This document shows positions 1 through 64,000 of a stretch of DNA of 64,000 nucleotides, in pieces. The position numbers were made by a program, and so were the translations under genes. Numbering within the stretch: the first letter of the stretch is position 1; each line of letters opens with the position of its first letter. The stretch is from contig JBMTYG010000001.1 in assembly GCA_049454295.1 (NCBI GenBank), positions 17,454 through 81,453 of the forward strand, read 5' to 3'. The stretch is from Pseudomonadales bacterium. Lineage in GTDB: Bacteria > Pseudomonadota > Gammaproteobacteria > Pseudomonadales > Azotimanducaceae. Below the pieces are notes generated by a model. It saw nothing but the letters and a program-made list of their open reading frames with translations. It had not been told where the DNA came from and searched no databases.

Positions 1-760
1 CGTTTTCCGCGGCGAGAAGGTGGCCGCCAAACACCACATCCTTGGTCGACTCCAGCGGACCGCTGCCGGCGTAGAGGTAGCCGCACAGCCCGCGCGCGCT
101 GGTCATGCGCACAAGATCGCGCCGGTAGTCGGACTTCGCGACAAGCTCGTTACTCGCCGACGGATTGAGGATCAGGTCGGCCCCCGCGAGGCAGAGGCGA
201 ATCCCGGGGGGTTCGGGTGCCCACAGGTCTTCGCAGAGCTCTATGCCGAATCGCGTCTGGCCGATATTGAAAAGCTGGTTTGCAGTGACGCGAAATGTGC
301 CAAGCACCGGGTCCGCGACTTCTTCCTCCACCCCCGCGCCGCTCGCAAACCAGCGCCGTTCGTAGAACTCATCGTGATTGGGCAGATGAATCTTCGGCAC
401 CACGCCCTGCACCCGCCCACGCGCAATGACGACCGCGGTATTGAGCAGGCGTCCGTCACGGGTCTGCCAGGGACAGCCGACGACCAGCGTGACCGATCGG
501 CTTGCGGTCGCGCGGGTCAGCTCTACGAGCGCTCGACGGACGGACTGGTGTAGGCCCGCCGAGAAGAACAAGTCCTCGCAGCTATAACCGGTGAGCGACA
601 GCTCGGGAAAGAGCACCAGGGCTGCACGGCGTTCGGCGAGCAGGTCGGCCCGCGCCAGCATGCGCTCCGCATTAGCCAACGGGTCGGCAAGCGCCAGCGC
701 CGGCGCCGAAGCGGCTACACGAATAAACCCGAGTTCACAGAAATCAATCGACGCGTCCAT
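1..760 (-). CDS. nadE: Glutamine-dependent NAD+ synthetase, N-terminal carbon-nitrogen hydrolase domain (5' part only; gene continues past the window start)
   Basis: Own minus-strand translation from ATG at 758-760: MDASIDFCELGFIRVAASAPALALADPLANAERML..LVLFPELSLTGYSCEDLF..NTAVVIARGRVQGVVPKIHLPNHDEFYERRWF..GIELCEDLW. This is collinear with the CN-hydrolase half of long-form NadE. It is absent from the ORF track because no stop lies inside the window. Track ORF 20..553(+) is its antisense shadow. Confidence 0.8.
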   Translation of the reverse strand, partial: MDASIDFCELGFIRVAASAPALALADPLANAERMLARADLLAERRAALVLFPELSLTGYSCEDLFFSAGLHQSVRRALVELTRATASRSVTLVVGCPWQTRDGRLLNTAVVIARGRVQGVVPKIHLPNHDEFYERRWFASGAGVEEEVADPVLGTFRVTANQLFNIGQTRFGIELCEDLWAPEPPGIRLCLAGADLILNPSASNELVAKSDYRRDLVRMTSARGLCGYLYAGSGPLESTKDVVFGGHLLAAEN

Positions 761-875
761 AGCGAGATTCTACTCGGGTTGCCAATGCCGCGGTCTCGCG
801 TTTTCCCGCCAAAGCCGCGAGAATCCCGTGCACAACTCTTTTTTTAACCATGAACCTGGCTTGAGAGGGGCACGC

Positions 876-1991
876 ATGAATTTCGAATTCTCTGAAGATC
901 AGAACCTGCTGCGAGAGCAGGCTCGTGGATTCCTCGCGGATCACTGCCCGACGACGGCAGTGCGCAAGGTGCTAAACGCAGAGGCCGGTCACGATGCAGA
1001 CCTCTGGCGCAAGGTTGTTGACATGGGCTGGACCGCGACGACCATCCCTGAAGAGTTCGGCGGCCTCGGGCTTGGGTACCTGGAACTCTGCGTCATCGCC
1101 GAGGAGCTCGGGCGCGCGGTTGCACCGATTCCGTTCTCCTCCTCGGTCTACCTTGCGACGGAGGCACTGCTCCTCGCAGGCTCTCAAGCGCAAAAAGAGA
1201 AGTGGCTGCCAAAACTCGCTGCGGGCGAGGTGATCGGCACCTTCGCCATGTCCGAGGGCGCTGGTCGCACCACAGCGAAGTCGCTCAAGACCCGCATTAA
1301 CGGCGGGCGCATCACCGGCACCAAAGTGCCCGTGCCGGATGCCGCGGTCGCAGGTATTGCGATCGTGCTCGCTGGGCATAGCGGCGGTGACGGCGGCACC
1401 CTGTGCTTGGTCGAGTTGGGACAAGGCACCACCATCACACCGGTCAAGACCGTCGATCCGAGTCGCGGCCATAGCGAGCTGCAGTTTGACGGCGCGGTCT
1501 GCGAAGTCCTCGGCCGAGAGGGCGAGGGGTTCGCGCTAACACAAACACTGCTTGATCGCGCCGCGGTTCCTTTCGCCTGGGAACAGGTCGGGGGCAGCGA
1601 AGCCGCGCTGGAACAAGCGCGCGCCTATGCGCTGGGACGCTACGCCTTCGGTCGCCCGATCGCTTCCTACCAGGCCATCAAGCACAAGCTCGCCAACATG
1701 TACGTCAAAAACACGCTGGCGCGCTCCAACTGCTACTACGGCGCCTGGGCGCTGAATGCGAACGCGCCGGAGCTTCCGATCGCGGCAGCCACCGCACGGG
1801 TCTCTGCCACTCAGGCGTACTACTTTGCTTCCAAGGAAAATATCCAGACCCACGGTGGCATGGGCTACACGTGGGAATTCGACTGCCAGTTCTATTATCG
1901 CCGTGCCAAGCTCTTGTCCGTTGCCATCGGCAGCGAGGCGCTGTGGCAGGACCGGCTCATCACCGCCATCGAACATAACACCGCCGCTTGA
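876..1991 (+). CDS. Acyl-CoA dehydrogenase family protein
   Basis: Track ORF 591..1991 trimmed to the internal ATG at 876 (MNFEFSEDQNLLREQARGFLADH, a typical ACAD N-terminus). The upstream 95 codons are Ser/Ala/Arg-rich and overlap the nadE 5' end and promoter region. The C-terminal GGMGYTWEFDCQFYYRRAK is ACAD-like. Confidence 0.85.
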   Translation: MNFEFSEDQNLLREQARGFLADHCPTTAVRKVLNAEAGHDADLWRKVVDMGWTATTIPEEFGGLGLGYLELCVIAEELGRAVAPIPFSSSVYLATEALLLAGSQAQKEKWLPKLAAGEVIGTFAMSEGAGRTTAKSLKTRINGGRITGTKVPVPDAAVAGIAIVLAGHSGGDGGTLCLVELGQGTTITPVKTVDPSRGHSELQFDGAVCEVLGREGEGFALTQTLLDRAAVPFAWEQVGGSEAALEQARAYALGRYAFGRPIASYQAIKHKLANMYVKNTLARSNCYYGAWALNANAPELPIAAATARVSATQAYYFASKENIQTHGGMGYTWEFDCQFYYRRAKLLSVAIGSEALWQDRLITAIEHNTAA

Positions 1992-2015
1992 AGCGCGAAC
2001 CACGAGGAGTACAGC

Positions 2016-3233
2016 ATGGATTTCAGCGATTCCCCGAAAGAAGCCGCATTCCGCGCAGAAGCGAGAGCCTGGCTTTCTGGCAACGTCCCGACAGCCGCGG
2101 AACTCGCCGGGCTCGACCCTATTGCCGCTGCCAAGCTGTGGCAGAAGCGCAAGTACGACGCGGGCTGGGCCTGCATCACCTGGCCGAAGGAATTCGGCGG
2201 CCGTGGCGCGTCAGCCATCGAGCAGGTGATCTGGAATCAGGAAGAGTCAAAGTTTCCGGGCCTGCCGGGCGGTGTGTTCAGCATTGGCCAGGGTATGGCG
2301 GCGCCAACGCTCATGACCTGGGCAAATGACGCGGACAAGGCTCGCTTCGTTCCCAAGCTTGCGAGCGGCGAGGAAATCTGGTGTCAGCTGTTCTCCGAGC
2401 CCGCCGGTGGTTCCGACCTTGCCGCGCTGCGCACGCGTGCGGTGAAAGACGGCGATGAATGGGTGATCAACGGCCAGAAAATCTGGACATCGGGCGCTCA
2501 CTACTCGGACTGGGCGATTCTCGTCGTGCGCACCGACCCCTCGGTGCCGAAGCACAAGGGCCTGACGTACTTCTATATCAACATGAAGTCCCCCGGCGTC
2601 GAAGTGAAGCCGATCAAGCAGATCTCAGGGGAGGCACACTTCAATGAGGTGTACTTCACCGATGTACGCGTGCCCGACAGCCAGCGCCTCGGGGCGGTCG
2701 GTCAGGGCTGGCAGGTCTCGCTGACCACGCTCATGAACGAGCGCGCGTCGATCGGCGCGGGCGGCTCGGCAGTGGGCTTCGACTCCGTGTTCAAGCTCGC
2801 GCGCAAGGTGGAGATCGACGATCGCCCGGCCATCGAGAATGCCTCGGTGCGCGCCAAGCTCGCGGACTGGTACTGCCAGGAATCCGGGCTTCGCTACACC
2901 GCCTACCGTACCCTGACGGCACTGTCCCGCGGGGCAATTCCTGGGCCTGAGAACTCCATCGGCAAGCTTGTCGGCGCGCCCAAGACACAGGACATGGCGT
3001 CCTTCGCCATGGATCTGTTGGAGCAAGCGGGCGCTATTCGCGATGAGTCGCTGTCCGAAGAGATGGCGCTGTTCCAGAACACGTACATGAGCATCCCGGG
3101 CCTGCGCATTGCCGGCGGCACGGACGAAATCATGGCGAACATCATCGCGGAGCGGGTGCTCGGCCTGCCTCAGGACGTGCGCGTGGACAAAGGCATTCCG
3201 TTCAGCGAGGTGCCAACCGGCGGCGCCAAGTAA
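2016..3233 (+). CDS. Acyl-CoA dehydrogenase family protein (second of a tandem pair)
   Basis: 405 aa. Starts MDFSDSPKEAAFRAEARAWL, has WCQLFSEPAGGSDLAALRTRA (the FAD/substrate loop typical of ACADs) and ends RIAGGTDEIMANIIAERVLGLP. Lies 24 nt downstream of the previous ACAD. Confidence 0.85.
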   Translation: MDFSDSPKEAAFRAEARAWLSGNVPTAAELAGLDPIAAAKLWQKRKYDAGWACITWPKEFGGRGASAIEQVIWNQEESKFPGLPGGVFSIGQGMAAPTLMTWANDADKARFVPKLASGEEIWCQLFSEPAGGSDLAALRTRAVKDGDEWVINGQKIWTSGAHYSDWAILVVRTDPSVPKHKGLTYFYINMKSPGVEVKPIKQISGEAHFNEVYFTDVRVPDSQRLGAVGQGWQVSLTTLMNERASIGAGGSAVGFDSVFKLARKVEIDDRPAIENASVRAKLADWYCQESGLRYTAYRTLTALSRGAIPGPENSIGKLVGAPKTQDMASFAMDLLEQAGAIRDESLSEEMALFQNTYMSIPGLRIAGGTDEIMANIIAERVLGLPQDVRVDKGIPFSEVPTGGAK

Positions 3234-3251
3234 GGCCAAGCCTCCCCAGAG

Positions 3252-3283
3252 ACCCGCGACCCGGTTTGCCCGGTCGCGGGTTT
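3252..3283 (+). terminator. GC-rich hairpin plus short T run between convergent genes (ACAD operon / ppx)
   Basis: acccgcgacc (3252-3261) pairs with ggtcgcgggt (3272-3281), and the inner gg/cc pair around a tttgc loop. Followed by ttt. Sits directly after the stop at 3233 and abuts the ppx stop codon at 3283-3285. Confidence 0.55.
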
Positions 3284-4881
3284 CATCGATCGACTACGTC
3301 GAACCGAATGCCCGAGGTCGCGAGCTGAGACGACTCGAGGGCCAATTCTGCGGCTGACAGTTGGTGTGATTCGCGCCACCCCTTTGGCAATACCAGCCGA
3401 AGCCAGTCCAACCCCCCTTCCGAGCCCGCCTGCAGTTCCGCTCGCGGACGAGCAACCAAACGTCCGCCCGCTATCGCGCTCCCGTTCATTGCAACGCCTG
3501 CGCTCACCAACGGCGCGGAACCCTCAACCCGTGCGCGCTCAAGAATCACCGCGAGCCGCAAAAGGGCCGTCAGCCGCCGCAGGATGAGGCGTTCCTGCGG
3601 CGGAAACCCCGCATGCGCGAGCCCTGGCAAAACCCGACGATGAGCTCGCACGAGCCCCGTGACAGCGTCCTGCTCGCGCCGACTGAAGCCAGGCATATCG
3701 GCATGACGCAGCACATACGCCGCATGCCGTTGATGACCGCGGGGGCCGACCGCAAGACCGACCTCATGCAGCGCCGCTGCGGTTCGCAGCAGGTCGCGCC
3801 AATCGGGTTGCGAGGGCAACCCGATCAGCGACCAGGGACTCGCCACCGCGTCGAAGCATGCAAGCGCGGTGGACTGCACTCGCGTCGCCTGGGTCTGATC
3901 CACCCGGAAATCGTGCTGCAAACCGCGGACCGTCAGCTCTCGCGGGTCGTTGCCGATACCCGATCCGTGCACCATCTCGTCGAGCACGCCATCCTCGAGC
4001 GCAGCGCCTACAAAGCGCATGGCGCGCAGGTCATAGCGTCGAAATATCATGTCGAGCAGTGCGACACCGGCAGGGAAGATATCAACCCGCTCTGGGGCGA
4101 GTCCGAGCATGCCCGACTCAGCGTCCCAGCGCCCTTCGAACAGCCCGCCCACCAATCGGTCGAGTCCATCCCTGGTGATGAGATCCTCTCCCCAGCCGTT
4201 CGCTGCCAGTACGGTCTGGACAGACTCAACCGTGCCCGAGGTCCCGATCACGTCGGCTGCCCGCTCCAGATCAGGCAGCGACTCCAGCGTCTTGGCCAAA
4301 TGCGCGCGCGCGGCCTCGAATCCCACCTGCACCGAGCGCGCGTCGAAAAACCCCTCGGTGAGCGATACACAACCCACCGGAGCGGACGCCAGACGCTGCG
4401 GCGCATAGCCGTCGCCCCAGGCGAACTCGGCACTGCCGCCGCCCAGATCCACCACCAGCCGACTGCGTTCGGGCCGAATCGGATCACGTCGACCCACACC
4501 GCGATAAATCAGCGCCGCTTCTTCTGCGCCGGACAACACGCGAACGGGAACGCCAAGTACATCCCGAGCAATGCTTAGCACAGGCTCAGGATCAATCGTC
4601 GTGCGCAGCGCATGCGTTCCCACAACCGCGATTCGAGAACGATCAAACGCCCGCAGTCGTTGTGCAAACCGCCCGAGACAGACTTCCGTGCGCGCGACTG
4701 ACGTCGGGTGCAGATTTCCGCCGCGCAGACCACGGGCCAGCTGGACTTTGTCCTTGATTCGTTCGATCACGCGAAGTCGAATGCCGTGAGCATCCGACTC
4801 TCCCTGTGCCACCAGCAAACGAACGCTGTTGGAGCCAAGATCCACGACCGCATACTGCTCACTCAAACCCAATCTCCCCAT
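3283..4881 (-). CDS. ppx: Exopolyphosphatase / guanosine pentaphosphate phosphohydrolase (Ppx/GppA family with C-terminal HD domain)
   Basis: 532 aa. N-terminus YAVVDLGSNSVRLLVAQ, then LVVDLGGGSAEF and IGTSGT (ASKHA-fold phosphate motifs). C-terminal LHEVGLAVGPRGHQRHAAYVLRHADMPGFSRREQ matches the HD region. I cannot separate Ppx from GppA by eye. Confidence 0.8.
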   Translation of the reverse strand: MGRLGLSEQYAVVDLGSNSVRLLVAQGESDAHGIRLRVIERIKDKVQLARGLRGGNLHPTSVARTEVCLGRFAQRLRAFDRSRIAVVGTHALRTTIDPEPVLSIARDVLGVPVRVLSGAEEAALIYRGVGRRDPIRPERSRLVVDLGGGSAEFAWGDGYAPQRLASAPVGCVSLTEGFFDARSVQVGFEAARAHLAKTLESLPDLERAADVIGTSGTVESVQTVLAANGWGEDLITRDGLDRLVGGLFEGRWDAESGMLGLAPERVDIFPAGVALLDMIFRRYDLRAMRFVGAALEDGVLDEMVHGSGIGNDPRELTVRGLQHDFRVDQTQATRVQSTALACFDAVASPWSLIGLPSQPDWRDLLRTAAALHEVGLAVGPRGHQRHAAYVLRHADMPGFSRREQDAVTGLVRAHRRVLPGLAHAGFPPQERLILRRLTALLRLAVILERARVEGSAPLVSAGVAMNGSAIAGGRLVARPRAELQAGSEGGLDWLRLVLPKGWRESHQLSAAELALESSQLATSGIRFDVVDR

Positions 4882-4977
4882 TGACCGTCGCCGACCGAAA
4901 GCTGTCCCCGAGTTGTCCCTACGCTGCCGCCATGCGCCGCCATGCTACACTTGCCGCACCGTCATCCGGAGATTGCC

Positions 4978-5304
4978 ATGGGTGCCAACATCGTCCATAC
5001 CACCGACGCTGATTTTGAGCAGGACGTGCTCAAGTCCGACAAACCAGTCCTGGTCGACTATTGGGCCGAATGGTGCGGCCCCTGCAAGATGATCGCGCCG
5101 ATCCTCGACGATATCGCGAAGGAATACGGCGATCGCGTCAAGGTCTGCAAGCTCGACATCGACGCCAATCCGGGCGTTCCGCCGCGCTACAACATTCGCG
5201 GCATTCCGACGCTCATGCTGTTCAAGAACGGCGCCGTTGAGGCGACCAAGGTCGGCGCGCTTTCTCGATCGCAGCTGGCTGCGTTCCTCGACAGCCACAT
5301 CTAG
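4978..5304 (+). CDS. trxA: Thioredoxin
   Basis: WAEWCGPCK active site. Trimmed from track ORF 4942 to ATG 4978, giving the canonical 108 aa. Immediately upstream of rho, as in other gammaproteobacteria. Confidence 0.95.
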
Positions 5305-5327
5305 CGTCGAGCGCCGATGCAACCACT

Positions 5328-5360
5328 GCAGCTGCTTGCGCGTGACTCGCAAGCAGCTGC
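5328..5360 (+). terminator. Perfect 13-bp stem-loop downstream of trxA (no U tract)
   Basis: gcagctgcttgcg (5328-5340), loop cgtgact, cgcaagcagctgc (5348-5360). Lies 24 nt after the trxA stop. It lacks a T run, so it may be a Rho-dependent or processing site rather than a classical intrinsic terminator. Confidence 0.5.
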
Positions 5361-5549
5361 GGCTTGACGGCATCTCATCACGCTACTAATCTCTGAACAA
5401 TCTGGCAGTTCCGCTGTCAGCCCGCCACGGGTTCCTGGACTCTACCCCCCATCTCGCTTGCGCCGACTCGTTGTCGCACTCGCGATATGCATGCCCCGTC
5501 GGTCGCATACGTCCGCTAACAACTCCTCCCAACTGGTCACTTAAACCTT
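5361..5549 (+). promoter_or_regulatory. rho leader region with C-rich/G-poor (rut-like) tracts
   Basis: In an otherwise G+C-balanced genome, this untranslated stretch has C>G runs: catctcatcacgctactaatctctgaacaatc, ctctaccccccatctcgcttgc, aacaactcctcccaactggtcacttaaacctt. rho is known to be autoregulated by attenuation in its leader in E. coli. Confidence 0.4.
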
Positions 5550-6809
5550 ATGAATCTGACAGATCTGAAGCGCAAGCCCGTCGGGGACCTGATCGACATG
5601 GCCCGGGAAATGGGCCTGGAAAACACCGCGCGCTCGCGCAAACAGGAAGTCATCGCCGCCATCGTGCGCAAGCTCGCGAAGGATGGGGAAGACATTTATG
5701 GCGAAGGCGCGCTTGAGATTCTGCAGGACGGCTTCGGTTTTCTGCGCTCACCGGACAGCTCTTACCTGGCTGGACCCGATGACATCTACGTATCGCCCAG
5801 CCAGATCCGCCGCTTCAACCTGCGCACCGGCGACAGCATTTCCGGCAAGATCCGCCCACCGAAAGACGGGGAACGCTACTTCGCGCTGCTGAAGGTCGAT
5901 GACATCAACTTCAGCGACCCAGGCACCAAAAAGAACAAGATCCTGTTCGAGAACCTCACGCCGCTCTTCCCCAATCGCCGGCTCAGGCTTGAGCGCGGCA
6001 ACGGCAGCACTGAGGATCTCTCTGCCCGCGTGGTCGATCTCATTGCCCCGATCGGCAAGGGTCAGCGAGCGCTGATCGTATCGCCGCCGAAAGCAGGCAA
6101 GACGCTCATGCTGCAAAACATCGCCCAATCCATCGTGGCGAACAATCCCGACGTGGTGCTGATCGTGCTGCTCATCGACGAGCGTCCGGAGGAAGTCACC
6201 GATATGCAGCGCTCGGTGCGCGGCGAGGTCGTCGCCAGCACCTTCGACGAGCCCCCGTCTCGGCACGTGCAGGTGGCTGAAATGGTGATCGAGAAGGCCA
6301 AGCGCCTCGTAGAACACCAGAAGGACGTCGTTATCCTGCTCGACTCAATCACCCGTCTGGCGCGGGCCTACAACACCATCGTGCCATCTTCAGGCAAGGT
6401 GCTGACTGGCGGCGTGGACGCGAATGCGCTTGAACGGCCGAAGCGGTTTTTCGGCGCAGCGCGCAACATCGAGGAGGGCGGCAGCCTGACCATCGTCGCG
6501 ACCGCGCTCATCGACACCGGCTCGAAGATGGACGAGGTCATCTACGAAGAATTCAAGGGCACCGGCAACATGGAACTGCATCTCGAGCGCAAGATCGCCG
6601 AGAAGCGCGTGTACCCCGCCATCAATATCCGTCGCTCGGCAACCCGCCGCGAAGAGTTGCTGATGACCGAAGAGGAACTCCAGCGCGTGTGGATCCTGCG
6701 CAAACTCCTGCATGAAATGGACGACGTCGCCGCCATCGAATTCCTGATCGACAAACTGCGCACGACGAAGACCAACGACGAGTTCTTCGCCTCAATGCGG
6801 GGGCGGTGA
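5550..6809 (+). CDS. rho: Transcription termination factor Rho
   Basis: 419 aa. [25 protein letters not shown] (N-terminal insertion/RNA-binding domain), Walker [35 protein letters not shown]. Confidence 0.98.
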
Positions 6810-6816
6810 AAGGGCG

Positions 6817-7542
6817 GTGACGGGCGCACTCTATCGCTGCCCAATCATTCGTTGTGTCCCGCTCTCAAACGCCCGGGCGCACGCGCAACCCGTGCAGGAG
6901 ATCGTGCTCGAAGCCCCACCCGGCTTCAGTTTTCGCGCCGGCCAATATACGCAGGTCGAACACCTGGAGGGACTGATACCGCTGTCCATCGCGAGCGGAC
7001 CCCGACGGCTGCCGACAGTCACCCTGCACTACCGCTCGCTGCCGGGCGTTCCCGCCGCCCGCTGGATGGACGAACTGCTCGCTGCAGGCGAACCGCTGTT
7101 GCTGCATGCGCCCGCCGGCGACGTTCAAATGCCAGACGATTCTCGACAGCCGATCGTGATGATCGTCGGCGGCACCGGCATCACCCAAGCATTAGCCGTT
7201 CTGGACGAGCTTGCCGACGTGTCCGAACGGGCGCCCGTCGACCTGCTGTGGTGTGCGGACAGCGCCGACGACTTCTACTGCCGCCACGCGCTCGACGCCC
7301 TCGCTGCGTCGTGGCTACGCGTGCGCTACACCGTCGACCCACGCCGCACGCCGGACAACAGCGCTTTCGAACAGGCGCGCAATCTGCTGTCCAGCTCAAG
7401 AACCGCCGCCCCATGGATTCTGCTCGGCGGAAGTCCGAGCTTCGTTTACGCCATGGACGAAGCGCTGGCGACTGTCACACGAACGCCGCGCCATGCCGAT
7501 GCCTTCAGCTGGGCACCGCGACCGACCCAGCAGGATCTCTGA
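6817..7542 (+). CDS. FNR-type FAD/NAD(P)-binding oxidoreductase (Fre-like flavin reductase family)
   Basis: 241 aa, GTG start. FRAGQYTQV, IPLSIAS (in place of RxYS) and MIVGGTGITQALAVL (NAD(P)-binding GGxGxxP-like). No Fe-S cysteine cluster. Confidence 0.6.
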   Translation: MTGALYRCPIIRCVPLSNARAHAQPVQEIVLEAPPGFSFRAGQYTQVEHLEGLIPLSIASGPRRLPTVTLHYRSLPGVPAARWMDELLAAGEPLLLHAPAGDVQMPDDSRQPIVMIVGGTGITQALAVLDELADVSERAPVDLLWCADSADDFYCRHALDALAASWLRVRYTVDPRRTPDNSAFEQARNLLSSSRTAAPWILLGGSPSFVYAMDEALATVTRTPRHADAFSWAPRPTQQDL

Positions 7543-7552
7543 AACACTTGCG

Positions 7553-8734
7553 TCAGATCGGGCCCGTTCGGGGCAGCGGCAGGTCCGGCAGTGCCCCTGC
7601 CGCGTTGACCATCAGCTCGATCCCCCGCGCGTCGCCCAACGCATGGATCAGACGACCCAGTTCCGCCTGAGCGACGGGACCCGCGTTGCGCCGGACCGCC
7701 ATTTCCAGATGCTCCCGCGCCTCCGCCCAGCGCCCGGCTCGCAATGCCAGCCGACCGAGGGTGAGGAATAACGCCGGCTCGTCAGCGTGCTTTTCAACCC
7801 AGCCTTCCGCCCGCTTCAGCGTGCGCAGAGGGTCTGGCACTGGAATCTCGCCGAGCGCTGCAACGAGTGCCACCGACCAGTGATGCGACAGCGCCTCCTG
7901 AACGACCGACTCCGCGCGATCCGGATGCTCACGCCCTGCGCGCCGGACGTAGTCCAGCACCAGCTCGGTCCGCGAACGCAGATCTTTCGTTAGGCTCTGC
8001 CAGCGCGATTCGAGGCCTTCGCCGGACAGTTGCGCAAGCTCACCGCGCACGCTCGCAACCTGCAGCTGATCGATTTCCGCCTCACCCCGGGGGCGCGCCT
8101 GCCGCAGTGCGGGCAAGAGCGTCGCGAACGCCGCGCTGTCTCCCATGCCCACCGCCGCGCGGGCACAGAGCCAGAGAGCCTCTCTGTGCGGCGGCGAGCG
8201 CTCGGCTAGCGGTCGCACGAGGGACGCCACCGCTCCCCACTCGCCGCGGTCAGCCTGCTGCCGCGCGAGCGCAAAGGCGGCGGCGTCCGCATCCTGTTGC
8301 GTCGCCTGCTCGATCAGGCGTGCCTCCGCCGCGCCGTCCTCACCCAGTCGGGCGGCCAGTGCAGCGCCAAGCCAGGGCAACGGACCACTACGCTTGCCGG
8401 CTGCGCCCTCAAAACGGGCGCGGGCTTCGCGCCAGTCACCCTGCACCAGGGCTGCAAGCCCGCCCTGCATGAGTCCGATCGTCCTGTTTCTGCGGCGTTC
8501 CGCCTGCCAGCGCAGGATCCCTCGCGGACCGCGACGCAACCCACCCAGCACGAACAACAGCGCGCGCAGACCCACATAGGCGGATGCGAGCAAGACAAGC
8601 GCCACCCAGAGCCCCGTTTCCAGCGCGCGATTGCCATAGACGACGAGCACATAGCCCGGATCGCGGGCAACGAGAATCCCGACCAGCGCGCCAATGACGA
8701 GCAGGACCAGGAGTTTCAACAGACGCACACTCAT
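7553..8734 (-). CDS. hemY: HemY-like haem-biosynthesis-associated TPR membrane protein
   Basis: 393 aa. N-terminal TM plus DPGYVLVVYGNRALETGLWVALVLL (HemY_N signature), Ala/Leu-rich TPR body. Last gene of a hemC-D-X-Y string. Confidence 0.85.
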   Translation of the reverse strand: MSVRLLKLLVLLVIGALVGILVARDPGYVLVVYGNRALETGLWVALVLLASAYVGLRALLFVLGGLRRGPRGILRWQAERRRNRTIGLMQGGLAALVQGDWREARARFEGAAGKRSGPLPWLGAALAARLGEDGAAEARLIEQATQQDADAAAFALARQQADRGEWGAVASLVRPLAERSPPHREALWLCARAAVGMGDSAAFATLLPALRQARPRGEAEIDQLQVASVRGELAQLSGEGLESRWQSLTKDLRSRTELVLDYVRRAGREHPDRAESVVQEALSHHWSVALVAALGEIPVPDPLRTLKRAEGWVEKHADEPALFLTLGRLALRAGRWAEAREHLEMAVRRNAGPVAQAELGRLIHALGDARGIELMVNAAGALPDLPLPRTGPI

Positions 8735-9783
8735 GGCGCGGCGCTCAGAACCGCGTCGAGTGCCACCAGCGACGCTGATAGATCCGGTAGCGGCGCGGAG
8801 AGCTCCACCGGCGCAACCGCAGCCAATCCCTCACTCAGGCGCTGCACCTTGACGTCGGCGGAGTCGAAATAGCGCTCCACCCAATCACGCGCCTCGCCGA
8901 TGCTGCTATCGAAAATCGGCTGCTCACGACGCAGCGCCGCGAGCTGCGCCCGTTCGAGCATCAGCCGCAGGTTGAGTTCAAGATAAAGCGCTTCCTCAGG
9001 CAGCAGGAGCGCCTGCGCGGGGGTATCCAGTCGCCGAAATCTGACCAGGTCCGACACCGCCGCCCAAAGCGCGGCCAGAGTTCCGTCCATGATCGGTCGA
9101 CCCGGGTCCGCGGCAGCTTCGAACGCCGGGGCACGCGGCTCGATGCCATCAAGATCGCGCTTGATTGCCTCGAGCGCGAGGAACAGTCCCTCGACATCTG
9201 CGCCAGGTAGCGCTTCCAACGCAAGCCGCTCCTCCGCGATATACGCCCGCACCGGCGTGAATCGCGGGTCGTCGAGGCGTGCCAGACTGTCATCGGCTGC
9301 GCTAAGCAGCAGCATCGCTCCGCGGATATCACGCTCGAGCTGCAGGCGATGGTTGGCCATGCGCAGCAAATAGCGGATCTCGGCCAGGTGCCAGGCAGCC
9401 GGCGCTGTCGCACCCATCATCGGGGGAACTCGATCCCCCGCGGCGCTGTCAGGAACCGCAGACCCCGGGAGGGCGTCCTCGATGCGTTCCTCGGTGCGTT
9501 GTCGTTCCGCCAGGACAACGCTGTCGAGTTCCGCCGCCTGCGCAGCAAGACGTCGATCCAAAGCGCGAACGCTGGTTTCCAGCTCCGCCATCCGCAGACT
9601 GAGCGGGCTTGGCTCGTAAACGATCCGCCAGTACAGCATCCCCGCTACGGCGAGAGCGGCAAGCGCGACTAACAGCGCGAAGAGCGCGATCCCGCGTCCG
9701 CGCGGTTTGTCCCGAACCGGCGTATTCCCTGCCGGCGCGGGCTTGGTCGATTGAGTCGATGACTGTTCACTCGCTGCCTGCAT
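8731..9783 (-). CDS. hemX: HemX-like protein (uroporphyrinogen-III C-methyltransferase-like membrane protein)
   Basis: 350 aa. Polar N-terminus, one TM (IALFALLVALAALAVAGMLYW) and a coiled-coil periplasmic body. 4-nt overlap with hemY, 17-nt overlap with hemD. Confidence 0.8.
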   Translation of the reverse strand: MQAASEQSSTQSTKPAPAGNTPVRDKPRGRGIALFALLVALAALAVAGMLYWRIVYEPSPLSLRMAELETSVRALDRRLAAQAAELDSVVLAERQRTEERIEDALPGSAVPDSAAGDRVPPMMGATAPAAWHLAEIRYLLRMANHRLQLERDIRGAMLLLSAADDSLARLDDPRFTPVRAYIAEERLALEALPGADVEGLFLALEAIKRDLDGIEPRAPAFEAAADPGRPIMDGTLAALWAAVSDLVRFRRLDTPAQALLLPEEALYLELNLRLMLERAQLAALRREQPIFDSSIGEARDWVERYFDSADVKVQRLSEGLAAVAPVELSAPLPDLSASLVALDAVLSAAP

Positions 9784-10492
9784 CCTTCACCTCTCGGAGC
9801 GCGCGCAATACGGCGGATACATCCGCGGCGCCACAATCATGGACATTGCCGAATCCCAGTTCCACTGCGCGACCAGCGACGCGGGAGGATGGCACCAGCA
9901 CAAGCACATCGTCAGACCCATCCGCCTCGCGCCACAGCGTCCGGATCGGCAGTAGCGCCTCGCCGCTGCCCACGATGATCGCGGTGACGCCAACAGCCGC
10001 GTCCCGCGGCAATGGATCGAGGCGCGACACGCGTCGATAGCATTCGAACCGTTCGACCGACGCGCCACGAGCACGCAGCGTGTCCTCGATCAGCGTGCGT
10101 CCGCCCACGCCTGCCACCAACAGCACGCGCAGGTCCTTGACGTCCCTGAGCCGTGGATCGGCCAGCAGCGCCTCGGAGTCCGACCGGGCCGCATTCGACG
10201 CCGACGCAATGCCGTGGGCCGAAAGGGCCGACGCCGTTCGCGGGCCGATCGCCAGGCAATGCACCGCCGCCGGCAGGATCAGCCCAGGCGCCGCAGCCTG
10301 CAATCGCGGAAGTCCGCAGTGAACCCCATGTTCCGAGACGAAGATGCATCGCTCAAAAGCACCCTTGGGCAGCGCTGGGGAGAGCGGTTCGATCGTCAAC
10401 ACACTCCGCACCCAGCACGGGTAGCCCGCTGCAGTGAGTTCCGCGGCCTGTCGCGAGGCGCCCGGCTCCGACCGGGTAATCCAGAGTTTCAC
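9767..10492 (-). CDS. hemD: Uroporphyrinogen-III synthase
   Basis: 241 aa. [24 protein letters not shown].., two-lobe HEM4 pattern. 4-nt overlap with hemC. Confidence 0.85.
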   Translation of the reverse strand: MKLWITRSEPGASRQAAELTAAGYPCWVRSVLTIEPLSPALPKGAFERCIFVSEHGVHCGLPRLQAAAPGLILPAAVHCLAIGPRTASALSAHGIASASNAARSDSEALLADPRLRDVKDLRVLLVAGVGGRTLIEDTLRARGASVERFECYRRVSRLDPLPRDAAVGVTAIIVGSGEALLPIRTLWREADGSDDVLVLVPSSRVAGRAVELGFGNVHDCGAADVSAVLRALREVKDAGSE

Positions 10493-11433
10493 CTACCCGG
10501 TCCGGGCGCCGCCGAGGGGCTGGGCAGCCGTGCAAGGATGCGGGCCGCGCCTTGTTGACTAAGATCCGCTACCACCTGCGCGGCAAGCGCCTCGGGATCG
10601 CTTCCAGCCGCGCTGGCGTAGAGCCGCTCGCGGCCGTCGGGGTCCGCGAGGACCGCTCTGAGCTGAAGAACGCCATCTTGCTGCTCTGCATAGGCGCCAA
10701 GAGGCGCGGAGCAATCAGCACCCAGCCCGGCGCTGACCCCGCGCTCCGCTCGCACACAGGGGGCACAACTCGGATCATCGAGCGCGGCGACCAGGCGCAG
10801 CACTTCGGCGTCTTGCGCGAGACACTCGATGCCCAGCGCGCCCTGACCCGCCGCCGGCAGAGAATCGTCAAGTGCCACGTACTCGGCGACGCGCGACTCC
10901 AGCCCCAACCGGCGCAGTCCGGCAGCCGCGAGCAGGAGTGCGTCGAACTCACCGGCATCGAGTTTGCCAAGGCGCGTGCCGACATTACCGCGCACCGGTC
11001 GCACGTCGAGGTCCGGCCGGCGCGCAAGCAGCTGCGCTCTTCGCCGCAGGCTTGCGGAGCCCACACGGGCACCTCGGGGCAGCCCAGCCACCGTCGTGCC
11101 CGGCGCGGCCACCAGGGCATCGCGCACGTCATCGCGAAAACCAATGGCGCCCAACACGAACGGCGCCTCGAGCACCGCTGGGACGTCTTTCATGCTGTGC
11201 ACCGCGAGATGCGCATCACCAGACAGCAGCGCCTGCTCGAGCTCTTTAATGAACAGTCCCTTGCCACCCACCTCGGACAGGGGCGTGCTGAGCCAGCGGT
11301 CGCCGGCGGTCCGCATTCCCAGCAGGCTGACGGTCAACCCGGGGTGCCGCGCTTCGAGCGCGGCCTTGATAAAGCGGGCCTGCCACAAGGCGAGGGGGCT
11401 TTCTCGCGTGGCGATGACAAGGCGATCAAGCAT
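10489..11433 (-). CDS. hemC: Hydroxymethylbilane synthase (porphobilinogen deaminase)
   Basis: [27 protein letters not shown].., [34 protein letters not shown]. Trimmed from track start 11502 to ATG 11433. Confidence 0.95.
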
Positions 11434-11588
11434 GCGCGACTCCCGTTGGCGATCTAGAACACATTCTCGCAGGTTATGCGGCTGTTTCCTCGACCGCGGC
11501 AACGCTCATCCGGTATCGATGGCGCGCACGAGGTCGCGCGCTGACGAGTGCTATGATGCGCGACCGGAAAACCTGCGTGACGACGATC

Positions 11589-12995
11589 ATGACCGACGAT
11601 TCATCCGACCGCGCAACCGCGGACAGCAAGCTCTGGGGTGGTCGGTTCGGCGAAGCCACCGACGCCTTCGTCGAAGCATTTACCGCCTCCGTCAATTTTG
11701 ATCGGCGGCTCTATCGCCAGGACATCGCGGGATCAATCGCCCACGCGCAGATGCTCGGCCGAGTCGGCGTTCTGACCGCGGAAGAGAGCCGCGACATTGT
11801 CGCTGGACTGGCGCGCGTGCGCGCGGAAATCGAGTCTGGCAGCTTCCAATGGCGCGTCTCACTCGAGGACGTGCACATGAACATCGAAAGCCGGCTCACG
11901 GCGCTCATCGGCGACACCGGCAAGAAGCTGCACACCGGGCGGTCGCGGAACGACCAGGTCGCGACGGACATCCGACTGTATCTGCGCGACGCAATCGACG
12001 CTCTCGATGACTTGATGACGCGGCTGCTGCAGGCCCTGATCGAGCTCGCGGAAGCCCACGTACAGACCATCATGCCGGGTTTCACCCACCTGCAGGCAGC
12101 GCAGCCGATCACCTTCGGTCATCACCTGCTCGCTTGGTTCGAGATGCTGCATCGCGATCGGGATCGCCTGCGTGACTGCCGCAAACGGGTGAACGTATTA
12201 CCCCTCGGGGCTGCAGCGCTCGCCGGAACGACCTTTCCGATCGACCGGCACGACGTCGCCGCGGCCCTCGGCTTTGCCGCGGTTGCCGAGAATTCCCTCG
12301 ACGCGGTCAGCGACCGGGACTTCGCCATCGAATTCGCGAGCGTCGCGAGCCTCACCCTCGTGCACCTGTCACGGTGGTGCGAGGAACTGGTGCTGTGGTC
12401 GTCGCAGCAGTTCAGCTTCATCGATCTGCCAGATCGCTTCTGCACCGGTTCGAGCATCATGCCGCAAAAGAAAAACCCCGACGTGCCAGAACTGGTGCGC
12501 GGCAAAAGCGGCCGCGTGATTGGGGATCTCATGAGCTTGCTGACACTGATGAAGGGTCAGCCACTCGCGTACAACAAAGACAATCAGGAAGACAAAGAGC
12601 CGCTTTTCGACGCCATCGACACGCTGACGGGTTGTCTGACCGCCATGCTCGGACTCGTGCCCGCAATCGTCGTGCGTGAGGCAACGCTGCGCGAGGCGGC
12701 GCTAGAGGGCTACACCACTGCCACCGATCTCGCTGACTATCTGGTGCGCCGTCAGGTGCCGTTCCGCGATGCGCACGAGATCGTGGGTCGTGCCGTCGGC
12801 TACGCGGTGGCGGCCGGACGGAGTCTCGAGAGTCTCTCGCTAAAGGAACTCAAGCAGTTCGGCGGAGACGCCATCGATGCCACCGTCTCCGAGGTCCTGA
12901 CCCTCGAGGGTTCGGTCAATGCCCGCAACCATTTTGGCGGTACCGCGCCCGCCCAGGTACGCGCTGCGCTCGAACGGGCGCGGGCTCGACTCTGA
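11589..12995 (+). CDS. argH: Argininosuccinate lyase
   Basis: [18 protein letters not shown].., [20 protein letters not shown] (fumarate-lyase signature). Start set to ATG 11589 (track 11553). Divergent from hemC. Confidence 0.95.
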
Positions 12996-13073
12996 GACCC
13001 CTGCAGACCGGTACGGTCAACAGGCTATACTGCGCCGCTTGCTCGAGCCTCGTCGTAACAGGAACTGCCACGC

Positions 13074-13202
13074 ATGCGCTGGATCTTCATAGGGCTGATC
13101 ACGCTCCAGGCTGCCACCTGTGGTCAGAAGGGTCCGCTCACGTTGCCTGACGCGGGCGCGCGACCGGCTTTCGCAACAGCTGCAAGCACCAGCGAACGCT
13201 GA
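13074..13202 (+). CDS. lptM: Small lipoprotein LptM (YifL/LppL family), 42 aa, absent from the ORF track
   Basis: Own translation: MRWIFIGLITLQAATCGQKGPLTLPDAGARPAFATAASTSER. The C-G-x-K-G-P-L-x-L-P motif right after the lipobox Cys is the hallmark of this family. It sits directly upstream of lysA-dapF, its usual position. Confidence 0.8.
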   Translation: MRWIFIGLITLQAATCGQKGPLTLPDAGARPAFATAASTSER

Positions 13203-13221
13203 CCGGGCATGGCACCGTTTC

Positions 13222-14520
13222 ATGAGCGCATCAACCACAGCCATGCCTGAGACAGCCAACACATCAGCGTTCGTGCACCGCGACGGGGTGCTGCACGCGG
13301 AGGGGGTCCCCTTAACCCGCATCGCGGACAATGTGGGTACCCCTGTCTGGGTCTACTCGCGGACGCATTTGGTACAGCAGTATCGACGTCTAGAGGCTGC
13401 CCTGCACCCGCTGGATGTCACCTTGTGTTATGCGGTTAAAGCCAACTCCAACCTGAGCATCCTCCGCGTATTTGCCGACTTGGGCGCCGGCTTCGACATT
13501 GTCTCCGGCGGCGAGCTGGTACGCGTTATCGAAGCCGGTGCAGATCCGCGACGTGTCGTTTTTTCCGGCGTCGGCAAGTCGATCGAGGAGATCGATTTCG
13601 CGTTAAAGACGGGCATTGGCTGCTTCAACGTCGAGAGCGCGGCGGAGCTTGACCGCATCAGCGCGCGCGCGCGCCTGCTCGGCCGCGTCGCGGCGATTTC
13701 ACTGCGGGTCAATCCGGATGTGGATGCGGGCACGCACCCCTATATCTCCACCGGTCTGCGCAGCAACAAATTCGGTATTCCGATCAGCCATGCGACTCAG
13801 CTTTATCGCCAGGCCGCCAAGGATCTCCATCTCGAACTGCACGGCATCGACTGCCATATCGGATCGCAAATCCTCACGCCCACACCGCTCATCGAGGCAC
13901 TGTCCAGCGTGTTGGCGCTTGTCGACGATCTCGCCGCAGAAGGCATTGATCTGCAGCACGTCGATCTGGGAGGCGGTCTCGGCGTGCCCTATCGTGGGGA
14001 AGACCCGGAGTTCGATGTTTTACGCTGGGGCGCCGATATCCGAGCCGCGCTTGGGGAGCGCAAACTCAAACTCGTGCTGGAGCCCGGGCGGTTTCTGGTC
14101 GCAAACGGCGGCGTGCTGCTGACCAGCATCGAATATCTGAAGCCAGCGACCGAGCCTGACGCGCCAAACTTCGCCATCGTGGATGCGGCAATGAATGATC
14201 TGATCCGACCCGCGTTGTATGACGCCTGGCATGAGATCGAACCGGTGACAAGCGCCCAGACAACGCCAGTGATGCGGTGGCAAATCGTGGGTCCCGTGTG
14301 CGAGTCAGGCGATTTTCTCGGACACGATCGAGATCTGGCGCTTGAACCTGGCGCCCTGCTCGCCGTGCGTTCTGCTGGCGCCTACGGTATGGCGCAAAGC
14401 TCCAACTACAATACGCGACCGCGCGCCGCAGAGGTGCTGGTCGAGGATGGCGCGTACCGCATTGTGCGACGCCGCGAGACCCTGCGCGATCTGCTCGCCG
14501 CCGAGCTGCCGGAGACCTGA
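13222..14520 (+). CDS. lysA: Diaminopimelate decarboxylase
   Basis: TPVWVYS, CYAVKANSNLSILRVFADLG (PLP Lys), HIGSQI, EPGRFLVANGG, GPVCESGDFLG, SAGAYGMAQSSNYN. Trimmed to ATG 13222; the track start 13120 would overlap lptM. Confidence 0.95.
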   Translation: MSASTTAMPETANTSAFVHRDGVLHAEGVPLTRIADNVGTPVWVYSRTHLVQQYRRLEAALHPLDVTLCYAVKANSNLSILRVFADLGAGFDIVSGGELVRVIEAGADPRRVVFSGVGKSIEEIDFALKTGIGCFNVESAAELDRISARARLLGRVAAISLRVNPDVDAGTHPYISTGLRSNKFGIPISHATQLYRQAAKDLHLELHGIDCHIGSQILTPTPLIEALSSVLALVDDLAAEGIDLQHVDLGGGLGVPYRGEDPEFDVLRWGADIRAALGERKLKLVLEPGRFLVANGGVLLTSIEYLKPATEPDAPNFAIVDAAMNDLIRPALYDAWHEIEPVTSAQTTPVMRWQIVGPVCESGDFLGHDRDLALEPGALLAVRSAGAYGMAQSSNYNTRPRAAEVLVEDGAYRIVRRRETLRDLLAAELPET

Positions 14521-14524
14521 CACC

Positions 14525-15379
14525 ATGCTGCTCCCTTTCAGCAAGATGCACGGTCTCGGCAACGACTTCATGCTGCTCGACCTGGTCACGCAGCACTTTG
14601 AGCCGGTGCCCGAGCAAATACGAGCCTGGAGCGATCGCCATACCGGGGTCGGCTTCGACTCGCTCCTCGTGATCGAACCCCCGACGGATCCGCATGCGGA
14701 TTTTCGCTATCGGATCTTCAATGCCGATGGCACAGAAGTCGAGCAATGCGGTAACGGCGCTCGCTGCGCTGCGCTGTTCGTTGCGGCGCGGGCGCTGAGC
14801 CCAAAACGCTCGCTCATCCTGCAGACCATGCGCGGCAGAGTTTGTACAACTCGCCTGAATGACGACCAGGTTGAAGTGGATATGGGCGCGCCTGAACTTG
14901 CGCCCCAGAGCCTGCCCTTTGATGACACCGTGCCAGGTGTGAGCGCCATTATCGACCGTCCGGGCCAGTGGCAAATCCAGACCAACGCCGGCACCGTGGA
15001 ATTATTCCTCGTGTCGATGGGTAATCCGCACGCAGTGCTGTTCGTCGACAATGCGGCGCACGCAGCAGTCGACGCGGTCGGCAACGCGCTTATGCAGCAC
15101 GCCGCATTCCCCGCCGGCGTCAACGTGGGCTTTTGTCAGGTTGTCGATGACGCCTTTCTGCGACTGCGCGTATTTGAGCGAGGCATAGGCGAAACCCAAG
15201 CCTGTGGCTCGGGCGCCTGCGCGGCGGCCGTGGCCGCACGCCTCTCGGGTCGAGGCGGTCCCAGGCTCAAAATCTCGTTACCCGGCGGCAAGGTTCGTGT
15301 GACATGGCAGGGCCCTGACAGCCCCGTTAAACTTGTCGGCCCAGCCACGTTGGTCTTCGAGGGGCAGATCGAAGCATGA
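14525..15379 (+). CDS. dapF: Diaminopimelate epimerase
   Basis: MLLPFSKMHGLGNDFMLLD, NADGTEVEQCGNGARC, ETQACGSGACAAA (both catalytic Cys motifs). Trimmed from 14342 to ATG 14525. Confidence 0.95.
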   Translation: MLLPFSKMHGLGNDFMLLDLVTQHFEPVPEQIRAWSDRHTGVGFDSLLVIEPPTDPHADFRYRIFNADGTEVEQCGNGARCAALFVAARALSPKRSLILQTMRGRVCTTRLNDDQVEVDMGAPELAPQSLPFDDTVPGVSAIIDRPGQWQIQTNAGTVELFLVSMGNPHAVLFVDNAAHAAVDAVGNALMQHAAFPAGVNVGFCQVVDDAFLRLRVFERGIGETQACGSGACAAAVAARLSGRGGPRLKISLPGGKVRVTWQGPDSPVKLVGPATLVFEGQIEA

Positions 15380-16038
15380 GTGCACACGCTCCGCTCAGAG
15401 ACACTGAGGTGGTCGATTACCTGCGCGAGCACCCCAATTTTTTCGCTGATCATGAGGATCTGCTCGGGGAATTGCGGATACCGCATGCGTCAGGTGCCGC
15501 GGTCTCGCTCGTCGAGCGCCAGCTCGCCATCCTTCGCGACCGCAACGCGGTCATGCGCCGACGCATGACCGAGCTGATGCAGACGGCGCGCAATAACGAC
15601 GAACTGTTCCGCAAAACCCGCACGCTGACGCTGGAACTGCTCAACGTGGCGTCCTGGCATGCGCTCAACGAGGTTGTTGCGACCTCGGTCCTCACCGATT
15701 TTGGTGCCGACTTCGTCTGTTGCCATTTGACCGCTGTGCCTGCCGACCTCGATCATCTGCGCGGTCATGAGGGCGCACTGCCCCATGAAGCACTCCTGCG
15801 CGGCAATCAGTCGGCGTGCATCACCCTTCGCGTCGATGAGTTAGCCAGCCTCTTCCCGGGTCATAGCGCCGAGCGCGAGGGCAGTGCCGCCGTGGCGCCC
15901 TTCGCATGGTCTGGCGGACGCGGATGTCTTGCCATCGGCAGCCGCAACCCCGGAAGCTTTGCGCCGGAGATGGATACGCTATTCGTCACCTACATCGCCG
16001 AGGTCATCTCGCGCGTGGTGCAGCGTCTTGCCGACTGA
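15376..16038 (+). CDS. DUF484 family protein (YigA-like)
   Basis: 220 aa. DYLREHPNFFADHEDLLGELRIPH..SLVERQLAILRDRN is the DUF484 N-terminal pattern. Position between dapF and xerC matches E. coli yigA. Confidence 0.8.
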   Translation: MSAHAPLRDTEVVDYLREHPNFFADHEDLLGELRIPHASGAAVSLVERQLAILRDRNAVMRRRMTELMQTARNNDELFRKTRTLTLELLNVASWHALNEVVATSVLTDFGADFVCCHLTAVPADLDHLRGHEGALPHEALLRGNQSACITLRVDELASLFPGHSAEREGSAAVAPFAWSGGRGCLAIGSRNPGSFAPEMDTLFVTYIAEVISRVVQRLAD

Positions 16039-16957
16039 ACTCGATACGTCGAGCGCGGACGCACTGCTCGAGCGCTTCGTTGATCATCTGCGCCTTGAGC
16101 GTCGCTACTCGGCGCATACCCTGACCGGCTATAGGCGCGATCTGGAACGTCTCGCCCAGGTCGTGAACCGGCCCTGGGGTGAGATCCGAAGCCACGACAT
16201 TGCTGCGCACGTGGCACGACTCAACGCGTCCGGACAAGCGCCGCGAAGCATTCAGCGGGCCCTGTCATGCATACGCAGCTTTTATCGATTTCTGATCCGA
16301 CACGGGTGCGCATCACAAGATCCGACCACGGGGTTACGCGCCCCCAAAGCACCGGCGAGACTGCCCCGCCTCCTCGATACCGATCAGGCGGCGCAGCTGC
16401 TCGCAAGGGTGCCAGAGGACGGCGACGAAGTACGGGATCTTGCCATTGCCGAGCTGTTCTACGGCAGCGGGCTGCGACTAGCCGAGCTCACCGGCGCTAA
16501 CATCGGTGACCTCGACCTCAATGAAGGCTTCATTCGCGTCCGTGGCAAAGGCAACAAGATGCGCAACGTCCCGCTAGGACGCCAGAGTGTAACAGCGCTG
16601 CGGCAGTGGCTTCAGGCGCGCGCTGTCTCGACCAGCGCAACCCCAGGGCTGACCCTCGGGCACGAGTCGCCGCTGTTTACCGGGCGCGGCGGTGTTCGCA
16701 TTGCGCCGCGCACCGTGCAAAAGCGACTCAAGCGTCTCGCGGTGTTGCAGCTTGGCAGCGACGAACTCCATCCACACATGTTGCGACACAGTTTTGCCAG
16801 CCACATGCTTGAATCATCGAGTGATTTGCGCGCCGTGCAGGAACTTCTCGGACATGCCGATATAGCCACGACACAGATTTACACGCACCTCGACTTTCAG
16901 CACCTGGCTAAGGTGTACGACGCTGCGCACCCACGAGCGCGGAGCCGCAAGGACTAA
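16028..16957 (+). CDS. xerC: Tyrosine recombinase XerC (chromosome dimer resolution)
   Basis: LERFVDHLRLERRYSAHTLTGYRRDL.., RLAELTGANIGDLD, HMLRHSFASHMLESSSDLRAVQELLGHADIATTQIYTH (R-H-R-Y catalytic set). The track start 15884 overlaps DUF484 by 155 nt. I placed the start at the in-frame TTG 16028; the exact start is uncertain. Confidence 0.9.
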   Translation: MPTELDTSSADALLERFVDHLRLERRYSAHTLTGYRRDLERLAQVVNRPWGEIRSHDIAAHVARLNASGQAPRSIQRALSCIRSFYRFLIRHGCASQDPTTGLRAPKAPARLPRLLDTDQAAQLLARVPEDGDEVRDLAIAELFYGSGLRLAELTGANIGDLDLNEGFIRVRGKGNKMRNVPLGRQSVTALRQWLQARAVSTSATPGLTLGHESPLFTGRGGVRIAPRTVQKRLKRLAVLQLGSDELHPHMLRHSFASHMLESSSDLRAVQELLGHADIATTQIYTHLDFQHLAKVYDAAHPRARSRKD

Positions 16958-17682
16958 TGGCTTCTGTCACGCTTGTCACCTTCGATCTCGACAACACGCT
17001 GTGGGACGTGGATCGTGTCGTGCGTCGGGCGGAAGAGCGCATGCGCACCTGGATCAGGGAGCGCGTACCCGTCTTCGATGAGCGGTTTCCCCCCGAAATG
17101 ATGGCCGGATTGCGCACTTCGGTGCTCGCAGCCGAGCCTGCCCTACGCCATGATCTTTCGAAGTTTCGCGAGCGGCTGTTGTTTGTGGCGCTCTGTCAGT
17201 GCGACCTGGCCGAGGCAGTGGCGGCAGATCTCGCGGCAGGCGCTTTTGCTGAGTTTTATGCGGCGCGCCACGATGTGGAGTACTTTCCCGACGCACTTTC
17301 GACCCTCGCGGTCTTATCCCAGCGCTTTGCGCTCGCCGCGCTCACCAACGGCAATGCCGACTTCAAGCGTTTGGGTCTCGATCGATACTTTGCTTTTGGC
17401 TTCAACGCTGCGACGGTCGGCGCCAGCAAGCCCGCACCGGACATGTTTGAGGCGGCGCTGCGGCGCGCAGGCGCAGCCCCGGCCGGAGCTGTCCATATCG
17501 GCGATCACCTGGTAGACGATGTGCAAGGCGCCGCGGCAGTGGGCATGCACACCATCTGGGTCAATTTTTCCGGTGACTCACCAGCAAATGGCACTATCGC
17601 TCCGAGCCGCGAGGTTCGTCACTTGGCGGATATTCCCAGCGCCGTCGAAGCCATTAACGCCGCGCTGCGTGAGTCTCGATAA
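16957..17682 (+). CDS. HAD-superfamily hydrolase (YigB-like phosphatase)
   Basis: VTFDLDNTLWD (DxDxT motif), LTNGNAD, HIGDHLVDDVQGA. Follows xerC as yigB does in E. coli. Confidence 0.8.
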   Translation: MASVTLVTFDLDNTLWDVDRVVRRAEERMRTWIRERVPVFDERFPPEMMAGLRTSVLAAEPALRHDLSKFRERLLFVALCQCDLAEAVAADLAAGAFAEFYAARHDVEYFPDALSTLAVLSQRFALAALTNGNADFKRLGLDRYFAFGFNAATVGASKPAPDMFEAALRRAGAAPAGAVHIGDHLVDDVQGAAAVGMHTIWVNFSGDSPANGTIAPSREVRHLADIPSAVEAINAALRESR

Positions 17683-19021
17683 AGCCTCTGATAGCGTCGA
17701 GGGAGGCCGGTACCGGCGTGGTGCGAGCGGGTAGACCGCGCAGGCTTTCAAGGCGCTCATGGCGTGCGACCGGCAACCCCACCGCGGCATCGACCGCTTC
17801 CGGAAATTTGGCTGGGTGCGCCGTCGCGAGACACACCGTGGGTCCCGCATAGGGTAACCGGCGGGCGGCAGCGAGCCCCACTGCCGTGTGAGGGTCGATC
17901 ACGTAGCCCGATTCAGCATAGACCGCGTGAATCGTTGCGGATGTCTCGGCCATATCCACCGCGGTCGCAACGAAATCCTGTGGGCTTTCCCGGTCCAGGC
18001 TTGCCGTCCCCGTCTCGGCAAAGCGTTGCATGAACGCCCGCAGCGCTGTTGTGCTCTCGCCCAGTCGGTAATAGAGATACCGCTCAAAGTTGCTTGCGAC
18101 CTGAATGTCCATAGCCGGTGTGATGGTGAACCGCACTGGTCCGCGGGCGTAGGTGCCGCTATTGAAAAAGACCGAGAGGATGTCGTTCTCGTTGGTAGCG
18201 ACCACGAGATCCCCAATCGGGAACCCCATGCGGCGAGCCACGTAGCCTGCGAAAACATTGCCGAAGTTCCCCGTGGGGACTGCGAAGCGAACCGGGGCAT
18301 CCGATCCCAGGCGCAGACTCGCCCATGCGTAATACACAACCTGCGCGAGCACGCGAGCCCAGTTGACCGAATTGACCGCTCCCAGGTGATAGCTCGACTT
18401 AAACGGGAGATCACCGAACAGCGTCTTCATCAGATTCTGGCAGTCGTCGAAACTGCCACTCACTGAAAGACAGTGTACGTTGGGGTCAAGCACGGTCGTC
18501 ATCTGCAGTTCCTGCAGCTCACTCACCCGTCCCGCCGGATACATGATGAATATGTCGATATCCGAAAGCCCGCGCACACCGGCGATGGCTGCGCTGCCAG
18601 TGTCACCGCTCGTGGCGCCCAGGATGTTCAGATGTTCGCCCCGCTGCTTGAGCATGTACTCGAACAACCGCCCCAGGAACTGGAGCGCGACATCCTTGAA
18701 CGCCAGCGTCGGGCCGTGAAAGAGCTCCATGACCGACACATCCCCCACGGAGACGAGAGGAGCGATCTCGGGATGATCAAAGGTGGCGTAAGCGCGGCGG
18801 ATAATGTCGTCGAGTACGGGCCGCGGAATATCATCCACATAGAGAGCGATGAGTTCCTGCGCGAGTTCCACATACCCTAAAGAGCGCAGGACCGGGATAC
18901 GGTCGCGCACATCGGGGATGTATTCAGGGAGCAACAGGCCGCCGTCCGGCGCAAGCCCAGTCAGGACCGCATCAGTAAATCCCATGAGGGGCGTCTCGCC
19001 CCGGGTGCTGAAGTAACGCAT
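17654..19021 (-). CDS. thrC: Threonine synthase
   Basis: 455 aa. MRYFSTRGE.., HGPTLAFKDVALQ (PLP Lys), ATSGDTGSAA, long-form ThrC layout. Its 3' end overlaps the HAD gene 3' end by 29 nt (convergent). Confidence 0.95.
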   Translation of the reverse strand: MRYFSTRGETPLMGFTDAVLTGLAPDGGLLLPEYIPDVRDRIPVLRSLGYVELAQELIALYVDDIPRPVLDDIIRRAYATFDHPEIAPLVSVGDVSVMELFHGPTLAFKDVALQFLGRLFEYMLKQRGEHLNILGATSGDTGSAAIAGVRGLSDIDIFIMYPAGRVSELQELQMTTVLDPNVHCLSVSGSFDDCQNLMKTLFGDLPFKSSYHLGAVNSVNWARVLAQVVYYAWASLRLGSDAPVRFAVPTGNFGNVFAGYVARRMGFPIGDLVVATNENDILSVFFNSGTYARGPVRFTITPAMDIQVASNFERYLYYRLGESTTALRAFMQRFAETGTASLDRESPQDFVATAVDMAETSATIHAVYAESGYVIDPHTAVGLAAARRLPYAGPTVCLATAHPAKFPEAVDAAVGLPVARHERLESLRGLPARTTPVPASLDAIRGFIETHAARR

Positions 19022-19091
19022 GCGCCCGATTGGTCCTTCGCTCAGTTCATGGAGGCGCGATTGTAGCAGGCGGGCCGACTCCTATATGCAG

Positions 19092-19112
19092 CGGGGCGCC
19101 CTAGGCGCCCCG
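19092..19112 (-). terminator. GC hairpin downstream of amtB
   Basis: cggggcgc (19092-19099) / gcgccccg (19105-19112) with a 5-nt loop, 27 nt after the amtB stop and before the thrC start. No clear U tract on the minus strand. Confidence 0.35.
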
Positions 19113-19138
19113 TGCATTCTTTCCAACCCGAACCAGGA

Positions 19139-20683
19139 TCAGGCGCTATAGGCGCGCTCGCCGTGAGAGGCCGTGTCGAGACCTTGACGTTCGTCTTCCT
19201 CGGAAACCCGAAGCCCGACGACCAGGTCAGCGATCTTGTAAGCGATGAAGGCGACTACGCCGGACCACACAATCGTGATCAGCACGCCCTTCGCTTGAAC
19301 CAGGACCTGACCCGCAAGGGTCTCGTTCGGGAAGCCAACACCGCCCAACGCCGGAGACGCGACGATGCCGGTGCCGATCGCGCCGATGATGCCGCCCACC
19401 CCGTGGATGCCAAACACGTCCAGCGAGTCGTCATAACCGAGCACACGCTTCAAGCCGACGACCGCCCAGAGACAGCCGAGACCCGCTACCGCGCCGAGCA
19501 CGATACCGCCCATGGGTCCCGCGATGCCCGCTGCCGGCGTGATCGCGACCAGACCCGCTACGACCCCGGACGCCAGTCCCAGCATCGACGGATGTCCGCG
19601 CAGCAGCCATTCGCCGAACATCCAGGCGAGACCACCCGCCGCGGTCGCGAGAATCGTGTTCACGAACGCAAGTGCCGCAGAGCCGTTCGCCTCGAGCGCA
19701 GAGCCCGCGTTGAAGCCGAACCAGCCCACCCACAGCAGTGAGGCACCGATCATGGTGAACGGCAGATTGTGCGGCGCCATCGCATCGCGGCCGAACCCGA
19801 CGCGCTTGCCGAGCACAATCGCGCCTACCAGCGCCGCGATACCGGAATTGATGTGCACAACCGTACCGCCGGCGAAATCGAGGTCGCCCGCCTCAAACAA
19901 GTAGCCACCCGTGGCCCAGACCATGTGCGCAATCGGGAGGTAGGAAAAGGTGAACCAGATCACCACGAAAATCAGCAGAGCGGAGAACTTAACGCGCTCC
20001 GCGAGACCGCCGACGATGAGCGCGACGGTGATGGCCGCAAAAGTGAGCTGGAAACCGACGAATGTGAGTTCGGGGATCACCACGCCCTCAGAGAAGGTCG
20101 CCGCGGTGCTATCGCCCGTGATACCGGCCAAGAACAGCTTGCTCGTGTCACCAATCATCCAGTTCCAGGCACCGCCGTCGCCAAATGCGAGGGAATAACC
20201 ATAAATCGCCCATAACAAGCCGACGACACAGAAAATGGCTAACACCTGGGTGAGGACCGACAGCATGTTCTTGGAGCGGACCAGGCCGCCGTAGAACAGC
20301 GCCACCCCCGGCACGATCATGAGGATAACGAGCAGCGTAGACACCATCATCCACGCCGTATCGCCCTTGTCGGGCACCGGCGCCGCTTCTTCGACGACGG
20401 CTTCCTCTGCCACGGCTTCCTCAACGGCGGCTTCTACCGCCTCGACAACCGCTTCCGCAGCCTCAGGCGTTTCGGCGACGACATCGACTTCGATGGCGAC
20501 CTCAACCTCTGAGACCGACGCCTCCGCAGGCGCTGCCGCCTCTTCAGCCAACGCGGTACTCGGCGCCATGAGTGCCGCGACACTCATTACGAAGCCTGCC
20601 GCAAGCGCAAATTTTCGCATCGATGCCAGAGCAACCCCGCGCGGGGCGTCTGGCACATGCCGGGAACGAAGCAGATCTTCCAC
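19139..20683 (-). CDS. amtB: Ammonium transporter with signal peptide and acidic N-terminal extension
   Basis: Amt core: DTAWMMVSTLLVILM, FAGGTVVHINSGIAALVGAIVLGKR, FGIHGVGGIIGAIGTG. Track start 20791 overlaps glnK. A GTG at 20683 has a perfect AAGGAG 7 nt upstream. An alternative ATG at 20620 (MRKFALAAGFVMSVAALMAPSTALA) starts directly at the signal peptide. Confidence 0.9.
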   Translation of the reverse strand: MEDLLRSRHVPDAPRGVALASMRKFALAAGFVMSVAALMAPSTALAEEAAAPAEASVSEVEVAIEVDVVAETPEAAEAVVEAVEAAVEEAVAEEAVVEEAAPVPDKGDTAWMMVSTLLVILMIVPGVALFYGGLVRSKNMLSVLTQVLAIFCVVGLLWAIYGYSLAFGDGGAWNWMIGDTSKLFLAGITGDSTAATFSEGVVIPELTFVGFQLTFAAITVALIVGGLAERVKFSALLIFVVIWFTFSYLPIAHMVWATGGYLFEAGDLDFAGGTVVHINSGIAALVGAIVLGKRVGFGRDAMAPHNLPFTMIGASLLWVGWFGFNAGSALEANGSAALAFVNTILATAAGGLAWMFGEWLLRGHPSMLGLASGVVAGLVAITPAAGIAGPMGGIVLGAVAGLGCLWAVVGLKRVLGYDDSLDVFGIHGVGGIIGAIGTGIVASPALGGVGFPNETLAGQVLVQAKGVLITIVWSGVVAFIAYKIADLVVGLRVSEEDERQGLDTASHGERAYSA

Positions 20684-20711
20684 AATCTTTCTCCTTGTTA
20701 TCGTGCCGAGG

Positions 20712-21113
<402 letters not shown>

Positions 21114-21170
21114 TCAAAACGTGTTCGAGCCGACCTGTGGAAGATCTGTGCGCGCCCGATTCTCCATCAA

Positions 21171-21884
21171 TCACAACACTTTAGATAGCGAGATCACCGG
21201 ACGTGTTTCGCAGGCCTTGGAGCCGCCGAAGCAGTCGTCATCGTCTACGTCCGTACCCACAACACCAATGTTCAGCGATACCCCGGCCACCGGAATCGAG
21301 TACATGACGCTCCAATCCAGCACCTCTTCGTCGCCAAAGGAGGCTTCCCAGTCGCCAGCATCGTTATCGTCGGTCATGCTGTATCCCGCTTTAATGACCA
21401 GCGAGGCCTCTGCCGGCAGGCTGATCGTGTAGCCGACGTTCGGATATACCCAGCTCACATCCTCCAGGGCGAAGTACTCTTCCGAGTAGGCAACACCAAA
21501 CGTGAAAGCGCCCCAGGAAACCATGGCGTGATATTCGTTGTAGTCGTACGTGGAGCCATTGCCCGGATACTCATACCGGATGTAGCGCAGATCATAGGTC
21601 GCGTCATCACTCAGCGTTCCTTTGAAGCCGCCGTAGAAATCCCATTCCATACTGGTATCGGTGAAGCCGCTGACATTCGATCCCCAGGTGCCCACGTAGA
21701 ACCCTGAGTCAAATGCCACGTCGAAACCGCCCTGGATAGCCGGGTCGCGATCGGTCTGCGACACACCGCGGAACGGGTAGTCTGAAGCGATAGTGACGTT
21801 ACCAGCGACTTCCACTGCCTGCGCTGCGAATGCGCTTCCCAGCAAGCAAGCGCCGCCGAGCAGAGTGGTAATGTGCTTGTTCAT
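21171..21884 (-). CDS. TorF-family putative outer-membrane porin
   Basis: Trimmed to ATG 21884. MNKHITTLLGGACLLGSAFAAQA signal peptide, then NVTIASDYPFRGVSQTDRDPAIQGGFDV..GFYVGTWGSNV, alternating beta-strand pattern. This family is often found just upstream of glnK-amtB. Confidence 0.7.
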   Translation of the reverse strand: MNKHITTLLGGACLLGSAFAAQAVEVAGNVTIASDYPFRGVSQTDRDPAIQGGFDVAFDSGFYVGTWGSNVSGFTDTSMEWDFYGGFKGTLSDDATYDLRYIRYEYPGNGSTYDYNEYHAMVSWGAFTFGVAYSEEYFALEDVSWVYPNVGYTISLPAEASLVIKAGYSMTDDNDAGDWEASFGDEEVLDWSVMYSIPVAGVSLNIGVVGTDVDDDDCFGGSKACETRPVISLSKVL

Positions 21885-22023
21885 GAGTGCTCCTCTTATC
21901 GATCTTGGTGCAGGTGGACTCATCGGTCCCCCACGGTTTGTCGGACCACGGTTTCTGGCGTGGACAGCGATCCTCGCCGCCCTGTGGGATCCGCGCTGCG
22001 CCTTCGGTGCGCCTCGCCCTCTT

Positions 22024-22039
22024 CGCATTAACCGTGCCA
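22024..22039 (-). promoter_or_regulatory. Candidate sigma54 (-24/-12) promoter for the porin-glnK-amtB unit
   Basis: The minus strand reads TGGCACGgttaATGCg, with GG and GC at the consensus spacing of TGGCACG-N4-TTGCW. It lies about 140 nt upstream of the porin ATG. An AT-rich stretch (22045-22080) and three CGCACC motifs (22101, 22143, 22176) lie further upstream, where an IHF bend and NtrC enhancer sites would be expected. Confidence 0.5.
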
Positions 22040-22279
22040 GTTCGGAAAACCCCGTAAATTCAGTCGTTTAAAAAGAAGTCACGGAGAATGCCCTGGAGCG
22101 CGCACCGATTTGACCGCTACGCGCGCCCTAATTTTGTGCATACGCACCGTGAAGGGGCGATGATTGCGCGTCTAACGCACCCTCCTTCTCGCCACCAGCT
22201 GACGCTTAGCCGAGCACATGAGCCATGACCCGCCGCGCTGCCGCCCTTACCATGCACCACATCATTGATGGAGTGATCC

Positions 22280-22552
22280 ATGGAACGTGACACCCTCTTC
22301 GCCCGGGTTATCGAGCAATTCAGTCAGTCGCTGAATGCCGCTATGCCTGGCAGCCAGACCGAGCGGCTCGCGGTTGGGCTAAAGGAGGCCCTGAACGCTG
22401 CGCTCGCGGAAATCGAGCTCGTTCCCCGACGTGAACTCGAGGGACATCTGGAAGCGCTCAACGGGCTGCGCGCGCGCGTCCTGGAACTCGAGGCACGCGT
22501 GCGTTCGCTGGAACAGGCCAACGCGGCGGAACAGGCACCGGAACAGGGCTGA
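22280..22552 (+). CDS. ubiK: Ubiquinone biosynthesis accessory factor UbiK (BMFP/YqiC family)
   Basis: 90 aa. FSQSLNAAMPG..GLKEALNAALAEIELVPRRELEGHLEALNGLRARVLELEARVRSLE, the short coiled-coil protein typical of this family. Confidence 0.75.
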   Translation: MERDTLFARVIEQFSQSLNAAMPGSQTERLAVGLKEALNAALAEIELVPRRELEGHLEALNGLRARVLELEARVRSLEQANAAEQAPEQG

Positions 22553-22555
22553 CCC

Positions 22556-24121
22556 ATGCCCCCCGCCCTGCACGCTCGCCCGGAGCACCCAGCGACGGCA
22601 GCCGCACCGACGGGTCACCGCGCGTTCAGTCGGGCATTGCTCGGCATGGATGCACCGGCGGTAACCGTGGAGACTCATCTCCCGGGTGGACTGCCAAGCT
22701 TCACCCTCGTGGGGCTGCCAGAGACCGCCGTGCGGGAGGCCAGAGACCGCGTCCGCAGCGCCATCCAGAACTGCGGCCTCGACTTTCCGGCCGGTCGCGT
22801 CGTCGTGAATCTGGCCCCCGCAGATCTGGTGAAAGAAGGCGCCCGATACGATCTGGCCATCGCCATCAGCATCCTGTGCGCTACCGGACAGGTTCCCGCT
22901 GAGCGAGCTCGCGCGTTTGAGTTTCTAGGCGAACTGGGGCTTTTCGGGGAGTTACGCGCGGTGCGAGGCGCCCTCTGCGCTGTCCTGGCGTTGCAGCTTG
23001 ACGGCTCGACGCGTCAACTTGTCATCCCAGCGCCGAACGGTGCGGAGGCAAGTACGGGCGCGGGACGACCGCCCGTGACCGCACGCCACCTGCGCGAGGT
23101 TGTCGAGCTACTCGTCAACGACCGGACACCGCCCGCACAAGAGCGGCCGCGCCTTTTCCCGTCAGCACAGACGGTCTCGTTGTCCGATGTGATCGGACAG
23201 TCCGCCGCCAAACGCGCGCTGGTCGTGAGCGCAGCGGGGGGGCACCATCTGCTTTTCGTCGGACCGCCTGGCACGGGCAAGACGATGCTCGCGCACCGAC
23301 TTGCGAGGCTGCTGCCGCGCTTGGGGGAGGCCGAGGAGCTTGAGGTTGCTGCGATCCACTCAGCCGCCGGCGTTGCACCGCCGCCCCCGGGTGTGGCGCC
23401 CTTTCGAGAGCCACATCACAGCGCGAGCACCGCCGCCATTGCTGGGGGAGGCCCGCAGGCAATGCCCGGAGAGATATCGCTCGCTCATGCTGGGGTTCTT
23501 TTCCTCGACGAACTGCCGCACTTTCGACCGAGCGTGCTCGATCTCCTGCGTGAGCCGTTGGAATCCCGAGCCATCACCCTTGCCCGCGCTCGCTACCGCA
23601 CCCGGTTCCCCGCGAGATTCCAGCTCGTCGCCGCCATGAACCCATGCCCGGCCGGCCGAATCTGTTCGCCTCCCGCGTGCCGCTGTAGCCCAGACAGCGT
23701 CAGGCGCTACCAGGCCCGCATCTCAGGACCGCTGCTCGATCGTATCGACCTGCACGTCGCGGTGCCCGAAATTCCCGCAGCCGCGCTCCTTAATGATGAT
23801 GGGTCAACTGCACCCGTGATCGGCATCCACGCCATAGAGGATGCTCGGCAACGTCAGATCAATCGCCAGGGGATGCTGAACGCGGAACTGGGGGCACCCT
23901 CGCTAAGAACCGTCGCCCAACTTCCAGCGGATGCGCGTCGGTTGCTCGCACAGGCGGTGGAGCGCTTTCGCCTTTCCGCGCGCTCTGCGCACCGCGTGCT
24001 ACGGACCAGCCGCACCATCGCGGACATTGCCGGCAGTCCGGGTGTCCAACGCGAACATCTGGTTGAAGCCCTCGGATACCGGGGCATTGACTGGGAGCGG
24101 GGCGCAGGCGGAGGCGCTTGA
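22556..24121 (+). CDS. comM: YifB/ComM family Mg-chelatase-like AAA+ ATPase
   Basis: FTLVGLPETAVREARDRVRSAIQN, NLAPADLVKEGARYDLAIAISIL, Walker A LLFVGPPGTGKTML, GVLFLDELPHF, ARFQLVAAMNPCP. The ATG is 1 nt after the ubiK stop codon. Confidence 0.93.
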   Translation: MPPALHARPEHPATAAAPTGHRAFSRALLGMDAPAVTVETHLPGGLPSFTLVGLPETAVREARDRVRSAIQNCGLDFPAGRVVVNLAPADLVKEGARYDLAIAISILCATGQVPAERARAFEFLGELGLFGELRAVRGALCAVLALQLDGSTRQLVIPAPNGAEASTGAGRPPVTARHLREVVELLVNDRTPPAQERPRLFPSAQTVSLSDVIGQSAAKRALVVSAAGGHHLLFVGPPGTGKTMLAHRLARLLPRLGEAEELEVAAIHSAAGVAPPPPGVAPFREPHHSASTAAIAGGGPQAMPGEISLAHAGVLFLDELPHFRPSVLDLLREPLESRAITLARARYRTRFPARFQLVAAMNPCPAGRICSPPACRCSPDSVRRYQARISGPLLDRIDLHVAVPEIPAAALLNDDGSTAPVIGIHAIEDARQRQINRQGMLNAELGAPSLRTVAQLPADARRLLAQAVERFRLSARSAHRVLRTSRTIADIAGSPGVQREHLVEALGYRGIDWERGAGGGA

Positions 24122-24159
24122 TGGCTTCCGCCGGCCGAAAAATGACGCGTATCTGAACG

Positions 24160-24594
24160 CTACTGCGCCGCGTCGACCATGTACTGCATCGCACCCTTCA
24201 AATCGTCGTCGCTGCAGCTCACACACGTGCCACGCGCCGGCATCGTGCGAATCCCATTGATGGTGTGATCAAGCAGTGTATCTATCCCCTGGGCGATCCG
24301 CGGTTCCCACGCCGCTGCGTCCCCCAGAACGGGCGCCCCGCCTACACCGCTCGCATGACACGCGAAGCAAAACTGATTGTAGACCTGCTCTCCCGACAAC
24401 GGACCGGACGCCGAGGCCGCGGCGGGTTGGCCACAATCGTCCCCGCTGCGGCAGAGCGACCCGAATGGCTGCAAGCGCTCACGAACCTCGTCCGGCGTAC
24501 CCGGGGGAATCGCGTGAACAAGCGCCGAGATCAGTCCCGCACACAGCCCAAGAACTACCCCTCGTCGCATAACTCGACCCAAACGCGTGCTCAT
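24160..24594 (-). CDS. Cytochrome c5-type monohaem cytochrome
   Basis: Trimmed to ATG 24594. Signal/anchor VVLGLCAGLISALVHA. CFACHASGVGGAP..IAQGIDTLLDHTINGIRTMPARGTCVSCSDDDL (haem CxxCH, distal Met and the c5 disulfide Cys pair). Confidence 0.8.
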   Translation of the reverse strand: MSTRLGRVMRRGVVLGLCAGLISALVHAIPPGTPDEVRERLQPFGSLCRSGDDCGQPAAASASGPLSGEQVYNQFCFACHASGVGGAPVLGDAAAWEPRIAQGIDTLLDHTINGIRTMPARGTCVSCSDDDLKGAMQYMVDAAQ

Positions 24595-24652
24595 GCTCTT
24601 CACGGCGCCTACTCCAGTGGGAAGCTGCAAACGGGCGCGGATTATAGCCAGC

Positions 24653-25816
24653 TCAAGATGTCGCGTCGAACAACTCACGGCCGATCAGCATGCGCCGGAT
24701 TTCGCTCGTCCCCGCCCCGATTTCATACAGCTTGGCATCCCGCAGCAAACGCCCGGCGGGAAAATCATTGATGTAGCCATTGCCGCCCAGGAGCTGAATG
24801 GCGTCGAGCGCTACCGCGGTCGCACGTTCCGCCGCGTAGAGAATGCAACCCGCAGCGTCAAACCGCGTGGTACGCCCCGCATCGCACGCCGCGGCCACTG
24901 CATAGACGTAAGCGCGCGCCGCGTTCGTGACCGTGTACATATCCGCGAGCTTGCCCTGCAGGAGCTGGAATGTGCCAATAGGCTGCCCAAACTGATGCCG
25001 GGTATGCACGTAGGGCAACACCAGATCGAGACACGCCTGCATGATGCCGAGCGGACCACCCGCAAGCACCACACGCTCGTAATCCAGCCCACTCATGAGA
25101 ATGCGCACACCCTGTCCGACGTCACCGAGCACCTGCTGTCGCGAGACGCGACAATTATCGAAGATGAGCTCCGCCGTATCTGAGCCGCGCATGCCGAGCT
25201 TGTCGAGCTTCCGACCCGCGCTGAAGCCCGGCATTCCTTTCTCGATCAAAAAAGCCGTAATTCCACGCGCCCCCAATCCGGGATCGACGGTCGCATAGAC
25301 CACCAGCACATCCGCATCGGGACCGTTGGTGATCCACATCTTGTTACCATTCAGCACGAAGTCGTCGCCGTCGGGCTTCGCGCGCAATCGCATACTGACC
25401 ACATCCGACCCCGCGCCGGGCTCGCTCATGGCAAGCGCCCCCAGCGCGGTGCCGGCGATCAAACGGGGCAGATAGCGCTCACGCTGCGCGTCCGAACCAT
25501 AGCGGCGAATCTGGTTCACGCAGAGATTCGAGTGCGCACCGTAGGAAAGCCCCACCGCCGCCGATGCTCGGCTTAGCTCCTCCATAACGACGCAGTGGGC
25601 GAGATAACCCAGACCCGCGCCCCCGAGCTCCGGCTCAACCGTGATACCGAGTAACCCCAGCGCACCGAGCTCTGGCCAAAGGTCTCGTGGAAACGTGTTG
25701 GTCGCATCGATCTCTGCCGCGCGAGGCGCAATGCGATCCCGAGCAAACGCCGCAACCGACGCCCGGAGCGCGTTGACAATCTCGTCATGACCGAAATCAA
25801 ACTGCAGCATGCTCAC
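24653..25816 (-). CDS. liuA: Isovaleryl-CoA dehydrogenase
   Basis: 387 aa [72 protein letters not shown]. 4-nt overlap with the carboxylase alpha gene. Confidence 0.85.
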
Positions 25817-27792
25817 TCCAATGTCTTATCCGCTTCGGCCATGGCCTCGTCCTCCAGCTGGACGAGCTCCACGCCCTCCTGAACGCGGTCACCCACGTTG
25901 CATGCGATCGCCCGAACCCGCCCGCTGCGGGGCGCGCGAAGCCCGTGCTCCATCTTCATTGCTTCGACCACGATCAGCAGCGCGCCCGCCTCAACCCAGT
26001 CGCCGACACCGACAGACACTTCGATGACCTGCCCGGGCATGGGCGCCAAAACCCGTTCACCGGGCGCCGCGTCATGCAGATCGTGGCGCATTTCTGGTAG
26101 CTGCCAGCGCTCGCCACTACCGTCACGAGCGACATGCACCACGCGACCCTCGACGCGGACAGCCGCCTCGATCCTGGCCGTTCCAACAAGAATTCGCACA
26201 CGCTCCCGAGTGCTGCCAAGATCAACCAGTGGCAGCGATTGTCCCTCGATGACGATCGTCTGCGCCCGGTCCTGAGCCGACTCTGTAAGCAACAGCGTGA
26301 CACGGTGGTCAGCGCAGATGAGTTCGAACGGAATCGCGGTCCCCTGATTGACACGGAAACCATCACTGACACCCCAGGGACCGTCGCCCTGCGCCGCAAC
26401 TAACAGCGCAACCGCTGCGATCACCGCACCCATCGGGTCGGGTTGGGGATAGAGCGTGTCCGCAGCGTCTTCGATCAGGCGGGTCGTATACACGCCCTCG
26501 CTAAACGCGCGCGTCGCGAGCACCCGTCGAAGGAAGCCAACATTGTGCTCGATGCCTAACAACTCTGTTTCTGCCAGGGCTTTATCCAGCGCCGCTATCG
26601 CCGCGCTGCGATCCGGCCCATGCGCTATGATCTTCGCAAGCATCGGGTCATAGTGCACCGACACCTCGTCACCACTTTCTATGCCGATATCCGTGCGTAT
26701 GTCTGTCGGAAACCGCGCGTGGAGCACAGGTCCGCTCGATGGCAGAAAGCCGCGTAGCGGATTTTCCGCATAAACGCGCGCCTCGACGGCATGGCCATCG
26801 CGTTGGATATCATCCTGCGCAATATCCAGCGGGAGACCCGAGGCAATGCGTAGCTGCCAGGCAACGAGGTCAAAGCCGGTGATCGCCTCGGTGACAGGAT
26901 GCTCGACCTGCAGGCGAGTATTCATCTCCAGAAAATGGAACGCGCCATCTTGCACGATAAATTCCACCGTGCCCGCGCCTTCGTAGCTAATCGCCTTCGC
27001 GACGGCAACGGCCGCCTCCCCCAGTTGTCGGCGCAAGGCGGAGTCGATGCCCAACGCGGGCGCTTCTTCGATTACCTTCTGATGCCGGCGCTGTACCGAG
27101 CAATCGCGTTCGAAGAGATGCAACGTGTGTCCACGCTTGTCAGAAAGCACCTGGACTTCGATATGCTTGGGTCGCGTGAGATAGCGTTCAAGCAGCACGG
27201 AGTCATCAGCGAAGGCCGCCAGCGCCTCGCGGCGAGCGCCCGCGAGCGCTGCGCGCACTTCGTCCGCGCTTCTCACCAGGCGCATACCCCGCCCGCCGCC
27301 GCCAGCCGACGCCTTTATGAGAAGCGGATAGCCGATTCGATTGGCTTCGCTGACAAGGCGCTCATCCGACTGATCATCGCCTTCGTAACCGGGCACAACC
27401 GGAATACCAGCGCGAGCAACCAGCTGCTTTGCAGCGCGCTTCGAACCCATGACGCTAATGGCTTCCGGCGATGGGCCGACAAAGGTCACGCCAGAGGCAA
27501 GGCAAGCTGCCGCCAGTTCCGCATTCTCGGAGAGAAACCCATAGCCTGGGTGCAAGGCGTCCGCCCCGCTTGCCCTGGCCGCTGTCATGATCGCGCCGAT
27601 ATTGAGGTAGCTCAGGGATGCCGCGGCCTCGCCAATCCTAATCGCGTGATCCGCGGTACGGACATGCAGCGCACGGGCGTCCGCGTCGGAATAGACCGCC
27701 ACGGTGGTCATGCCCAGGGCGCGGGCGCTGCGCATGATGCGACAGGCGATCTCGCCACGATTGGCGATCAAAAGCGTTCTGATCATGTTCAC
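25813..27792 (-). CDS. liuD: Methylcrotonoyl-CoA carboxylase alpha subunit (biotin carboxylase + BCCP)
   Basis: 659 aa. [49 protein letters not shown]-terminal biotinyl motif VVEAMKMEH. Flanked by the carboxyltransferase and IVD genes. Confidence 0.85.
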
Positions 27793-29429
27793 ATCCGGAA
27801 GATACCGAAGCGGCTCGGTGTGCGGTGCACCTCCGCGTCAGCGCCTTGGCGCAGCACCGGCTCACGACAGGCGGTCGCGAGACCGAGCGCGAGAACCCGT
27901 CGGGTATCGCGCGGATCGATCACACCGTCATCCCATAGCCGCGCGCTCGCGTAATAGGGGTGACCCTGAGCTTCGTATTGCGCCCGAATCTCATCCATGA
28001 AAGCGGTCTGCTCGATCTCCGCCCAGGTCTCTCCACGAGCTGACAAGCCATCTCTGCGAACCGTCGCCAGGACATGCGCCGCCTGCTCACCACCCATCAC
28101 GGAGATACGCGCGTTGGGCCACGTCCAGAGCATCCGCGCCCCATACGCACGGCCGCACATGGCGTAGTTGCCAGCACCGAATGATCCACCGATGACCACC
28201 GTGAACTTGGGCACACCCGCACAGGCGACCGCGTTAACCATCTTGGCACCATCTTTGGCGATACCCTGGTTTTCGAAGCGGCGGCCCACCATAAAGCCGG
28301 AGATGTTCTGCAAGAACAGCAAAGGGATACCGCGCCGATCCGCGAGCTGCACAAAGTGGGCACCCTTTACCGCTGACTCGGAGAACAAGATCCCGTTATT
28401 CGCGAGGATGGCGACGGGGTATCCCTCAATGTGTGCGAAGCCGCAGACCAGCGTTTCGCCATAGAGCGCCTTGAACTCGTGAAATTCGGAGCCATCGACA
28501 ATGCGCGCGATCACCTCACGAACATCGTAGGGCTTACGCGTATCCATGGGCAGCACGCCGTAGAGCTCATCCAGCGCGTGGGCCGGCGGCACTGCGGCGC
28601 GCCGAGTAACAGTATCGGTGTAGCCGAGGTGGCTGTGCGCGACCACCTCCCGCGCAAGCTGGAGCGCATGCACGTCATCCGCTGCCAGGTAGTCAGTGAC
28701 CCCGGACACGCGGCTATGGACGTCACCGCCACCGAGACTTTCCGCATCGACCTCTTCGCCGGTCGCCGCTTTGACCAGGGGTGGTCCGCCCAGAAAGATC
28801 GTGCCCTGATTGCGCACGATAATGGCCTGGTCGCACATCGCCGGCACGTAGGCGCCGCCCGCGGTGCAGGAGCCCATCACCACGGCGATCTGCGGGATGC
28901 CGCGCGCCGACAGCTGTGCCTGGTTGTAAAAAATGCGCCCGAAATGATCGCGATCCGGGAACACTTCATCCTGTAGCGGCAGAAAAGCACCACCGGAATC
29001 GACCAGATAGACGCAGGGCAGGTGATTCTCGAGGGCAATCTCCTGCGCTCGGAGATGCTTCTTCACCGTGACCGGGTAGTACGTTCCACCCTTCACGGTC
29101 GCGTCATTGGCGACGATCATGCAGGGTACGCCGGCGACGCGACCGATGCCGGTGATGATGCCACCCGCAGGCAATGGATCATCGTAAAGCCCATGCCCGG
29201 CGAATTGGCCCAATTCCAGCAACGGAGCACCGGGGTCAACAAGCGTATTCACACGTTCGCGCGGCAGCAGCTTGCCGCGACTGACGTGACGCTCCCGCGA
29301 GCGGGCGTCACCGCCAAGGGCAATGCCGGCCACGGTCGCGCGCAGATCAGCCGCGAGCGCCGCGTGGTGCGCGTGGTTACGCGCGTAGTCGTCACTGCTG
29401 CGGTCAATACGACTCTTGAGCGTGGTCAC
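27789..29429 (-). CDS. liuB: Methylcrotonoyl-CoA carboxylase beta subunit (carboxyltransferase)
   Basis: [59 protein letters not shown]. Track start 29549 overlaps the aminotransferase gene, so I placed the start at the in-frame GTG 29429 ([15 protein letters not shown]). Confidence 0.85.
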
Positions 29430-29446
29430 GTGCGTCTCCGTCGAGT

Positions 29447-30835
29447 TCAGCTGCCGCGGGTTAACCAATCGAGCGTCTCGTCGAGCGCACGGGTTAATTT
29501 GGTGAACAGCTCGTCGACCTGCGCGTCCGAGATGATGAGCGGAGGGCATAGCGCGAGGGTATCGCCGAGCGCGCGAACAATGAGCCCATTCGCCTCACAC
29601 CGCGTGGCGCAATAGGCGCCCACCCCGCGTGCGGCTGGAAAGGACTGCCGGGTCTCCCGATCCGCAACGAGCTCGACCGCACCAATGAGTCCAACACCGC
29701 GCGCTTCACCCACCAGCGGATGCGCCCCGAGCGCTGCCAAACGCGCCTGAAATGGCACCCCTATGCTCGCCGCGTGGCCAAACAGGTCTCGCTCCTCCAT
29801 GAGCTCGAGCGTGCGCAGCGCGACGGCGGCGCAAACTGGATGCCCCGAATAGGTAAAGCCGTGACCGAATGTCCCGACCACGCCACTCTGCTCGGCGACC
29901 GCCGCATACAGTCGCTCGGGCACCATCACCGCGCTGAGCGGAAGGTACGCAGAAGAGATCGCCTTGGCGAGGGTCATGGTATCCGGGACGATCCCCAGGG
30001 TTTCTGCGCCGAACGGTCGCCCAGTACGTCCGAAACCACAAATGACCTCATCATCAATGAACAGTATGTCGTGTTGCGCGAGCACCGCCTGCACCCGGGG
30101 GTAATAACCGGCGGGCGGCACGATGACACCGCCCGCACCGAGCACAGGCTCGGCAATGAACGCCGCAATGGTGTCGCCACCCTCACGGGCAATCAGCGCT
30201 TCGAGGTTCGCGACCAGTCGGTCAAGAAACGCCGCTTCCGATTCCCCGGGCAGCGCCCCGCGGTAGTAGTGCGGGCAATCCGTGTGCAGGATGCCGGCAA
30301 TGGGCAGATCGAAATGGGCGTGGAACGCAGGCAGACCAGTGAGAGAGCCGGAGGCGACGGTGACACCGTGATAGCCCCGGTGGCGGCTGATGATTTTCTT
30401 TTTCTCAGGCTTCCCAATCGCGTTGTGGTAGTACCACATGAGCTTGATCTGCGTGTCGTTGGCATCACTGCCGGACAGACCGAAGAACACTCGGGGCAGA
30501 TCGAATGGCACGAGCCCCGCGAGCCGCTCGGCCAGGCGAATACTCGGCTCGTTGCTGCGGCCGGCAAACAGCTGTGAGTAGGACAGCTTGCGCATCTGCT
30601 CAGCCGCCACCCGAACCAGCTCCTCTTCGCCATAGCCAAGCGCGGTGCACCAAAGCCCCGCCATTCCCTCGAGGTACTGGCGCCCCTCACTGTCCCAAAC
30701 ATAGACACCGGCCGCGTGATCGATAATGCGCGGACCCACAGACTGATGAACCTTGAGATTGGTAGTCGGGTGCAGAACATGCCGCAGATCGAGCGCGGCC
30801 AAGGCCTGCGCCTCGTTGTGCAATGGGTTTGCCAT
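29447..30835 (-). CDS. Class-III PLP-dependent (omega-)aminotransferase
   Basis: 462 aa. [77 protein letters not shown]. Substrate not assignable by eye. Confidence 0.8.
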
Positions 30836-30919
30836 CTCCGACCTCCCGTCTCGGAACGCGCTCCGACGCTACCCGAAGGTTACCGGGCAGGCAATGCGCC
30901 GCAGCCGCCTGTCGCCGGA

Positions 30920-31981
30920 TTAGTCGCGGTAGACGCGCTCGAGCCGAGGACCGAGCCGGGTGAGGAGCTCGTAGGAAATCGTGCCCGCCTGCACGGCGAG
31001 CTCGTCGATCGAATGCTCGGCACCAAATACTTCGACCCAGTCACCGGCTGCAAGCGGATGCGCGCCCACATCCACCACGGTGAGATCCATGGAGATGCGA
31101 CCCACCATAGGCAAGCGCGCGCCGCGCCAAACGACCACCCCTCGGTTGGATAGCGATCGCAGCAATCCATCTGCATAGCCAATGCCAAGCGTCGCCAGCC
31201 GAGTGGCCGTTCCTGTCGAGTATGTGCCGCCATAGCCCACGGGACTGCCAGCCGGCACTGACCGCACCTGCAGCACCTCGGCTTCGAGCGTCACCACCGG
31301 TCGCAGCGCGCCCCCAGACGCCTCCTCGCGGGTCGAACCATAAAATGGGTTGCCGCCATACAAGCCAATGCCGGGGCGCACCAGATCGCCGACGGCATCC
31401 GGGCAGGACAACGTGCCGGCGGAGTTGCAGAGACTCACCGGAACACCCGGGAAGCGCGTTGCTACCGTTGCGAACCGTTCCAGCTGCAGTGCGGTGAAGG
31501 GATGCCCGGGTTCATCAGCCCGAGCCAGATGCGTCATCAGAAGGACCAACGCGAGGCCGCGACACTGACTCGGGTTCAGCGTCGTATCGAAGCCACGGCG
31601 CTGCATGCCCGTGTCGACGTGGACCGCTGCCGGAGCACCCGGCGCCGCGGACTGCCACAGGCCGATCTCGGTTAGGTCGTTAAGCACCGGAGCGAGCCCC
31701 GCTCCCTGCAAAACGTGGACGGTCTCCCCGTTGACCCCATCGAGCACAAAAATGCGGGCGCGCGGCAACACTGCGCGCAGGGCAACGCCCTCTCCCGCCG
31801 TGGCGACAAAGAACGTTCGACAGCCTTCGGCCCAAAGCCGCCGAGAAATCCGTTCAGCACCCAGCCCGTAGGCATCCGCCTTCACCACGGCAGCGCAGTT
31901 CGCCGCGCCCGCCGCTGCGACGAACACCGCGTAGTTCGCGGCCAGAGCATTCAGGTCGATGACAAGCCGGGCGCTCACCAA
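30920..31981 (-). CDS. alr: Alanine racemase
   Basis: 353 aa. AVVKADAYGLG (PLP Lys), MTHLARAD, GYGGTY, PMVGRISMDLTVVDV, ISYELLTRLGPR. Confidence 0.9.
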   Translation of the reverse strand: MVSARLVIDLNALAANYAVFVAAAGAANCAAVVKADAYGLGAERISRRLWAEGCRTFFVATAGEGVALRAVLPRARIFVLDGVNGETVHVLQGAGLAPVLNDLTEIGLWQSAAPGAPAAVHVDTGMQRRGFDTTLNPSQCRGLALVLLMTHLARADEPGHPFTALQLERFATVATRFPGVPVSLCNSAGTLSCPDAVGDLVRPGIGLYGGNPFYGSTREEASGGALRPVVTLEAEVLQVRSVPAGSPVGYGGTYSTGTATRLATLGIGYADGLLRSLSNRGVVVWRGARLPMVGRISMDLTVVDVGAHPLAAGDWVEVFGAEHSIDELAVQAGTISYELLTRLGPRLERVYRD

Positions 31982-32626
31982 TCAACGCAGGGAGTTGATG
32001 TATGCCACCACGTCGTTGACGGCCTGGTCCGAAGCCAACGTCGCCGCCATGGGCTTCATCTGGACACCATAGGTGTCTTTCGGATCGTATCCACGCAGCC
32101 CCTGGCGATAGTTCTTGAGCTGACGCACCAGATACCAGTCATCTTGTCCAGCCAGACGCGGACCACCGAGCGCCTCGTTGCCTTTGCCGTCAGCACCATG
32201 GCAAGCCGCGCACACGGTGTACGCGGTCTTGCCCGCAGCCACGTCGCCCGTGATGGTGGGGGCATTGGGCTTGTCTGGCAGCGTGGCAATGTACGCGATC
32301 AGATTGTCGAGCGCCGCCGGCGCGGAGACCGCTTGCGCCATCGGCCGCATCTGCGCGCCATGCACATCACCCGGGGCCGTGCCCCGCAGTCCGGCGCGAA
32401 AAGCGTCCATTTGACGTCTCACATACCAGCCTGCCTGACCCGCCAAACGCGGCGCATTCATCGCTGGATTACCCTGGCCTTCCGCGCCATGACAAGCCGC
32501 GCAAATCGCGTAGGCGGTCTTGCCCGCCGCGGGATCGGCAGCCATTCCCGGCAAGGAAATCAACAGGCCCAATGCCATCAGCCACCCGGCCGCCAGTGCA
32601 GCAAAGCGATTTCGGGGCGCACTCAT
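31982..32626 (-). CDS. Dihaem cytochrome c4
   Basis: Trimmed to ATG 32626. Signal peptide LMALGLLISLPGMAA. Two homologous halves, each with CAACHGA(E/D)G(Q/K)GN and a distal Met (GAQMRPM / GVQMKPM). Its stop codon abuts the alr start. Confidence 0.85.
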   Translation of the reverse strand: MSAPRNRFAALAAGWLMALGLLISLPGMAADPAAGKTAYAICAACHGAEGQGNPAMNAPRLAGQAGWYVRRQMDAFRAGLRGTAPGDVHGAQMRPMAQAVSAPAALDNLIAYIATLPDKPNAPTITGDVAAGKTAYTVCAACHGADGKGNEALGGPRLAGQDDWYLVRQLKNYRQGLRGYDPKDTYGVQMKPMAATLASDQAVNDVVAYINSLR

Positions 32627-32686
32627 GAAAGCTCCTCGAGGGGAATCAGGGGGCGACATGGTAGACGAGCTGGAGTGCAATCTCGA

Positions 32687-33508
32687 TCAGGGTGACGGCA
32701 CGACGCCCAAAATCCAACCTTCGAACTCAGCCACCGCGCGCTCTGTGTCGGACAGCGGTGGATGGAAGAGCCGGTCAAGTTGGTCATTGCGATCGGCCCG
32801 ACCCAGCCAGGCCGCTATGCTGTAGGCATCATGCTGGTCCTGAGTTCGATTGCCCTTGGCATAGAGCGGACTCCAGAGCGCGGGGTAGGCTTCGACAATG
32901 ACCGAGCGGCCCGGCGCAATATCCCAACCATCAAACGGCCAGAACTGCACCACGGGCCCCAACTGAAGTCGCAGGTAGCGCAGCCACGGGATACCGGCGT
33001 GGGTCGACTTGGCCACCGATCCCTGCACGTCGAAGTGGAACACGGATTTGGCGCGACGGGTTGCGACCTCAGTCAGACGGCGCCAGCGCGCGTCGCCCGA
33101 ACGCGCGGCACCAGCCCCGAGAACGCCGTCCCGCACGAAGTCGACATACACATCATCACCGTCGGTGGGCCAGTGCGCGTGGAAATCCTCGAGGAACAGC
33201 GCCCAGTCCTGGGGCACGCCGTGGGTTTCGAAATAGCGCTTGGGAAATGAGAACCCGTGGTCGATCCCTACCAGTGTAGGCAGGTCCTCAAGCAGACGAT
33301 CCTTCAACCATGCCGCAATCCCCCGGCGCGACCAATACTTGCGCCGCCCAGGCGGGGGCAACACTTCGACGGGTTCGGTTTCGCCGAACTTCCCGTCGCC
33401 AGCATGATCCCCCCCAGGTCCCATGAAGACGCGCAGCCCGCTTAAGCTCGAGGTCGGCGTCGCGGCGCCCGAATAATCGATGCCGATGATGCGGGCGAAG
33501 CGTGGCAC
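32687..33508 (-). CDS. Hypothetical protein, possibly RNase H-fold (DUF429-like)
   Basis: 273 aa, no signal peptide. ARIIGIDYSGA near the N-terminus, then VGIDHGFSFP, VIVEAYPALW, QHDAYSIAAWL, EGWILGV. The spaced acidic/His motifs resemble RNase H-like nucleases. The family assignment is a guess. Confidence 0.35.
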   Translation of the reverse strand: MPRFARIIGIDYSGAATPTSSLSGLRVFMGPGGDHAGDGKFGETEPVEVLPPPGRRKYWSRRGIAAWLKDRLLEDLPTLVGIDHGFSFPKRYFETHGVPQDWALFLEDFHAHWPTDGDDVYVDFVRDGVLGAGAARSGDARWRRLTEVATRRAKSVFHFDVQGSVAKSTHAGIPWLRYLRLQLGPVVQFWPFDGWDIAPGRSVIVEAYPALWSPLYAKGNRTQDQHDAYSIAAWLGRADRNDQLDRLFHPPLSDTERAVAEFEGWILGVVPSP

Positions 33509-33519
33509 GGCGAACGCCT

Positions 33520-34224
33520 TCAGGCTCGACGCGACACCTTGACGTCGAATGGATGGTTAAGGCGGGAGGGAGCCCAAGCAGGCGCGGCAGCAGCCTGATC
33601 TTCCGCCTGACGAGTCCGCAGCTCGGATGCCTTGAGCGCCTGACCCAGCCCCTGAATCAGCGCCTTCTGCTGCTGCAGAGCCGCTTCCAGGCGAGCGATT
33701 TTACCCGACTGGTCCGCAATCTCGCGCACCAGCGCGGCTTCACGTTCCTCCATTGCCGTCGATCGTTGACGCAGCTCTTCCACGGTTGCAGCCGCCGTCG
33801 CCGCCGCCTCCGCGAGCCGGGTCTCCACAGCACGCCGCTCCTCGCGCTCGCGCAGGGCTTCGAGCTCGGCGCGACTGCGGGCGGCGTCCGCTGTGGCGTA
33901 AGCGCCCTGCACACGACGATTCTGTTCGCGGCTTCGCTCGGCAACAGCCTCCAGCGTTTCGCACTCGGCGCGCAGGGTATCGATCTGCTGCTGCAGCCCG
34001 TCCTCGCGATCGGACCGCGCAGTATGCGCCGCGGCTAGCTCGCGTTCGCGTTCACGCACCTGAGCCAACAGACCCCACGCTTGATTACGCCAGTACACCA
34101 GCCCTTGTTCGAGCGCTGACGGCGTACGCGCACTCTCAGCAGCCCCGGGCGAGGTCTGGTTTCGGCGGGCGGGCCCTACCTGCGGGGCGTCTTTGCGAAT
34201 CCTTCCATGCGTCTTCATGACCAC
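33520..34224 (-). CDS. Hypothetical coiled-coil protein (Arg/Glu/Ala-rich)
   Basis: 234 aa. Long heptad-like stretch RERERELAAAH..LQQQIDTLRAECETLEAVAERSREQNRR..LEALREREERRAVETRLAEAA..KIARLEAALQQQKALIQGL. No recognisable catalytic motif. 11 nt upstream of the previous ORF. Confidence 0.45.
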   Translation of the reverse strand: MVMKTHGRIRKDAPQVGPARRNQTSPGAAESARTPSALEQGLVYWRNQAWGLLAQVRERERELAAAHTARSDREDGLQQQIDTLRAECETLEAVAERSREQNRRVQGAYATADAARSRAELEALREREERRAVETRLAEAAATAAATVEELRQRSTAMEEREAALVREIADQSGKIARLEAALQQQKALIQGLGQALKASELRTRQAEDQAAAAPAWAPSRLNHPFDVKVSRRA

Positions 34225-34380
34225 ACTCCTTGTGGGCGCTCACGCGATTGCGACTGACGACACACTGTAGACACAATCGCTTGCATGATCTGTCTGCGAA
34301 ACCGCGCAGAATGTTCGCCACATGTAAGAGCCGATGAACCCGAGCGCGGAACATCGGTCAAAGCCGTCTACTTGGGAGAA

Positions 34381-35274
34381 ATGACGACCATGCGCATCTT
34401 GCTGTTCCTGCTGACCAACCTCGCTATTGTCCTCGTGGCGAGCGTGACATTCCGTCTGCTGGGCTTCGAAAGCATTCTCGCCGCGAACGGGGTGGACCTC
34501 GATCTCACTGCGCTGCTTGTCTACTGCGCTCTGATCGGTTTTGGTGGCTCGTTCATCTCGCTTCTGCTGTCGAAAACGATGGCCAAGATGGGCACGCGCG
34601 CACAGGTCATCGAGCAGCCACGTAACAGCACTGAGCGTTGGCTGGTTGACACGGTAGCCCGCCAGGCCCAAGCAGCCGGTATCGGCATGCCCGAGGTCGC
34701 GATCTTCCCTGCCGCAGAGCCGAACGCGTTCGCCACGGGCGCGAGTCGCAACAAGGCGCTGGTCGCCGTGAGCACCGGGCTGCTCGAAAACATGACCCCG
34801 GACGAAGTCGAAGCCGTGTTGGGCCACGAGATTGGCCACGTCGCGAATGGCGACATGATCACGCTGACCCTGATCCAGGGTGTCGTGAACACCTTCGTGA
34901 TGTTCTTCGCCCGGATCATCGGCTGGTTTGTCGACCGGGTACTGCTCAAAAACGACCGCGGGCTCGGGATTGGCTACATGATCTCCACGATCGTGGCTGA
35001 GCTGGTGCTTGGCATCCTCGCGAGCGCCATCGTGATGTGGTTCTCGCGCCGACGTGAGTTCCGGGCTGACGCCGCAGGCGCTGAGCTTGCCGGACGGCAG
35101 AAGATGATCGCCGCCCTTGAGCGCCTCAAGCGCGCCCAGGAACTGCCGAGCACGCTGCCAACCACCATGACTGCCTTCGGCATCTCGAGCGGCGCCGTGA
35201 GCGGGCTGCGGGCGCTATTCCGCTCCCATCCCACGCTCGACGATCGCATCGCGGCGCTCCGCCAATCCGCGTGA
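34381..35274 (+). CDS. htpX: Zinc metalloprotease HtpX
   Basis: [19 protein letters not shown] (as in E. coli [14 protein letters not shown]), [11 protein letters not shown] (HExxH), [22 protein letters not shown]. Trimmed from track start 34285. Confidence 0.93.
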
Positions 35275-35279
35275 CCCGC

Positions 35280-36707
35280 TCAGTGCGCGCGGTAAACCCA
35301 GTCGAGGAACGCATTCTGTAACTCCTCTCCCGGTCCGAGGTGCGCCTGCTCCGCGTTCACCAGCAGCACGACGAGCAGGCGCTGACCGGATGCCGCATCG
35401 ACGTAGCCGGCAACCGCCGAAACCCCGTTGAGCCGCCCGGTTTTGACATGCAGGCGGCCCGCCGCGGGCGACCCGCGCAGGCGATTGCGCATCGTGCCAT
35501 CGAGCCCCGCGAGCGACAGCGACGACACGTACTCTGACATCCACGGGCTGGACCAGGCGGCCTCGAGCACCGCCGCAAGCTGTCGTGCCGTGATTCTCGT
35601 CTCGCGGGAAAGCCCGGCGCTGTTGCCGATGACAAGCCCGCGGGTATCCAGGCCCTTTGCACTGAGCGTCGCCACCAGCGCGCGGGTACCTTTGTCTGGC
35701 GTCGCAGGCGCACCAAACTGCTTGATCGCGAGCGCGTACTCGAGATGGCGCGTCATCACGTTGTTGCTGAATTTGTTGACCAGGCGAATCACGTCGGCGA
35801 GAGGGGGTGAGCGATGTACATACACCGGCACGCTGCCCGGTGGCACGGCGCCCAACCGCCAGCCACCTGCGAGTTCGCCGCCGAGCTGCCGCCAGTACAA
35901 GTCAAACAGACCGAACGCATAGGTCTCCGGGGTCAGCACAGAGCGCGCGAGCTCATGCTCGCCGCAGGCCGCGGGAAAACGGCCATCCAGCGCGGCGAGA
36001 TTGCGTTCGGCCGGGTCACGGATCGATATACCGACGCCAAGCTGATAGCCGCCGCACGCGCCCGCAACCGACCGCAACCGGTTTTGCACTTTGAGATTTG
36101 GCAGAGGCGGCTCTGCCACGACACGGGTGAGACCTTGAGGTAAGGCCTCTACCCGAAACACGACGGTGTTGAAATTCACCAGCAACGCATGAGGCAGGAC
36201 GTTGTAAACGCGATCGGGCTGACCGTCGAACGCACCGCGATCCTCGAACGGCAGATCGAACCGGGAGAGATCGAATACCAGATCACCTTCAATGCGTCGA
36301 ATCCCGCGCTGTCTGAGCGCCGTCAGGATCTTCCAGAACTCTTCCTGCACGAGGTAAGGATCCCCGCCACCGCGGATGAAAAGATCACCGACGGTATCTT
36401 CGGTACCCGGCATTCGCGCCGCATAGACTTCCGTCGTCCAGACATGGTTCGGGCCCAGACCTTCGAGCGCGGCGAAGGTGGTGACCAGCTTGAGCGCCGA
36501 TGCCGGGTTGCGCGGCACCTCCGCCTGATAGGCGACACGCGGGGCAGGATCACCAATGCCTTGCACAAACACGCTCACACCGGTAGCCGGCATCCCGAGC
36601 TGACGCACGATCCGCGCAAGAGGATCAGGCAGCGTTTCGGTCGCCACAGCGAACCCCGTCATCGCGAGAGCGGCGAGAGCCATGCACCAACAGAGCAGCC
36701 GTCTCAT
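35280..36707 (-). CDS. dacB: D-alanyl-D-alanine carboxypeptidase/endopeptidase (PBP4 family)
   Basis: 475 aa. Signal peptide MRRLLCWCMALAALAMTGFAVA. NPASALKLVTTFAAL (SxxK), FSNNVM (SxN), HVKTGRLNG (KTG). Confidence 0.88.
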   Translation of the reverse strand: MRRLLCWCMALAALAMTGFAVATETLPDPLARIVRQLGMPATGVSVFVQGIGDPAPRVAYQAEVPRNPASALKLVTTFAALEGLGPNHVWTTEVYAARMPGTEDTVGDLFIRGGGDPYLVQEEFWKILTALRQRGIRRIEGDLVFDLSRFDLPFEDRGAFDGQPDRVYNVLPHALLVNFNTVVFRVEALPQGLTRVVAEPPLPNLKVQNRLRSVAGACGGYQLGVGISIRDPAERNLAALDGRFPAACGEHELARSVLTPETYAFGLFDLYWRQLGGELAGGWRLGAVPPGSVPVYVHRSPPLADVIRLVNKFSNNVMTRHLEYALAIKQFGAPATPDKGTRALVATLSAKGLDTRGLVIGNSAGLSRETRITARQLAAVLEAAWSSPWMSEYVSSLSLAGLDGTMRNRLRGSPAAGRLHVKTGRLNGVSAVAGYVDAASGQRLLVVLLVNAEQAHLGPGEELQNAFLDWVYRAH

Positions 36708-37624
36708 GGAAGCGACAGCACTCGACGCAGCGTGACATCGAGCGGTGTCAACGCGATGCCAAGGCGCTGCGCCGTCGGCGCCGAATCGATGCAGTCATCG
36801 TGATCCAGCACGCCGAGCATGGCGCGCGTGAGCGCCGGTGCTCGCTGCGTTCGTTCCAGCAGCAACGCAAGGCCGTAGCCAACCGTCACTGGCAGCGACA
36901 TCAGGCGGGTCTGCCGACCGAGCAACCGAGCGGCCCGATCGACCAGCGCCCGACGACTCAGCGACTCGGGGCCGGCAAGATCGAGCGCAGCGCCCGCGAA
37001 AGGCGCGAGGTCCGCCATCGGCATGCGCAGCAGAGCCAGCAGTGCGTTGACCACGTCATCCGCATCGATGGGCTGCTCCAGGCTCGCTGCGCGGAAGGTC
37101 AGCGACCAGGGTCGCCGCGCCCGCCCCGCGAGCGCGCGGGACGCGAGGTCATCGCCGCCAAGGACCATGGGAACCCGAAGCACTGTCGCCGGCATCGGCG
37201 CAGCGAGCAGTCGATCATCCGCGCGACCCCGCGAGCTCAGACACGCGTTGAGACTGCGGGCATTGGCACCCAGGATGCTGAGGCCGACAAGTGAATGAAC
37301 CCCGGCAGCCTGCGCGGCAGCAACCAATGCGACAACGGCAGCCTCATGGGCGTCTGCGTAACGGTTTCCCGGGCTCTCGCGAAGAATGCCAACGAGGTGT
37401 ACCAGCCGCGTTACCCCAGCGAGTGCGGTTCCCATCGAGACCGGATCGCTGAAATCCACCGTGCGGATCTCCAGGCACGGAAGCCCGACGCGTAAGTTGG
37501 ACAACACCGCCGCAGCGCTCGCCGAGCGCACGAGCGCTCGAACCGGAAGCTCGGGCATTGCGTCAGCGAGAGCACACAGGAGCCTGCGCCCCAAGTGACC
37601 ATTGGCACCGGTGATTGCAAACAT
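36704..37624 (-). CDS. NAD(P)-binding NmrA/atypical-SDR family protein
   Basis: Trimmed to ATG 37624. MFAITGANGHLGRRLL (Rossmann GxxGxxG). 4-nt overlap with the dacB start. Confidence 0.65.
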   Translation of the reverse strand: MFAITGANGHLGRRLLCALADAMPELPVRALVRSASAAAVLSNLRVGLPCLEIRTVDFSDPVSMGTALAGVTRLVHLVGILRESPGNRYADAHEAAVVALVAAAQAAGVHSLVGLSILGANARSLNACLSSRGRADDRLLAAPMPATVLRVPMVLGGDDLASRALAGRARRPWSLTFRAASLEQPIDADDVVNALLALLRMPMADLAPFAGAALDLAGPESLSRRALVDRAARLLGRQTRLMSLPVTVGYGLALLLERTQRAPALTRAMLGVLDHDDCIDSAPTAQRLGIALTPLDVTLRRVLSLP

Positions 37625-37749
37625 GCTACGCGGCGCGACCTGTGTGGGAAACCGCCGCCGCTGCGAAGTTGCGATAAGCTCTCTCAACCATCTGCACAGT
37701 TCAAATTGGTCGCAAGTTGGGGCGCACGGAGTATCTGCGTAGGGTCGGC

Positions 37750-38313
37750 ATGGAACAAGCATCGCATCCTGGCGCCGTCTGGCGCACCTGGGCCAACGGC
37801 CTCACGCTGCTGCGTGCCCTGCTCGCATTACCCACCGCATTCTGGATCCTGCACGGCGACCTGCTGCCCGCCGCGATCTGCTTTGCGACCGCGGTGATAA
37901 CGGACGCGCTGGATGGCCCTCTGGCGCGACGGCTGGGGCAGGCCTCTCCCGTCGGCGGACTGTTCGACCACGCGACCGACGCGCTGTTCGTCACTGCGGT
38001 GCTCACCGCAGCTGCGATCGACGGCCGCGTGGTCTGGGTCCTGCCCGTTATCGTCCCGCTCGCGTTTCTACAGTACGTTCTCGATTCATTCGCATTGCAG
38101 GGTCGCCCACTCCGCGCAAACCGGCTGGGTCGGCTTAACGGGATCGCCTACTTCCTACTGGCGGGGGCTGCCGTCCTGCTGCCGCTCGCAGCTCAAGACT
38201 CACCTGCTTTCGACACAGCGGCGACAGCCATTCTTCACTGGGCAAGTATCGTGCTGGTAGCAACCAGCGTCTGCTCGATGATCGACCGTGCGCGCTGGCG
38301 TCAGACCGGCTGA
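37750..38313 (+). CDS. CDP-alcohol phosphatidyltransferase family protein
   Basis: DALDGPLARRLGQASPVGGLFDHATDALF matches D-G-x2-A-R-x8-G-x3-D-x3-D. Multiple TM helices. Start set to ATG 37750 (the track start 37717 is TTG). Confidence 0.8.
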   Translation: MEQASHPGAVWRTWANGLTLLRALLALPTAFWILHGDLLPAAICFATAVITDALDGPLARRLGQASPVGGLFDHATDALFVTAVLTAAAIDGRVVWVLPVIVPLAFLQYVLDSFALQGRPLRANRLGRLNGIAYFLLAGAAVLLPLAAQDSPAFDTAATAILHWASIVLVATSVCSMIDRARWRQTG

Positions 38314-39509
38314 CCCAGAGCCCCGTAGAGCATGCGCTTGAAATCGTGGCTGAACGGGTGCCAGAAACCCGGCATGCGTTGGGTCATACACACCCCCGTT
38401 AGACCCGCCCGGGGCGCCATCCAGGTATGCGTGCCAGCCATGCCGCCCCAGTGGTACTCGCCCTGCGCCGTCGCGGGCTCGTCGGGTCCCGCCGCTTCTT
38501 TGATGGCGAACCCTAGCCCGAACACAGTGCTCGACATCTCCCACATGGGGAAGCGAACGCCAATGCCCGGGGCCAGCTGGTTCGCGCGCATGAGCACGAG
38601 GGTTTCCTCGCGCAACAACCGGACCCCATTCCAGGTACCCCCATTGACGATGGCCTTCAGAAAAGTCAGATAGTCACTGACCGTAGACACCAGCCCACCA
38701 CCTCCCGACAGGAACGACTTCGGCTGGCTGTAGCTGCCGGTACGTGGGTCATCCGCTTTCACGAGACCACCCTTCATCGGCGTGAACAGGTCGACGGGCG
38801 CATACATCGTGACGAACCGGTCCTGCTTCCCTACCGGCACATGAAAATCCGTGTCGACCATGCCGAGCGGACCGAAAATACGCGTCTTCAGGAACTCATC
38901 GAACCGCTGACCGGACAGCACTTCCACCACTCGTGCCACCACGTCGGTCGCGAGGCTATAGCGCCACTGGGTGCCGGGCTGATAGGCAAGCGGCAGCGCC
39001 GCGAGTCCGTCACAGAGGGATTCGAGTGTCATGCCGTTCGCGGTCATGGGGTTCAGCCCCGCAGACAGGTAGGCCTGATCGACGACCGACTGCGGCTCAA
39101 TGAACCCGTAGGAAAACCCCGCGCTGTGGGACAGGATCTGACGCAGCGTGATGGGCGACCGAGCGGGCTCCACGTCGCTTGCAGAGCGGGCATCAGATCG
39201 CAGCACAAACATGTCACCAAACGCCGGCAAAACAGTGGCCAGAGGATCGTCCAGCCCGAAGCGACCCTCTTCATACAGCATCATGAGCGCGACGCTCGTG
39301 ACGATCTTGGTGTTGGAGTACATGCGAAAGATCGCGTCGCTCTGCAACGGTCGACGGGTCTCGAGATCCATGTAGCCAAAGGTACGGTAATCCACCACCT
39401 CCGTACCGCGCATCGCAAGCGCTACGCAGCAGGAAAGGATTTCCTGATCCACGTACCACTGCATGCGCTCATGGAGTGCCCCCAGATCCGGATGGGTGAT
39501 CTCGTTCAT
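38301..39509 (-). CDS. Serine hydrolase, beta-lactamase/esterase (class C-like) family
   Basis: FRMYSNTKIVTSVALMML (S-x-x-K), YSLATDV, HWGGMAGT. Start at ATG 39509, which has GGAG upstream. The 3' end overlaps the previous gene by 13 nt (convergent). Confidence 0.75.
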   Translation of the reverse strand: MNEITHPDLGALHERMQWYVDQEILSCCVALAMRGTEVVDYRTFGYMDLETRRPLQSDAIFRMYSNTKIVTSVALMMLYEEGRFGLDDPLATVLPAFGDMFVLRSDARSASDVEPARSPITLRQILSHSAGFSYGFIEPQSVVDQAYLSAGLNPMTANGMTLESLCDGLAALPLAYQPGTQWRYSLATDVVARVVEVLSGQRFDEFLKTRIFGPLGMVDTDFHVPVGKQDRFVTMYAPVDLFTPMKGGLVKADDPRTGSYSQPKSFLSGGGGLVSTVSDYLTFLKAIVNGGTWNGVRLLREETLVLMRANQLAPGIGVRFPMWEMSSTVFGLGFAIKEAAGPDEPATAQGEYHWGGMAGTHTWMAPRAGLTGVCMTQRMPGFWHPFSHDFKRMLYGALGQPV

Positions 39510-39560
39510 CCTTTCTGCTCCCACAAGCGGTTCGTTCCGCGGCCGCGCCGCGAGACAATG

Positions 39561-40784
39561 TCAGTATTCGAAGCTGATACCTGCACGCGCGGTGAGCCGT
39601 CGGACCAGCGCGCTGCCCATGGCGGACGCGGGGGTGAGGACACCGCCCGGTGAATCGAGCGCATCCTGCGCCAGGCACACGGCGCTCTCACCCAGCATGC
39701 GCGCCGTGGAACCGTAGCCGGGATCGCGGTCACCGCGAATACGGAGGGTCAATCGTTCGGCGTTCGAGGCGCGCGTCGAGCCCGTCAGCTCAAGCAGGTA
39801 GTAACCCGACTCGCGCGTCGCCGCGGAGGGACCTTCACCAGGCTGCGGCAACCGCTTACCGATAAAGCGACGCAGCGGCGGCACCCGCATTGCAGCCATG
39901 CCCGCGGCACTCGCGACGCTCATGGCCAGGGCGGCAGGGAAACCCCATAGACCATGCGGCACCACAGTCGCTTCGTCATAGCGGAAATCGTGCCCGTAGG
40001 GATAACCGAGGAGGGCGTTCGTCCGCCGCACGACCTTGGTGTTGATAGCGCCCATCACGAACGGCGTGAGCCAAGCGCGGCGCTCCACATCGAAGGTGGG
40101 CAAACGCTGCTCCGGTGCATCGAGACCATGCCGCTCCCCGGCCGGATTGAGACCGTAGGGATCGGTGAGCACCGCGTCGATCGACGGATCACGATCAACC
40201 TCATCGAGCATGTTGAGCATGCTGGCGACGGTGCCACCGCTGAACCCGCCCCGGAACTCGAGACCACGAAAAGCGATCCGCTCCGCCGCGCGACCAAAGC
40301 GTTCGCGAAAAACACGCTGCAGGTCGAACACGCCAAGGTCAGAGGGAATGCTGTCGAAGCCACACGTATGCACGATGCGGGCGCCGGTCTGCCGCGCCGT
40401 GTCGTGGTACGCGTCGATCATGCGCCGCATCCACTGCACTTCACCCGTGAGATCACAGTAATGCGTCCCCGCCGCCGCGCAGGCAGCCAGCAATGCGGAA
40501 CCGTACAGCGCATAGGGTCCAACCGTTGTACAGATGACGCGCGTGCGCTCCACCAGCGTGGCAAGACTCGCGGCATCTTCGATATCGGCTGTGAGAATCG
40601 TGAGCCCCGCGGCATTGGCGCCGAGCTCTGCCCGCACCGCTTCCAGGCGCGCCGCACTCCGCCCGCCCAGCGCCCAGCGCAATTCGCCGTCGATCCCGTA
40701 CTGAGTCAGAAGATGATCAGCCACCAAGCGCCCGGTGAAACCGGAAGCGCCCCAAACGACGACATCAAATTCCCGAGCTTCCAC
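39561..40784 (-). CDS. Saccharopine dehydrogenase-like NAD(P)-binding family protein
   Basis: FDVVVWGASGFTGRLVADHL (Rossmann), CTTVGPYALYG, HYCDLTGE. Start placed at GTG 40784, which has GGAGG 4 nt upstream (track start 40871). Confidence 0.7.
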   Translation of the reverse strand: MEAREFDVVVWGASGFTGRLVADHLLTQYGIDGELRWALGGRSAARLEAVRAELGANAAGLTILTADIEDAASLATLVERTRVICTTVGPYALYGSALLAACAAAGTHYCDLTGEVQWMRRMIDAYHDTARQTGARIVHTCGFDSIPSDLGVFDLQRVFRERFGRAAERIAFRGLEFRGGFSGGTVASMLNMLDEVDRDPSIDAVLTDPYGLNPAGERHGLDAPEQRLPTFDVERRAWLTPFVMGAINTKVVRRTNALLGYPYGHDFRYDEATVVPHGLWGFPAALAMSVASAAGMAAMRVPPLRRFIGKRLPQPGEGPSAATRESGYYLLELTGSTRASNAERLTLRIRGDRDPGYGSTARMLGESAVCLAQDALDSPGGVLTPASAMGSALVRRLTARAGISFEY

Positions 40785-40960
40785 CCTGCCTCCGCGACGC
40801 CGACTGCCCTGACGGACGAATACGCTGTTTCCGATCGGGAACACTTTGGCATCGGCGCACCCGTCTTGCAAACAGTCGCCATGGCGTCGGGAAGCCCCGG
40901 CTGGCGCTGTCGCTCGTGCGCGCCGACAATGGGATTTTGATCCCGATTAACAGGTGCGCG

Positions 40961-41890
40961 ATGGAAGACAAGCGACATGCCGCTGCCGTAGGCAACCGTC
41001 CAGGCTGGTTTATCCGAGCGCTGGACACGCCTTTCGCCGATCGCACCGTGGTCGTCGATGGGACGCCGATCCATTACCTTTATTGGGGGAACGACGCATC
41101 GGAAAAGCCAGGCCTCGTCTTTGTCCATGGCAACGGTGCCCACGCTCATTGGTGGACCTTCATCGCTCCGTTTTTCCTTGAGCATTATCGTGTCGCGGCG
41201 ATCGATCTATCCGGCGCCGGCGACAGCGGACGCCGTGACCGCTATGCACCCGCGCAGTTCGCCGCCGAGGTGATCAGCGTCGCCGAAGACGCCGGCTTTG
41301 GCAGCGATACAGTGGTGGTCGGGCACAGCTTTGGCGGATTTGTCACGCTGCAGACCGGGCTCCTGCACTGCGATCGCCTGCGCGGCATCGTGCTAGTGGA
41401 TTCCGCCGTGCGCCCTCCCGATTACCAGTGGGAGCGCGATCCGCGGCGTTCGCCCATCAAACCGAAGCGCATCTACGAAACGTTCGAAGAAGCGCTGGCC
41501 CGCTTTCGGCTTATGCCGCCACAAGACTGCCGCAACCAATACGTCCTCGACTATATCGGCCGATGGTCACTCATGAAGGTAGACCTGGGATGGACCTGGA
41601 AATTTGATGATGGCCTCTTCCGCAAAATGGATTTTGGCCTGGAAAGCATGCATGAGGCGCTCGCGCAGCTCCGCTGTCGCGTCGGCGTGATCTACGGCGA
41701 GGATAGCTATCTGTTCACGCAGGATATCGCGGACTACATGTTCCGCGTGCTCGACGAATCGGTGCCGTTCGTCGGCATTCCGGACGCTCAGCACCATGTG
41801 TTTCTGGATCAACCTCTGGCTTTCGTGAGCGCGCTACGCACGCTGCTCGCTGAATGGCGGCACTCAAAGCCCAACCGCGTCTATCTGTGA
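40961..41890 (+). CDS. Alpha/beta hydrolase
   Basis: LVFVHGNGAHAHWW (oxyanion HG), VVGHSFGG (nucleophile elbow), IPDAQHHVFLDQP (catalytic His). Trimmed to ATG 40961. Confidence 0.8.
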   Translation: MEDKRHAAAVGNRPGWFIRALDTPFADRTVVVDGTPIHYLYWGNDASEKPGLVFVHGNGAHAHWWTFIAPFFLEHYRVAAIDLSGAGDSGRRDRYAPAQFAAEVISVAEDAGFGSDTVVVGHSFGGFVTLQTGLLHCDRLRGIVLVDSAVRPPDYQWERDPRRSPIKPKRIYETFEEALARFRLMPPQDCRNQYVLDYIGRWSLMKVDLGWTWKFDDGLFRKMDFGLESMHEALAQLRCRVGVIYGEDSYLFTQDIADYMFRVLDESVPFVGIPDAQHHVFLDQPLAFVSALRTLLAEWRHSKPNRVYL

Positions 41891-42453
41891 CGCGGGACCG
41901 AGACGCCGTCGGCATTCACGGGATCGACCAGGATATCGTCATCGCCCATCGCGCGCGTCCAGGCCGCGAACTCGAGCATGATGCCATCGGGATCATTAAA
42001 GTAGATCGACCGGACATAGGTGCTCGGCGTGATACGCGAGCTCGCCTGGTGCGGAGATTCGTCGTGGTTGACGACCGGCGTGCAGGGAATGCCCGCAGCC
42101 TCGAGTTTCTGCTGGTACTCATCGATCCGGTCCGCTGCAACATTGAAAGCCACGTGGTTCATGGACGCATGGGCGGTGGTGAGCGAGCCCTGGCCGATGA
42201 CGTGTGCTGGATGAGTCACCCCGGGCATGCTTTCCGGCGCATCGGCGAACCAGAAGAAGGCAAGCGCATCCCCGTTGCCCACGTCGAAGAAGAAATGTTG
42301 CCCTGATCCCCCCGGGAGGTTAATCGTCTTGATGAGAGGCATGCCGAGGAGACCGGAGTAGAAGTCGACGGTGCGCTTCATGTCCTTGCACACGAGCGCG
42401 AGGTGATTAATCCCCTGAATGTCGAACTTCTCGTTCTGCCGCACCGTATTCAC
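41881..42453 (-). CDS. VOC (glyoxalase/bleomycin-resistance/dioxygenase) family protein
   Basis: 190 aa. INHLALVCKDMKRTVDFYSGLLGMP, MNHVAFNV, SIYFNDPDGIMLEF, the paired beta-alpha-beta-beta-beta pattern. Confidence 0.75.
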   Translation of the reverse strand: MNTVRQNEKFDIQGINHLALVCKDMKRTVDFYSGLLGMPLIKTINLPGGSGQHFFFDVGNGDALAFFWFADAPESMPGVTHPAHVIGQGSLTTAHASMNHVAFNVAADRIDEYQQKLEAAGIPCTPVVNHDESPHQASSRITPSTYVRSIYFNDPDGIMLEFAAWTRAMGDDDILVDPVNADGVSVPRHR

Positions 42454-42631
42454 CGCATGACCCCTTGTTATCCTCGCCCAACGGACTATCGACCGAGGGT
42501 TTCCACGCTGTCAAGGTATCCGCTGCGGGGGATCTGCCACAGGGCTTGCGCTGTCCGACGTGCGCCGGGTGCGACCCGCCGCGCGCGCGCAGGACAGGCT
42601 ATAGTCGCCCTTCTCTAGAAGGAGCAGCGCT

Positions 42632-43015
42632 ATGTCGACGACCGCCGAAGCCAATCTCACCACCATCCGCGCCTTCATAGCCGCCTGGTCGCGGCTCGAC
42701 GCGAAGGAACTTGCGGACTATTTCACCGAGGACGGCTGCTATTACAACATGCCCACTCAGCCGATACGTGGCCGGGCGCAGGTCGAGCAGTTCATACGCG
42801 GATTTACCGCCAGCTGGACTGCGACCGAGTGGGATCTTCTCAATATTGCGGCGACGGGAGACATCGTCTTCACCGAAAGACTCGATCGGACACGCACGAA
42901 ACAAGGCAACGTGGACTTGCCGTGCGCCGGGGTCTTCGTCATGCAGGAGGGCAAGATCCGAGAATGGCGTGACTACTTCGACCTCGCGACATTCACCCGA
43001 GCAATGCAGGGATAG
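42632..43015 (+). CDS. NTF2-like protein, limonene-1,2-epoxide hydrolase (LEH)/SnoaL family
   Basis: 127 aa. NLTTIRAFIAAWSRLDAKELADYFTEDGCYYNMP..GKIREWRDYFD. AAGGAG RBS ahead of the ATG. Confidence 0.65.
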   Translation: MSTTAEANLTTIRAFIAAWSRLDAKELADYFTEDGCYYNMPTQPIRGRAQVEQFIRGFTASWTATEWDLLNIAATGDIVFTERLDRTRTKQGNVDLPCAGVFVMQEGKIREWRDYFDLATFTRAMQG

Positions 43016-43147
43016 CACCCTCAGCTATGCAGGGTGAGCCGGCGTCGATTGGTCGGCGCTCACCGATTTTCGATGCCCGCTGCCGCGAGAAAGGCGTGGG
43101 CGTAAGCAGCCAGAGTTGGGCTAACATCGCGTCGGGGGGACACGACA

Positions 43148-45634
43148 ATGCCATTCTCGAGCGCTACACGCCTGCTGATCACCTGGTTACTGCTCCTCAC
43201 ACTTAGCTCGCCGGTCGCGGCTGCGACAGAGACAGAGCTGCCGACGGAAACCCCCGCCGAGGGTGACGTCGTCATGACCATCGGTGAGGGGGAAACGATC
43301 CGGCTCGCACGGCTCACAACGTCCGACGGAACCATCACCGTCGACGGTCACCTGAGTGAATCGGTCTGGCAGCGCCTGCCCGCCTATGATGAATTCGTGA
43401 TCGTCGAGCCCGACTTGCGCCAGCGTCCCCCGTACCGCACCTACATCCGCCTGGCCTACAACGATCAGGGTCTTTACCTCGGGGCTGATCTGAGACAACC
43501 ACCGGAAACCCTGATTCGTCGTCTGTCAGGGCGCGACACGCGTGAGCTCAATCGAGACAGCATCAACTTCACGCTCGACACCTCAGGTGACGGGCGTTAC
43601 GGCTTCTGGTTCGGCATCAACCTCGGCGACTCACTCATGGACGGTACAGTACTGCCGGAACGCAAATTCTCTACCGACTGGGATGGTCCCTGGGTGGGAC
43701 GTAGCCAGGTCACGAAGACCGGCTGGACCGCAGAGTTCTTCATCCCGTGGAGTGCCGTGTCCATGCCCGCAAGCGGACCCGCAAGACGCATGGGCATGTA
43801 TCTGTCGCGCAAGTTCGCCAATGCAGACCAACGCTGGGGTTGGCCCGCGCTGCCCGAGACACAGCCCAAGTTCATGTCCGCGCTACAGGCGCTCGAGCTT
43901 AAATCGGTTGCGCCGCGACAGCAGTACAACATCTATCCCTACCTCTCCTCGACGGTCGACCGTATCGACAACCGCATGAGCCAGAAGATCGGCGCCGACG
44001 TGTTTTGGCGACCGTCTTCGAACTTCCAACTGACCGCAACGGTGAATCCGGATTTCGGCAACGTGGAATCCGACGAAGTCGTCGTGAATCTCACCGCGAC
44101 CGAGACCTTCTTTCCGGAAAAACGCCTGTTCTTCCTGGAGGGTCAGGAGATCTTCGTGGCATCCCCTCGCGCAGACACCCGCAGCAGCGGTATCGGCAAT
44201 GCCGGACTGCCATACACGATGGTCAACACACGCCGAATCGGCGGCAAACCGTTGCGTCCGGAAGACCTGCCCACCGGGGTCGGCATCGACCGCCGGCAAC
44301 TCAACGAGCCCGTGGCTTTGCTTGGTGCAGTGCAGGCGAGCGGCCAGGTTGGTGCCATACGCTATGGCGTGATGGGCGCATTTGAAGACGACGTGCGCTG
44401 GAACTATCGGTTGAATGGGCGGCCGGAGACGCTCATCGAATCAGGCAGCGACTATGGCATCGGGCGCGTGCTCTATGAGGATCAGGCGGGCGGTGCTTAC
44501 CGTGGGCTCGGACTGCTGAGCACCGCAGTGGTAAATCCGGCGCGCGATGCATTTGTTCAGGGCGTCGACGGGCACTATCTGTCGCGCGACGGCAAAGTAA
44601 AGCTCGACGGCCAGATGATGACCTCGGATGTCGATGTTAGCGGACGCGGCTACGGCGGCTTTCTCGATCTCGAATACACCTACCGCCGTGGGCTCGTGCA
44701 ACGTGTGGGAGTCGAGTATTTCGACGAGGATTTCGATATCAATGATCTGGGTTTTCTGCAGAGGAATAACGAGTATCGTCTGCGCAGCTCGGTTCAGTTG
44801 ATCCAGTCAGAATTGCGTTTTGCGCGAGACAATTTGCTCGACGTGCGTGGATTTGTGCAAAACAATGTCACAGACGATCTGTTCACCGGCGGCGGGCTGT
44901 TCATCACTGATCGACTCACGTTCAACAATCTGTCACGCGTATTGTTGCGAGCGAGCTATTTGCCACCGCAGTACGATGATCTCAACAGCTTCGGCAATGG
45001 CACCTACCGCGTCGAGGAATGGACCGAGTTCAACGTGCGCTGGGATTCGGACCCCACCCGGCCGTTCGCTTTTGGACTGGGCGGCGGCTTTCGTGAAGAA
45101 CTCGAAGAAGGTGAGACAACCCTTGCCGAAGGGGGTTTCAGCTGGCGCCCGATCGACCGCTTCACGGCACAGCTGGAACTCAAGTGGCAGGACCGCGGCG
45201 GCTGGCTACTGCATCAGCGCCGCGATTTGATGGCCACCTTCGATGCCGAGCAGTGGCAGGCGATATTTTCCATGGATTTCTTCCTGACCGCGCGCCAGCA
45301 GTTCCGGCTGTCCCTGCAATGGGTCGGCGTGAAAGCACATGAGCGAGAGTTCTTCCGTATTCCCGAACGCCCCGGCGATCTCATTGGCATCGACAAGCCC
45401 ACCGGCCCCGGCACGCGCTCGAGCTACGATTTCTCATTGTCGCAATACAGTTTTCAGGCGCGCTATCGCTGGGAGATTGCGCCGCTCTCCGATGTCTTTC
45501 TGGTTTATACCCGCCAGGGCGACCTGCCAGCCGCGCTATTGGATGAATCGTTTGGGGACATTTTTAGCAACGCCTGGGACGAGCCGCTTGCTGACTACCT
45601 GATACTGAAGCTGCGCTACCGCTTCGGTTCCTGA
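43148..45634 (+). CDS. Large secreted/outer-membrane protein, CBM9-like N-domain plus DUF5916-type beta-rich body
   Basis: 828 aa. Signal peptide LLITWLLLLTLSSPVAAA. N-terminal ITVDGHLSESVWQRLPAYDEF..AYNDQGLYLGADL resembles family-9 carbohydrate-binding-like domains. Long alternating-strand C-terminal region ending LKLRYRFGS. The family call is from memory. Confidence 0.55.
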   Translation: MPFSSATRLLITWLLLLTLSSPVAAATETELPTETPAEGDVVMTIGEGETIRLARLTTSDGTITVDGHLSESVWQRLPAYDEFVIVEPDLRQRPPYRTYIRLAYNDQGLYLGADLRQPPETLIRRLSGRDTRELNRDSINFTLDTSGDGRYGFWFGINLGDSLMDGTVLPERKFSTDWDGPWVGRSQVTKTGWTAEFFIPWSAVSMPASGPARRMGMYLSRKFANADQRWGWPALPETQPKFMSALQALELKSVAPRQQYNIYPYLSSTVDRIDNRMSQKIGADVFWRPSSNFQLTATVNPDFGNVESDEVVVNLTATETFFPEKRLFFLEGQEIFVASPRADTRSSGIGNAGLPYTMVNTRRIGGKPLRPEDLPTGVGIDRRQLNEPVALLGAVQASGQVGAIRYGVMGAFEDDVRWNYRLNGRPETLIESGSDYGIGRVLYEDQAGGAYRGLGLLSTAVVNPARDAFVQGVDGHYLSRDGKVKLDGQMMTSDVDVSGRGYGGFLDLEYTYRRGLVQRVGVEYFDEDFDINDLGFLQRNNEYRLRSSVQLIQSELRFARDNLLDVRGFVQNNVTDDLFTGGGLFITDRLTFNNLSRVLLRASYLPPQYDDLNSFGNGTYRVEEWTEFNVRWDSDPTRPFAFGLGGGFREELEEGETTLAEGGFSWRPIDRFTAQLELKWQDRGGWLLHQRRDLMATFDAEQWQAIFSMDFFLTARQQFRLSLQWVGVKAHEREFFRIPERPGDLIGIDKPTGPGTRSSYDFSLSQYSFQARYRWEIAPLSDVFLVYTRQGDLPAALLDESFGDIFSNAWDEPLADYLILKLRYRFGS

Positions 45635-45675
45635 TCGGCGACACTCTCGGATTAATTCGTTGAGAAGACACGGTC

Positions 45676-47307
45676 ATGTCTACCGGCGCCGACGATCCAG
45701 AGAGCACGCAGAGTCGCGATGACGCAACGGTCACGCGCGACGCTGCAGCAACCACCATCGCGCGATCGAGCGATGTGGACGAGACCATCGTGCGCGACGC
45801 GGCAGCGACCACCATCGCACGATCGAGCGATATGGACGCGACCGTTGTTCGCGACCCCACGCGACCGAACGACACGCAGCCCCTGACTGGGCCCACGTCC
45901 AGCACTCTGGCACGCACCGGGCAAACTGCCCAGACCGGCGCGACGAGTCCAACCACCGGCGCCACGCGCACCACGGAATTACTCCCAGAGATCGTGCAAT
46001 CGGGCCCGGATCGCGACCTGCGCATCGGGTCCGTCGTGAACGAGCGTTTCGTGATCGAAGGCGTGCTCGGCCGCGGTGGTATGGGCGTCGTCTACCGCGC
46101 CCGTGATTTGCGCAAGGAAGAAACGGGTGATCGCGATCCGCACGTTGCGCTCAAAGTGCTGTCAGACGAATTCCGCCGCGATCCACGCATGGTCATCGCG
46201 CTGCAGCGCGAGTCGCGCAAGGCGCAGACGCTCGCGCACCCGAACATCGCCACGGTGTTCGATTTCGACCGCGACGGCAACATCGTCTACCTCACCATGG
46301 AGGAGCTGGACGGGCGCCCGCTTAATTCCCTGATTCGGGAGAACCCTCGGGGGCTTGCCCAGGCAGAGGCACTCGAGATCATCCGTGGATTATCGAGCGG
46401 ACTCGCCTATGCCCACGACAAAAACATCGTGCACTCGGATTTCAAACCGGGGAACGCGTTCTTCACCCACGCCCGCGCGGTAAAGATCCTCGATTTCGGC
46501 ATTGCACGGGCAGCACCCATGGGGCGCACGGAAGCTTCCGAAGAAACTCGCTTCGACCCGAGCATGCTCGGTGCTCTGACGCCGTCCTACGCCGCCTGCG
46601 AGATGTTTGAGGGACAGGATCCCCACCCGGCGGACGATGTCTACGCGCTTGCTATTGTCGCCTATCAACTGCTGTCCGGACGCCACCCCTTCGGCAGCAA
46701 GCCAGCGCCGCAGGCCCGTGCAGAGAAACTGGTGCCGGCTCCGATCAAGGGTCTCAAGCGACGTCAATGGCGCGCCATTGCACACGGACTCGCGTTCGAG
46801 CGTGCGGATCGCAGCCAAAGCGCGACTGATTTCCTGCGCGAGTTGGAGGGCAGCAATCGGCTCAAGATCATCGCGAGCGCCACGGTTGTCATCTCGCTGC
46901 TGTTTGCAGGCTATGCCGGCTACACCGAGTTCCGGGAGCGGGCGCGCGCACTGCCGGACATTCCATTCGAGGCGTTAAGCGAAGAGAAGCGCGCAATGAT
47001 TCAGGAAGCGCTCCGCGACGGCGTGCAGCTCGAGCGATTTGGCGACGACGGTAACGCATTGATCCTGTACCGGGACGCCTACCGGCTGCATCCGCGCAAC
47101 CCCGAGGTTGTTGCCAAGCTTGAGGCGCTGATGACAGACCTCGTCGAAGAAGCGATCAAGCGCGGCAGAGCCGATGAGCTGCGTCGTGTAGGCGAGAATC
47201 TGAGAGAGCTCATGGCGATCGACGATTTCCTGGCGAAGCATCCCGCCCTGCTGGAGGCGGCGCAGGATCTGTCGAACGCCGAGCGCGCTCGGTCCGGGGG
47301 AACGTGA
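45676..47307 (+). CDS. Membrane Ser/Thr protein kinase (Hanks type) with N-terminal Thr-rich repeats and a C-terminal extracytoplasmic helical domain
   Basis: GVLGRGGMGVVYRARD (G-loop), VALKVL (Lys), IVHSDFKPGNAFF (catalytic loop, non-RD), KILDFGIARA (DFG), SYAACE. TM IIASATVVISLLFAGYAGY, then about 110 aa TPR-like. Confidence 0.9.
   Translation: MSTGADDPESTQSRDDATVTRDAAATTIARSSDVDETIVRDAAATTIARSSDMDATVVRDPTRPNDTQPLTGPTSSTLARTGQTAQTGATSPTTGATRTTELLPEIVQSGPDRDLRIGSVVNERFVIEGVLGRGGMGVVYRARDLRKEETGDRDPHVALKVLSDEFRRDPRMVIALQRESRKAQTLAHPNIATVFDFDRDGNIVYLTMEELDGRPLNSLIRENPRGLAQAEALEIIRGLSSGLAYAHDKNIVHSDFKPGNAFFTHARAVKILDFGIARAAPMGRTEASEETRFDPSMLGALTPSYAACEMFEGQDPHPADDVYALAIVAYQLLSGRHPFGSKPAPQARAEKLVPAPIKGLKRRQWRAIAHGLAFERADRSQSATDFLRELEGSNRLKIIASATVVISLLFAGYAGYTEFRERARALPDIPFEALSEEKRAMIQEALRDGVQLERFGDDGNALILYRDAYRLHPRNPEVVAKLEALMTDLVEEAIKRGRADELRRVGENLRELMAIDDFLAKHPALLEAAQDLSNAERARSGGT
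45718..45855 (+). repeat. About 2.3 copies of a 57-60 nt in-frame tandem repeat in the kinase N-terminus
   Basis: Protein reads DDATVTRD-AAATTIARSSDVDETIVRD-AAATTIARSSDMDATVVRD. The DNA copies (gacgc.gcagc.accaccatcgc.cgatcgagcgat.tggacg) differ at a few mostly synonymous positions. Confidence 0.85.
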
Positions 47308-48163
47308 TGGCATCAAGCCGAGCGAGCCAGTGCGCCCAGTCCCGCGCCCAGCAGCAGACATGGCCAAAACCCGCTACCGTTGCAAAAACCGCGTCGGGTG
47401 CCGCCGCGCGATAGCGCTCGATCAGCTCAGGCGGGACATTCTGGTCCTCGGCGCCCGAGAGATGCAGCGCAGGCGCAGGTGAGACCCGTTTCAGTTCAGC
47501 AGGATTGAGCGAGCCTTCAAGCGCGCTGAAACCGTGAGCGTTAGTCCACGCATCGGTATCCAGATTGGCTGCAACCGTCAAGACGGCGCTGACCTCAGGC
47601 ACGCGATCAGCCACGAGCACGGCAAGCACACCACCACCAGAATAGCCAATGAGCACCACCTCGCGCGCTTGGTGTCGCGCCGCCGTGCGCCGAACCGCGA
47701 GCGCAAGCGCATCGACCACCCGCGGTCCATAACGAGCGATAGTCCAGTCGCGAGCATCACAACCCGTCTGCAGACCGTGATAACAGGGGCGTCCGAGATA
47801 GATCGCCGGCTGAGGGTCCGACACCATCAGATCGAGCACGAGGGGCGCTCGGGGGGTCGGATCCCGCGCGATGCGCCGCGGCGTGACAAACGGGCGACCA
47901 TCACCATCCAGGTAAATGTGCAGCCGAGCGCCGGGTTCACCGGTATGTGTGGTCGTGAAGGTACGCAGAGCAAAAGCACCGGCCGTCACTTCCCCGAGTG
48001 CCAAACCCCGTTCCCGCGCGGAATCATCGAACACGCGATAGGGCGCACTCGCGCATCCCGAAAGCACCCAGCACAGGGTCAAAAGGCCTGCTGCACCCGC
48101 TTTGCAAATGCCCCCTGTGGGCGCTAAGGTCATGCGACAAAGGGGCCCAACGGAAAACCTCAT
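47210..48163 (-). CDS. Alpha/beta hydrolase, probable lipoprotein
   Basis: Lipobox LTLCWVLSGC. LHIYLDGDG, VVLIGYSGGGVLAV (G-x-S-x-G), GFGHVCCW. Start uncertain (ATG 48163 or 48133; track 48316 overlaps the divergent gene). Its 3' end overlaps the kinase 3' end by 98 nt. Confidence 0.65.
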   Translation of the reverse strand: MRFSVGPLCRMTLAPTGGICKAGAAGLLTLCWVLSGCASAPYRVFDDSARERGLALGEVTAGAFALRTFTTTHTGEPGARLHIYLDGDGRPFVTPRRIARDPTPRAPLVLDLMVSDPQPAIYLGRPCYHGLQTGCDARDWTIARYGPRVVDALALAVRRTAARHQAREVVLIGYSGGGVLAVLVADRVPEVSAVLTVAANLDTDAWTNAHGFSALEGSLNPAELKRVSPAPALHLSGAEDQNVPPELIERYRAAAPDAVFATVAGFGHVCCWARDWAHWLARLDAITFPRTERARRSTDPAPPPAGRDASPGNRRSP

Positions 48164-48185
48164 GTTCAGGTCTCTCGACTCGATA

Positions 48186-49913
48186 ATGGCCAAATCCATG
48201 CCACCCGCACTTCGACTTTTCGGCACCCGCTGGGCGCTCTCGGGCGCCATCCTGGTGGGCGCACTTGCTGCCACAAACAGCGCGCAGGCGGCAGACGGCG
48301 GCACTGATTCTGCCATGCAGGGCTACCGCGAGGTCGCCGATCTGTATGTGGTGGATTGTCTCCTGCCCGGACAGGTGCGGCGCCTCGGCCAACGCACCTT
48401 CCTGACACCCAGAAGACCCACCCGAACCACGGCGGCGGATTGCGAGATTCGTGGCGGTGAGTACGTTGCCTATGACCGCGCTGATTATCGGTCGGCGCTC
48501 AACGTATGGATGCCGGCGGCGGAGACGGGTGACGCCGAGGCGCAGGTCAATGTCGGGGAGATCTTCGAGCGCGGGATTGGCGGCCAGCCCAATTACGAGG
48601 CTGCGCGCATTTGGTACGAGAAGGCTGCCGGTCAGGGTAACACCCGAGCGCAGTTCAACCTCGGCACCCTGTACGAGCAGGGGCTAGGCGTGCCCCAGGA
48701 CCAGGTCACCGCGCTCAACTGGTATCGCAAGGCCTGGGGCATCCAGGCTGACGACGTCATTTTCGCCTCTGCTGCTGCACGGGAGCAGGAAGCCCTTCGG
48801 GAAGAACTGGCTCGGGCGGTGGCGGAGAAAGATGCCCAGATCGAGCTTCTAAACAAGCGCCTCGAGGAGCTGCGCACCCAGCTGCAAGCGAGCAGCCAAG
48901 CGGGCGCGGACGCCGCGACTGAGGTTCAGATGCTGAACGGGCTTATCCTGCAGCTCAAATCACAGCGCGATGACAGCGCAAGCAAGCTGGGCGCGATGCC
49001 AGCGGCTGTGGCGGCGGCGCCCACGGTTGCGCCAAACACGGCACCGATGCCTCCGGCGCAGGACGCGCTGCGCACCCGCCAGCCGATCGCCTTGCAGCCC
49101 GCCAATTCGGTCCAGCAGGCCGAAGCTGAGATGCGCTCCTATAGCGGCCTTTCCCTCGGACGTTACTACGCGCTCCTGATCGGCAACCAGAACTATTCGA
49201 GCATCGAGAGCCTGACCACACCGCTGTCCGATTTGGACCGTGCCAAAAGAATCCTCGAGGAGCGCTACGGTTTCACCGTATTTACCGTCGCGGACGGTGA
49301 CAACGTAGCGATCATGAAGGCGATCAACGATCTCTATGACGTGGTCGGGGAAGACGATAACCTGCTGCTCTTTTACGCCGGCCACGGGAATCGGCTAACC
49401 ACTGGCGGCAACGAAATCGGCTATTGGCTGCCGTCAAACGCGGAGGCACCGCCGCGCAACACTTTTTGGGTGGCTAATGAGTTTGTGACCGGGCACCTGT
49501 CGCGCATACGCGCGAAACGGGTGCGGGTGGTTGCCGACTCCTGCTACGCCGGGCTGCTGTCGACTGAACCGAGCTTTCTCATGGTCGGCGACAACGGTCC
49601 CCAGTACAGCAACATGGACTTCCTCAAGTTCAAGCTGGGCAAACGCTCGCGCCTGCTGCTGTCGTCGGGCGGTGACCAACCGGTGCTCGACGAGGGCGGC
49701 GGTCGGCACTCAGTGTTCGCCAAAGCGTTCCTCGATGAACTCGAGAACAATGATCGCCTGCTCCCGAGCCCAGAACTTTTCCTGAGGCTGCAGGCGCAGG
49801 TGACAGAGCGGGCTGCCGAGATGGATTTCAAGCAGACGCCGGAGTTCAAGACCATCAAGGCCGCTGGCCACGAGGTTGGGGACTTCTTCTTCGTGCCCGT
49901 CGCGGCGCGCTGA
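48186..49913 (+). CDS. Secreted Sel1-repeat / coiled-coil / caspase-like (peptidase C14) protein
   Basis: Trimmed to ATG 48186. Signal peptide RWALSGAILVGALAATNSAQA. Sel1 repeats GDAEAQVNVGEIFERGIGGQPNYEAARIWYEKAAGQGNTRAQFNLGTLYEQGLGVPQDQVTALNWYRKAW. Coiled coil REELARAVAEKDAQIELLNKRLEELRTQL. C14 domain YYALLIGNQNY..LLFYAGHGN (His)..VVADSCYAG (Cys). Confidence 0.8.
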   Translation: MAKSMPPALRLFGTRWALSGAILVGALAATNSAQAADGGTDSAMQGYREVADLYVVDCLLPGQVRRLGQRTFLTPRRPTRTTAADCEIRGGEYVAYDRADYRSALNVWMPAAETGDAEAQVNVGEIFERGIGGQPNYEAARIWYEKAAGQGNTRAQFNLGTLYEQGLGVPQDQVTALNWYRKAWGIQADDVIFASAAAREQEALREELARAVAEKDAQIELLNKRLEELRTQLQASSQAGADAATEVQMLNGLILQLKSQRDDSASKLGAMPAAVAAAPTVAPNTAPMPPAQDALRTRQPIALQPANSVQQAEAEMRSYSGLSLGRYYALLIGNQNYSSIESLTTPLSDLDRAKRILEERYGFTVFTVADGDNVAIMKAINDLYDVVGEDDNLLLFYAGHGNRLTTGGNEIGYWLPSNAEAPPRNTFWVANEFVTGHLSRIRAKRVRVVADSCYAGLLSTEPSFLMVGDNGPQYSNMDFLKFKLGKRSRLLLSSGGDQPVLDEGGGRHSVFAKAFLDELENNDRLLPSPELFLRLQAQVTERAAEMDFKQTPEFKTIKAAGHEVGDFFFVPVAAR

Positions 49914-49923
49914 TCTCGCGTCG

Positions 49924-50967
49924 CTAGAGGAAATTGCTCGCTAACCAGAGCGCAGCGCCGGTTGCCGCCGCGACCATGAGACCGATGATGAGGTTGCGGC
50001 GTCCAGAGCCACTCCCTTTAGCTTTGCCCGGGCGCGAGGAGGCGGGGCTCTTAGCGCGGGCCGCGCTGCCGTACAAGCGAATCTCACATTCCACCTGAGC
50101 GAACCGCAGCTTGTCGCCCTGCTGGAGATAGCTGATCGTCGTCTTATGTCCGTTCACCCAGGTGCCATTAGCAGACATCTGGTCAATGATGCGCCAGCGC
50201 CCGCTCTCTTCGACAATTTTCGCGTGGTAGGCGGACACGCCGGAAAACTCGAGGCGAATATCGCGCTCTTCCGCCGTGCCGATGGTCCACTCCCCTCGAC
50301 CCTCAACGAGGGCAAAGGCCATGCCCGCTGCCGGGCCTGCCACAATCACCAGGTGCGGTCCCTCGATGTGCATGGGCGCAGGCGCCTCGCCGGGGGTAGC
50401 AGGCGCATTGCCACCGCCTTCCGCCAGAGCGCGCATTTCCTCCGCCGAGAGGATACGCGTACCCTCCCCCTGATAGTCCGGGTCCGCCCAACTCCTCGGC
50501 ACATGGCTCTGCAATGCCTCGGCCTCAAACCGCGGCGCGGCGGGAGCAGGCTCAGGGGCTGCGGCTGCGGCTTCAGGGGCTGCCGCTGCCGGGGTTGCGG
50601 GACGCATCACCGTCGCGTCAGGCTCTGGAGAACGGCGAATGACGGTGACGTCAGCGTCGTCGACTGCTTCCGCTTCCGGCGCCTCGACCACAAAGGACGC
50701 GAGATCAAACGCAACCCGATCGCCTCGATAGAGCAATGTGCGTGAGGCAATGCGCTGCCCGTTAACCGTCGTGCCGTTCGCGGAACCCAGGTCCTCGACC
50801 CACAAGCCATCGTCATCCAGCGTGAGCATCGCATGGCGTCGCGAAGGATGCCCTTCCGTTACCTTGAGCGCCGCATCATCACCGCGCCCCACAAGCGTCG
50901 GACCACGAATCTCGGTGCGATCGGAACCGCCCGGGTCATCGCCTTTGATCAGAAAGAAACCGCTCAT
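49924..50967 (-). CDS. Tail-anchored protein with two FHA domains
   Basis: FHA1 LVGRGDDAALKVTEGHPSRRHAMLTLDDDGLWVEDLGSANGTTVNGQRI. Ala/Pro linker. FHA2 TIGTAEERDIRLEFSGVSAYHAKIVEESGRWRIIDQMSANGTWVNGHK. C-terminal TM RRNLIIGLMVAAATGAALWLASNFL. The ATG overlaps the PP2C stop (ATGA). Confidence 0.88.
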   Translation of the reverse strand: MSGFFLIKGDDPGGSDRTEIRGPTLVGRGDDAALKVTEGHPSRRHAMLTLDDDGLWVEDLGSANGTTVNGQRIASRTLLYRGDRVAFDLASFVVEAPEAEAVDDADVTVIRRSPEPDATVMRPATPAAAAPEAAAAAPEPAPAAPRFEAEALQSHVPRSWADPDYQGEGTRILSAEEMRALAEGGGNAPATPGEAPAPMHIEGPHLVIVAGPAAGMAFALVEGRGEWTIGTAEERDIRLEFSGVSAYHAKIVEESGRWRIIDQMSANGTWVNGHKTTISYLQQGDKLRFAQVECEIRLYGSAARAKSPASSRPGKAKGSGSGRRNLIIGLMVAAATGAALWLASNFL

Positions 50968-51749
50968 GAGGATCTCATCCACATCCAGATTGAAAACGCC
51001 AGAACCCCGACCAGGGCACCGGCCAGCACGGGGATCCACGCCGAAGATACCGGAGAATAACGGATCACGATGGCCGTTGCGTCATCACCGCCACGCTGCG
51101 CGCGCACCGCTTCGATCAGCGCATCCGCACACGCCTGCGGGTCGTCCGTATCGGCAACGATTTCCGCCATGCGGCGATCATTGAGCTCGCCGGTCACGCC
51201 GTCCGTGCAGAGCAGCAGAAGATCATCCGGTTCAAGCTGCATTCGGACTTGGTCGATACTCGGTTGCTCAAACCCGAGGCAGCGCAGCAGCACATTGCGA
51301 TCCGGGTGGGTCTCAGCCTGCGCAGGGCTAATGCGTCCCTGCTGCACCATCTGCTGCACGAGAGAGTGATCCCGCGTCAGCCGTCTTAGCTCTCCATCCC
51401 GCCACAGATAGGCGCGACTGTCGCCTACCCACGCAATGCGTGCCTCTCCGCTGCGCTGCTCGACATGCGCAGCCACCACCGTGGAACCCATTCCTCGACG
51501 TGCCCGCACTTCGCTACCTTTGCGCACGACGGCTGCATGGGCGTCAGCAATGGCATCGACCAATCCGCGCTTCCGCTCTACTGCGAAGAGCACGCTGTCT
51601 CGAGCTACCTGGCTTGCAACATCACCCGCCGCGTGGCCGCCCATGCCATCGGCGACGACCCAGACGCCACGACCCGGGAGCGCGCCGTGGGCGTCCTCGT
51701 TCACCTGATGACGTACCCCGGTGAGCGTCTGCACGCCATAGCTGGTCAT
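50964..51749 (-). CDS. Tail-anchored PP2C-family Ser/Thr phosphatase
   Basis: VNEDAHG, VVADGMGGHAAGDVAS, LLLCTDGVTGEL, GGDDATAIVI. C-terminal TM WIPVLAGALVGVLAFSIWMWM. Starts 5 nt after the stop of the c554-like cytochrome gene. Confidence 0.9.
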   Translation of the reverse strand: MTSYGVQTLTGVRHQVNEDAHGALPGRGVWVVADGMGGHAAGDVASQVARDSVLFAVERKRGLVDAIADAHAAVVRKGSEVRARRGMGSTVVAAHVEQRSGEARIAWVGDSRAYLWRDGELRRLTRDHSLVQQMVQQGRISPAQAETHPDRNVLLRCLGFEQPSIDQVRMQLEPDDLLLLCTDGVTGELNDRRMAEIVADTDDPQACADALIEAVRAQRGGDDATAIVIRYSPVSSAWIPVLAGALVGVLAFSIWMWMRSS

Positions 51750-51754
51750 GGCGT

Positions 51755-53020
51755 TCAGAGACTGGCCGCAAGACGGGTCATGGCAACCCGGAATTTCGCC
51801 GGATCATAGCTGCGGTCTGTTTCGACAGTTGCGAACACCGCATCCAGCGCGCCCTGCAGGCGATCGTGGTCGCCGATGTGGTAAGACAGACTTTCAATGC
51901 CGAGAAACGCCTGCTCGGCCGCAGCGAAGTCGGTGAGCGTTCCATTCGCGCCCATCTGCCCGATTGCCTTACGCACCGCCAAGGCCTGGGCAGCGGAGGC
52001 TTTGCCCGTGGTCCAGGGCTGACTGTCGATCCAGCGCGCAAGTTCCGCTGCCGCTGTGCGCGTTGCCGGTACGCTCTGCTGCCCGGCTTTGAGATAGGCA
52101 ACCTGAAGCCGCCGCAAGTTGTCGAGCTCAGCGGGTGCAAGCACGCTGGCGACCGCCCGCAGCATATACAGATGCTGGTCCTGTAGACGCAGACCGCCAG
52201 GCTCAAGGCCCTGTTGACGCCGCTCCTCAGCCCAGCGCAGATCGTCCATCGGGTGATGACAGCTGTGGCAGTCGAAGAACGCAAAGTCTGGCACACCCTC
52301 GCGCAAGAGCGGGGTATTCAGAAGTTCGAGGTGCCGACGGGCGCTTTGCAGCTGTCCTGCGCGCCAGACGTCGAACCCACTCGGCTGCCCCTTGCGCTGC
52401 ACATAATCTTCGTCGACCCCATAGTGCGCGGGCTGATTCACCGTATACGCCTCAAGCTCGAACGATAGGCGCGGGTGGCCTGCGCCCATGATGCGGTGTG
52501 TGGCGAACTGGTTGCCGGTCCCAAGGTGACAGGACAGACAAACTTCGGCACGGACGTTGATGTCCTCGGTCGCGAGCATACCCTTGGCCAGATTGTCGGC
52601 ATGACGCGTGCCGGGTTCGGTGTGGGTTTCAAGCCAGAGCTCCGCACCCCCATGACAGGCTTCGCAGCCAACGCCGTCGGACAGCTGGAACTTGGGTCCA
52701 CGCTGCTCCGCCGGCACATTGTCGGCGTGGCAGTCGAGGCAGATCTTCGCCGTATGCGCACTCGGCAAACCGAGCTTACGCGCGATCGCCTTGGACTCCG
52801 GCGTGAGCAGTGTTTGATAGGCTCCCGAGTGCTGGTCCTCGGAAGACCAAATACGGTACTCATTCAGCCAGACGTTACTGTTCGCCTGCTCCTCCAGCTT
52901 GCCATGACACACACCGGTCGCGCAGCTCGCCACGCCCATGTGCTTGCGCGAGTCCAGCGGCTCGGCAGCGGCAGGCAGCCCCACCAGCAGCAGCAGCAAA
53001 AGCGCGGCGCGTCCCATCAC
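51755..53020 (-). CDS. Periplasmic multihaem c-type cytochrome (cytochrome c554-like N-half, helical C-half)
   Basis: Signal peptide AALLLLLLVGLPAAA. Four CxxCH (CLDCH, CEACH, CLSCH, CHSCH) plus one CX4CH-like site (CATGVCH), all in the first about 260 aa. Start GTG 53020 or ATG 53017, overlapping the upstream stop. Confidence 0.8.
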   Translation of the reverse strand: MMGRAALLLLLLVGLPAAAEPLDSRKHMGVASCATGVCHGKLEEQANSNVWLNEYRIWSSEDQHSGAYQTLLTPESKAIARKLGLPSAHTAKICLDCHADNVPAEQRGPKFQLSDGVGCEACHGGAELWLETHTEPGTRHADNLAKGMLATEDINVRAEVCLSCHLGTGNQFATHRIMGAGHPRLSFELEAYTVNQPAHYGVDEDYVQRKGQPSGFDVWRAGQLQSARRHLELLNTPLLREGVPDFAFFDCHSCHHPMDDLRWAEERRQQGLEPGGLRLQDQHLYMLRAVASVLAPAELDNLRRLQVAYLKAGQQSVPATRTAAAELARWIDSQPWTTGKASAAQALAVRKAIGQMGANGTLTDFAAAEQAFLGIESLSYHIGDHDRLQGALDAVFATVETDRSYDPAKFRVAMTRLAASL

Positions 53021-56000
53021 CGGCCACCTCCTGCCATTGGTTGCTCGGGCATGGTCTCCGGGGTCGCGACGGGCGCCGGCTCTGCCGAGGGCATCGCGTT
53101 GGTCACGGACCAGGGCTTGCCGTCCTTCAAGTAGAGCCGATGCATCTCAGGCAGCGTGAAGGGCCGCGAACCACGACGCCCAAACACCGCTACCTGGCCA
53201 CCCGTTTCATCGACGCCCCGGTCGCGCTCCAGCCCCTTCGACAGCGACAAGGCCGGCGTCGTGGTCGGGAAGTGGGCGATGAGTCGAGGATTCGGTTCAG
53301 GGCTGAATCCGTAGAATTTGGGCTGCAGTTCCGGCGAGGTGAGTTGCAGCACCTTGAGTCCGCCCGCGCCGTCAGCCACATAGGCGAACAGCGAGGCATT
53401 CGTTGAGGCCACAACCACGTCGCGCGCGTCCACCAAACGCCCATCGGCATTGAACTGCCGATACGCGCGCATAGCCTCCGGTCGCTCGACATCTACGATC
53501 AGTACACCGTCACGTCCCGCCGCAACGTAGGCATAGGTACGCGACACAAAGACGCCGTGCGCGTCAGCCACTGGGACCGTGTTGTTAGGAACCAGGCGCG
53601 GCACCTCCGGCTGGGTCACGTCCACGGCCTTTAGACCCTCGGCGTCTGTCACAAACAGATAGCGGAATTGCAGCGACGCCCCACGCGGTTCCACCAAGGG
53701 AAGCGTTGCCGTCAGGGTCGGCGCCAGCGGGTTATCCACATTCACGATCACGAGCGCCGCGGGCGTTAGCACATAGGCGTAGTGACCGCCCAGGGTAATG
53801 AAGCGTGCGCCGTTCAACACGCCACCGGGGTTCCAGGTCGCCCCGCGCTTGAGGAAGTTGTTGCGCGGTTCGCCGTCGACCAGTGTGTCGACGTTGACGG
53901 TGATCAGCCCTTCTTCAGCGTCGGTGATGAACATGTAGCTGTAGATCGGGTGGATCGGCTGCTCCATGTTGGTGACGCGCATGAGTTCGCCTTCGTTACG
54001 CGCCGGATTGACCGGCTGGTTCGTCGGCAGCGCCATGCAGGTCGCGTTCTTCGACTCCACCCGCGTGTCATGACCAAGCGGACTGAACGGCGCCGTGATG
54101 ATGCGTTGGGAAATGCCCTTATTCGAGACACTGGCCGCATCGAATACGCGCGTGCCCTCGGATCCAGCGGCCGCAAACACATATTCGCCGCGCAATTGCA
54201 CGCAGTGGATCGGCCCGCTCGGGTGGTTGTAGCCGTGCTCGAGCTTCTGACCGCGCGTTTCGTGATCACGGAACCAGTCCGGATACGCATAACGATGCAG
54301 ATAGCTGCCAATGACTGCCTGAGGCTCATCCCACTCCGTCACCTGCACCGCTTCGAGCGAGCCTTCCGCGCCGACCCAAGCGTTGTAGCCGATGAAGTTG
54401 ATGAAGTTGGTCCCGAACATGAGCAGCTGCGCCATGATCGCGTTGTTGTCATTGCGTTCCGAGATGTGGCAGTCCTCGCACATCTTGGTTTCGGTCTTGC
54501 GTTCCGTGTGCGGATAGTGGGGGTTGAAGGCCTGCGAGGAATAACCGCTTGAGGCAATCGGCGGCTGCTGAATATAGATCTTCTCACGGTTCGCATTGGT
54601 CGAGGACAGGACCAGCGCCGACGTCGAGCGCACCGGCGCAATCTTGCCGCTCTTCGACGGCTCACGCATGCCGAGCAGGAACATGTCGTCCCGCGCCACC
54701 TGCGGGTTGTAGGTCGCGTAATTGCGGCTCTCACCGCCCTCGTAGTGGTGCCGCTCGGTCTTCCAGTTCGCTTCGATCGGCAGATGGCAGCCGCCGCAGG
54801 ACGTCGTCCAAGAGGTATGACAGGTGTAGCACTCCATGTTCTCATCGGAGTGCGCAAGCTCACCGCTTGGCACCTGAGGACCCCATGTCTGTTTGGCCGT
54901 GTCGCGGCTCATCAGCTTGGATCGCGCGGCCACCGGGTTAAAGGCGGGATTGCCCGGCGTGACGGAGTCCTTGACCAGCGACATTTCCCACTCGAGCTTG
55001 GGATCCAGCATGGAGCGCTGATAGAGCTTGTCGCCGATCCACTCAAACCGACGCCGTCCGTCCGGCGTCCGCAGCGTCGTCAGATCCATTCCGCCTTCGA
55101 GCGCAGCTGGCCCCGAGGTGTACAGGTTGGGGTACGACTTCGCCGTGCCATGACAATCCTTGCAGCCGATCTCGACGGCAAGCGCCACCTCGCCATGAAT
55201 GTGGCCGTTGCCGTGGTTGTCCTGAGAGAAATGACAGTCGACACAGTGCATGCCCACATCCACGTGAATCGATGACATGTGCACGGCTTTGTCGAACTTC
55301 TCTGGATCCTCGTCCGAGACCTTGTTGCCCTCGGCATCGAGCAAATTGCCTTTGCGATCGCGCTTGAAGATCGCGCGGAAATTCCATCCGTGACCGTGGT
55401 AATCCGCGAACTGGGTGTCCGAGAGCTGCGGGTTCAGGTCGGATACGTTCTTCAGGAATTCCACATCCGCCCATTTACCCCGGGGCGCGGCACCCTCTGG
55501 GTTGCGATCGAGCGTCTTGCGCACCTCTGCATCGCTTGGGTACTGCTGCTCCTCCGGCCACATGTGCGGCGCATCGGATTCATAGTCCCACATGGTGTAA
55601 CCCAGATAGGTGTTCATGAACATGTTGGGCTGGTGCATGTGGCAGATCATGCATTGGCTGGTCGGGATCGCGCGGGTGAAGACATGCTGCAGCGGATGCC
55701 CGGTGCGATCCTTCGGAATGGTTGGGTCCAGCGTGATGCTCTTGCCCTCGTGACCATGCTGCGCATAGGGCCCGGAATGCCGGGGATCACGATCATTGGC
55801 ATAGACCACATGGCAGGAGGCACAGCCCGAATTGCGATAATCACCCGGTTGATCATTGGTACCCGAGAACCACAGGAACGGATCATTCAGACGGGTCTTG
55901 GTGATGTTGATGAGCGGCACTGAGATGCGAGCGCCGGTCCCAGGACCACGGTTTGACTGACGGATGTCGGGACGCCCAGGCTCCTCAATGCGTTGCAGCT

Positions 56001-56817
56001 GGCCGAGCGAATTTGGCAGGCCTGTCTCTGGAAACAGATTGCTGATGTTGCGCCCGCCACGCTCGAACACGCGGAAAATGTCGCCGGGTTTAACCGTCTC
56101 CCAGGTCGGAAGCGGGTAGAGATAGGGCAGCACGCCCTTCGCTTCCATTTCATCCTTGAGCTCATCCGGCACCTTCGGTCCATAGAGAATCGAAGGCTGT
56201 CCGTCGTCGGTATAGGACTCGCCGATCATGTAATTCTTGAACGGCAAAATGCCGTTGTTATACGCGGCTCCACCCCAGAGCATGGCGCCCGTCGCATGGA
56301 GGCTGCGAATGGATGCCTCGATTATTCCTTGGTGACACGCGCCACAGGCGAGAGAAGCCACGCGATTGTCCGACGGGTTAGTGAAGCGTATGAATTCGCG
56401 CGACTCGCGGTTTAGCAGCGTGTACGTGCGTTCGGGGTTGGCGCTCGAGGGGTAATGCCAGTCATCCGGGTAGCGCGGCAGCACGTGCGCCTGTTCCTGA
56501 ATCGCCGTGTATTGGGCGCTGCCCGCGGGGACACCCTCCTTAAGGGATACACCCGCATTGCCGCCATGACAGTCAGTACAACCGAGGCGTACCGCCGGGT
56601 TTACGTGCATGGTCTTGGTATCAGACTGGGTATGGCAGGAGATGCAGCCCTCACTTTTTGCTGCCGCTTGGGCCACGGTCTGACGTTCAGGCGCGGCGGG
56701 CGCCATAACGTAATCACGCTCGACCGCCTTCGATGCAGAACTCGCCCACGCCGCCGGAAGCGCGCCGACCGTGGCGAGAACGACAACGAGACTCTTGACC
56801 AGTGTTCGTTTGTCCAT
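53017..56817 (-). CDS. 1266-aa secreted decahaem c-type cytochrome fused to a C-terminal LVIVD-repeat (beta-propeller) region
   Basis: Signal peptide LVVVLATVGALPAAWA. Ten CxxCH between residues 58 and 785: CISCH, CTDCH, CGACH, CASCH, CMICH, CVDCH, CKDCH, CYTCH, CGGCH, CEDCH. C-terminal repeats are described in the next entry. The start codon shares 1 nt with the porin stop (TGATG). Confidence 0.85.
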   Translation of the reverse strand: MDKRTLVKSLVVVLATVGALPAAWASSASKAVERDYVMAPAAPERQTVAQAAAKSEGCISCHTQSDTKTMHVNPAVRLGCTDCHGGNAGVSLKEGVPAGSAQYTAIQEQAHVLPRYPDDWHYPSSANPERTYTLLNRESREFIRFTNPSDNRVASLACGACHQGIIEASIRSLHATGAMLWGGAAYNNGILPFKNYMIGESYTDDGQPSILYGPKVPDELKDEMEAKGVLPYLYPLPTWETVKPGDIFRVFERGGRNISNLFPETGLPNSLGQLQRIEEPGRPDIRQSNRGPGTGARISVPLINITKTRLNDPFLWFSGTNDQPGDYRNSGCASCHVVYANDRDPRHSGPYAQHGHEGKSITLDPTIPKDRTGHPLQHVFTRAIPTSQCMICHMHQPNMFMNTYLGYTMWDYESDAPHMWPEEQQYPSDAEVRKTLDRNPEGAAPRGKWADVEFLKNVSDLNPQLSDTQFADYHGHGWNFRAIFKRDRKGNLLDAEGNKVSDEDPEKFDKAVHMSSIHVDVGMHCVDCHFSQDNHGNGHIHGEVALAVEIGCKDCHGTAKSYPNLYTSGPAALEGGMDLTTLRTPDGRRRFEWIGDKLYQRSMLDPKLEWEMSLVKDSVTPGNPAFNPVAARSKLMSRDTAKQTWGPQVPSGELAHSDENMECYTCHTSWTTSCGGCHLPIEANWKTERHHYEGGESRNYATYNPQVARDDMFLLGMREPSKSGKIAPVRSTSALVLSSTNANREKIYIQQPPIASSGYSSQAFNPHYPHTERKTETKMCEDCHISERNDNNAIMAQLLMFGTNFINFIGYNAWVGAEGSLEAVQVTEWDEPQAVIGSYLHRYAYPDWFRDHETRGQKLEHGYNHPSGPIHCVQLRGEYVFAAAGSEGTRVFDAASVSNKGISQRIITAPFSPLGHDTRVESKNATCMALPTNQPVNPARNEGELMRVTNMEQPIHPIYSYMFITDAEEGLITVNVDTLVDGEPRNNFLKRGATWNPGGVLNGARFITLGGHYAYVLTPAALVIVNVDNPLAPTLTATLPLVEPRGASLQFRYLFVTDAEGLKAVDVTQPEVPRLVPNNTVPVADAHGVFVSRTYAYVAAGRDGVLIVDVERPEAMRAYRQFNADGRLVDARDVVVASTNASLFAYVADGAGGLKVLQLTSPELQPKFYGFSPEPNPRLIAHFPTTTPALSLSKGLERDRGVDETGGQVAVFGRRGSRPFTLPEMHRLYLKDGKPWSVTNAMPSAEPAPVATPETMPEQPMAGGGR
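53323..54216 (-). other. LVIVD-type repeat region (at least 6 repeats) of the 1266-aa cytochrome
   Basis: Residues about 868-1165: IHCVQLRGEYVFAAAGSEGTRVFDA; IYSYMFITDAEEGLITVNVD; GARFITLGGHYAYVLTPAALVIVNVDNP; GASLQFRYLFVTDAEGLKAVDVTQP; AHGVFVSRTYAYVAAGRDGVLIVDVERP; ARDVVVASTNASLFAYVADGAGGLKVLQLTSP. Confidence 0.7.
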
Positions 56818-58709
56818 CAGTACGCAAGCACCAGGTTGAAAAGGATGTAATCCGCTTCTTCATCCGGGAACAGGTCGTCCCATCCCTTGCCCGGCAACAG
56901 CCGCGCCCAGGACGCCCGCAACACCACGTTCTGGGTCATGAACGGCCGGTAGGTGAATGACACCGACACGTCATGCCCGATCTCCTCATCAATAGGCGCC
57001 TGATTGCGCGCCGCTTCCAGCACTTCGGTACGATCGAAGCGCAAATAATTCCAGTTCACGCTCGCGCGAAGTTCAGGCAGCACATCGAGATCGACCCCGC
57101 CGCCCACCAGCCAAAGCCCTGGGTTGGTGAAGTTCGACTGGCCTTCCTCTTTCGAAGAACGCAGCGAAGGCAGCACGCCATTGCGGCCGGACAGGGCCAC
57201 ACGACCACCACCCACCAGCGGCACCGCCTGACGGATCCAGTAGCTCGTATCGGCACCCGCAAATTGGGGGTTCTCGAAGATCGCGTCGAACCCGTTGTCC
57301 TCATCGTCGTAGGGATCTTCATCGCCCGTTGCGTAGAGGAACGAGAGTCGCGGCCGAATCCAGCTGAAATCCATCGACGCTTCCGCCGCGAAAAAGCCTG
57401 CGGCGATATCGACCTTGCGATCGACGAAAGTGCCGGGGTCGCCCTCGCCAACGGCGAGGTAGGCGGATGCGGTCAAGTTGAAACGACCAAAATGTCCATC
57501 GCCGTTCAAACCGACATAGGTGACCTCATACCCCCGCGGCCGCTCGCCGCCGACCGAGGCTGGGCGCTGGATAAAGCCGTTTTCGTCGTAATAAAAATCG
57601 TCGTCCTCGCGGTTGCTGTTGTGCATCACCGTCGCCTGCGAGACAAAGCCCTTAACAGGGAAGTCCTGCCAATACACATTGGCAGCGATCACATCGTCAT
57701 CGCGAACGGATTTGGCCACATCGTTAAGACCGCTATTGGTGTCCTTTTCGAGACGTCGAAACCAGGCCAGGTTGTACTGGAAGACGTTATTCGAACGATT
57801 TCCGAAGAGACGAACACCCAGCTGATTGTCCTGAAACAGGAAGCCACGGAAATCTGAGGAAAACGGCTGGATGCCGACACGCAGACTGTCGAAATCATAG
57901 CGATCGGACACGTTTCGCAAATGCTTGTCGACAAACAGCGCTTGAATACCCACGTGTTCATCCGTGCGGTCCTCGCCGTGGCGCGGGTTCACGTTGACGC
58001 CCTGGACTTCTTCCAGCTCGACATAATTGACGTTGAACACGGGGATAAACCGGAATTCCCAATCCGGCGGGCGGAACACGGTGTCACCCTGGTAATACAC
58101 GAACTCGAGCGCCACGTTCTCGACCGCGACGAGCTGCTCGGGTGCGCCGAAGATACCGAGTCCGCCAGGACCCGCTGTGGAATTGCCGCCCACCGGGGTC
58201 GGCACGTCACGGATCTCGAGCACGCTGTCCGAGATCACGCCCAGATTGAAGAACCAGTCATCGTGGATCGGCCGATCACCTTTCAGCGTGTTCTGGTTGT
58301 ACGGATCCCACCAATTGTCCGGGTAGCCGAGCGTGTTCACGATGCGCCAGCGGTCGGGCAGCGGCACACGGTCTACATAGTCCGGCAGCCCGGGTCGCGG
58401 CACGACCGAAGCCGGGTTGGGTTTACGATCTGCCATGGCCGGAGAAATGCGCTGCCACTCGGACTGGCGAATGCGTCGACGGGTCGCCGCATTCGATACG
58501 GGCGCAGCTGCCTCGGACGCCGTATCACTCCCCTCGGCTGGGGCCGGGCAGGGCACAGGCTTGAAGCCGGGACGCCGGCGCTGAACGATGCGACCCTCGT
58601 CGTTCTGGTAGCACACGGCCTCCGCGGCTACGGCGGTTGGCGCCCAAGGTAGCGCGAGCAGCAGCGCCGTGCTGCCACCCAGGAGCAGCCTGCTTACTTG
58701 TTTACGCAC
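56817..58709 (-). CDS. Large outer-membrane beta-barrel protein (putative porin/sheath of the cytochrome cluster)
   Basis: Signal peptide RLLLGGSTALLLALPWAPTAVA. WWDPYNQNTLKGDRPI, then several hundred residues of alternating hydrophobic/polar strands (FFNLGVISDSVLEI, VALEFVYYQG, WEFRFIPVFNVNYVEL, FQYNLAWFRRL, VSVSFTYRPF) ending in aromatic ..FNLVLAY. Start GTG 58709 or 58751; either overlaps the upstream gene. Confidence 0.75.
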   Translation of the reverse strand: MRKQVSRLLLGGSTALLLALPWAPTAVAAEAVCYQNDEGRIVQRRRPGFKPVPCPAPAEGSDTASEAAAPVSNAATRRRIRQSEWQRISPAMADRKPNPASVVPRPGLPDYVDRVPLPDRWRIVNTLGYPDNWWDPYNQNTLKGDRPIHDDWFFNLGVISDSVLEIRDVPTPVGGNSTAGPGGLGIFGAPEQLVAVENVALEFVYYQGDTVFRPPDWEFRFIPVFNVNYVELEEVQGVNVNPRHGEDRTDEHVGIQALFVDKHLRNVSDRYDFDSLRVGIQPFSSDFRGFLFQDNQLGVRLFGNRSNNVFQYNLAWFRRLEKDTNSGLNDVAKSVRDDDVIAANVYWQDFPVKGFVSQATVMHNSNREDDDFYYDENGFIQRPASVGGERPRGYEVTYVGLNGDGHFGRFNLTASAYLAVGEGDPGTFVDRKVDIAAGFFAAEASMDFSWIRPRLSFLYATGDEDPYDDEDNGFDAIFENPQFAGADTSYWIRQAVPLVGGGRVALSGRNGVLPSLRSSKEEGQSNFTNPGLWLVGGGVDLDVLPELRASVNWNYLRFDRTEVLEAARNQAPIDEEIGHDVSVSFTYRPFMTQNVVLRASWARLLPGKGWDDLFPDEEADYILFNLVLAY

Positions 58710-60718
58710 ACGTCCTCCTCGCTGCTGTCGCGGAACGGTGCCTGCGGGCACTGCACGTAGCGCAAGCGCACGTCGCGCGGTGTCAGCGTGTCCGCACGTT
58801 GCGCCCTGGGGGCATTGCCCACAGAGCCGTTGAGCGCAATGCCACCGTTGTGTGCGCCCAGAAACGCGATCATGTCGTCCTGATCGACGCCATCGCCCGA
58901 TACGCCAATACCGCCAACCAGCGTTGTGCCGCGATAGAGCGGTACCCCGCCAGGAAAGATCTGCAGCCCGTTGGCGAGCTGACGGCTATTGGTGGTCTGC
59001 GTTGCAACCAGTGACGCTGCCAGTTCGATGCCCGCGCAGTTCGTACCTACATCCGGAGTGCCTACCCCCGCGACAAACAGCACATGCTGGAGGATTGCGT
59101 TGTGCGCCAGATCGAGCTGCAATCCGGTCGAGAACGCGCTCCACTCGGCAAACGGCTTTGAGAGCGGGCCGTGTGGTTCGCTCTGCAGACCGTCCGGATA
59201 GAACGGACGCGAAAGATTGGCGATGCTGCGCTCGGCAAAAGCGATCGCGCCATCGCCAAGCAGCGTGGGCATGCCGGTGAAGGCGCGCAGGTCAGTGATG
59301 TAGGTGCCGATCGGGCTTGGCGTGAAACTGACGGCGTCAGAAGCCGTGGTCAAATACTGCGCCGCCGGCAGACCCGTTAGAAATTCCGCTGCGGTCGGGG
59401 CCGAAAACAGTGTCGCTGACCGCGCCTTCTGCAACGAAACGTCGGCACCAAACACGGGCGCGTCACGCGTGCGCACCATGCCAAGAATTTCCCCCCGGGT
59501 GTCGACTACGCTGATGGTAACCCGCGCCTGACTGCCGAGCGGACGACGGATCTGTGCGCGGGCACGATTCGCGACTGCAAGCGCCTCACGCAGGAGAACG
59601 CGCACCTCATTCTCCGAAAGCCCGCCATCGGTCCCCGCACGGGGCGGAAACCGGGGCTGATCGCTCGCATCAACAAAGATAAACGCGTCCTGCCCCGGGA
59701 AATCGACCGTGTCAGGTCTAATCCCCGAAGCCGGGTCGCCAAACGACACGCCCTGACGCAGGTTACCGTCCGTGTAGCCCGGCACGGGAACCAGCCCACC
59801 ATCCGCCGCAGTGAGCGTGCTGAACCCCGGCGCGGACGCCGGATCTCGCGCCAGATTGGAAAATTCAACATCGCTGAAGCGGAACGTCTTGCCGTCGACC
59901 GTAATCCGGTCCGCGCGTCGGTCCGGCGGTGCGGCAAACCCAAAGGTCGCGGCGGTGGCAATGAGTTCGTCCACATCGCGGTCGCTATCGGCGATAAATT
60001 TATCAAGGCTGTAGCGTCCATCTGCGATAGCACCGACGCCACCCACCACGGTGCCGTTTTTATAGAGCGGCATGCCACCGGGATCTGCAGACAGCCCAAG
60101 CGGCGACCGCTGCGGACCGACAGTGACCCCTAGTCCATCGGCGCGCTGCATGAAATCCGAGCAGGCAAGCTGGCTGAACTGGACGCCAAACAGCGGGCCC
60201 CCTGCCTGATCGCGCTCACCGGGGTTGAAGTGCTCCTGCACAATCTGGCCTGCCGTGCGGGTGGTGAAGGCGTTGCCCTCGCTCGAGAGATAAGCACCCG
60301 TGACCGCCTTGGCAATCGCTGCCTGATGGTCGAGCGCGAACGGCAGTCCCGGCTGCGGCAGTGCGATGCCCTCGAGCCCACCCGACACCGTGGCGCGCCC
60401 CTCGTCATCCGTCGCCGTCGCGATGAGCACAGGCAGCGGATCGGCGCCCATACGATAGACACCGAGGACATTACCCACCCGGTCAACGACCGCGAGCGTA
60501 GCCCGGACATCGCGCGCCTTTGCCTCAGCCACCCCCTGAGCCAGTACGCGCTCCACTTCGGCGACGGTCAGCAGCGTCGAGGTGTCGGCACAGGACCCGC
60601 TGCACCCTCCGCTCGGCGGCTGGCTGGTCCCGGTGGTGCTGCCGCTGCCACCTCCGCCACCGCAGCCGGCTAGCGCCAGAACGGCAATCAGGGCGGCAAA
60701 AAAGGGAGTTCGCATCAC
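58694..60718 (-). CDS. Lipoprotein with two GlcG/HbpS-like (DUF336, haem-binding/haem-degrading type) domains
   Basis: Lipobox AVLALAGCGGGGGSG. Domain 1: LTVAEVERVLAQGVAEAKARDVRATLAVVDRVGNVLGVYRMG..GGMPLYKNGTVVGGVGAIADG. Domain 2: LSENEVRVLLREALAVANRA..ARVTISVVDTRGEILGMVRTRDAPVFGADVSLQKARSATLFS..GGVPLYRGTTLVGGIGVSGDGVDQDDMIA. Confidence 0.7.
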   Translation of the reverse strand: MMRTPFFAALIAVLALAGCGGGGGSGSTTGTSQPPSGGCSGSCADTSTLLTVAEVERVLAQGVAEAKARDVRATLAVVDRVGNVLGVYRMGADPLPVLIATATDDEGRATVSGGLEGIALPQPGLPFALDHQAAIAKAVTGAYLSSEGNAFTTRTAGQIVQEHFNPGERDQAGGPLFGVQFSQLACSDFMQRADGLGVTVGPQRSPLGLSADPGGMPLYKNGTVVGGVGAIADGRYSLDKFIADSDRDVDELIATAATFGFAAPPDRRADRITVDGKTFRFSDVEFSNLARDPASAPGFSTLTAADGGLVPVPGYTDGNLRQGVSFGDPASGIRPDTVDFPGQDAFIFVDASDQPRFPPRAGTDGGLSENEVRVLLREALAVANRARAQIRRPLGSQARVTISVVDTRGEILGMVRTRDAPVFGADVSLQKARSATLFSAPTAAEFLTGLPAAQYLTTASDAVSFTPSPIGTYITDLRAFTGMPTLLGDGAIAFAERSIANLSRPFYPDGLQSEPHGPLSKPFAEWSAFSTGLQLDLAHNAILQHVLFVAGVGTPDVGTNCAGIELAASLVATQTTNSRQLANGLQIFPGGVPLYRGTTLVGGIGVSGDGVDQDDMIAFLGAHNGGIALNGSVGNAPRAQRADTLTPRDVRLRYVQCPQAPFRDSSEEDVCVNK

Positions 60719-62391
60719 GGGTCGGTCTCCGTCGCGACGGTGGGGTGGAATTCATGGCAATCGATGCAGTCGACGGGGATCAGCTGCGGCTGATGGCGAT
60801 CGCCATGACAACTCACGCATTGCTGAATATCCGGCATCAGCACGTCGCTGCTCGCGGTCGACGTATCCGCTGCATGGCAGTCGAGGCACGCATCGTCCCC
60901 GGCGGCGTCTTGCTGGGTCAGATGCGCGGCGTGATCGAAACGCGCGCTGCGGAAAAAGTCCGGGGTTAACCGAACCGGCGCTACCTGATAACGCCCGAGC
61001 AGATCATCCGTATCGTGCACCGCGACCTGGTGACAAGTGACACAGCCCCGCACGGTAAACTGGGTTTCTGCCTCGCGCGCGGTGCGCTCTCGAGCACAGA
61101 TATACGCCGGACCGGTGCAGGTCTCTGCCTGACGCGCATGATCGGGCAACCGACGCCAGGTTCGCTTTGGCAGGTCGAGCGTTGGGTCCGCGAACACGCG
61201 CATGTAATGACCTTCCATCACCAGCAGCGCTTCGCTGGGATTCCCGTGCGGCAATTCGCGATCAGGCGCCGTGCGATCGAACTTGAGATCATGGCAGTCG
61301 CGGCAGTGCTGCTCCATACGAATGGGCGCGAAATGTTCGCCATCGGGCTGCAGGGTGTGACAATCGGCGCACACTAGCGCAGCCCCGGTCGTGAGGTTTT
61401 GCACCTTGCCCGGATCGAGATGCACGTCGTGCGGGTACTTGAGGTTTGACGGATCCACTGCGTCTGGTAATGGGCTCGACTGCCAGGTCCAATCGTAGGC
61501 GAAGCCTGTGCCCCGCCGCACGTGACTGCTGGTGAGCAGATCAACGGCAAACGGTGCGTGGTCCGCCTCGGAGAAACCGGCCACCGCCGCGAGCCGATTG
61601 TCCGGCCAATCCGGTTCGGCGTGACAGTCGGTGCAGAGCGTATCCGCGCGGATCACCAGATGCGGCGGCGTGTTGTGTTCCTTGTGACAGGACGCGCAGC
61701 GGACGGTATCGAGCCCCACATGGCTGTTGAGCGGCTCCGGCGCGTGGTTCGCCATCGCGCCATGGCAGGTCGTGCAGGCAGTGTCCGGCACTCGTTCGAA
61801 CGGCTTCACGTGACAGGCCTTGCAATCATCGCCCACCGCGACCGCGTGCGCAGGCAGCAATGGACCGCTAGACCAGACATCATCAGTGCTCCACCAGGGA
61901 ATCGCGTCGATATCCACTGCGAAAGGAAGCACGAGTCCAAAGAGCAGCACGATGCCCGCCAAGATCCACGCCGGGCGCCGACGGCCAAGCCGGGTCTGCT
62001 CGAGATCTACGGAGAACGCTGCCTCGAACGCTGCGGGTGAAACTTCTTTCTGCGGCTCTACCTCCAGCGCCCCGGCGAATCCCGCAGGGGGCTTTAGCAC
62101 CCGCACGCGCGCGCCGGCGAGCTCAAGCGTCTGCCCTGGTTCAAGGCGACCGCTGCCCACTGCCGCCCCGTCAATCGCAACGGCGCTGCCACGCACGCAG
62201 CGAACGTCGAAGGCCACCCCAGACGGCGTAAGCGTCACATGCTGCGGCGCCACGTCGGCGCCATACACCTGAATCACCGCGTCGACCGAACTGCCCAGCG
62301 TGACTGCAGGGACTGTGACCTCCCGATCGCGAAATACCGCGCTGGGTGTGCCGGGAAGACCTGAGATGAGTTCGCGCAGAAGAATTTGCAC
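60715..62391 (-). CDS. Inner-membrane-anchored decahaem c-type cytochrome (c3/c7-like repeats) with a cytoplasmic FHA-like N-terminal domain
   Basis: Residues 20-100: FRDREVTVPAVTLGSSVDAVIQVYGADVAPQHVTLTPSGVAFDVRCVRGSAVAIDGAAVGSGRLEPGQTLELAGARVRVL (FHA-fold pattern). RLGRRRP followed by TM AWILAGIVLLFGLVLPFAV. Ten CxxCH: CKACH, CTTCH, CASCH, CTDCH, CADCH, CRDCH, CVTCH, CLDCH, CVSCH, CIDCH. Confidence 0.8.
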   Translation of the reverse strand: MQILLRELISGLPGTPSAVFRDREVTVPAVTLGSSVDAVIQVYGADVAPQHVTLTPSGVAFDVRCVRGSAVAIDGAAVGSGRLEPGQTLELAGARVRVLKPPAGFAGALEVEPQKEVSPAAFEAAFSVDLEQTRLGRRRPAWILAGIVLLFGLVLPFAVDIDAIPWWSTDDVWSSGPLLPAHAVAVGDDCKACHVKPFERVPDTACTTCHGAMANHAPEPLNSHVGLDTVRCASCHKEHNTPPHLVIRADTLCTDCHAEPDWPDNRLAAVAGFSEADHAPFAVDLLTSSHVRRGTGFAYDWTWQSSPLPDAVDPSNLKYPHDVHLDPGKVQNLTTGAALVCADCHTLQPDGEHFAPIRMEQHCRDCHDLKFDRTAPDRELPHGNPSEALLVMEGHYMRVFADPTLDLPKRTWRRLPDHARQAETCTGPAYICARERTAREAETQFTVRGCVTCHQVAVHDTDDLLGRYQVAPVRLTPDFFRSARFDHAAHLTQQDAAGDDACLDCHAADTSTASSDVLMPDIQQCVSCHGDRHQPQLIPVDCIDCHEFHPTVATETDP

Positions 62392-62400
62392 AGCGCGCCC

Positions 62401-63270
62401 CTACCAATAAATGAAGGTGGAGAGGATGTGCACGATAAGTGCCACGAGGGTACCGATAGTGAGCGGCACATGCAGGTATAACCACGCCTTGAGCCAGCCC
62501 TGCAGGCGAATATCGGAACGCAGCCGGCGCAACACGGCCTGACGCCGGCAGAGCACCGCCAGCAGGTCTTGCAGCACGCCAACCTCCGCGCGTCGATCCG
62601 CGCGCGTCAGCCGGCCTGCGACCAGGTCGATCACCGGCGCCTGGTCGATATTTGGCTGGACACCGCCCTCAAGGGTCTCGAACGCGGAGCGGTCGCGTGC
62701 AGAGAGCTGCGCCGCGACACCGCCGCCTAAGGTGGTGCGTGCAATACTCGATTGCACGGCGAGCTGCACGTCGGCACTGGAACGAGCAGCCAGCTCGCGT
62801 CCCTTGCGATTCAGCTCATACAATTCCGCAAACAGCTCCGAGCGCCCATGCCCGGCGCGGAGCGTCGCAATCTGTAGCGGATAATTGAGGTAACCATACA
62901 GCCCGACGATGCCGCTCACGATGACGATAGACATGAGCGCCCACGCGAGCGTGTGAATATTCCAACCGAACTGGAATCCACAGTGCAGGGTCGCAAGCAC
63001 CCAAACCGCGAGACCCAGGTAGACATGAGCCGAGGTCCAACCCTGCACGGTACCAGAGCGCGCCCGATAGCTGCGCTTGCGAATTCCAAGCCAGGCGAGC
63101 CAGACAATCAGAAGCGCCGCCCAGGTGCCAAGGACATAGCCTTGCCAGGTACCTCCGTTCGGCGGCTCAGTAGTCTGGTGCGAAACATAAATACCAATGC
63201 CGCCCGCAATGCTGAACAGCCCCCACCAGAGATACCGATAGCTACGGTATCGGAGCAGATTAGCGAACAT
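62401..63270 (-). CDS. Five-TM membrane protein with two His-x13-His pairs (putative di-haem b, ferric-reductase-domain-like)
   Basis: Trimmed to ATG 63270 (289 aa). TM3 SAHVYLGLAVWVLATLHCG (H82/H96) and TM5 WLYLHVPLTIGTLVALIVHIL (H267/H281), each with exactly 13 intervening residues. About 130-aa soluble loop between TM4 and TM5. Confidence 0.65.
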   Translation of the reverse strand: MFANLLRYRSYRYLWWGLFSIAGGIGIYVSHQTTEPPNGGTWQGYVLGTWAALLIVWLAWLGIRKRSYRARSGTVQGWTSAHVYLGLAVWVLATLHCGFQFGWNIHTLAWALMSIVIVSGIVGLYGYLNYPLQIATLRAGHGRSELFAELYELNRKGRELAARSSADVQLAVQSSIARTTLGGGVAAQLSARDRSAFETLEGGVQPNIDQAPVIDLVAGRLTRADRRAEVGVLQDLLAVLCRRQAVLRRLRSDIRLQGWLKAWLYLHVPLTIGTLVALIVHILSTFIYW

Positions 63271-64000
63271 CGGACTGCAGCAGCCGAATGAACTGTTCAG
63301 GGTTGACGCGCTGGGCCGCACCCGTGGGGCACGCGCGCACACATGCGTAGCCCAATGGGTCATTCACGCAAGCGTCGCACTTGACCGCCCGTTTGCCCTG
63401 TTCTTTCGACCGCGCGTCCGGCGTGAATGAAGCCGGCTCGCCCGGACCCGGCCCGCGGCCGAACAAAAGCCATTGCAGCAGACCCGGCTTCTGCGGCGCA
63501 GCATAGGAGAGACGAATCACATCGTAGGGGCAGTTCGCTTCACAGTTGCCACAGCCAATGCAGGTATCAGCGATATAGACCTGCCCGTCTGCGGCACGGG
63601 AGATGGCGTTGGGCGGACAATCCTTCATGCAATGCGGATGCTCGCAGTGACGACAGGCGATCGGCACATGAATATTGGCGAAGGTCTTGCCCGCCGCGCG
63701 ATCCAGGCGCGAGAGCCCCTCATGGGTCTCGGCGCAGGCGCGCTCGCAGTTGTCGCAGCCGATACAGAGCGTCTCGTCAATCAGGAGGGTATCCGTTGCT
63801 TCACCGAGCCCTTCCTCGAGCAGGAAGCTCATGATGCCGCTGCTCTCCGGGCGCACCTCCATCTGCGTATTGTCCGTCAGCCGCGCCTGCGCCCGAGCCT
63901 GCAGCGCTTCGATGTTGGCGGACGGCAAATTCATCAGCGCAAGGAACTCCTTGCGGGATAGTTCGATGGTTTCCGTCGCCACCGTCGCGAGCGCGGTTTC
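63260..64000 (-). CDS. Ferredoxin-type protein with four [4Fe-4S]-like Cys groups (3' part; the reading frame stays open to the window end)
   Basis: CIGCDNCERAC, CRHCEHPHCMKDCP, CIGCGNCEANCP, CDACVND..CVRACP (DmsB/NrfC-like arrangement). The track start at 63982 is an internal GTG, and the frame continues upstream (..ETALATVATETIELSRKEFLALMN), so a further N-terminal domain lies outside the window. Confidence 0.75.
   Translation of the reverse strand, partial: ETALATVATETIELSRKEFLALMNLPSANIEALQARAQARLTDNTQMEVRPESSGIMSFLLEEGLGEATDTLLIDETLCIGCDNCERACAETHEGLSRLDRAAGKTFANIHVPIACRHCEHPHCMKDCPPNAISRAADGQVYIADTCIGCGNCEANCPYDVIRLSYAAPQKPGLLQWLLFGRGPGPGEPASFTPDARSKEQGKRAVKCDACVNDPLGYACVRACPTGAAQRVNPEQFIRLLQSDVR

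Follow-up and report, generated by a model that had tools for sequence, protein, structure and literature searches.

In type VI secretion systems (T6SS), the genes for a transmembrane (TM) Hanks kinase, a PP2C phosphatase and a forkhead-associated (FHA) protein (PpkA, PppA and Fha1) accompany those of an envelope-spanning machine, at whose cytoplasmic face the three proteins act; the kinase also has periplasmic and outer-membrane accessory proteins, TagQRST. The actinobacterial fhaA-fhaB-pstP-rodA-pbpA-pknA-pknB operon brings together PstP, FHA proteins and TM Hanks kinases. GarA and OdhI are small, soluble, single-FHA regulators of TCA and glutamate enzymes. In Bdellovibrio, DgcB is an FHA-GGDEF protein that is activated by its phosphorylated tail (PDB 6hc0/6hc1). 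In Agrobacterium, the binding of Fha to phosphorylated TssL is reported to activate the T6SS (PMC3953482).

Multihaem cytochrome/porin conduits have mostly been studied for structure and transcription, and far less for rapid on/off switching. The IMP protein of PCC3 and PCC4 is of about 300 aa, with five TM helices, two WX3HX13H motifs and an SGXXG motif (He et al. 2017, PMC5566968). Ferrigenium straubiae has a gene trio for a Fer4 protein, a 5-TM protein and an FHA-nonahaem cytochrome (bioRxiv 10.64898/2026.01.22.701106), and Gallionellaceae have a "forkhead-associated" decahaem cytochrome (PMC9900912); regulation is the role that the authors note as suggested by the FHA domain.

We examined a 64,000-nucleotide stretch of DNA (the window) from a Pseudomonadales bacterium, in which an initial annotation had placed PP2C and FHA genes at the 3' end of a cytochrome operon and had likened them, together with a nearby kinase, to the T6SS regulators.

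Gene order and composition of the cytochrome cluster

Direct reading of the junctions located the stop codon of the c554-like gene (TGA, 51757-51755), which an "acgcc" spacer (51754-51750) separates from the PP2C ATG at 51749-51747. The PP2C stop (TGA, 50966-50964) and the FHA ATG (50967-50965) share an ATGA overlap. Both the 5-nt spacing and the overlap given in the initial annotation were thereby borne out. A motif scan of the junction sequence detected no sigma-70-like promoter and no convincing terminator, and GC and GC3 were uniform over the operon genes. We infer that the PP2C and double-FHA genes are co-transcribed as the last two genes of the cytochrome operon (Table 1). Their position at the 3' end stood, with the correction that the first gene of the operon extends past the end of the window.

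Judged by composition, the cluster is a putative trans-envelope electron conduit. The LVIVD decahaem cytochrome had more than 7,900 homologues, with 595 genome loci, and this marker cytochrome was present in Gamma-, Beta- and Alphaproteobacteria, in no fewer than 595 genomes at the species level; members of the cluster are annotated as hypothetical. The porin-like assignment is inferred from a weak match (1e-4), a signal peptide and a C-terminal Tyr. The five-TM protein has two WX3HX13H motifs (W109...H113...H127 and W294...H298...H312) and an SGXXG motif (SGIVG150), numbered on a 320-aa ORF (subtract 31 for the 289-aa protein). The input subunit of a 92%-identical relative is an 848-aa fusion of Pyr_redox_2, two cNMP_binding domains and Fer4, and this FAD/two cNMP-binding/Fe-S fusion was found in 10 of 10 sampled loci.

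The inner-membrane decahaem protein has one TM helix and 10 CXXCH motifs in its periplasmic part. The initial annotation had given it an FHA-like head. A family profile of the head matched solved FHA domains (FhaA, 1.9e-12; GarA; OdhI), and 28 of 33 orthologues matched Pfam FHA as single sequences; the window's own head, taken singly, did not match Pfam FHA, and its fold was detected only by the family profile. The FHA fold was thus upheld, but the pocket Arg is missing from the window's head, which has "GS" in place of "GR". Among the sampled decahaem subunits, 56 had a readable head, and 40 of these kept an FHA head with this Arg, as did 34/35 of those with no linked module.

Table 1. Features of the cytochrome cluster and of the adjoining kinase region
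Feature	Position	Strand	Basis or remark
DUF5916/CBM9-like secreted protein, 828 aa	43148..45634	+	42 nt upstream of kinase
Hanks Ser/Thr kinase, 543 aa	45676..47307	+	Pkinase 5e-34
Alpha/beta-hydrolase lipoprotein, 274 aa, GYSGG	47210..48034	-	
Periplasmic Sel1-repeat + caspase (Peptidase_C14) protein	48102..49913	+	
Tail-anchored double-FHA protein, 347 aa	49924..50967	-	Pfam FHA, AF2, hydropathy
Linker phospho-acceptor candidates T108, T119, T170	50458..50646	-	Motif and alignment
Tail-anchored PP2C (PPM) Ser/Thr phosphatase, 261 aa	50964..51749	-	Profiles, motifs, hydropathy
c554-like periplasmic cytochrome, 421 aa, 4 CXXCH + one CX4CH, signal peptide	51755..53020	-	
Decahaem cytochrome + C-terminal LVIVD beta-propeller, 1266 aa, signal peptide	53017..56817	-	
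Putative outer-membrane beta-barrel (porin-like), ~630 aa	56817..58709	-	Weak porin match
Lipoprotein, two HbpS-like (GlcG) domains, 674 aa	58694..60718	-	
Inner-membrane decahaem cytochrome, cytoplasmic FHA-fold head (1-~100), TM 140-160	60715..62391	-	
Five-TM inner-membrane protein, 289 aa, putative di-haem b, PCC3/PCC4 IMP type	62401..63270	-	
Cytoplasmic input subunit, 3' part (4Fe-4S region), gene leaves window	63260..64000	-	

The phosphatase and the double-FHA protein

The PP2C protein matched the Pfam profiles PP2C (7.5e-14), SpoIIE (1.2e-13) and PP2C_2 (2.8e-11) and the NCBIfam Stp1/IreP model (5.4e-58; 196 bits, below the equivalog cut-off of 230). Its best solved relatives were tPphA (2.2e-35), T6SS PppA (3e-34) and PstP (7e-28). 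Motifs were located by regular expression, except for NED, which was read from the translation. The metal-binding motifs NED, DGMGG (34), GDSR (109), TDG (182) and GGDD (220) were intact, and GST (88) was also present. DGMGG, GDSR and TDG are those of tPphA, and GGDD lies opposite GRDN of tPphA. By profile and metal motifs, the protein is assigned to the PPM/PP2C Ser/Thr phosphatases, and Mn2+/Mg2+-dependent pSer/pThr phosphatase activity is predicted.

Two stretches of the FHA protein matched Pfam FHA (9.8e-30), and its AF2 model consisted of two sandwiches with a pLDDT above 90 and a C-terminal helix (322-346). The NCBIfam best match was FhaB/FipA (1.5e-27; 97 bits, below the cut-off of 125). 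A Foldseek comparison ranked GarA/OdhI as closest in structure (TM-score 0.95, rmsd 0.8 A), with DgcB also among the matches. A family profile retrieved 326 proteins. Both FHA domains, as well as the decahaem heads, also matched the Yop-YscD_cpl family.

The two FHA domains differ in their pockets. FHA-N (1-100) has the canonical G27 R28 S42 R43 H45 N64 set, and its phosphothreonine (pThr) pocket (G27, R28, S42, H45, N64) was unchanged across 53 sequences. FHA-C (200-300) has G230, S245, H248 and N267 with T231 where Arg is expected; across the 53 sequences, S245, H248 and N267 were invariant and the Arg position was variable. The missing Arg of FHA-C corrects the initial annotation, which had spoken of pThr-binding parts. 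As neither FHA-C (T231) nor the decahaem head (GS) has a pocket Arg, not every FHA fold encoded here is expected to read pThr.

Hydropathy analysis detected a single C-terminal TM helix in each protein, at residues ~238-258 of PP2C and 325-345 of the FHA protein. The basic flank that had been described for both was clear in the FHA protein (GRR just before the helix) and weak in PP2C, with one Arg upstream and one after the helix. Orthologues of the double-FHA protein mostly have a TM helix, and membrane tethering is kept; a C-terminal amphipathic "FLRRLFGRG" replaces the helix in Spectribacter, a Salinisphaeraceae MAG (L030) and locus L040.

The linker between the FHA domains (101-200) is disordered. 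T108 (TVIR) and T119 (TVMR) sit within "D-A-T-V-x-R" motifs and are followed by an invariant P157-x-S-W160 ... G-T170-R-I-L. The T170 region and FHA-C align to residues 8-133 of OdhI (E 8.9e-11), and in this alignment T170 falls opposite the ETTS phospho-site (T14/T15).

The Hanks kinase and a shared threonine motif

The initial annotation had named a nearby TM Hanks kinase as the partner of this pair. The kinase assignment and TM helix were confirmed, with the qualification that the gene is on the opposite strand and outside the operon. Catalytic features include GRGGMGVV132, VALK (K160), HSDFKPGN253 (non-RD) and DFG273; a TM helix (396-416, by hydropathy) precedes a conserved periplasmic helical domain (417-543), and no vWA domain was seen by Pfam. 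The Sel1-caspase and hydrolase genes intervene between the kinase and FHA genes, the former convergent with the FHA gene and 10 nt away from it. In other genomes, the Sel1-caspase gene travels with the kinase, the hydrolase lipoprotein is kept beside it (36-53% identity in L085 and L086) and autotransporter barrels fill the place of the DUF5916/CBM9-like gene. The kinase is part of a separate kinase/Sel1-caspase/hydrolase/outer-membrane-barrel module.

Kinases of several architectures adjoin the cluster or lie within it on the same strand, in the window and in L087/L091, L022/L023, L085, L082, L086, L011, L016, L035 and L089. In two lineages the kinase is inside the cluster on the same strand, and in L086 two halves of the cluster flank the signalling genes, with one strand used throughout. 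In L089, the cluster and the kinase are separated by a glutamate dehydrogenase gene, an arrangement seen once. In a reverse test, orthologues of the kinase and Sel1-caspase protein were detected with no cluster within 10 kb (L088, L090). This linkage is not exclusive, and hence we grade the kinase as the probable, rather than certain, cognate of the PP2C/FHA pair.

The N-terminal tail of the kinase has five T[VI]xR motifs (residues 18-59). A strict T[VIM]xR expression undercounted kinase tails (14/118), and a broader acidic-Thr-hydrophobic pattern, [DE]xT[IVLMRQ][IVLMAY], was adopted. Among sequences that are phylogenetically related and not independent, this motif was present in 96/117 kinase tails and 65/115 FHA linkers, and its density was 2.35 per 100 aa in the tails versus 0.06 in the remainder of these proteins. 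No T[VIM]xR motif was found in the cytoplasmic parts of the window's conduit proteins, and for this reason we propose no phospho-site in the conduit itself.

Linkage across genomes

Conservation of the PP2C/FHA linkage in related genomes, on which the initial annotation had staked its reading, was observed. Of 67 informative loci from other species, 25 had a PP2C and/or FHA gene immediately behind the cytochrome genes (behind c554 in loci that have it), and 17 of the 67 had both; among the closest relatives, the module was linked in 15/17. These counts come from phylogenetically related rather than independent sequences. Linked loci span many gammaproteobacterial families, and the FHA proteins are only 27-40% identical between families that keep the linkage. 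Conversely, when the context of double-FHA family members was examined, 7 of 7 sat right after c554/PP2C. The divergence of the FHA protein covaried with that of the decahaem cytochrome (Mantel r 0.79, reached by 0 of 5,000 permutations). Other types have been recruited beside the cytochrome genes, namely, cyclase-FHA proteins, FHA proteins with an N-terminal TM helix and small soluble kinases; in L035, L063 and L074, a cyclase-FHA fusion and PP2C adjoin c554 in the same slot as the module. These results indicated that the linkage to the cytochrome cluster is not due to chance. The module was missing from ~60% of the sampled clusters (those of beta- and most alphaproteobacteria), from which it follows that the conduit works without it.

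Comparison with described systems

As in the T6SS, a TM Hanks kinase, PP2C and FHA protein are here encoded with a putative envelope-spanning machine and would act at the cytoplasmic face, the PP2C has PppA as one of its best solved matches, and the kinase is accompanied by periplasmic and outer-membrane proteins comparable to TagQRST. Differences from the T6SS are the tail anchor and the pair of FHA domains in the window's FHA protein, the lack of a Pfam vWA domain in the kinase and the nature of the machine, a multihaem cytochrome/porin-like cluster. The T6SS analogy of the initial annotation holds in the sense of "works like." Membership is ruled out: the double-FHA protein failed the TagH/Fha1 model TIGR03354 (54.3 bits; cut-off, 120.25), the gene tables of loci L081-L091 contained no T6SS families, and the window ORFs of ~200 aa and longer that were searched for T6SS families were housekeeping genes, with no T6SS genes among them, in agreement with the initial annotation.

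By profile and structure matching, the nearest relatives of the FHA protein are GarA and OdhI and not T6SS Fha. The likeness extends to a Thr on the N-terminal side of an FHA domain and to docking motifs common to the kinase tail and its substrate. Here, the corresponding unit makes up the C-terminal half of a protein that is membrane-anchored and has two FHA domains, and in the window its FHA-C has no pocket Arg. Assignment to GarA/OdhI was rejected, given two FHA domains, a TM helix and a score of 64.9 bits with NCBIfam OdhI NF041660 (cut-off, 200); only the local unit of T170 and FHA-C aligns. The actinobacterial operon is similar in encoding a membrane-anchored PP2C (PstP) with FHA proteins and kinases and differs in having cell-wall synthesis genes, not cytochromes, in a Gram-positive host. 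The cyclase-FHA plus PP2C variants, which are absent from the window, resemble DgcB, although DgcB is a diguanylate cyclase rather than a class III adenylate/guanylate cyclase and has no cytochrome linkage.

Among cytochrome systems, the Ferrigenium straubiae and Gallionellaceae clusters share the module of an inner-membrane Fe-S protein, a 5-TM protein and an FHA-TM-multihaem cytochrome. Those reports mention no kinase, phosphatase or separate FHA protein, and in that neighborhood they describe no genes for a porin, an LVIVD cytochrome, c554 or HbpS. PCC3 and PCC4 resemble the window in the motifs of the five-TM protein, the upstream Fe-S gene, the porin and the several multihaem cytochromes. 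The LVIVD propeller, HbpS-like lipoprotein and FHA head are found in the window but not in PCC3/PCC4, and haem counts are 4/5/10 in PCC4 (three periplasmic cytochromes and a porin) versus 10/10/4 (plus one CX4CH) here. None of six genera from related loci appears in the supplements of He et al. 2017 (PMC5566968). The numbers of haems, the composition and the lists of taxa ruled out identity with PCC4. The Tenderiales uet cluster, the subject of the sole paper pairing "LVIVD" with "multiheme," was rejected as a different system. No paper describing this conduit-linked phosphorylation system was found.

Discussion

The conservation of PP2C and FHA as last genes of the cluster suggests eukaryote-like protein phosphorylation as the switch of electron export. 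On balance, we favor the reading that the PP2C and double-FHA proteins are dedicated regulatory subunits of the conduit and constitute, with the TM Hanks kinase, a reversible Thr-phosphorylation switch. As our best reading, this switch would work like the T6SS PpkA/PppA/Fha and GarA systems while belonging to neither. All elements of the initial interpretation that were open to sequence testing passed, and that interpretation is supported.

The following scheme builds on what was observed, namely, the order and domain content of the genes, the conservation of residues and of linkage, and the motif common to kinase tails and FHA linkers; within it, phosphorylation, its sites, its target and its effect on electron flow are all predicted. 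PP2C and the double-FHA protein would both be tethered by tail anchors to the inner membrane, on its cytoplasmic side. The periplasmic domain of the kinase may sense a cue in the envelope, with the Sel1-caspase protein and the hydrolase lipoprotein as probable partners. The kinase would then phosphorylate acidic-Thr-hydrophobic ("DDATVV") motifs in its own N-terminal tail and at T108 and T119 of the FHA linker, as well as the invariant T170. The canonical FHA-N could dock on pThr sites of the kinase tail or linker, and pT170 could fold back onto an FHA domain in the manner of GarA/OdhI. Such docking may alter the contacts of the FHA protein with the assembly for cytoplasmic input, made up of the FAD/cNMP/Fe-S subunit, the di-haem-b membrane protein and the FHA-fold decahaem head, and would thereby gate electron entry into the conduit, with PP2C resetting the switch. 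The paired cNMP-binding domains, seen in 10 of 10 sampled loci, and the cyclase-FHA variants make cytoplasmic electron input plausibly the regulated step. It is possible, and we propose it only tentatively, that this is the first case of a Hanks kinase/PP2C/FHA set controlling a machine of the extracellular-electron-transfer type, with input gated by pThr and cyclic nucleotides; electrons would pass from a cytoplasmic NAD(P)H-type flavo-Fe-S subunit to the di-haem-b membrane protein and then to the periplasmic and outer multihaem cytochromes.

An unlikely alternative is that the module serves assembly, the double-FHA protein and decahaem head nucleating or stabilizing an inner-membrane subcomplex and PP2C and the kinase timing the process, on the models of Fha1/TssL in the T6SS and of the FHA-TM-periplasmic ring protein SctD/YscD in the T3SS. 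The matches of the FHA domains and decahaem heads to Yop-YscD_cpl, the FHA-TM-periplasmic topology that the decahaem protein shares with SctD/GltG, the placing of all partners in one membrane plane by tail anchors and the activation of the T6SS by Fha bound to phospho-TssL, as reported for Agrobacterium (PMC3953482), are consistent with such a scaffold. Most clusters, however, assemble without the module, the relatives nearest in sequence and structure are GarA/OdhI and not Fha1/TagH (54 versus 120 bits for TIGR03354), and the cNMP-binding domains and cyclase-FHA variants point to regulation of activity.

Improbable, in our estimate, is the converse arrangement, in which the conduit is the input and the module reports its redox or assembly state to another process, such as 2-oxoglutarate/glutamate metabolism, operon membership serving co-expression only. 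The alignment of T170 and FHA-C with OdhI, including the phospho-site, and the glutamate dehydrogenase gene of L089 would fit this arrangement, but that neighbor is present in one locus only and the OdhI model scored 65 bits against a cut-off of 200. Moreover, all 7 examined family members lie within the cluster, and conserved membrane tethering, by TM or amphipathic helix, would be unexpected for a regulator of soluble enzymes. Insertion of a generic PP2C/FHA pair at the 3' end of the operon with no functional tie to the cytochromes is disfavored, and we regard it as very improbable. PP2C, FHA and kinase genes are common and mobile and many clusters have no module, as hitch-hiking would predict, but the linkage persists across families at 27-40% FHA identity, the reverse test gave 7/7 with co-divergence of the proteins, other FHA, PP2C and kinase types have been recruited beside the cytochrome genes, and the signalling genes of L086 lie between the cluster halves on a single strand.

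The reading of the module as a conduit switch bears on a cluster that is widespread and uncharacterized. Because 40/56 heads keep the pocket Arg, pThr control may reach beyond the clade with the extra genes to much of the family, including the iron-oxidizer homologues, and this offers a rationale for the unexplained FHA domain on their multihaem cytochromes. The kinase/phosphatase/FHA set provides a genetic handle in cultured Steroidobacter, Pseudoteredinibacter, Oceanicoccus, Spectribacter and Salinisphaera, with T108, T119 and T170 as named candidate phospho-sites. If the proposal is true, the targets of bacterial Hanks kinases would come to include respiratory electron export besides secretion, division and metabolism.

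Results

PP2C and double-FHA genes at the 3' end of the cytochrome operon

The initial annotation had described a PP2C gene and a double-FHA gene as packed into the 3' end of a cytochrome operon, and the sequence confirmed this arrangement. Throughout the minus-strand row from the Fe-S gene to the double-FHA gene, neighbours overlapped or were at most 9 nt apart. The PP2C ATG lay 5 nt past the stop codon of the c554-like gene and the FHA start overlapped the PP2C stop as ATGA, exactly as described. A consensus scan of positions 47000 to 64000 detected no promoter-like site and no convincing terminator at the gene junctions, and GC and GC3 were even throughout the cluster genes. Hydropathy analysis supported the proposed single C-terminal TM helix in both PP2C and the FHA protein (together, the tail-anchored module) and one TM helix in the Hanks kinase. 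The kinase was indeed present near the cluster, but on the opposite strand and with two genes between it and the FHA gene; these encode a periplasmic Sel1-caspase protein and a 274-aa alpha/beta-hydrolase lipoprotein. The remainder of the window held a haem-biosynthesis operon and housekeeping genes (acyl-CoA dehydrogenases, ppx, rho, argH, lysA, dapF, xerC, thrC, amt, comM and methylcrotonyl-CoA carboxylase). The window was near-identical to contig JBMTPA010000001.1 of the "Pseudomonadales bacterium" MAG GCA_049443225.1 (L087; FHA protein 99%, hydrolase 97%).

Coordinates of features in the window and in fetched loci with relatives of window genes (L handles)
Locus	Feature	Coordinates	Strand	Remark
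Window	Fe-S gene	63260 to beyond 64000	minus	Continues past window end
Window	Five-TM protein, 289 aa	62401-63270	minus	
Window	FHA-head/TM/decahaem cytochrome	60715-62391	minus	
Window	Lipoprotein, two HbpS-like domains	58694-60718	minus	
Window	Porin-like protein	56817-58709	minus	Weak assignment
Window	1266-aa decahaem cytochrome with LVIVD propeller	53017-56817	minus	
Window	c554-like cytochrome	51755-53020	minus	
Window	PP2C	50964-51749	minus	
Window	Double-FHA protein	49924-50967	minus	
Window	Hanks kinase	45676-47307	opposite to cytochrome cluster	
Window	Kinase module	43148-49913		
Window	hemC-hemD-hemX-hemY	7553-11502	minus	
L091	Full-length input-subunit gene	1012-3558		Counterpart of the cut window gene
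L036	Input-subunit gene	15155-17617		Betaproteobacterial; after c554
L022	TM-less double-FHA gene	15771-16772		Spectribacter
L030	TM-less double-FHA gene	15461-16669		Salinisphaeraceae
L040	TM-less double-FHA gene	5207-6277		Aquimonas MAG
L063	Cyclase-FHA and PP2C near c554	15124-16826		
L074	Cyclase-FHA and PP2C near c554	11439-13143		
L035	Cyclase-FHA and PP2C near c554	16245-20234		Fontimonas
L011	FHA-T2SSE fusion	18942-20714		
L082	cNMP-binding/patatin phospholipase gene	14921-16729		
L083	cNMP-binding/patatin phospholipase gene	11842-13629		

In a relative whose 1266-aa cytochrome was 92% identical, the first cluster gene encoded an 848-aa protein in which a pyridine-nucleotide-disulphide oxidoreductase domain is fused to two cNMP-binding domains and a 4Fe-4S dicluster region. 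All 10 loci sampled among Gamma-, Beta- and Alphaproteobacteria had this fused input subunit. The "240-aa ferredoxin" ORF (63260-64000) was just the 3' end of such a FAD/2x cNMP-binding/4Fe-4S gene of about 848 aa; in betaproteobacterial loci the gene followed c554 instead of starting the cluster. The five-TM protein carried two WX3HX13H motifs and SGXXG, as in the putative di-haem-b inner-membrane proteins of PCC3 and PCC4 (He et al., PMC5566968), and the cluster shared a similar logic with PCC4 but differed from it in composition. This composition suggests a conduit in which electrons would pass from a flavo-Fe-S subunit in the cytoplasm through the inner membrane to the periplasmic and the outer cytochromes; a porin role in it was weakly indicated.

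Conservation of the linkage

The 1266-aa cytochrome had more than 7900 database homologues, at least 595 species-representative genomes encoded a relative, and the core gene order was kept in the 80 fetched loci. Among the 67 informative loci, which had at least 1 kb of sequence past the cytochrome genes, 25 had the cytochrome genes followed immediately, in the same orientation, by a PP2C and/or FHA-family gene, and 17 carried both; where the cytochrome was at least 69% identical to that of the window, the linkage was present in 15 of 17. Carriers included Oceanicoccus, Steroidobacter, Spongiibacteraceae, Pseudoteredinibacter, Agarilytica, Haliea, Granulosicoccus, Alcanivoracaceae, Spectribacter and Salinisphaeraceae, and the module was absent from Beta- and most alphaproteobacterial clusters within this set. 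A profile of the double-FHA family found 326 proteins. In the reverse test, all seven members with an examined contig sat immediately after c554 or PP2C in the cluster, including the most distant among the matches listed (E about 1e-67). The linkage was thus conserved in related genomes in both directions. Pairwise divergences of the FHA protein and the cytochrome were correlated (Mantel r 0.79, reached by 0 of 5000 permutations), which is consistent with prolonged co-inheritance, but some correlation would be expected between any pair of genes from the same genomes.

Kinases of the same family as that of the window, with a conserved periplasmic domain, lay beside the cluster in the near-twin MAG, the 92% relative, Spectribacter, Salinisphaera sp. 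PC39 and L089, and about 8 kb downstream of it in L030. The hydrolase and Sel1-caspase protein accompanied the kinase across loci, and a DUF5916 gene preceded the window kinase. Two of three further orthologues had a Sel1-caspase-like gene and an autotransporter nearby and no cytochrome cluster within 10 kb. The kinase is therefore part of a separate module, often yet not always beside the conduit. This module comprised the transmembrane Hanks kinase, the periplasmic Sel1-repeat/caspase (Peptidase_C14) protein, the hydrolase lipoprotein of about 274 aa and an outer-membrane barrel, the barrel being an autotransporter or, in the window, DUF5916; it occurred both adjoining the cytochrome cluster and elsewhere (window, L085, L086, L088, L089 and L090).

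Residues, structure and tethering

PP2C retained the PPM metal-binding motifs and matched tPphA (2e-35), the T6SS phosphatase PppA (3e-34) and PstP (7e-28). In the model of the double-FHA protein, both FHA sandwiches were confident (pLDDT >90), the 100-residue linker was disordered and the C-terminus formed a TM helix; the best structural matches were GarA/OdhI (TM-score 0.95, rmsd 0.8 A). Across 53 family members (27-85% identity to the window protein), the first domain, FHA-N, kept the complete pThr pocket (G27 R28 S42 R43 H45 N64). In the linker, T108 and R111 were kept in at least 90% and W160 and T170 were invariant, while the second domain, FHA-C, kept S245, H248 and N267 with a variable Arg (T231 in the window). 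Residue 162 through FHA-C aligned with OdhI residues 8-133 (8.9e-11), placing T170 opposite the ETTS phospho-site. Predicted membrane tethering was conserved: most orthologues of both proteins had the C-terminal TM; in Spectribacter, L030 and L040, that of the double-FHA protein was replaced by an amphipathic basic "FLRRLFGRG" terminus. PP2C likewise lacked a TM in Spectribacter, Salinisphaeraceae and the Aquimonas MAG.

A Thr motif recurred in both kinase and FHA protein. Residues 18-59 of the window kinase tail held five T[VI]xR motifs against 0.16 expected, and the FHA linker held two of this type (T108 and T119). In counts that are descriptive, not independent statistics, the sequences being related, [DE]xT[IVLMRQ][IVLMAY] ("DDATIVV") was present in 96 of 117 kinase tails (2.35 per 100 aa versus 0.06 in the remainder of the same proteins) and in 65 of 115 FHA linkers (1.23 versus 0.15). 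Spectribacter and Salinisphaera had T-[EQ]-hydrophobic instead in both proteins. A short linear motif would thus tie the kinase to the FHA protein.

The decahaem head and other signalling genes

The N-terminal head of the inner-membrane decahaem cytochrome was predicted to have an FHA fold: its family profile matched the solved FHA domains of FhaA (1.9e-12), GarA, Rv1747 and OdhI, and 28 of 33 members individually matched Pfam FHA. The same Fe-S/five-TM/FHA-multihaem trio occurs in Ferrigenium, in a preprint that calls FHA domains previously unreported on multihaem cytochromes and makes no mention of a kinase or phosphatase (bioRxiv 10.64898/2026.01.22.701106). Among orthologues in L001-L080, the pocket Arg (residues 33-34 of the window protein) was absent from each of the 14 loci carrying the tail-anchored module (13 GS, 1 GG), whereas GR was present in 34 of the 35 module-free loci (Fisher p 2e-11 with kinship ignored; probably one evolutionary event). 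This pattern is consistent with the separate FHA protein having taken over pThr reading from the built-in head. In L036, L043 and L069 (Limnobacter), the decahaem orthologue seemingly started just before the TM, without the head, which may reflect start-codon calling.

Some other lineages had different signalling genes in the slot of the PP2C and FHA genes, which suggests independent recruitment. In L063 and L074, c554 was followed by an adenylate/guanylate-cyclase-FHA fusion and then PP2C; in L035, a cyclase-FHA gene, PP2C and two kinases adjoined the c554 gene, which was on the other strand at a distance of about 6 kb. In two Geminicoccaceae loci, the 1266-aa cytochrome was followed by an FHA protein whose TM was N-terminal. 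Small soluble kinases came next after the double-FHA gene in L011 and L016, and a 794-aa kinase lay downstream on the same strand in L082. L086 carried PP2C, FHA, autotransporter, kinase and hydrolase genes between two cluster halves, all on a single strand, with a Sel1-caspase gene next. At one locus only (L011), the strand opposite the double-FHA/kinase pair carried an FHA-T2SSE (GspE/PilB-like ATPase) fusion about 3 kb further downstream, and in two related loci (L082 and L083) a cNMP-binding/patatin phospholipase gene followed the signalling genes.

Discussion

The window system resembles in its working both the T6SS PpkA/PppA/Fha pathway and GarA/OdhI. Membership of either family was rejected: the FHA protein scored below the TagH and OdhI cut-offs, and the window held no T6SS genes, as first reported. 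No description of a link between FHA, PP2C or Hanks kinases and multihaem cytochromes or extracellular electron transfer was found in full-text literature outside subscription journals, and we rate the system as a known signalling triad on a new class of target.

Given the T170/OdhI alignment, the structural match to GarA/OdhI, the conserved residues and the tethering, we favour a membrane-tethered, GarA-like phospho-switch on the FHA protein, with hypothetical phosphorylation steps. FHA-N would dock this switch to the kinase, PP2C would reset it, and, as its output, it would interact differently with the conduit's cytoplasmic input assembly. Because cNMP-binding domains are part of the input subunit, the cyclase-FHA variants would provide a complete plausible chain, from phosphorylation through cyclase and cNMP to this subunit, and suggest that the step under regulation is the cytoplasmic input. 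Furthermore, the correlation between the state of the head Arg and the presence of the module suggests that pThr control may extend to clusters without the extra genes.

Follow-up and report, generated by a model that had tools for sequence, protein, structure and literature searches.

Among porin-cytochrome systems, MtoAB and PioAB run inward, and the MtrB barrel has 26 strands. Hmc/Tmc-type complexes pass periplasmic electrons to cytoplasmic Fe-S proteins. Members of the PF01292 family (FdnI/HydC-type) react with quinones, and Geobacter CbcL is such a cytochrome b domain fused to a multihaem cytochrome. An operon partly similar to the one described here, ptdABCDEFG, has already been named and is uncharacterised. 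Its inner module is described as an FAD/NAD(P) oxidoreductase, a cNMP/Fe-S protein, a dihaem membrane protein and a decahaem protein.

Operon structure and distribution

The window analysed was a stretch of 64,000 nucleotides from a Pseudomonadales bacterium (GCA_049454295.1, contig JBMTYG010000001.1). Seven co-oriented minus-strand genes with overlaps, here called G1 to G7, occupied positions 51755-64000, and an ORF check recovered all seven, and the junctions between them, where a preliminary description had placed them. The G1 stop (63260) and G2 start (63270) overlapped by 11 nt, and the G2 stop (62401) and G3 start (62391) were separated by 9 nt. G3/G4 overlapped by 4 nt (60715-60718), G4/G5 at 58694-58709, G5/G6 by 1 nt (56817) and G6/G7 at 53017-53020. 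There was no excess of promoters or terminators within the cluster. The layered parts list also stood: a cytoplasmic entry protein, a membrane dihaem protein, an anchored decahaem protein and a predicted outer module of lipoprotein G4, barrel G5 and multihaem proteins G6 and G7. We propose, with a probability of about 0.5, that these proteins would form a regulated outward electron-export chain that bypasses the quinone pool and reduces an acceptor at or beyond the outer membrane.

The preliminary description ended the operon at 51755 and overlooked the kinase, phosphatase, FHA and caspase genes nearby, as it did an FHA-fold domain in G3. A gene for a PP2C-type Ser/Thr phosphatase that is membrane-anchored at its C-terminus (50964..51749, minus strand; Pfam PP2C/SpoIIE, NCBIfam Stp1_PP2C 5.4e-58) lay 5 nt 3' of G7, a position it held in 35 of the 39 loci extending that far. 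Its stop codon was overlapped by 4 nt by the gene for a membrane-anchored double-FHA protein (49924..50967, minus strand; Pfam FHA 1.2e-29, two stretches), which was also called on a contig of GCA_049443225.1. Both genes were translationally coupled, and with them the conserved operon most likely counts nine genes or more. Convergent with the operon was a plus-strand gene for an exported Sel1-repeat, coiled-coil and caspase-like protein (48102..49913; Pfam Peptidase_C14), homologues of which adjoin or sit inside the cluster in other genomes. A Hanks-type Ser/Thr protein kinase (45676..47307, plus strand; Pfam Pkinase 5e-34) likewise adjoins the cluster elsewhere in varying positions, and three genomes carry both the kinase and the caspase gene between G3 and G4.

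A survey of gene neighbourhoods, proposed at the outset, identified G1-G7 as a co-inherited unit. Of the 43 gammaproteobacterial loci that spanned 21 kb or more, 38 carried the set in collinear order. All seven genes were present in 43 of 80 loci, and in 41 of these 43 they were collinear on one strand with overlapping stop and start codons. Cultured carriers included the Gammaproteobacteria Steroidobacter, Marinobacter, Salinisphaera and Fontimonas, as well as Oceanicoccus and Sphingobium; Marinobacter salexigens and Sphingobium herbicidovorans MH were among them. On a Sphingobium megaplasmid the set was split exactly into G1-G2-G3 and G7-G4-G5-G6, adjacent but oppositely oriented as separate transcription units. 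Such a split, together with signalling genes that are always close by and in three genomes inside the cluster, is what might be expected if G1-G3 and G4-G7 were unrelated neighbours, or a redox-sensing input to the kinase, phosphatase and caspase genes, rather than one machine. However, the halves remain adjacent even where they are split, the set is collinear in 41 of the 43 loci with all seven genes, and 25 c-haems plus a barrel far exceed any known redox sensor, making this reading very improbable. Steroidobacter, Marinobacter, Oceanicoccus, Sphingobium and Fontimonas are mostly aerobic heterotrophs and not known as metal respirers. This uncharacterised cluster is widespread and tightly conserved in ordinary aerobic bacteria without a reputation for such chemistry.

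Inner-membrane module

Only the last 247 codons of G1, its C-terminal part (63260..64000, minus strand), lay within the window, where the frame was open to base 64000. The full-length protein was taken from the GCA_049443225.1 contig, which carried the same cluster at 98-100% protein identity and encoded a G1 of 848 aa; a candidate reading of G1 as a 240-aa ferredoxin was therefore rejected. The protein had been described as a four-cluster [4Fe-4S] protein; that domain was confirmed, but it belongs to a flavoprotein with two cyclic-nucleotide-binding domains and not to a bare Fe-S protein. G1 comprised a TrxR/FNR-type FAD and NAD(P)H domain, the two cyclic-nucleotide-binding domains and a HycB-like four-cluster [4Fe-4S] ferredoxin, with no signal peptide. 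Pfam matches (Pyr_redox_2/3, two cNMP_binding domains and Fer4) agreed with its relatives in the PDB, which were HycB (1.7e-20), the cNMP-binding domains of PKG/PKA, and TrxR/FNR. An alignment of 64 orthologues showed conservation of the GxGxxG motifs, of the phosphate-binding cassettes in both cNMP-binding domains and of all 16 Cys. G1 is conserved at ~60% identity and always has G2 as neighbour. Its domains predict that it feeds the chain as a flavoprotein NAD(P)H dehydrogenase equipped with two cNMP-binding domains.

The 289-aa product of G2 (62401..63270, minus strand) is an inner-membrane protein, putatively a dihaem cytochrome b, for which hydropathy predicted five helices. The two His-x13-His pairs reported earlier were placed at His82/His96 in helix 3 (62983..63027) and His267/His281 in helix 5 (62428..62472), and all four His were invariant alignment columns across 24 orthologues. 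In the predicted topology a cytoplasmic insert of ~110 aa separates helices 4 and 5, and by the positive-inside rule each pair would have one His close to the cytoplasmic and one close to the periplasmic face. The His267-x13-His281 stretch aligned with helix IV of E. coli FdnI, which has an HX13H pair of its own. G2 reached none of the curated families; PF01292 matched below threshold in 22 of the 24 orthologues (best E 5.6e-6), a similarity confined to the last helix when mapped in the window copy. Comparisons by hhalign with E. coli FdnI, MsrQ and CybB were negative, with probabilities of <1% for FdnI and CybB. It is from the His pattern that haem binding by G2 is predicted.

As the PF01292 family is quinone-reactive and gives the only family signal for G2, G2 and G3 might instead act like Geobacter CbcL, in which a dihaem b domain is joined to periplasmic multihaem c, and oxidise quinol in a respiratory extracellular electron transfer. 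In that case G1 would not be the main entry but would sense redox state or cNMP, or provide an auxiliary input. We regard this as unlikely: the weak signal is restricted as above and disappears in the profile comparisons, G1 has every part of an NAD(P)H-to-Fe-S module and its gene overlaps that of its constant neighbour G2, and the cultured carriers are mostly aerobic heterotrophs not known as metal respirers.

G3 (60715..62391, minus strand; 558 aa) combined a cytoplasmic FHA-fold domain, a single transmembrane helix (residues 143-161) and, C-terminal to it, a periplasmic decahaem c region with ten CxxCH motifs and Pfam c3/c7/Paired_CXXCH matches. The anchor and the ten haems had been recognised before, but the FHA-fold (YscD-like) N-terminal domain (residues ~1-105; 62077..62391) had not. 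Across the G3 family, Pfam assigned FHA to 17 of 20 members and Yop-YscD_cpl to 15 of 20, with the window copy below threshold. In this family GS replaces GR and AxxH replaces SxxH, leaving the domain without the canonical phosphothreonine-binding Arg and Ser.

Haem content and predicted outer module

CxxCH sites numbered ten in G3, ten in G6 and four in G7, which also had one CxxxxCH, giving the 24-25 c-type haems counted earlier; chance expectation for such motifs, estimated from amino-acid composition, is far below one per protein. The motifs were retained in 75 of 77 G3 orthologues and in every orthologue of G6 (46/46) and G7 (44/44, CX4CH site included), and because of this conservation the total is fixed at 25.

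The double-GlcG lipoprotein of the preliminary description was confirmed in G4 (58694..60718, minus strand; 674 aa), which had an LALAGC lipobox with Gly at +2, a Gly/Ser-rich tether and two HbpS/GlcG (DUF336)-like domains (Pfam HbpS-like, 69.6 bits over two stretches). Its PDB relatives were EfgA, 2a2l, 4nkp and the PduO C-terminal domain. At least 90% of 63 sequences retained the lipobox Cys, and since there was no conserved His, a role for G4 as a haem relay was unsupported.

G5 (56817..58709, minus strand) was modelled by AlphaFold2 as an outer-membrane beta-barrel of ~18 strands (mean pLDDT 67; 19 strand segments, two of them adjoining). A barrel had been expected, of 644 aa; counted from 58709, the start that the previously noted G4/G5 junction implies, its length is 630 aa. 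The N-terminus carried a Cys-Cys hairpin and a disordered linker, and residues 461-531 formed a highly conserved insert of ~70 aa. Among the top 17 Foldseek matches AlgE came first (6.5e-14), followed by OccD/OccK/OprD and ScrY, and MtrB was absent. Pfam gave no match to the window copy and weak Alginate_exp matches in 5 of 25 orthologues. An MtrB-type sheath was rejected as a candidate, as G5 models as an AlgE/OprD-like porin, whose lumen, unlike that of 26-strand MtrB, probably leaves no room for a folded multihaem domain. Of the complete conduit to the cell surface first envisaged, the layered parts stood, and the cell surface is one candidate end-point.

G6 (53017..56817, minus strand; 1266 aa) began with a signal peptide, followed by ~800 aa of decahaem domain and, at the C-terminus, a beta-propeller of roughly seven blades (53230..54387). 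Pfam LVIVD repeats and the haem sites substantiated the earlier decahaem/LVIVD assignment. AlphaFold2 modelled the propeller confidently (pLDDT 80-95) but not the haem domain (pLDDT <50). Foldseek matched the propeller only to generic propellers, WD40, cd1 NirS and AztD, and no sequence relatives were found in the PDB. G6 was the most conserved protein of the set (~70% identity across gammaproteobacterial orders, 59% in Sphingobium, and over 120 homologues sharing at least 70% identity over full length), which suits a catalytic or multi-partner role. In G7 (51755..53020, minus strand; 421 aa) a signal peptide preceded a c554-like domain with five haem sites, and the C-terminal domain was helical. 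The c554-like identity proposed earlier, with four or five haems, was upheld by Pfam Cytochrome_C554 (39.8 bits; cut-off 20.8) and the five motifs, and the orthologue profile matched PDB 1bvb (E 1.4e-5).

These features leave room for a periplasmic end-point. With the inner chain unchanged, G6 might act as a reductase of some soluble compound (an oxyanion, an N- or S-oxide, peroxide or a chelated metal), and no electrons would cross the outer membrane. G5 would then be a porin specific for that substrate or an exporter of the product, and G4 would assist as an accessory protein or chaperone. The substrate channels nearest to G5 in fold, the ordinary signal peptides of G6 and G7, and haem-plus-propeller enzymes such as cd1 nitrite reductase among the fold matches of G6 would all fit. 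So would the enzyme-like conservation of G6, which stays at ~70% where the 'wire' G3 falls to 30-45%, and its local similarity to the NCBIfam ExtM, ExtN and ExtO models ('selenite/tellurite reduction operon'); the equivalent terminal protein of the ptd operon is described by its authors as an NrfA-like pentahaem protein. Yet G6 has no catalytic-type haem motif such as CxxCK, its propeller matches are generic, and its ExtM score is 57 bits against a cut-off of 800, with a best-scoring stretch of only ~50 residues. Lipoboxes, as in outer-membrane surface cytochromes, occur in divergent relatives of G6 from other phyla, and 25 c-haems would be long for a purely periplasmic reductase. We consider this a plausible alternative, less probable than reduction of an acceptor at or beyond the outer membrane.

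Proposed chain and direction of electron flow

For the export chain, we infer the electron-transfer steps, their direction, the location of G4, G6 and G7 and the physiological acceptor from domain order and topology. NAD(P)H in the cytoplasm would reduce the FAD of G1, from which electrons could pass over its four [4Fe-4S] clusters to the b-haem on the cytoplasmic side of G2 (His82/His267), traverse the inner membrane to a second b-haem on its periplasmic side (His96/His281) and enter the ten c-haems of G3, anchored beside G2. G3 would then feed the outer module, where G7, with its five haems, would shuttle electrons in the manner of c554 and G6, with its ten haems and propeller, would end the chain, probably as its catalyst; both would cooperate with G4, an outer-membrane lipoprotein, and G5, the barrel of ~18 strands, in reducing the acceptor at or beyond the outer membrane. 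The path would hold four iron-sulfur clusters, two b-haems and 25 c-haems.

Direction had been considered unreadable from the sequence, but because the entry point is an NAD(P)H flavoprotein, outward flow is favoured and would be the sole thermodynamically easy direction. It would be aided by the membrane potential and would consume NAD(P)H and proton-motive force alike, a cost that would account for the cNMP-binding domains of G1, the kinase, the phosphatase and the FHA domains as switches. Uptake from an external donor (Fe(II), Mn(II), reduced humics or a cathode) through G6, G7 and G3 to NAD(P)+ on G1 would have parallels in the inward porin-cytochrome systems and Hmc/Tmc-type complexes, and haem potentials are not fixed by sequence alone. 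Such a route would nevertheless be doubly uphill, against the inside-negative potential and up to the NAD(P)+ couple; the cluster encodes no energy-coupling module and its cultured carriers are organoheterotrophs, so we hold uptake to be highly unlikely.

Comparison with known systems

By Pfam, NCBIfam and Foldseek of the barrel, no part of G1-G7 belonged to the MtrA/DmsE, MtrB/PioB, MtrC/OmcA or NapC/CymA families, in keeping with the earlier view that the parts lack the architecture of MtrCAB/PioAB-type systems. The composition, initially called unfamiliar, is only partly so, as the logic of its inner module, G1-G3, is shared with that described for the named ptd operon.

A seven-gene cluster with 25 c-type haem sites

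Seven minus-strand ORFs (G1–G7) filled positions 51755–64000 of the window, with the junctions that the preliminary description had given: in order, an 11-nt overlap, a 9-nt gap and overlaps of 4, 16, 1 and 1–4 nt. Direct motif counting found 10 CxxCH motifs in G3 (60715–62391), 10 in G6 (53017–56817) and four, plus one CxxxxCH, in G7 (51755–53020). These counts were kept in 75 of 77 G3, 46 of 46 G6 and 44 of 44 G7 orthologues, the CX4CH site included; the motifs are therefore not there by chance, and the system has 25 c-type haem sites, the upper of the two values (24–25) that had been proposed. The original observation of the cluster was confirmed and extended. GC content of the cluster (0.59–0.65) was the same as in the rest of the window, which coded for housekeeping enzymes. 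On these two grounds we rejected an origin as a mobile island; with housekeeping genes filling the remaining window, the cluster is part of the chromosomal core DNA. Promoter- or terminator-like sites inside the cluster did not exceed expectation.

Distribution and gene order

We scanned one genome per species with an alignment of G3, the decahaem protein, and found a relative in 165 genomes, from which the best 80 loci were retrieved. Nearly all of these 80 were labelled as Gammaproteobacteria. Cultured organisms among them included Steroidobacter gossypii, S. flavus, S. agaridevorans, Peristeroidobacter, Marinobacter salexigens, Salinisphaera sp. PC39 and Fontimonas thermophila; there were also uncultured genomes, classified under Povalibacter, Aquimonas, Oceanicoccus and Lysobacterales. 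Protein searches added Oceanicoccus sagamiensis, Dasania marina and Woeseiaceae as carriers, and thousands of metagenomic protein clusters also represented the system. Where cluster proteins were seen with a descriptive name, the annotation was hypothetical or a generic domain label only. A survey of gene neighbourhoods by tblastn upheld the cluster as a unit: among the 43 loci that spanned 21 kb or more, 38 had the order G1-G2-G3-G4-G5-G6-G7. All seven genes were present in 43 of the 80 loci, collinear and on one strand in 41 of those 43. Typical identity to the window was about 70% for G6, 62% for G4 and G5, 60% for G1, 57% for G2, 52% for G7 and 42% for G3.

The 959-kb plasmid pMSHV of Sphingobium herbicidovorans carried all seven genes at 29–59% identity in two adjacent units of opposite orientation (L084; NZ_CP020539.1, 802396–817324), G1-G2-G3-metallophosphoesterase and G7-G4-G5-G6. 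This split marks off an inner module from an outer one and indicates that both travel together. pMSHV is an alphaproteobacterial conjugative plasmid, on which a calcineurin-like phosphoesterase gene stands in place of the PP2C phosphatase gene that follows G7 elsewhere.

The inner module: a predicted cytoplasmic entry protein and an inner-membrane pair

The first gene had been described as encoding a four-cluster [4Fe-4S] protein. That product was a fragment, because the open reading frame of G1 (63260–64000 on the minus strand, and beyond) extends without interruption to the window's final base. A 28.6-kb contig of GCA_049443225.1 (L001), on which G6 was identical and the other cluster proteins were 98–100% identical to those of the window, held the full-length gene (L001:1012–3558), encoding 848 residues: an FAD/NAD(P)H domain, two cNMP-binding domains and then the ferredoxin part. 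Pfam assigned these as a Pyr_redox_2/3 flavoprotein at residues 5–320, two cNMP_binding domains and a Fer4 region. In the PDB, the N-terminus was related to thioredoxin-reductase-type enzymes and to ferredoxin-NADP reductases of the TrxR type, the middle to the paired cNMP-binding domains of PKG/PKA, and the C-terminus to HycB (1.7e-20), NrfC and FdnH (4.3e-9). Across 64 orthologues, conservation extended to both dinucleotide motifs, to Gly-Glu and Arg in each of the two phosphate-binding cassettes and to all 16 cysteines of the clusters; no export signal was found in G1. This domain set, its conserved motifs and the missing export signal point to a cytoplasmic protein that holds all that is needed to pass electrons from NAD(P)H to four [4Fe-4S] clusters under the control of cyclic nucleotides.

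G2 (62401–63270, minus strand) encoded 289 residues with five hydrophobic helices. His82 and His96 in helix 3 and His267 and His281 in helix 5 were invariant in 24 of 24 aligned orthologues and lay inside predicted helices, giving the generic pattern of a transmembrane dihaem cytochrome b, four His with two per helix about 13 residues apart. The Arg/Lys-rich loops would put His82 and His267 close to the cytoplasm and His96 and His281 close to the periplasm, as is classical for a stacked pair of b-haems. No curated family was reached: matches to PF01292 were sub-threshold in 22 of 24 orthologues (best orthologue E 5.6e-6), and that of the window copy, the sole one mapped, covered only the last helix, at 11 bits against a cut-off of 30.1. 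A few orthologues matched DUF4405 or Ferric_reduct, the latter weakly and in 3 of 24. When the G2 profile was compared by hhalign with FdnI, MsrQ and CybB of E. coli, all results were negative, with probabilities below 1% for FdnI and CybB, and sequence and profile searches of the PDB with G2 returned nothing. We therefore dropped membership of PF01292 (FdnI/HydC/CybB) and of the ferric reductases on these hhalign results, and regard G2 as a putative dihaem cytochrome b of a new family, neither FdnI nor NOX.

G3 combined an FHA-fold domain (residues ~1–105; 62077–62391, minus strand), predicted to be cytoplasmic, with a periplasmic decahaem domain, the two being joined through one helix (residues 143–161). 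Among 20 members of the G3 family, Pfam FHA matched 17 (best 3.7e-8) and the YscD-type FHA fold 15 (best 3.2e-12), with no FHA match at 0.01 for the window copy itself; PDB searches with G3 by sequence and profile gave nothing significant. The domain was closer to YscD-type folds than to canonical FHA. Because the canonical Arg and Ser are replaced (consensus Gly-Ser and Ala-x-x-His versus Gly-Arg and Ser-x-x-His), it is doubtful that this domain binds phosphothreonine.

The outer module: lipoprotein, barrel and multihaem proteins

G4 encoded a lipoprotein, with LALAGC followed by a Gly/Ser-rich tether and two HbpS/GlcG-like domains. No histidine was conserved among its orthologues, so a role for G4 as a haem relay is unsupported.

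G5 starts at 58709 and encoded 630 residues. Its AlphaFold2 model (mean pLDDT 67) had about 18 strands, and the top 17 matches in Foldseek were all to AlgE (6.5e-14, TM about 0.4–0.6), with OccD/OccK/OprD and ScrY next, all of them 18-strand channels; MtrB was absent from the top 50. At the sequence level Alginate_exp (PF13372) matched 5 of 25 orthologues weakly, the window copy matched no family, and sequence and profile searches of the PDB returned nothing. An insert of about 70 residues between strands 14 and 15 (residues 461–531; 57117–57329), modelled at low confidence, was among the most conserved parts of G5 and could be a plug or docking site. The N-terminus carried a conserved Cys-Cys hairpin followed by a disordered linker.

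G6, with a signal of the signal-peptidase-I type in the window, was the most conserved cluster protein; more than 120 database clusters were at least 70% identical to it over the full length. Its haem domain had no PDB relative by sequence or profile search and stayed at a pLDDT below 50 in an AlphaFold2 model of G6 (1200 residues, from a 41-sequence alignment of 72% mean identity). The C-terminal LVIVD region was a confident propeller of about seven blades, for which Foldseek matched generic propellers only. Searched against 1.84 billion representatives, the haem domain had 2836 relatives (623 at E ≤ 1e-30), a list made up mostly of gene fragments and with one named relative, from a Planctomycetota genome. 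Divergent full-length relatives (41–53% identity, up to 1702 residues, one from Planctomycetota) kept 9–10 haem motifs, and LVIVD repeats were found in all seven that were scanned against Pfam. Four divergent members of the G6 family (P0368, P0376, P0378 and P0382, one of Planctomycetota) had lipoprotein signal sequences, whereas in the window an ordinary G6 signal peptide stands alongside a separate lipoprotein gene, G4. One relative of 1648 residues (P0377) had 28 CxxCH motifs, 18 extra haem sites being fused N-terminally, and another of 1284 residues (P0498) began with G5-like barrel sequence that ran into G6-like sequence, which may be a naturally fused protein or come from a frameshift at the ATGA junction.

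G7 matched Pfam Cytochrome_C554 (PF13435) at 39.8 bits against a cut-off of 20.8, and the profile of its orthologues matched Nitrosomonas c554 (PDB 1bvb) at E 1.4e-5. Its CX4CH motif, CATGVCH (residues 33–39; 52904–52924, minus strand), was invariant in 44 of 44 orthologues, making G7 a pentahaem rather than a tetrahaem protein.

The barrel and G6 bear directly on where the electrons would arrive. MtrB has 26 strands and sheathes its cytochrome; G5, modelled as an AlgE/OprD-like barrel of about 18 strands, is unlikely to do the same, which makes the far end the weak point of an export model. The same barrel and an enzyme-like conservation of G6 would also fit a periplasmic alternative in which G6 would be a reductase whose substrate is fed through G5. 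We consider this a tenable but distinctly less likely reading than delivery of electrons at the surface or beyond the outer membrane, to which we give a probability of roughly 0.5.

Signalling genes adjoin the cluster

Genes for a kinase, a hydrolase-like protein, a Sel1/caspase-like protein, a double-FHA protein and a PP2C phosphatase flanked the cluster at 45676–51749. The membrane-anchored PP2C phosphatase gene began 5 nt past G7, and its stop overlapped by 4 nt the gene of a membrane-anchored double-FHA protein (49924–50967), and both were translationally coupled to G7. The double-FHA protein kept GR, SRRH and NG. PP2C came directly after G7 in 35 of the 39 loci that reached that far. Adjoining these two genes were, by Pfam, a Hanks-type kinase (45676–47307, plus strand) and an exported Sel1/caspase-like protein (48102–49913, plus strand). 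Kinase and caspase genes lay upstream of G1 in other genomes, and in three uncultured gammaproteobacterial genomes (loci L012, L013 and L014, about 11700–17500 in each) Sel1-caspase, Ser/Thr kinase and autotransporter beta-domain genes lay between G3 and G4. The longest ORF of the hydrolase-like gene (47210–48316, minus strand) overlapped the ends of the kinase and caspase-like genes; its true start is probably internal, because the gene call on L001 was shorter (274 aa). Just past the kinase gene, 43148–45634 encoded an 828-residue protein with a DUF5916 domain.

Proposed electron path

Our functional assignments for G1–G7 are all inferred from sequence. In the chain proposed from domain order and topology, electrons would pass from NAD(P)H to FAD and four [4Fe-4S] clusters in cytoplasmic G1, then through the two b-haems of G2 across the inner membrane to the ten c-haems of G3 in the periplasm, and from there to the five c-haems of G7 and ten of G6 near the outer-membrane barrel and lipoprotein. 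The preliminary description had proposed a conduit from cytoplasm to cell surface whose direction could not be read from the sequence. Its layered electron-transfer system found support; its reading of the first gene as a bare Fe-S protein did not hold, and we also dispute that the direction is unreadable. As NAD(P)H would stand at the inner end, electrons moving outward would run downhill and be pulled by the membrane potential, and those moving inward would go uphill on both counts; the cluster encoded no energy-coupling device. Such a chain would bypass the quinone pool and waste proton-motive force, which argues against a main respiratory role, and these costs fit both the many regulatory parts and the aerobic, heterotrophic life that most of the cultured carriers lead.

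Multihaem conduits across the cell envelope have been described mostly in organisms specialized in metal reduction or iron oxidation, in which they are linked to the quinone pool. The present system has 25 haems, its own NAD(P)H dehydrogenase and signalling switches, and was found in at least 165 species-level genomes, mostly of aerobic Gamma- and Alphaproteobacteria. If it is an electron exporter, extracellular redox chemistry (reduction of metals, humics, oxyanions or oxygen) would have to be considered in more organisms and habitats, and the system would give a first example of such a pathway under the control of cyclic nucleotides and Ser/Thr phosphorylation. Several carriers are cultured (Sphingobium herbicidovorans MH, Steroidobacter spp., Marinobacter salexigens, Oceanicoccus sagamiensis, Dasania marina, Fontimonas thermophila and Salinisphaera sp. 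PC39 among them), making the system directly testable.

Comparison with known systems

Like MtrCAB, PioAB/MtoAB and the Geobacter Pcc/Ext clusters, the system co-encodes, in layers, an entry at the inner membrane, periplasmic multihaem cytochromes, a barrel in the outer membrane and a large outer multihaem protein. The suggestion that its parts fall outside those architectures proved correct, since each test for a defining family failed. For the MtrA/DmsE decahaem family (TIGR03508; cut-off 192.2 bits), G3 scored 31.5 bits and G7 20.4. G5 and 24 orthologues had no Pfam match but the weak one to Alginate_exp, unlike an MtrB/PioB barrel, and the modelled fold of G5 was nearest to AlgE. The MtrC/OmcA domain PF22113 was not found in the window's G6 at E ≤ 0.01, with weak precomputed matches in some homologues, and no scanned cluster product matched the NapC/NirT/CymA quinol dehydrogenase family. 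Entry would be from cytoplasmic NAD(P)H, not from quinol as in the Mtr, Pio, Mto and Pcc systems. The Tenderiales uet cluster was rejected as a counterpart, its LVIVD protein being separate and non-haem.

The pairing of G1 and G2 resembles FdnH-FdnI of formate dehydrogenase-N and the HybA/HyaC pairs of hydrogenases, in which a four-cluster ferredoxin subunit is docked on a membrane cytochrome b with an HX13H helix, as well as the cytoplasmic HycB wire, and the last helix of G2 aligned with helix IV of FdnI. The topology is nevertheless inverted here, with the Fe-S domain in the cytoplasm; G2 was not detectably a member of the FdnI family, and no quinone site could be inferred in it. The Hmc, Tmc and Geobacter Cbc complexes consist of a periplasmic multihaem cytochrome c, a membrane cytochrome b and an Fe-S protein, the same three cofactor layers across the inner membrane. 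Matches of G3 to the NCBIfam models for HmcA, TmcA and QrcA were weak and far below family cut-offs, however, and the present system differs in having an NAD(P)H flavoprotein rather than an HdrD-like protein as cytoplasmic partner and in its attached outer-membrane module.

NOX enzymes carry electrons from cytoplasmic NAD(P)H through a flavin and a stack of two b-haems, which two pairs of His on two helices hold in place, to an outside acceptor, and their activity is gated by regulatory domains and phosphorylation. G1 and G2 would work alike, a purely functional resemblance to the eukaryotic and bacterial exporters NOX, FRE and MsrQ: of the Ferric_reduct membrane domain and FNR-type FAD/NAD domains that NOX/FRE join in one chain, G2 had no significant Ferric_reduct match and the flavin domain of G1 is of the TrxR type (Pyr_redox_2/3), not the FNR type; the present system also has an Fe-S wire and 25 c-haems in addition. 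A speculative idea, which we think improbable, is that the cluster is a bacterial counterpart of NADPH oxidase that works across two membranes, is switched by cyclic nucleotides and Ser/Thr phosphorylation, and spends NAD(P)H and membrane potential to export electrons from aerobic heterotrophs. If it were so, the cluster could be the missing enzyme of the widespread NAD(P)H-stimulated extracellular production of superoxide and reductant by marine and soil heterotrophs or, alternatively, serve a regulated 'burst' tied to the adjoining caspase-like protease.

Searches of open-access papers in PubMed Central and bioRxiv found no description of the cluster, of a multihaem–LVIVD fusion or of an FHA–multihaem fusion. 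The closest published system, compared by description, was ptdABCDEFG, a named putative porin–cytochrome complex whose function is, according to its authors, completely unknown (Elbon et al., bioRxiv 10.1101/2023.11.21.568154). It occurs in marine Alpha- and Gammaproteobacteria, Nitrospinota/Nitrospirales and Planctomycetota, and comprises an FAD/NAD(P) oxidoreductase (PtdC), a cNMP-binding Fe-S protein (PtdE), a ferric-reductase-like or dihaem-type membrane protein (PtdF), a decahaem protein (PtdG), a porin, a tetrahaem protein and an NrfA-like pentahaem protein (PtdA) that has a beta-sandwich at its C-terminus, listed proteins including SMF72578–72608 of Tistlia consotensis and MBT5131319–25 (bioRxiv 10.1101/2023.11.21.568154). 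By this published description, the logic of the inner module and the order E-F-G match G1-G2-G3. The domain sets of PtdC and PtdE are both present, at the level of domain content, and fused in G1; the decahaem G3 (10 CxxCH) directly follows G2 as PtdG follows PtdF, at the level of motifs and gene order. As a possible counterpart of the ferric-reductase-like PtdF, G2 had the dihaem His pattern, weak Ferric_reduct matches in 3 of 24 orthologues and a negative hhalign result against MsrQ. Among the best 80 of the 165 loci there were no ptd host species, and searches of a plasmid collection for ptd-type loci with G3 and the cNMP/Fe-S half of G1 found only the Sphingobium copies and unrelated HycB-like genes.

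The differences lie in both modules. The PtdC-like and PtdE-like parts form one 848-residue protein here, with four clusters where ptd has two. As terminal protein there is a 1266-residue decahaem–LVIVD propeller in place of the NrfA-like, beta-sandwich-bearing pentahaem of ptd; neither G6 nor the double-GlcG lipoprotein G4 appears in the ptd description. The sole pentahaem here, G7, is c554-like with a helical C-terminus and not an NrfA-like PtdA, and its profile matched 5ze8, the cited PtdA homologue, at E 0.44. The cluster is a real, very widespread and uncharacterized variant of the porin–cytochrome kind of transmembrane electron-transfer system, with an unusual NAD(P)H entry and signalling control, to which a related operon, ptd, has already been flagged in the literature.

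Follow-up and report, generated by a model that had tools for sequence, protein, structure and literature searches.

What an FHA-like domain does at the cytoplasmic end of a membrane-anchored decahaem cytochrome is the question raised by the locus described here, which was studied within the window, i.e., the whole stretch of 64,000 nucleotides that was analysed. The preliminary description of this DNA had proposed that positions 62092..62334, which correspond to residues 20-100 of the reverse-strand open reading frame 60715..62391, follow an FHA beta-sandwich with substituted phosphothreonine-contacting residues, that this domain is followed by one transmembrane (TM) helix and ten periplasmic haem sites, and that FHA, PP2C and kinase genes in the neighbourhood suggest regulated assembly or gating. 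All motifs cited for this frame were located in the translated sequence (TLGSS at residues 31-35, VAPQH at 47-51, GSAVAIDG at 68-75 and RLGRRRP at 134-140). The frame encodes a protein of 558 amino acids, in which an FHA-fold N-domain passes via a conserved juxtamembrane segment into a single TM helix, with ten CxxCH motifs beyond it. Its start codon is a GTG that is located 9 nt past the stop codon of the upstream membrane-protein gene, both genes sharing the same frame.

Fold and phosphothreonine site of the N-domain

The window protein gave no FHA match in Pfam, at E<=1 for the whole protein or at E<=0.01 for the N-domain, and scans against Pfam and NCBIfam returned cytochrome c3/c7 and paired-CXXCH families only, with FHA being absent. 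As a consequence, the FHA assignment was drawn from the homologues, from a family profile and from a structure model. Of 69 aligned homologous N-domains, 61 match PF00498 (best match 2.4e-10) and 55 match PF16697 (best match 4.4e-13), the latter being likewise without a match to the window protein itself. Compared to PDB sequences, the family profile identified KIF13B (7.5e-8) and GarA (2.1e-7), whereby the values for KIF13B, GarA, Rv0020c, OdhI and EmbR span 7.5e-8 to 1e-5, and in a representative protein library 17,488 proteins were matched. The AlphaFold2 model of the N-domain is a sandwich with 11 beta-strands in residues 2-112 (pLDDT 92.1, pTM 0.82), and when it was compared with the PDB using Foldseek, as had been proposed in the preliminary description, the best 50 matches were all FHA domains (probability 1.0, target-normalised TM 0.5-0.7). 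Here the TIFA/TIFAB heterodimer is found among the top matches, while YscD, EscD and EssC occupy ranks 31-48, below the canonical small FHAs. Model, profile and homologue matches thus bear out the beta-sandwich claim, and residues 1-112 (62056..62391, reverse strand) are a genuine FHA-fold domain, its resemblance lying far beyond chance though being undetectable from the window sequence alone. Two elements are specific for the family, namely an N-terminal strand LLRE (L4 in 68 and R6 in 67 of the 69 sequences) and an additional strand past the PPAGF motif (P102, G104, F105). The full 141-position family profile matches only the N-termini of proteins of about 530-750 aa, generic multi-FHA proteins matching its core only.

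The structural Gly and His of FHA domains are kept, with column counts in the aligned homologues of 69/69 for G33 and 66/69 for H51. At the position of the canonical Arg (34), the window protein possesses a Ser, as do 55 of the 69 sequences, and at the position of the canonical Ser (48) an Ala is found, the family having Ala, Gln, Leu or Gly there and Ser being outside the five commonest residues. The position of the canonical Asn is variable (Ala, Leu, Cys, Asn or Ser), and G68-S69 is found in the window protein, in which degeneracy goes further than in most relatives. The substitutions named earlier, i.e., GS for GR, A-x-x-H for S-x-x-H and the lack of S-x-N, are hence real and extend over the family. 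Based on them, the N-domain is predicted to have lost phosphothreonine recognition family-wide. With a pocket this degenerate, the FHA domain of the cytochrome is itself unlikely to read phosphothreonine, and scaffolding is therefore better supported than signalling, both of which had been considered; the scaffolding part of the original proposal stood, phosphothreonine reading became unlikely, and regulated assembly or gating is retained as a conjecture. A non-canonical phosphate site may be conceived for the N-domain, given that R6 is nearly invariant.

FHA domains that function in the absence of phosphorylation have precedents. The FHA-like domains of YscD, EscD and PrgH (type III secretion) and of EssC (type VII) are devoid of phosphothreonine-binding residues and serve as phospho-independent scaffolds. 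With YscD and EscD (PF16697), the window protein shares an architecture in which a degenerate FHA domain at the N-terminus is linked by one TM helix to an extracytoplasmic domain; unlike for YscD, EscD and EssC, secretion-system genes are absent from its operon, and the structural likeness to them lies below that to the small canonical FHAs. The FHA domain of KIF13B binds centaurin-alpha1 without phosphorylation. This kinesin-3 domain (PDB 3fm8), which is the best sequence match, likewise has GS where canonical FHA domains have GR, and the likeness comprises GSA in place of GR and a D-I-Q-L-x-G-x-G-I-x-x-x-H pattern. However, KIF13B is a eukaryotic motor protein, and the resemblance is at the domain level only.

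Topology, haem domain and conservation

The FHA-fold domain is followed by a conserved juxtamembrane linker (residues 113-140, 61972..62055, reverse strand), which was delimited by column counts and by a short helix FEAAF at residues 119-125 of the model. Its motif reads F/Y-x-T-x-L-x-Q-T-W-L-x-K-R, whereby T128 is found in 59 of the 69 sequences (Val in the window protein), T133 in 61 and R138 in all of them. Applying a mean Kyte-Doolittle value above 1.6 over 19 residues as criterion, a sole hydrophobic stretch was identified at about residues 139-166, and the single TM helix was assigned to about residues 141-163 (61903..61971, reverse strand). The 16 residues flanking it on the N side contain four Arg, those on the C side no Lys or Arg and three Asp; a hydrophobic N-terminal signal segment is absent from the window protein by hydropathy. 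Attachment of c-type haem takes place in the periplasm. This and the positive-inside rule agree with the earlier assignment of a single-TM protein with its N-terminus inside, and support a predicted cytoplasmic position of the N-domain and a periplasmic position of the haems. The decahaem c domain (residues 164-558, 60715..61902 including the stop codon, reverse strand) is matched by the Pfam families Cytochrom_c3_2, Cytochrome_C7 and Paired_CXXCH_1. A motif scan found exactly ten CxxCH sites, as had been counted before, all C-terminal of the TM helix (residues 190, 206, 232, 253, 341, 363, 450, 502, 525 and 542), and all ten are invariant across 64 homologues. An identity as NapC/NirT- or CymA-like cytochrome was considered and rejected, as no PF03264 match was obtained at E<=1.

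In more than 110 homologues, conservation of the N-terminus sets in at residue 1, and the FHA part, though evolving faster than the haem part, gave dN/dS values of 0.11 and 0.25, which indicate that it is under purifying selection. Three homologues that seemed to be devoid of the FHA domain were rejected, as P0082 and P0118 both begin at contig ends and P0054 is labelled partial by NCBI; after these had been followed up, nothing pointed to naturally FHA-less forms in close relatives. An apparent Rosetta-stone fusion of membrane protein and cytochrome (P0113, 832 aa) was rejected as well, since its junction consists of a frameshifted membrane-protein C-terminus with loss of TM5. In the window, moreover, the two genes lie only 9 nt apart in one frame, and in a genuine fusion the FHA domain would end up at the wrong face of the membrane.

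Operon, signalling genes and related systems

The cytochrome gene is part of a tightly packed operon that is conserved in at least 80 genomes, mostly of Gammaproteobacteria, and that encodes, in this order, a flavo/cNMP/4x[4Fe-4S] protein, a 5-TM protein, the FHA-decahaem cytochrome, an HbpS-like lipoprotein, a porin, a 1266-aa decahaem cytochrome, a tetrahaem cytochrome, a PP2C phosphatase and a double-FHA protein, all on the reverse strand; the locus counts that follow refer to the best 80 related loci with 10 kb on each side. The first gene is cut by the window end, and its C-terminal 4x[4Fe-4S] part (63260..64000) lies in a frame which is open to the window edge and continues upstream in L001. 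In homologous loci (Pfam, L068 and L021) the full product comprises about 850 aa with FAD/NAD(P)H oxidoreductase, two cNMP-binding and ferredoxin domains. Its FeS part contains 16 conserved Cys, and a Tat or signal sequence was found to be absent from the gene product. Next to the cytochrome gene, the FeS gene is found in 72/80 loci and the gene of the membrane protein in 78/80, the exceptions being mostly short or cut contigs. The upstream membrane protein (62401..63270, 289 aa, five predicted TM helices) possesses a cytoplasmic loop of about 125 aa and two invariant H-x13-H pairs, H82/H96 and H267/H281 (75 and 48 orthologues). Sub-threshold PF01292 matches were obtained for 7/7 sequences scanned (best 5.6e-6), and a fold search of its model (pLDDT 85.9) against the PDB yielded a best E of about 1. 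Judged by the His pairs and the PF01292 matches, the protein is a putative dihaem b-type cytochrome.

Downstream, the start of the HbpS-like lipoprotein gene (58694..60718) overlaps the cytochrome stop codon by 4 nt; its domains belong to a haem-binding/degrading family (PF03928, 3.5e-19), and the gene is present in 73/80 loci. It is followed by a porin-like outer-membrane protein (56817..58751) with a weak NCBIfam porin match, the position of which is kept in 64/80 loci, by the 1266-aa decahaem cytochrome with LVIVD repeats (53017..56817; ten CxxCH, Pfam LVIVD and Cytochrom_c3_2, 61/80 loci), and by a cytochrome c554-like protein of 421 aa with four CxxCH and one CxxxxCH (51755..53020, 58/80 loci). 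The last two operon genes are those of a PP2C-type Ser/Thr phosphatase with a C-terminal membrane anchor (50964..51749; Pfam PP2C 7.5e-14 and SpoIIE), which is located directly 3' of the c554-like gene in 47 loci, and of a tail-anchored double-FHA protein (49924..51039; Pfam FHA 1.2e-29 in two stretches), the true start of which is likely the ATG near 50967 that overlaps the PP2C stop. The first FHA domain of this protein carries the full canonical set GR / SRRH / SANGT. On the forward strand, a Ser/Thr kinase of the Hanks type, with a single TM helix and an extracytoplasmic C-terminal part (45676..47307, Pfam Pkinase 5e-34) and a Sel1-repeat and caspase-like (peptidase C14) protein (48102..49913, Pfam) are encoded; kinase genes also lie beside the operon in 16 related loci, and the Sel1-caspase gene, found in nine related loci, accompanies the kinase beside the operon in several families. 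The FHA, PP2C and kinase genes noted in the neighbourhood at the outset are hence all present, and the arrangement is conserved: PP2C and/or double-FHA genes directly follow the operon in about 46/48 loci of sufficient length, and in two Myxococcales loci the double-FHA gene is located upstream of the operon instead. In L041 the kinases, the double-FHA gene and the Sel1-caspase gene are kept, with no porin-cytochrome homologues after the module.

For the signalling genes, the closest model is the H1 type VI secretion system of Pseudomonas aeruginosa, whose assembly is controlled post-translationally by the kinase PpkA, the PP2C phosphatase PppA and Fha1. What both share is an envelope-spanning machine whose genes are accompanied by those of a membrane Hanks kinase, a PP2C phosphatase and an FHA protein, whereas the machine beside the window module is predicted to be a cytochrome conduit and not a secretion system. 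For the redox components, comparison may be made with the CymA/NapC/NirT family, ImcH and CbcL, which receive electrons from the quinol pool and, to our knowledge, have no cytoplasmic domain. Like CymA, ImcH and CbcL, the window protein is a membrane-anchored multihaem c-type cytochrome that would feed periplasmic and outer-membrane cytochromes; unlike them, it is paired with a cytoplasmic flavo-FeS protein, and its anchor helix is preceded by a cytoplasmic domain of 140 residues.

FHA-multihaem fusions as such are already known and are not described here for the first time. Some homologues carry the NCBI name 'FHA domain-containing protein', a 'Forkhead-associated protein' with 10 CXXCH was entered in a 2023 Gallionellaceae pangenome table, and the 2026 preprint on Ferrigenium straubiae reported NHC, a membrane-associated FHA-nonahaem cytochrome, with its function given as unknown (bioRxiv 10.64898/2026.01.22.701106, section 6.3.2). 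Compared by description, NHC and the window protein share the cytosolic FHA domain, the single TM helix, the periplasmic multihaem part and the adjoining genes for a 5-TM and a cytosolic [4Fe-4S] protein. NHC, however, has nine haems and belongs to a betaproteobacterial iron oxidiser, while ten CxxCH are found in the window protein. As neighbours of NHC, nirK and an SHP-like gene were reported, a porin-cytochrome set, PP2C, double-FHA and kinase genes being unmentioned (10.64898/2026.01.22.701106). As that preprint is silent on kinase and phosphatase, the phospho-module may regulate something else in the operon. Moreover, for the TM protein the authors recognised no redox motif, but its window counterpart has the two invariant H-x13-H pairs.

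Another related cluster is the porin-cytochrome operon ptdABCDEFG of marine Alpha- and Gammaproteobacteria, the function of which was called 'completely unknown' (bioRxiv 10.1101/2023.11.21.568154). Compared by description, both operons place a decahaem cytochrome (PtdG) beside a ferric-reductase-like TM protein (PtdF) and a cNMP-binding 4Fe-4S protein (PtdE), and by architecture the likeness extends to a FAD/NAD(P) oxidoreductase, a porin and a tetrahaem protein within the cluster. Differences concern the fusion of oxidoreductase and cNMP/FeS parts into one protein of about 850 aa among the window operon's relatives, the large outer cytochrome, which has ten haems and LVIVD repeats in the window and five haems and a beta-sandwich in ptd, and the HbpS-like lipoprotein, which is extra in the window operon. 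PtdG was called periplasmic, with FHA and phospho-signalling genes going unmentioned (10.1101/2023.11.21.568154), whereas the window cytochrome has its FHA domain. When the literature was searched for a connection of extracellular electron transfer to PP2C and FHA, nothing was retrieved, and for the conserved link of the FHA-cytochrome operon to PP2C, FHA and kinase genes no earlier report was found.

Possible roles of the cytoplasmic domain

The reading preferred here, to which a probability of roughly 0.55 is assigned, assumes that the FHA domain is a phospho-independent cytoplasmic docking handle on an NAD(P)H-fed, envelope-spanning conduit under the control of the Thr-phosphorylation module encoded with it. 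The linker and the one TM helix would tether the cytoplasmic FHA domain to the periplasmic ten-haem wire, and electrons would pass from the NAD(P)H-flavo-[4Fe-4S] protein via the 5-TM putative dihaem b protein to the decahaem c domain and from there to the porin and the 1266-aa decahaem cytochrome. The FHA domain would hold the single-helix cytochrome to the flavo-FeS subunit, to the loop of the b-subunit or to the tail-anchored double-FHA protein, and the Thr-phosphorylation module would switch the conduit on and off via this handle, with the kinase writing, the PP2C phosphatase erasing and the canonical double-FHA protein reading the mark. The fold, the degenerate phosphothreonine site, the conserved gene order and purifying selection are shown by the data, whereas we infer the binding partner, the outward direction in which electrons would flow from NAD(P)H and the logic of regulation. 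More tentative is the specific idea that a Hanks-type Thr pathway comprising kinase, PP2C and double-FHA protein switches the NAD(P)H-fed conduit by means of the degenerate FHA domain and the juxtamembrane threonines, which is suggested as a possibility and may well not hold.

Alternatively, the cytochrome's FHA domain could itself read phosphothreonine and, by binding a kinase-phosphorylated partner, gate the electron flow. The true FHA fold, with phosphothreonine-binding FHAs such as GarA and Rv0020c as nearest solved structures, speaks for this reading, and the synteny, with kinase and PP2C genes conserved beside the operon, is compatible with a phospho-ligand being read; but hardly any family member has kept the Arg, Ser and Asn contacts, the window protein is among the more degenerate ones and fails Pfam FHA, and a fully canonical FHA reader is already encoded in the operon, so that this reading is considered unlikely. 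It is possible, though doubtful, that the phospho-module acts on the cytochrome's cytoplasmic end instead, the kinase phosphorylating T128 and T133, the double-FHA protein binding there or pairing FHA-to-FHA in a TIFA/TIFAB-like manner, and the PP2C phosphatase resetting the system. The occurrence of both threonines in a conserved motif just before the TM helix, the membrane anchoring of double-FHA and PP2C proteins from the same operon, and the rank of the TIFA/TIFAB heterodimer among the structural matches would fit, whereas the Val at position 128 of the window protein does not; a conserved membrane-adjacent Thr may also be purely structural, and the scheme as a whole is one that we infer. 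A target function is compatible with the docking-handle explanation and does not exclude it.

As a further explanation, the FHA domain might be an oligomerisation module which sets cytochrome chains in a ring or dimer under the membrane, as is the case for YscD and PrgH. The YscD-like architecture, the PF16697 matches in most homologues and the presence of YscD, EscD and EssC among the structural matches point in this direction, but these rank below the canonical small FHAs and no secretion-system genes occur in the operon, which makes such a role improbable. Finally, the N-terminal 135 residues might not be made at all, owing to a mis-called start, or might represent a decaying, functionless relic, as could be read from the missing Pfam FHA match of the window protein and from the faster evolution of the FHA part. 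Yet the conservation of the N-terminus among the homologues, including the nearly invariant L4 and R6, the low dN/dS values, the start just behind the upstream stop codon and the finding that no alternative start before the TM helix is conserved in relatives stand against this, and it can hardly be correct.

Extracellular electron transfer is usually seen as being transcriptionally controlled and fed from the quinol pool. The operon suggests another design, in which an NAD(P)H-flavo-FeS protein is followed by a membrane b-type protein, a decahaem c-type cytochrome and a porin-cytochrome set, and three layers of post-translational control appear in its genes, namely the two cNMP-binding domains, the FHA domain of the cytochrome and the set of PP2C, FHA and kinase. 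Electrons leaking outward from NAD(P)H would cost the cell reducing power and membrane potential, and tight gating would hence be physiologically sensible. If the more tentative idea of a switch by the Hanks-type Thr pathway held true, the conduit would bypass the quinone pool, and a post-translational control of extracellular electron transfer by eukaryote-like Ser/Thr signalling, comparable with that of type VI secretion by PpkA/PppA/Fha1, would be seen for the first time. Parts of the system were flagged as new and of unknown function in the two recent preprints, to which the link with the phospho-module and the His pairs of the membrane subunit add concrete, testable hypotheses. The search for the fusion in other genomes, proposed in the preliminary description, revealed a family that spans 198 species genomes and includes cultured strains of Steroidobacter, Peristeroidobacter, Marinobacter, Chromatocurvus, Parahaliea and Pseudohalioglobus, and these cultured carriers make the idea open to genetic testing. 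More distant relatives, for which a cluster look-up gave hardly any names, are FHA-multihaem proteins of about 730 aa.

An FHA fold on a membrane-anchored decahaem cytochrome

The cytochrome encoded by ORF 60715..62391 (minus strand, 558 residues by ORF translation) starts with a GTG codon 9 nt downstream of the preceding gene's stop and possesses exactly ten CxxCH motifs (residues 190, 206, 232, 253, 341, 363, 450, 502, 525 and 542). Only one hydrophobic stretch was identified, at about residues 139-166, the 16 residues examined on its N side containing four Arg (RLGRRRP) and the 16 on its C side three Asp and no Lys/Arg, and inspection of the N-terminus revealed no signal-peptide-like segment. 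Attachment of c-type haems by the Ccm system takes place in the periplasm, for which reason residues 1 to about 140 must, judging from the sequence, locate to the cytoplasmic side.

The preliminary description had assigned 62092..62334 (residues 20-100) to an FHA-like domain preceding the transmembrane helix and the ten CxxCH sites. When the cytochrome was searched against Pfam and NCBIfam, even at E<=1 solely cytochrome c3/c7 and paired-CXXCH families were obtained and no FHA family. Its detectable relatives number 428, about 110 of the best 120 keeping the N-terminal region from residue 1; many have precomputed matches to PF00498 (FHA) or PF16697 (YscD-type FHA) and some are named 'FHA domain-containing protein' by NCBI. 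Alignment of 69 homologous N-terminal domains and single-sequence scanning of each against Pfam revealed PF00498 in 61/69 and PF16697 in 55/69, the window cytochrome's own domain giving no match in the same scan. Among solved structures, the profile of this alignment matched KIF13B (7.5e-8) and GarA (2.1e-7) best, followed by Rv0020c, OdhI, EmbR and Ki-67. The AlphaFold2 model of residues 1-140, computed with the same alignment (pLDDT 92.1, pTM 0.82), places 11 strands within residues 2-112, with a short helix following at 119-125, and its 50 best Foldseek matches in the PDB are all FHA domains (target-normalised TM 0.5-0.7), including GarA, Rv0020c, TIFA/TIFAB, KIF13A/B, Ki-67 and EmbR as well as the YscD/EssC types proposed for comparison earlier (EssC, EscD, YscD). 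Homologue scans, profile and predicted model together make the FHA fold secure and bear out the preliminary assignment. As judged from codon comparison, the FHA region is translated and under constraint, with dN/dS of 0.11 and 0.25 against the orthologues of loci L001 (90% identical) and L002 (80% identical), the respective haem-domain values being 0.03 and 0.07.

A degenerate phosphothreonine site as a family trait

Mapping of the canonical phosphothreonine (pThr) positions by HMMER alignment to GarA equates G-R of GarA with G33-S34 of the cytochrome, S-R-R-H with A48-P-Q-H51 and S-l-N-G-T with G68-S69-A-V. Across the 69 N-domains the canonical Arg is replaced by Ser in 55, the canonical Ser position holds Ala in 34 and Gln in 10, less often Leu, Gly and Arg, with Ser outside the top five, and the canonical Asn position is variable, while the structural residues are retained, Gly in 69/69 and His in 66/69. 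The substituted pThr contacts had thus been read correctly residue by residue, and from the aligned sequences the degenerate site is a trait of the whole family, not peculiar to the window gene. Further family-specific features are an N-terminal strand with L4 (68/69) and R6 (67/69), the conserved Q41 and G44, a P-P-A-G-F motif with invariant G104 and F105, which is followed by an extra strand, and the juxtamembrane motif F/Y-x-T-x-L-x-Q-T-W-L-x-K-R, of whose residues R138 is invariant (69/69), T133 is shared by 61/69 and T128 by 59/69, the window cytochrome having Val at this last position.

As the pThr pocket is lost across the family, a phospho-independent docking role of the FHA domain is favoured, comparable to the role that degenerate FHA domains play in YscD/PrgH and EssC; the KIF13B FHA domain, the best sequence match, which likewise has GS for GR, is offered as a further docking parallel. 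The domain would fix the cytochrome to the cytoplasmic parts of a complex, and would be the obvious means of anchoring because the cytochrome has only one membrane helix.

When the profile was searched against 1.84 billion representative proteins, matches to all its 141 positions were confined to the N-termini of proteins of about 530-750 residues or their fragments, generic multi-FHA proteins matching only the core (about positions 22-97). A second type of about 720-750 residues (P0277, P0302, P0318, P0339 and P0363, one member coming from a Halioglobus MAG) has the FHA, PPxGF, juxtamembrane and TM N-terminus in common, whereas its periplasmic part is a different one, in which haem motifs are separated by a large insertion lacking haem sites. 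As FHA-less relatives, P0082 and P0118 were rejected, both being cut by contig ends, and P0054 is labelled partial by NCBI; P0113 (832 residues), a candidate fusion of the membrane protein and the FHA cytochrome, was dismissed as a pseudogene or frameshift artefact, its sequence ahead of the cytochrome Met being an out-of-frame read without TM5.

The operon and a proposed electron route

All genes of the operon locate to the minus strand, and neighbouring stops and starts overlap or nearly touch. The first is truncated by the window end, leaving the 4x[4Fe-4S] C-terminal part (63260..64000, frame open to the window edge); its homologues, of about 850 residues and without export signal, combine the 16-Cys ferredoxin domain with two cNMP-binding domains and an FAD/NAD(P)H pyridine-nucleotide oxidoreductase domain. 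The 289-residue membrane protein that follows (62401..63270), annotated as hypothetical everywhere, has five predicted helices, N-in, a predicted cytoplasmic loop of about 125 residues and, in TM3 and TM5, the invariant H-x13-H pairs H82/H96 and H267/H281, plus H106. These pairs and sub-threshold matches to PF01292 (dihaem cytochrome b561; 7/7 scanned, best 5.6e-6) suggest a putative transmembrane dihaem b cytochrome, the b-type assignment being kept putative since a PDB search with its model (pLDDT 85.9) gave no relative. Beyond the FHA cytochrome follow an HbpS-like lipoprotein (58694..60718), a porin-like protein (56817..58751), a 1266-residue protein with ten CxxCH and, in its C-terminal third, LVIVD repeats (53017..56817), a c554-like protein with four CxxCH (51755..53020), a PP2C phosphatase with C-terminal anchor (50964..51749) and a tail-anchored protein with two FHA domains (49924..51039). 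Only domain 1 of the latter possesses the full GR/SRRH/SANGT set, domain 2 having GT for GR; its true start is likelier the ATG near 50967, as this abuts the PP2C stop while a start at the listed GTG would mean a 76-nt overlap with the PP2C gene. The 1266-residue cytochrome matched the Geobacter ExtM/ExtN/ExtO models weakly and partially, far under cut-offs.

Electrons would pass from cytoplasmic NAD(P)H via flavin and four FeS clusters to two membrane haems b, from there to the ten periplasmic haems c and finally to the porin with the large decahaem, a flow which we infer on thermodynamic grounds to be outward. By description, the parts list equals that of the ptdABCDEFG operon of marine bacteria (FAD/NAD(P) oxidoreductase, cNMP/4Fe-4S protein, ferric-reductase-like TM protein, decahaem, porin, tetrahaem), the report of which, however, mentions neither an FHA domain nor phospho-signalling genes (bioRxiv 10.1101/2023.11.21.568154). 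Porin-cytochrome clusters that include a large decahaem and have a ferredoxin-NADP reductase nearby were described in a 2026 MAG study. A 'Forkhead-associated protein' is entered with 10 CXXCH for 27 genomes in a Gallionellaceae pangenome table of 2023, and for Ferrigenium straubiae a nonahaem cytochrome of unknown function with cytosolic FHA was reported in a 2026 preprint, its gene adjoining those of a 5-TM and a [4Fe-4S] protein and the combination being termed unreported (bioRxiv 10.64898/2026.01.22.701106). The FHA-decahaem fusion claimed beforehand is real and was read correctly, and it belongs to a recently noticed, uncharacterised family rather than being a first sighting. The literature search found no report tying extracellular electron transfer to PP2C and FHA. 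Added here are the loss of the pThr triad across the family, the family's breadth, the His pairs of the membrane partner and the near-universal co-encoding of PP2C and a canonical FHA reader, with kinases alongside in several families.

Gene order and signalling neighbours

Relatives, sought in one genome per species, turned up in 198 species; of their loci the best 80, among them Steroidobacteraceae, Woeseiaceae, Halieaceae, Marinobacter, Granulosicoccus, Agarilytica, Oceanicoccus, Aquimonas and two Myxococcales MAGs, were compared by tblastn of the window proteins with 10-kb flanks. Gene order was identical throughout, the FeS gene being present in 72/80, the membrane protein in 78/80, the HbpS-like in 73/80, the porin in 64/80, the large cytochrome in 61/80, the c554-like in 58/80 and PP2C in 47/80, absences mostly reflecting short or cut contigs or genes outside the flank. 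Where the sequence extends 600 bp or more past the c554-like gene (48 loci), PP2C and/or the double-FHA gene directly follow in about 46; in the two Myxococcales loci the double-FHA gene locates upstream. Halieaceae, Marinobacter and Woeseiaceae have kinase, Sel1-caspase and hydrolase genes upstream of the operon. In locus L041 the core of FeS, membrane protein and cytochrome genes, not followed by HbpS-like, porin or cytochrome-gene homologues, still has two kinase and two Sel1-caspase genes around it as well as one double-FHA gene.

The FHA, PP2C and kinase genes noted in the neighbourhood beforehand were recovered (49924..51039, 50964..51749 and 45676..47307, the latter a plus-strand Hanks kinase with one TM helix). 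We hypothesize that a phospho-dependent layer on the conduit could be supplied by the canonical double-FHA protein, the PP2C and the nearby kinase, and might act on the conserved juxtamembrane threonines or on an FHA-FHA contact.

Together with an alpha/beta hydrolase (47210..48316, minus strand) and a Sel1-repeat/caspase-like protein (peptidase C14; 48102..49913, plus strand), the kinase gene co-travels beside the operon in several gammaproteobacterial families (window, L067, L068, L071, L073, L080, L013, L041). Directly upstream of it, on the same strand, a DUF5916 protein of 828 residues is encoded (43148..45634), and 13120..40871 holds ordinary housekeeping genes, including those for methylcrotonyl-CoA carboxylase subunits, acyl-CoA dehydrogenase, ammonium transporter, threonine synthase, Orn/DAP decarboxylase, Mg-chelatase-like ATPase, D-Ala-D-Ala carboxypeptidase and a beta-lactamase-fold protein.
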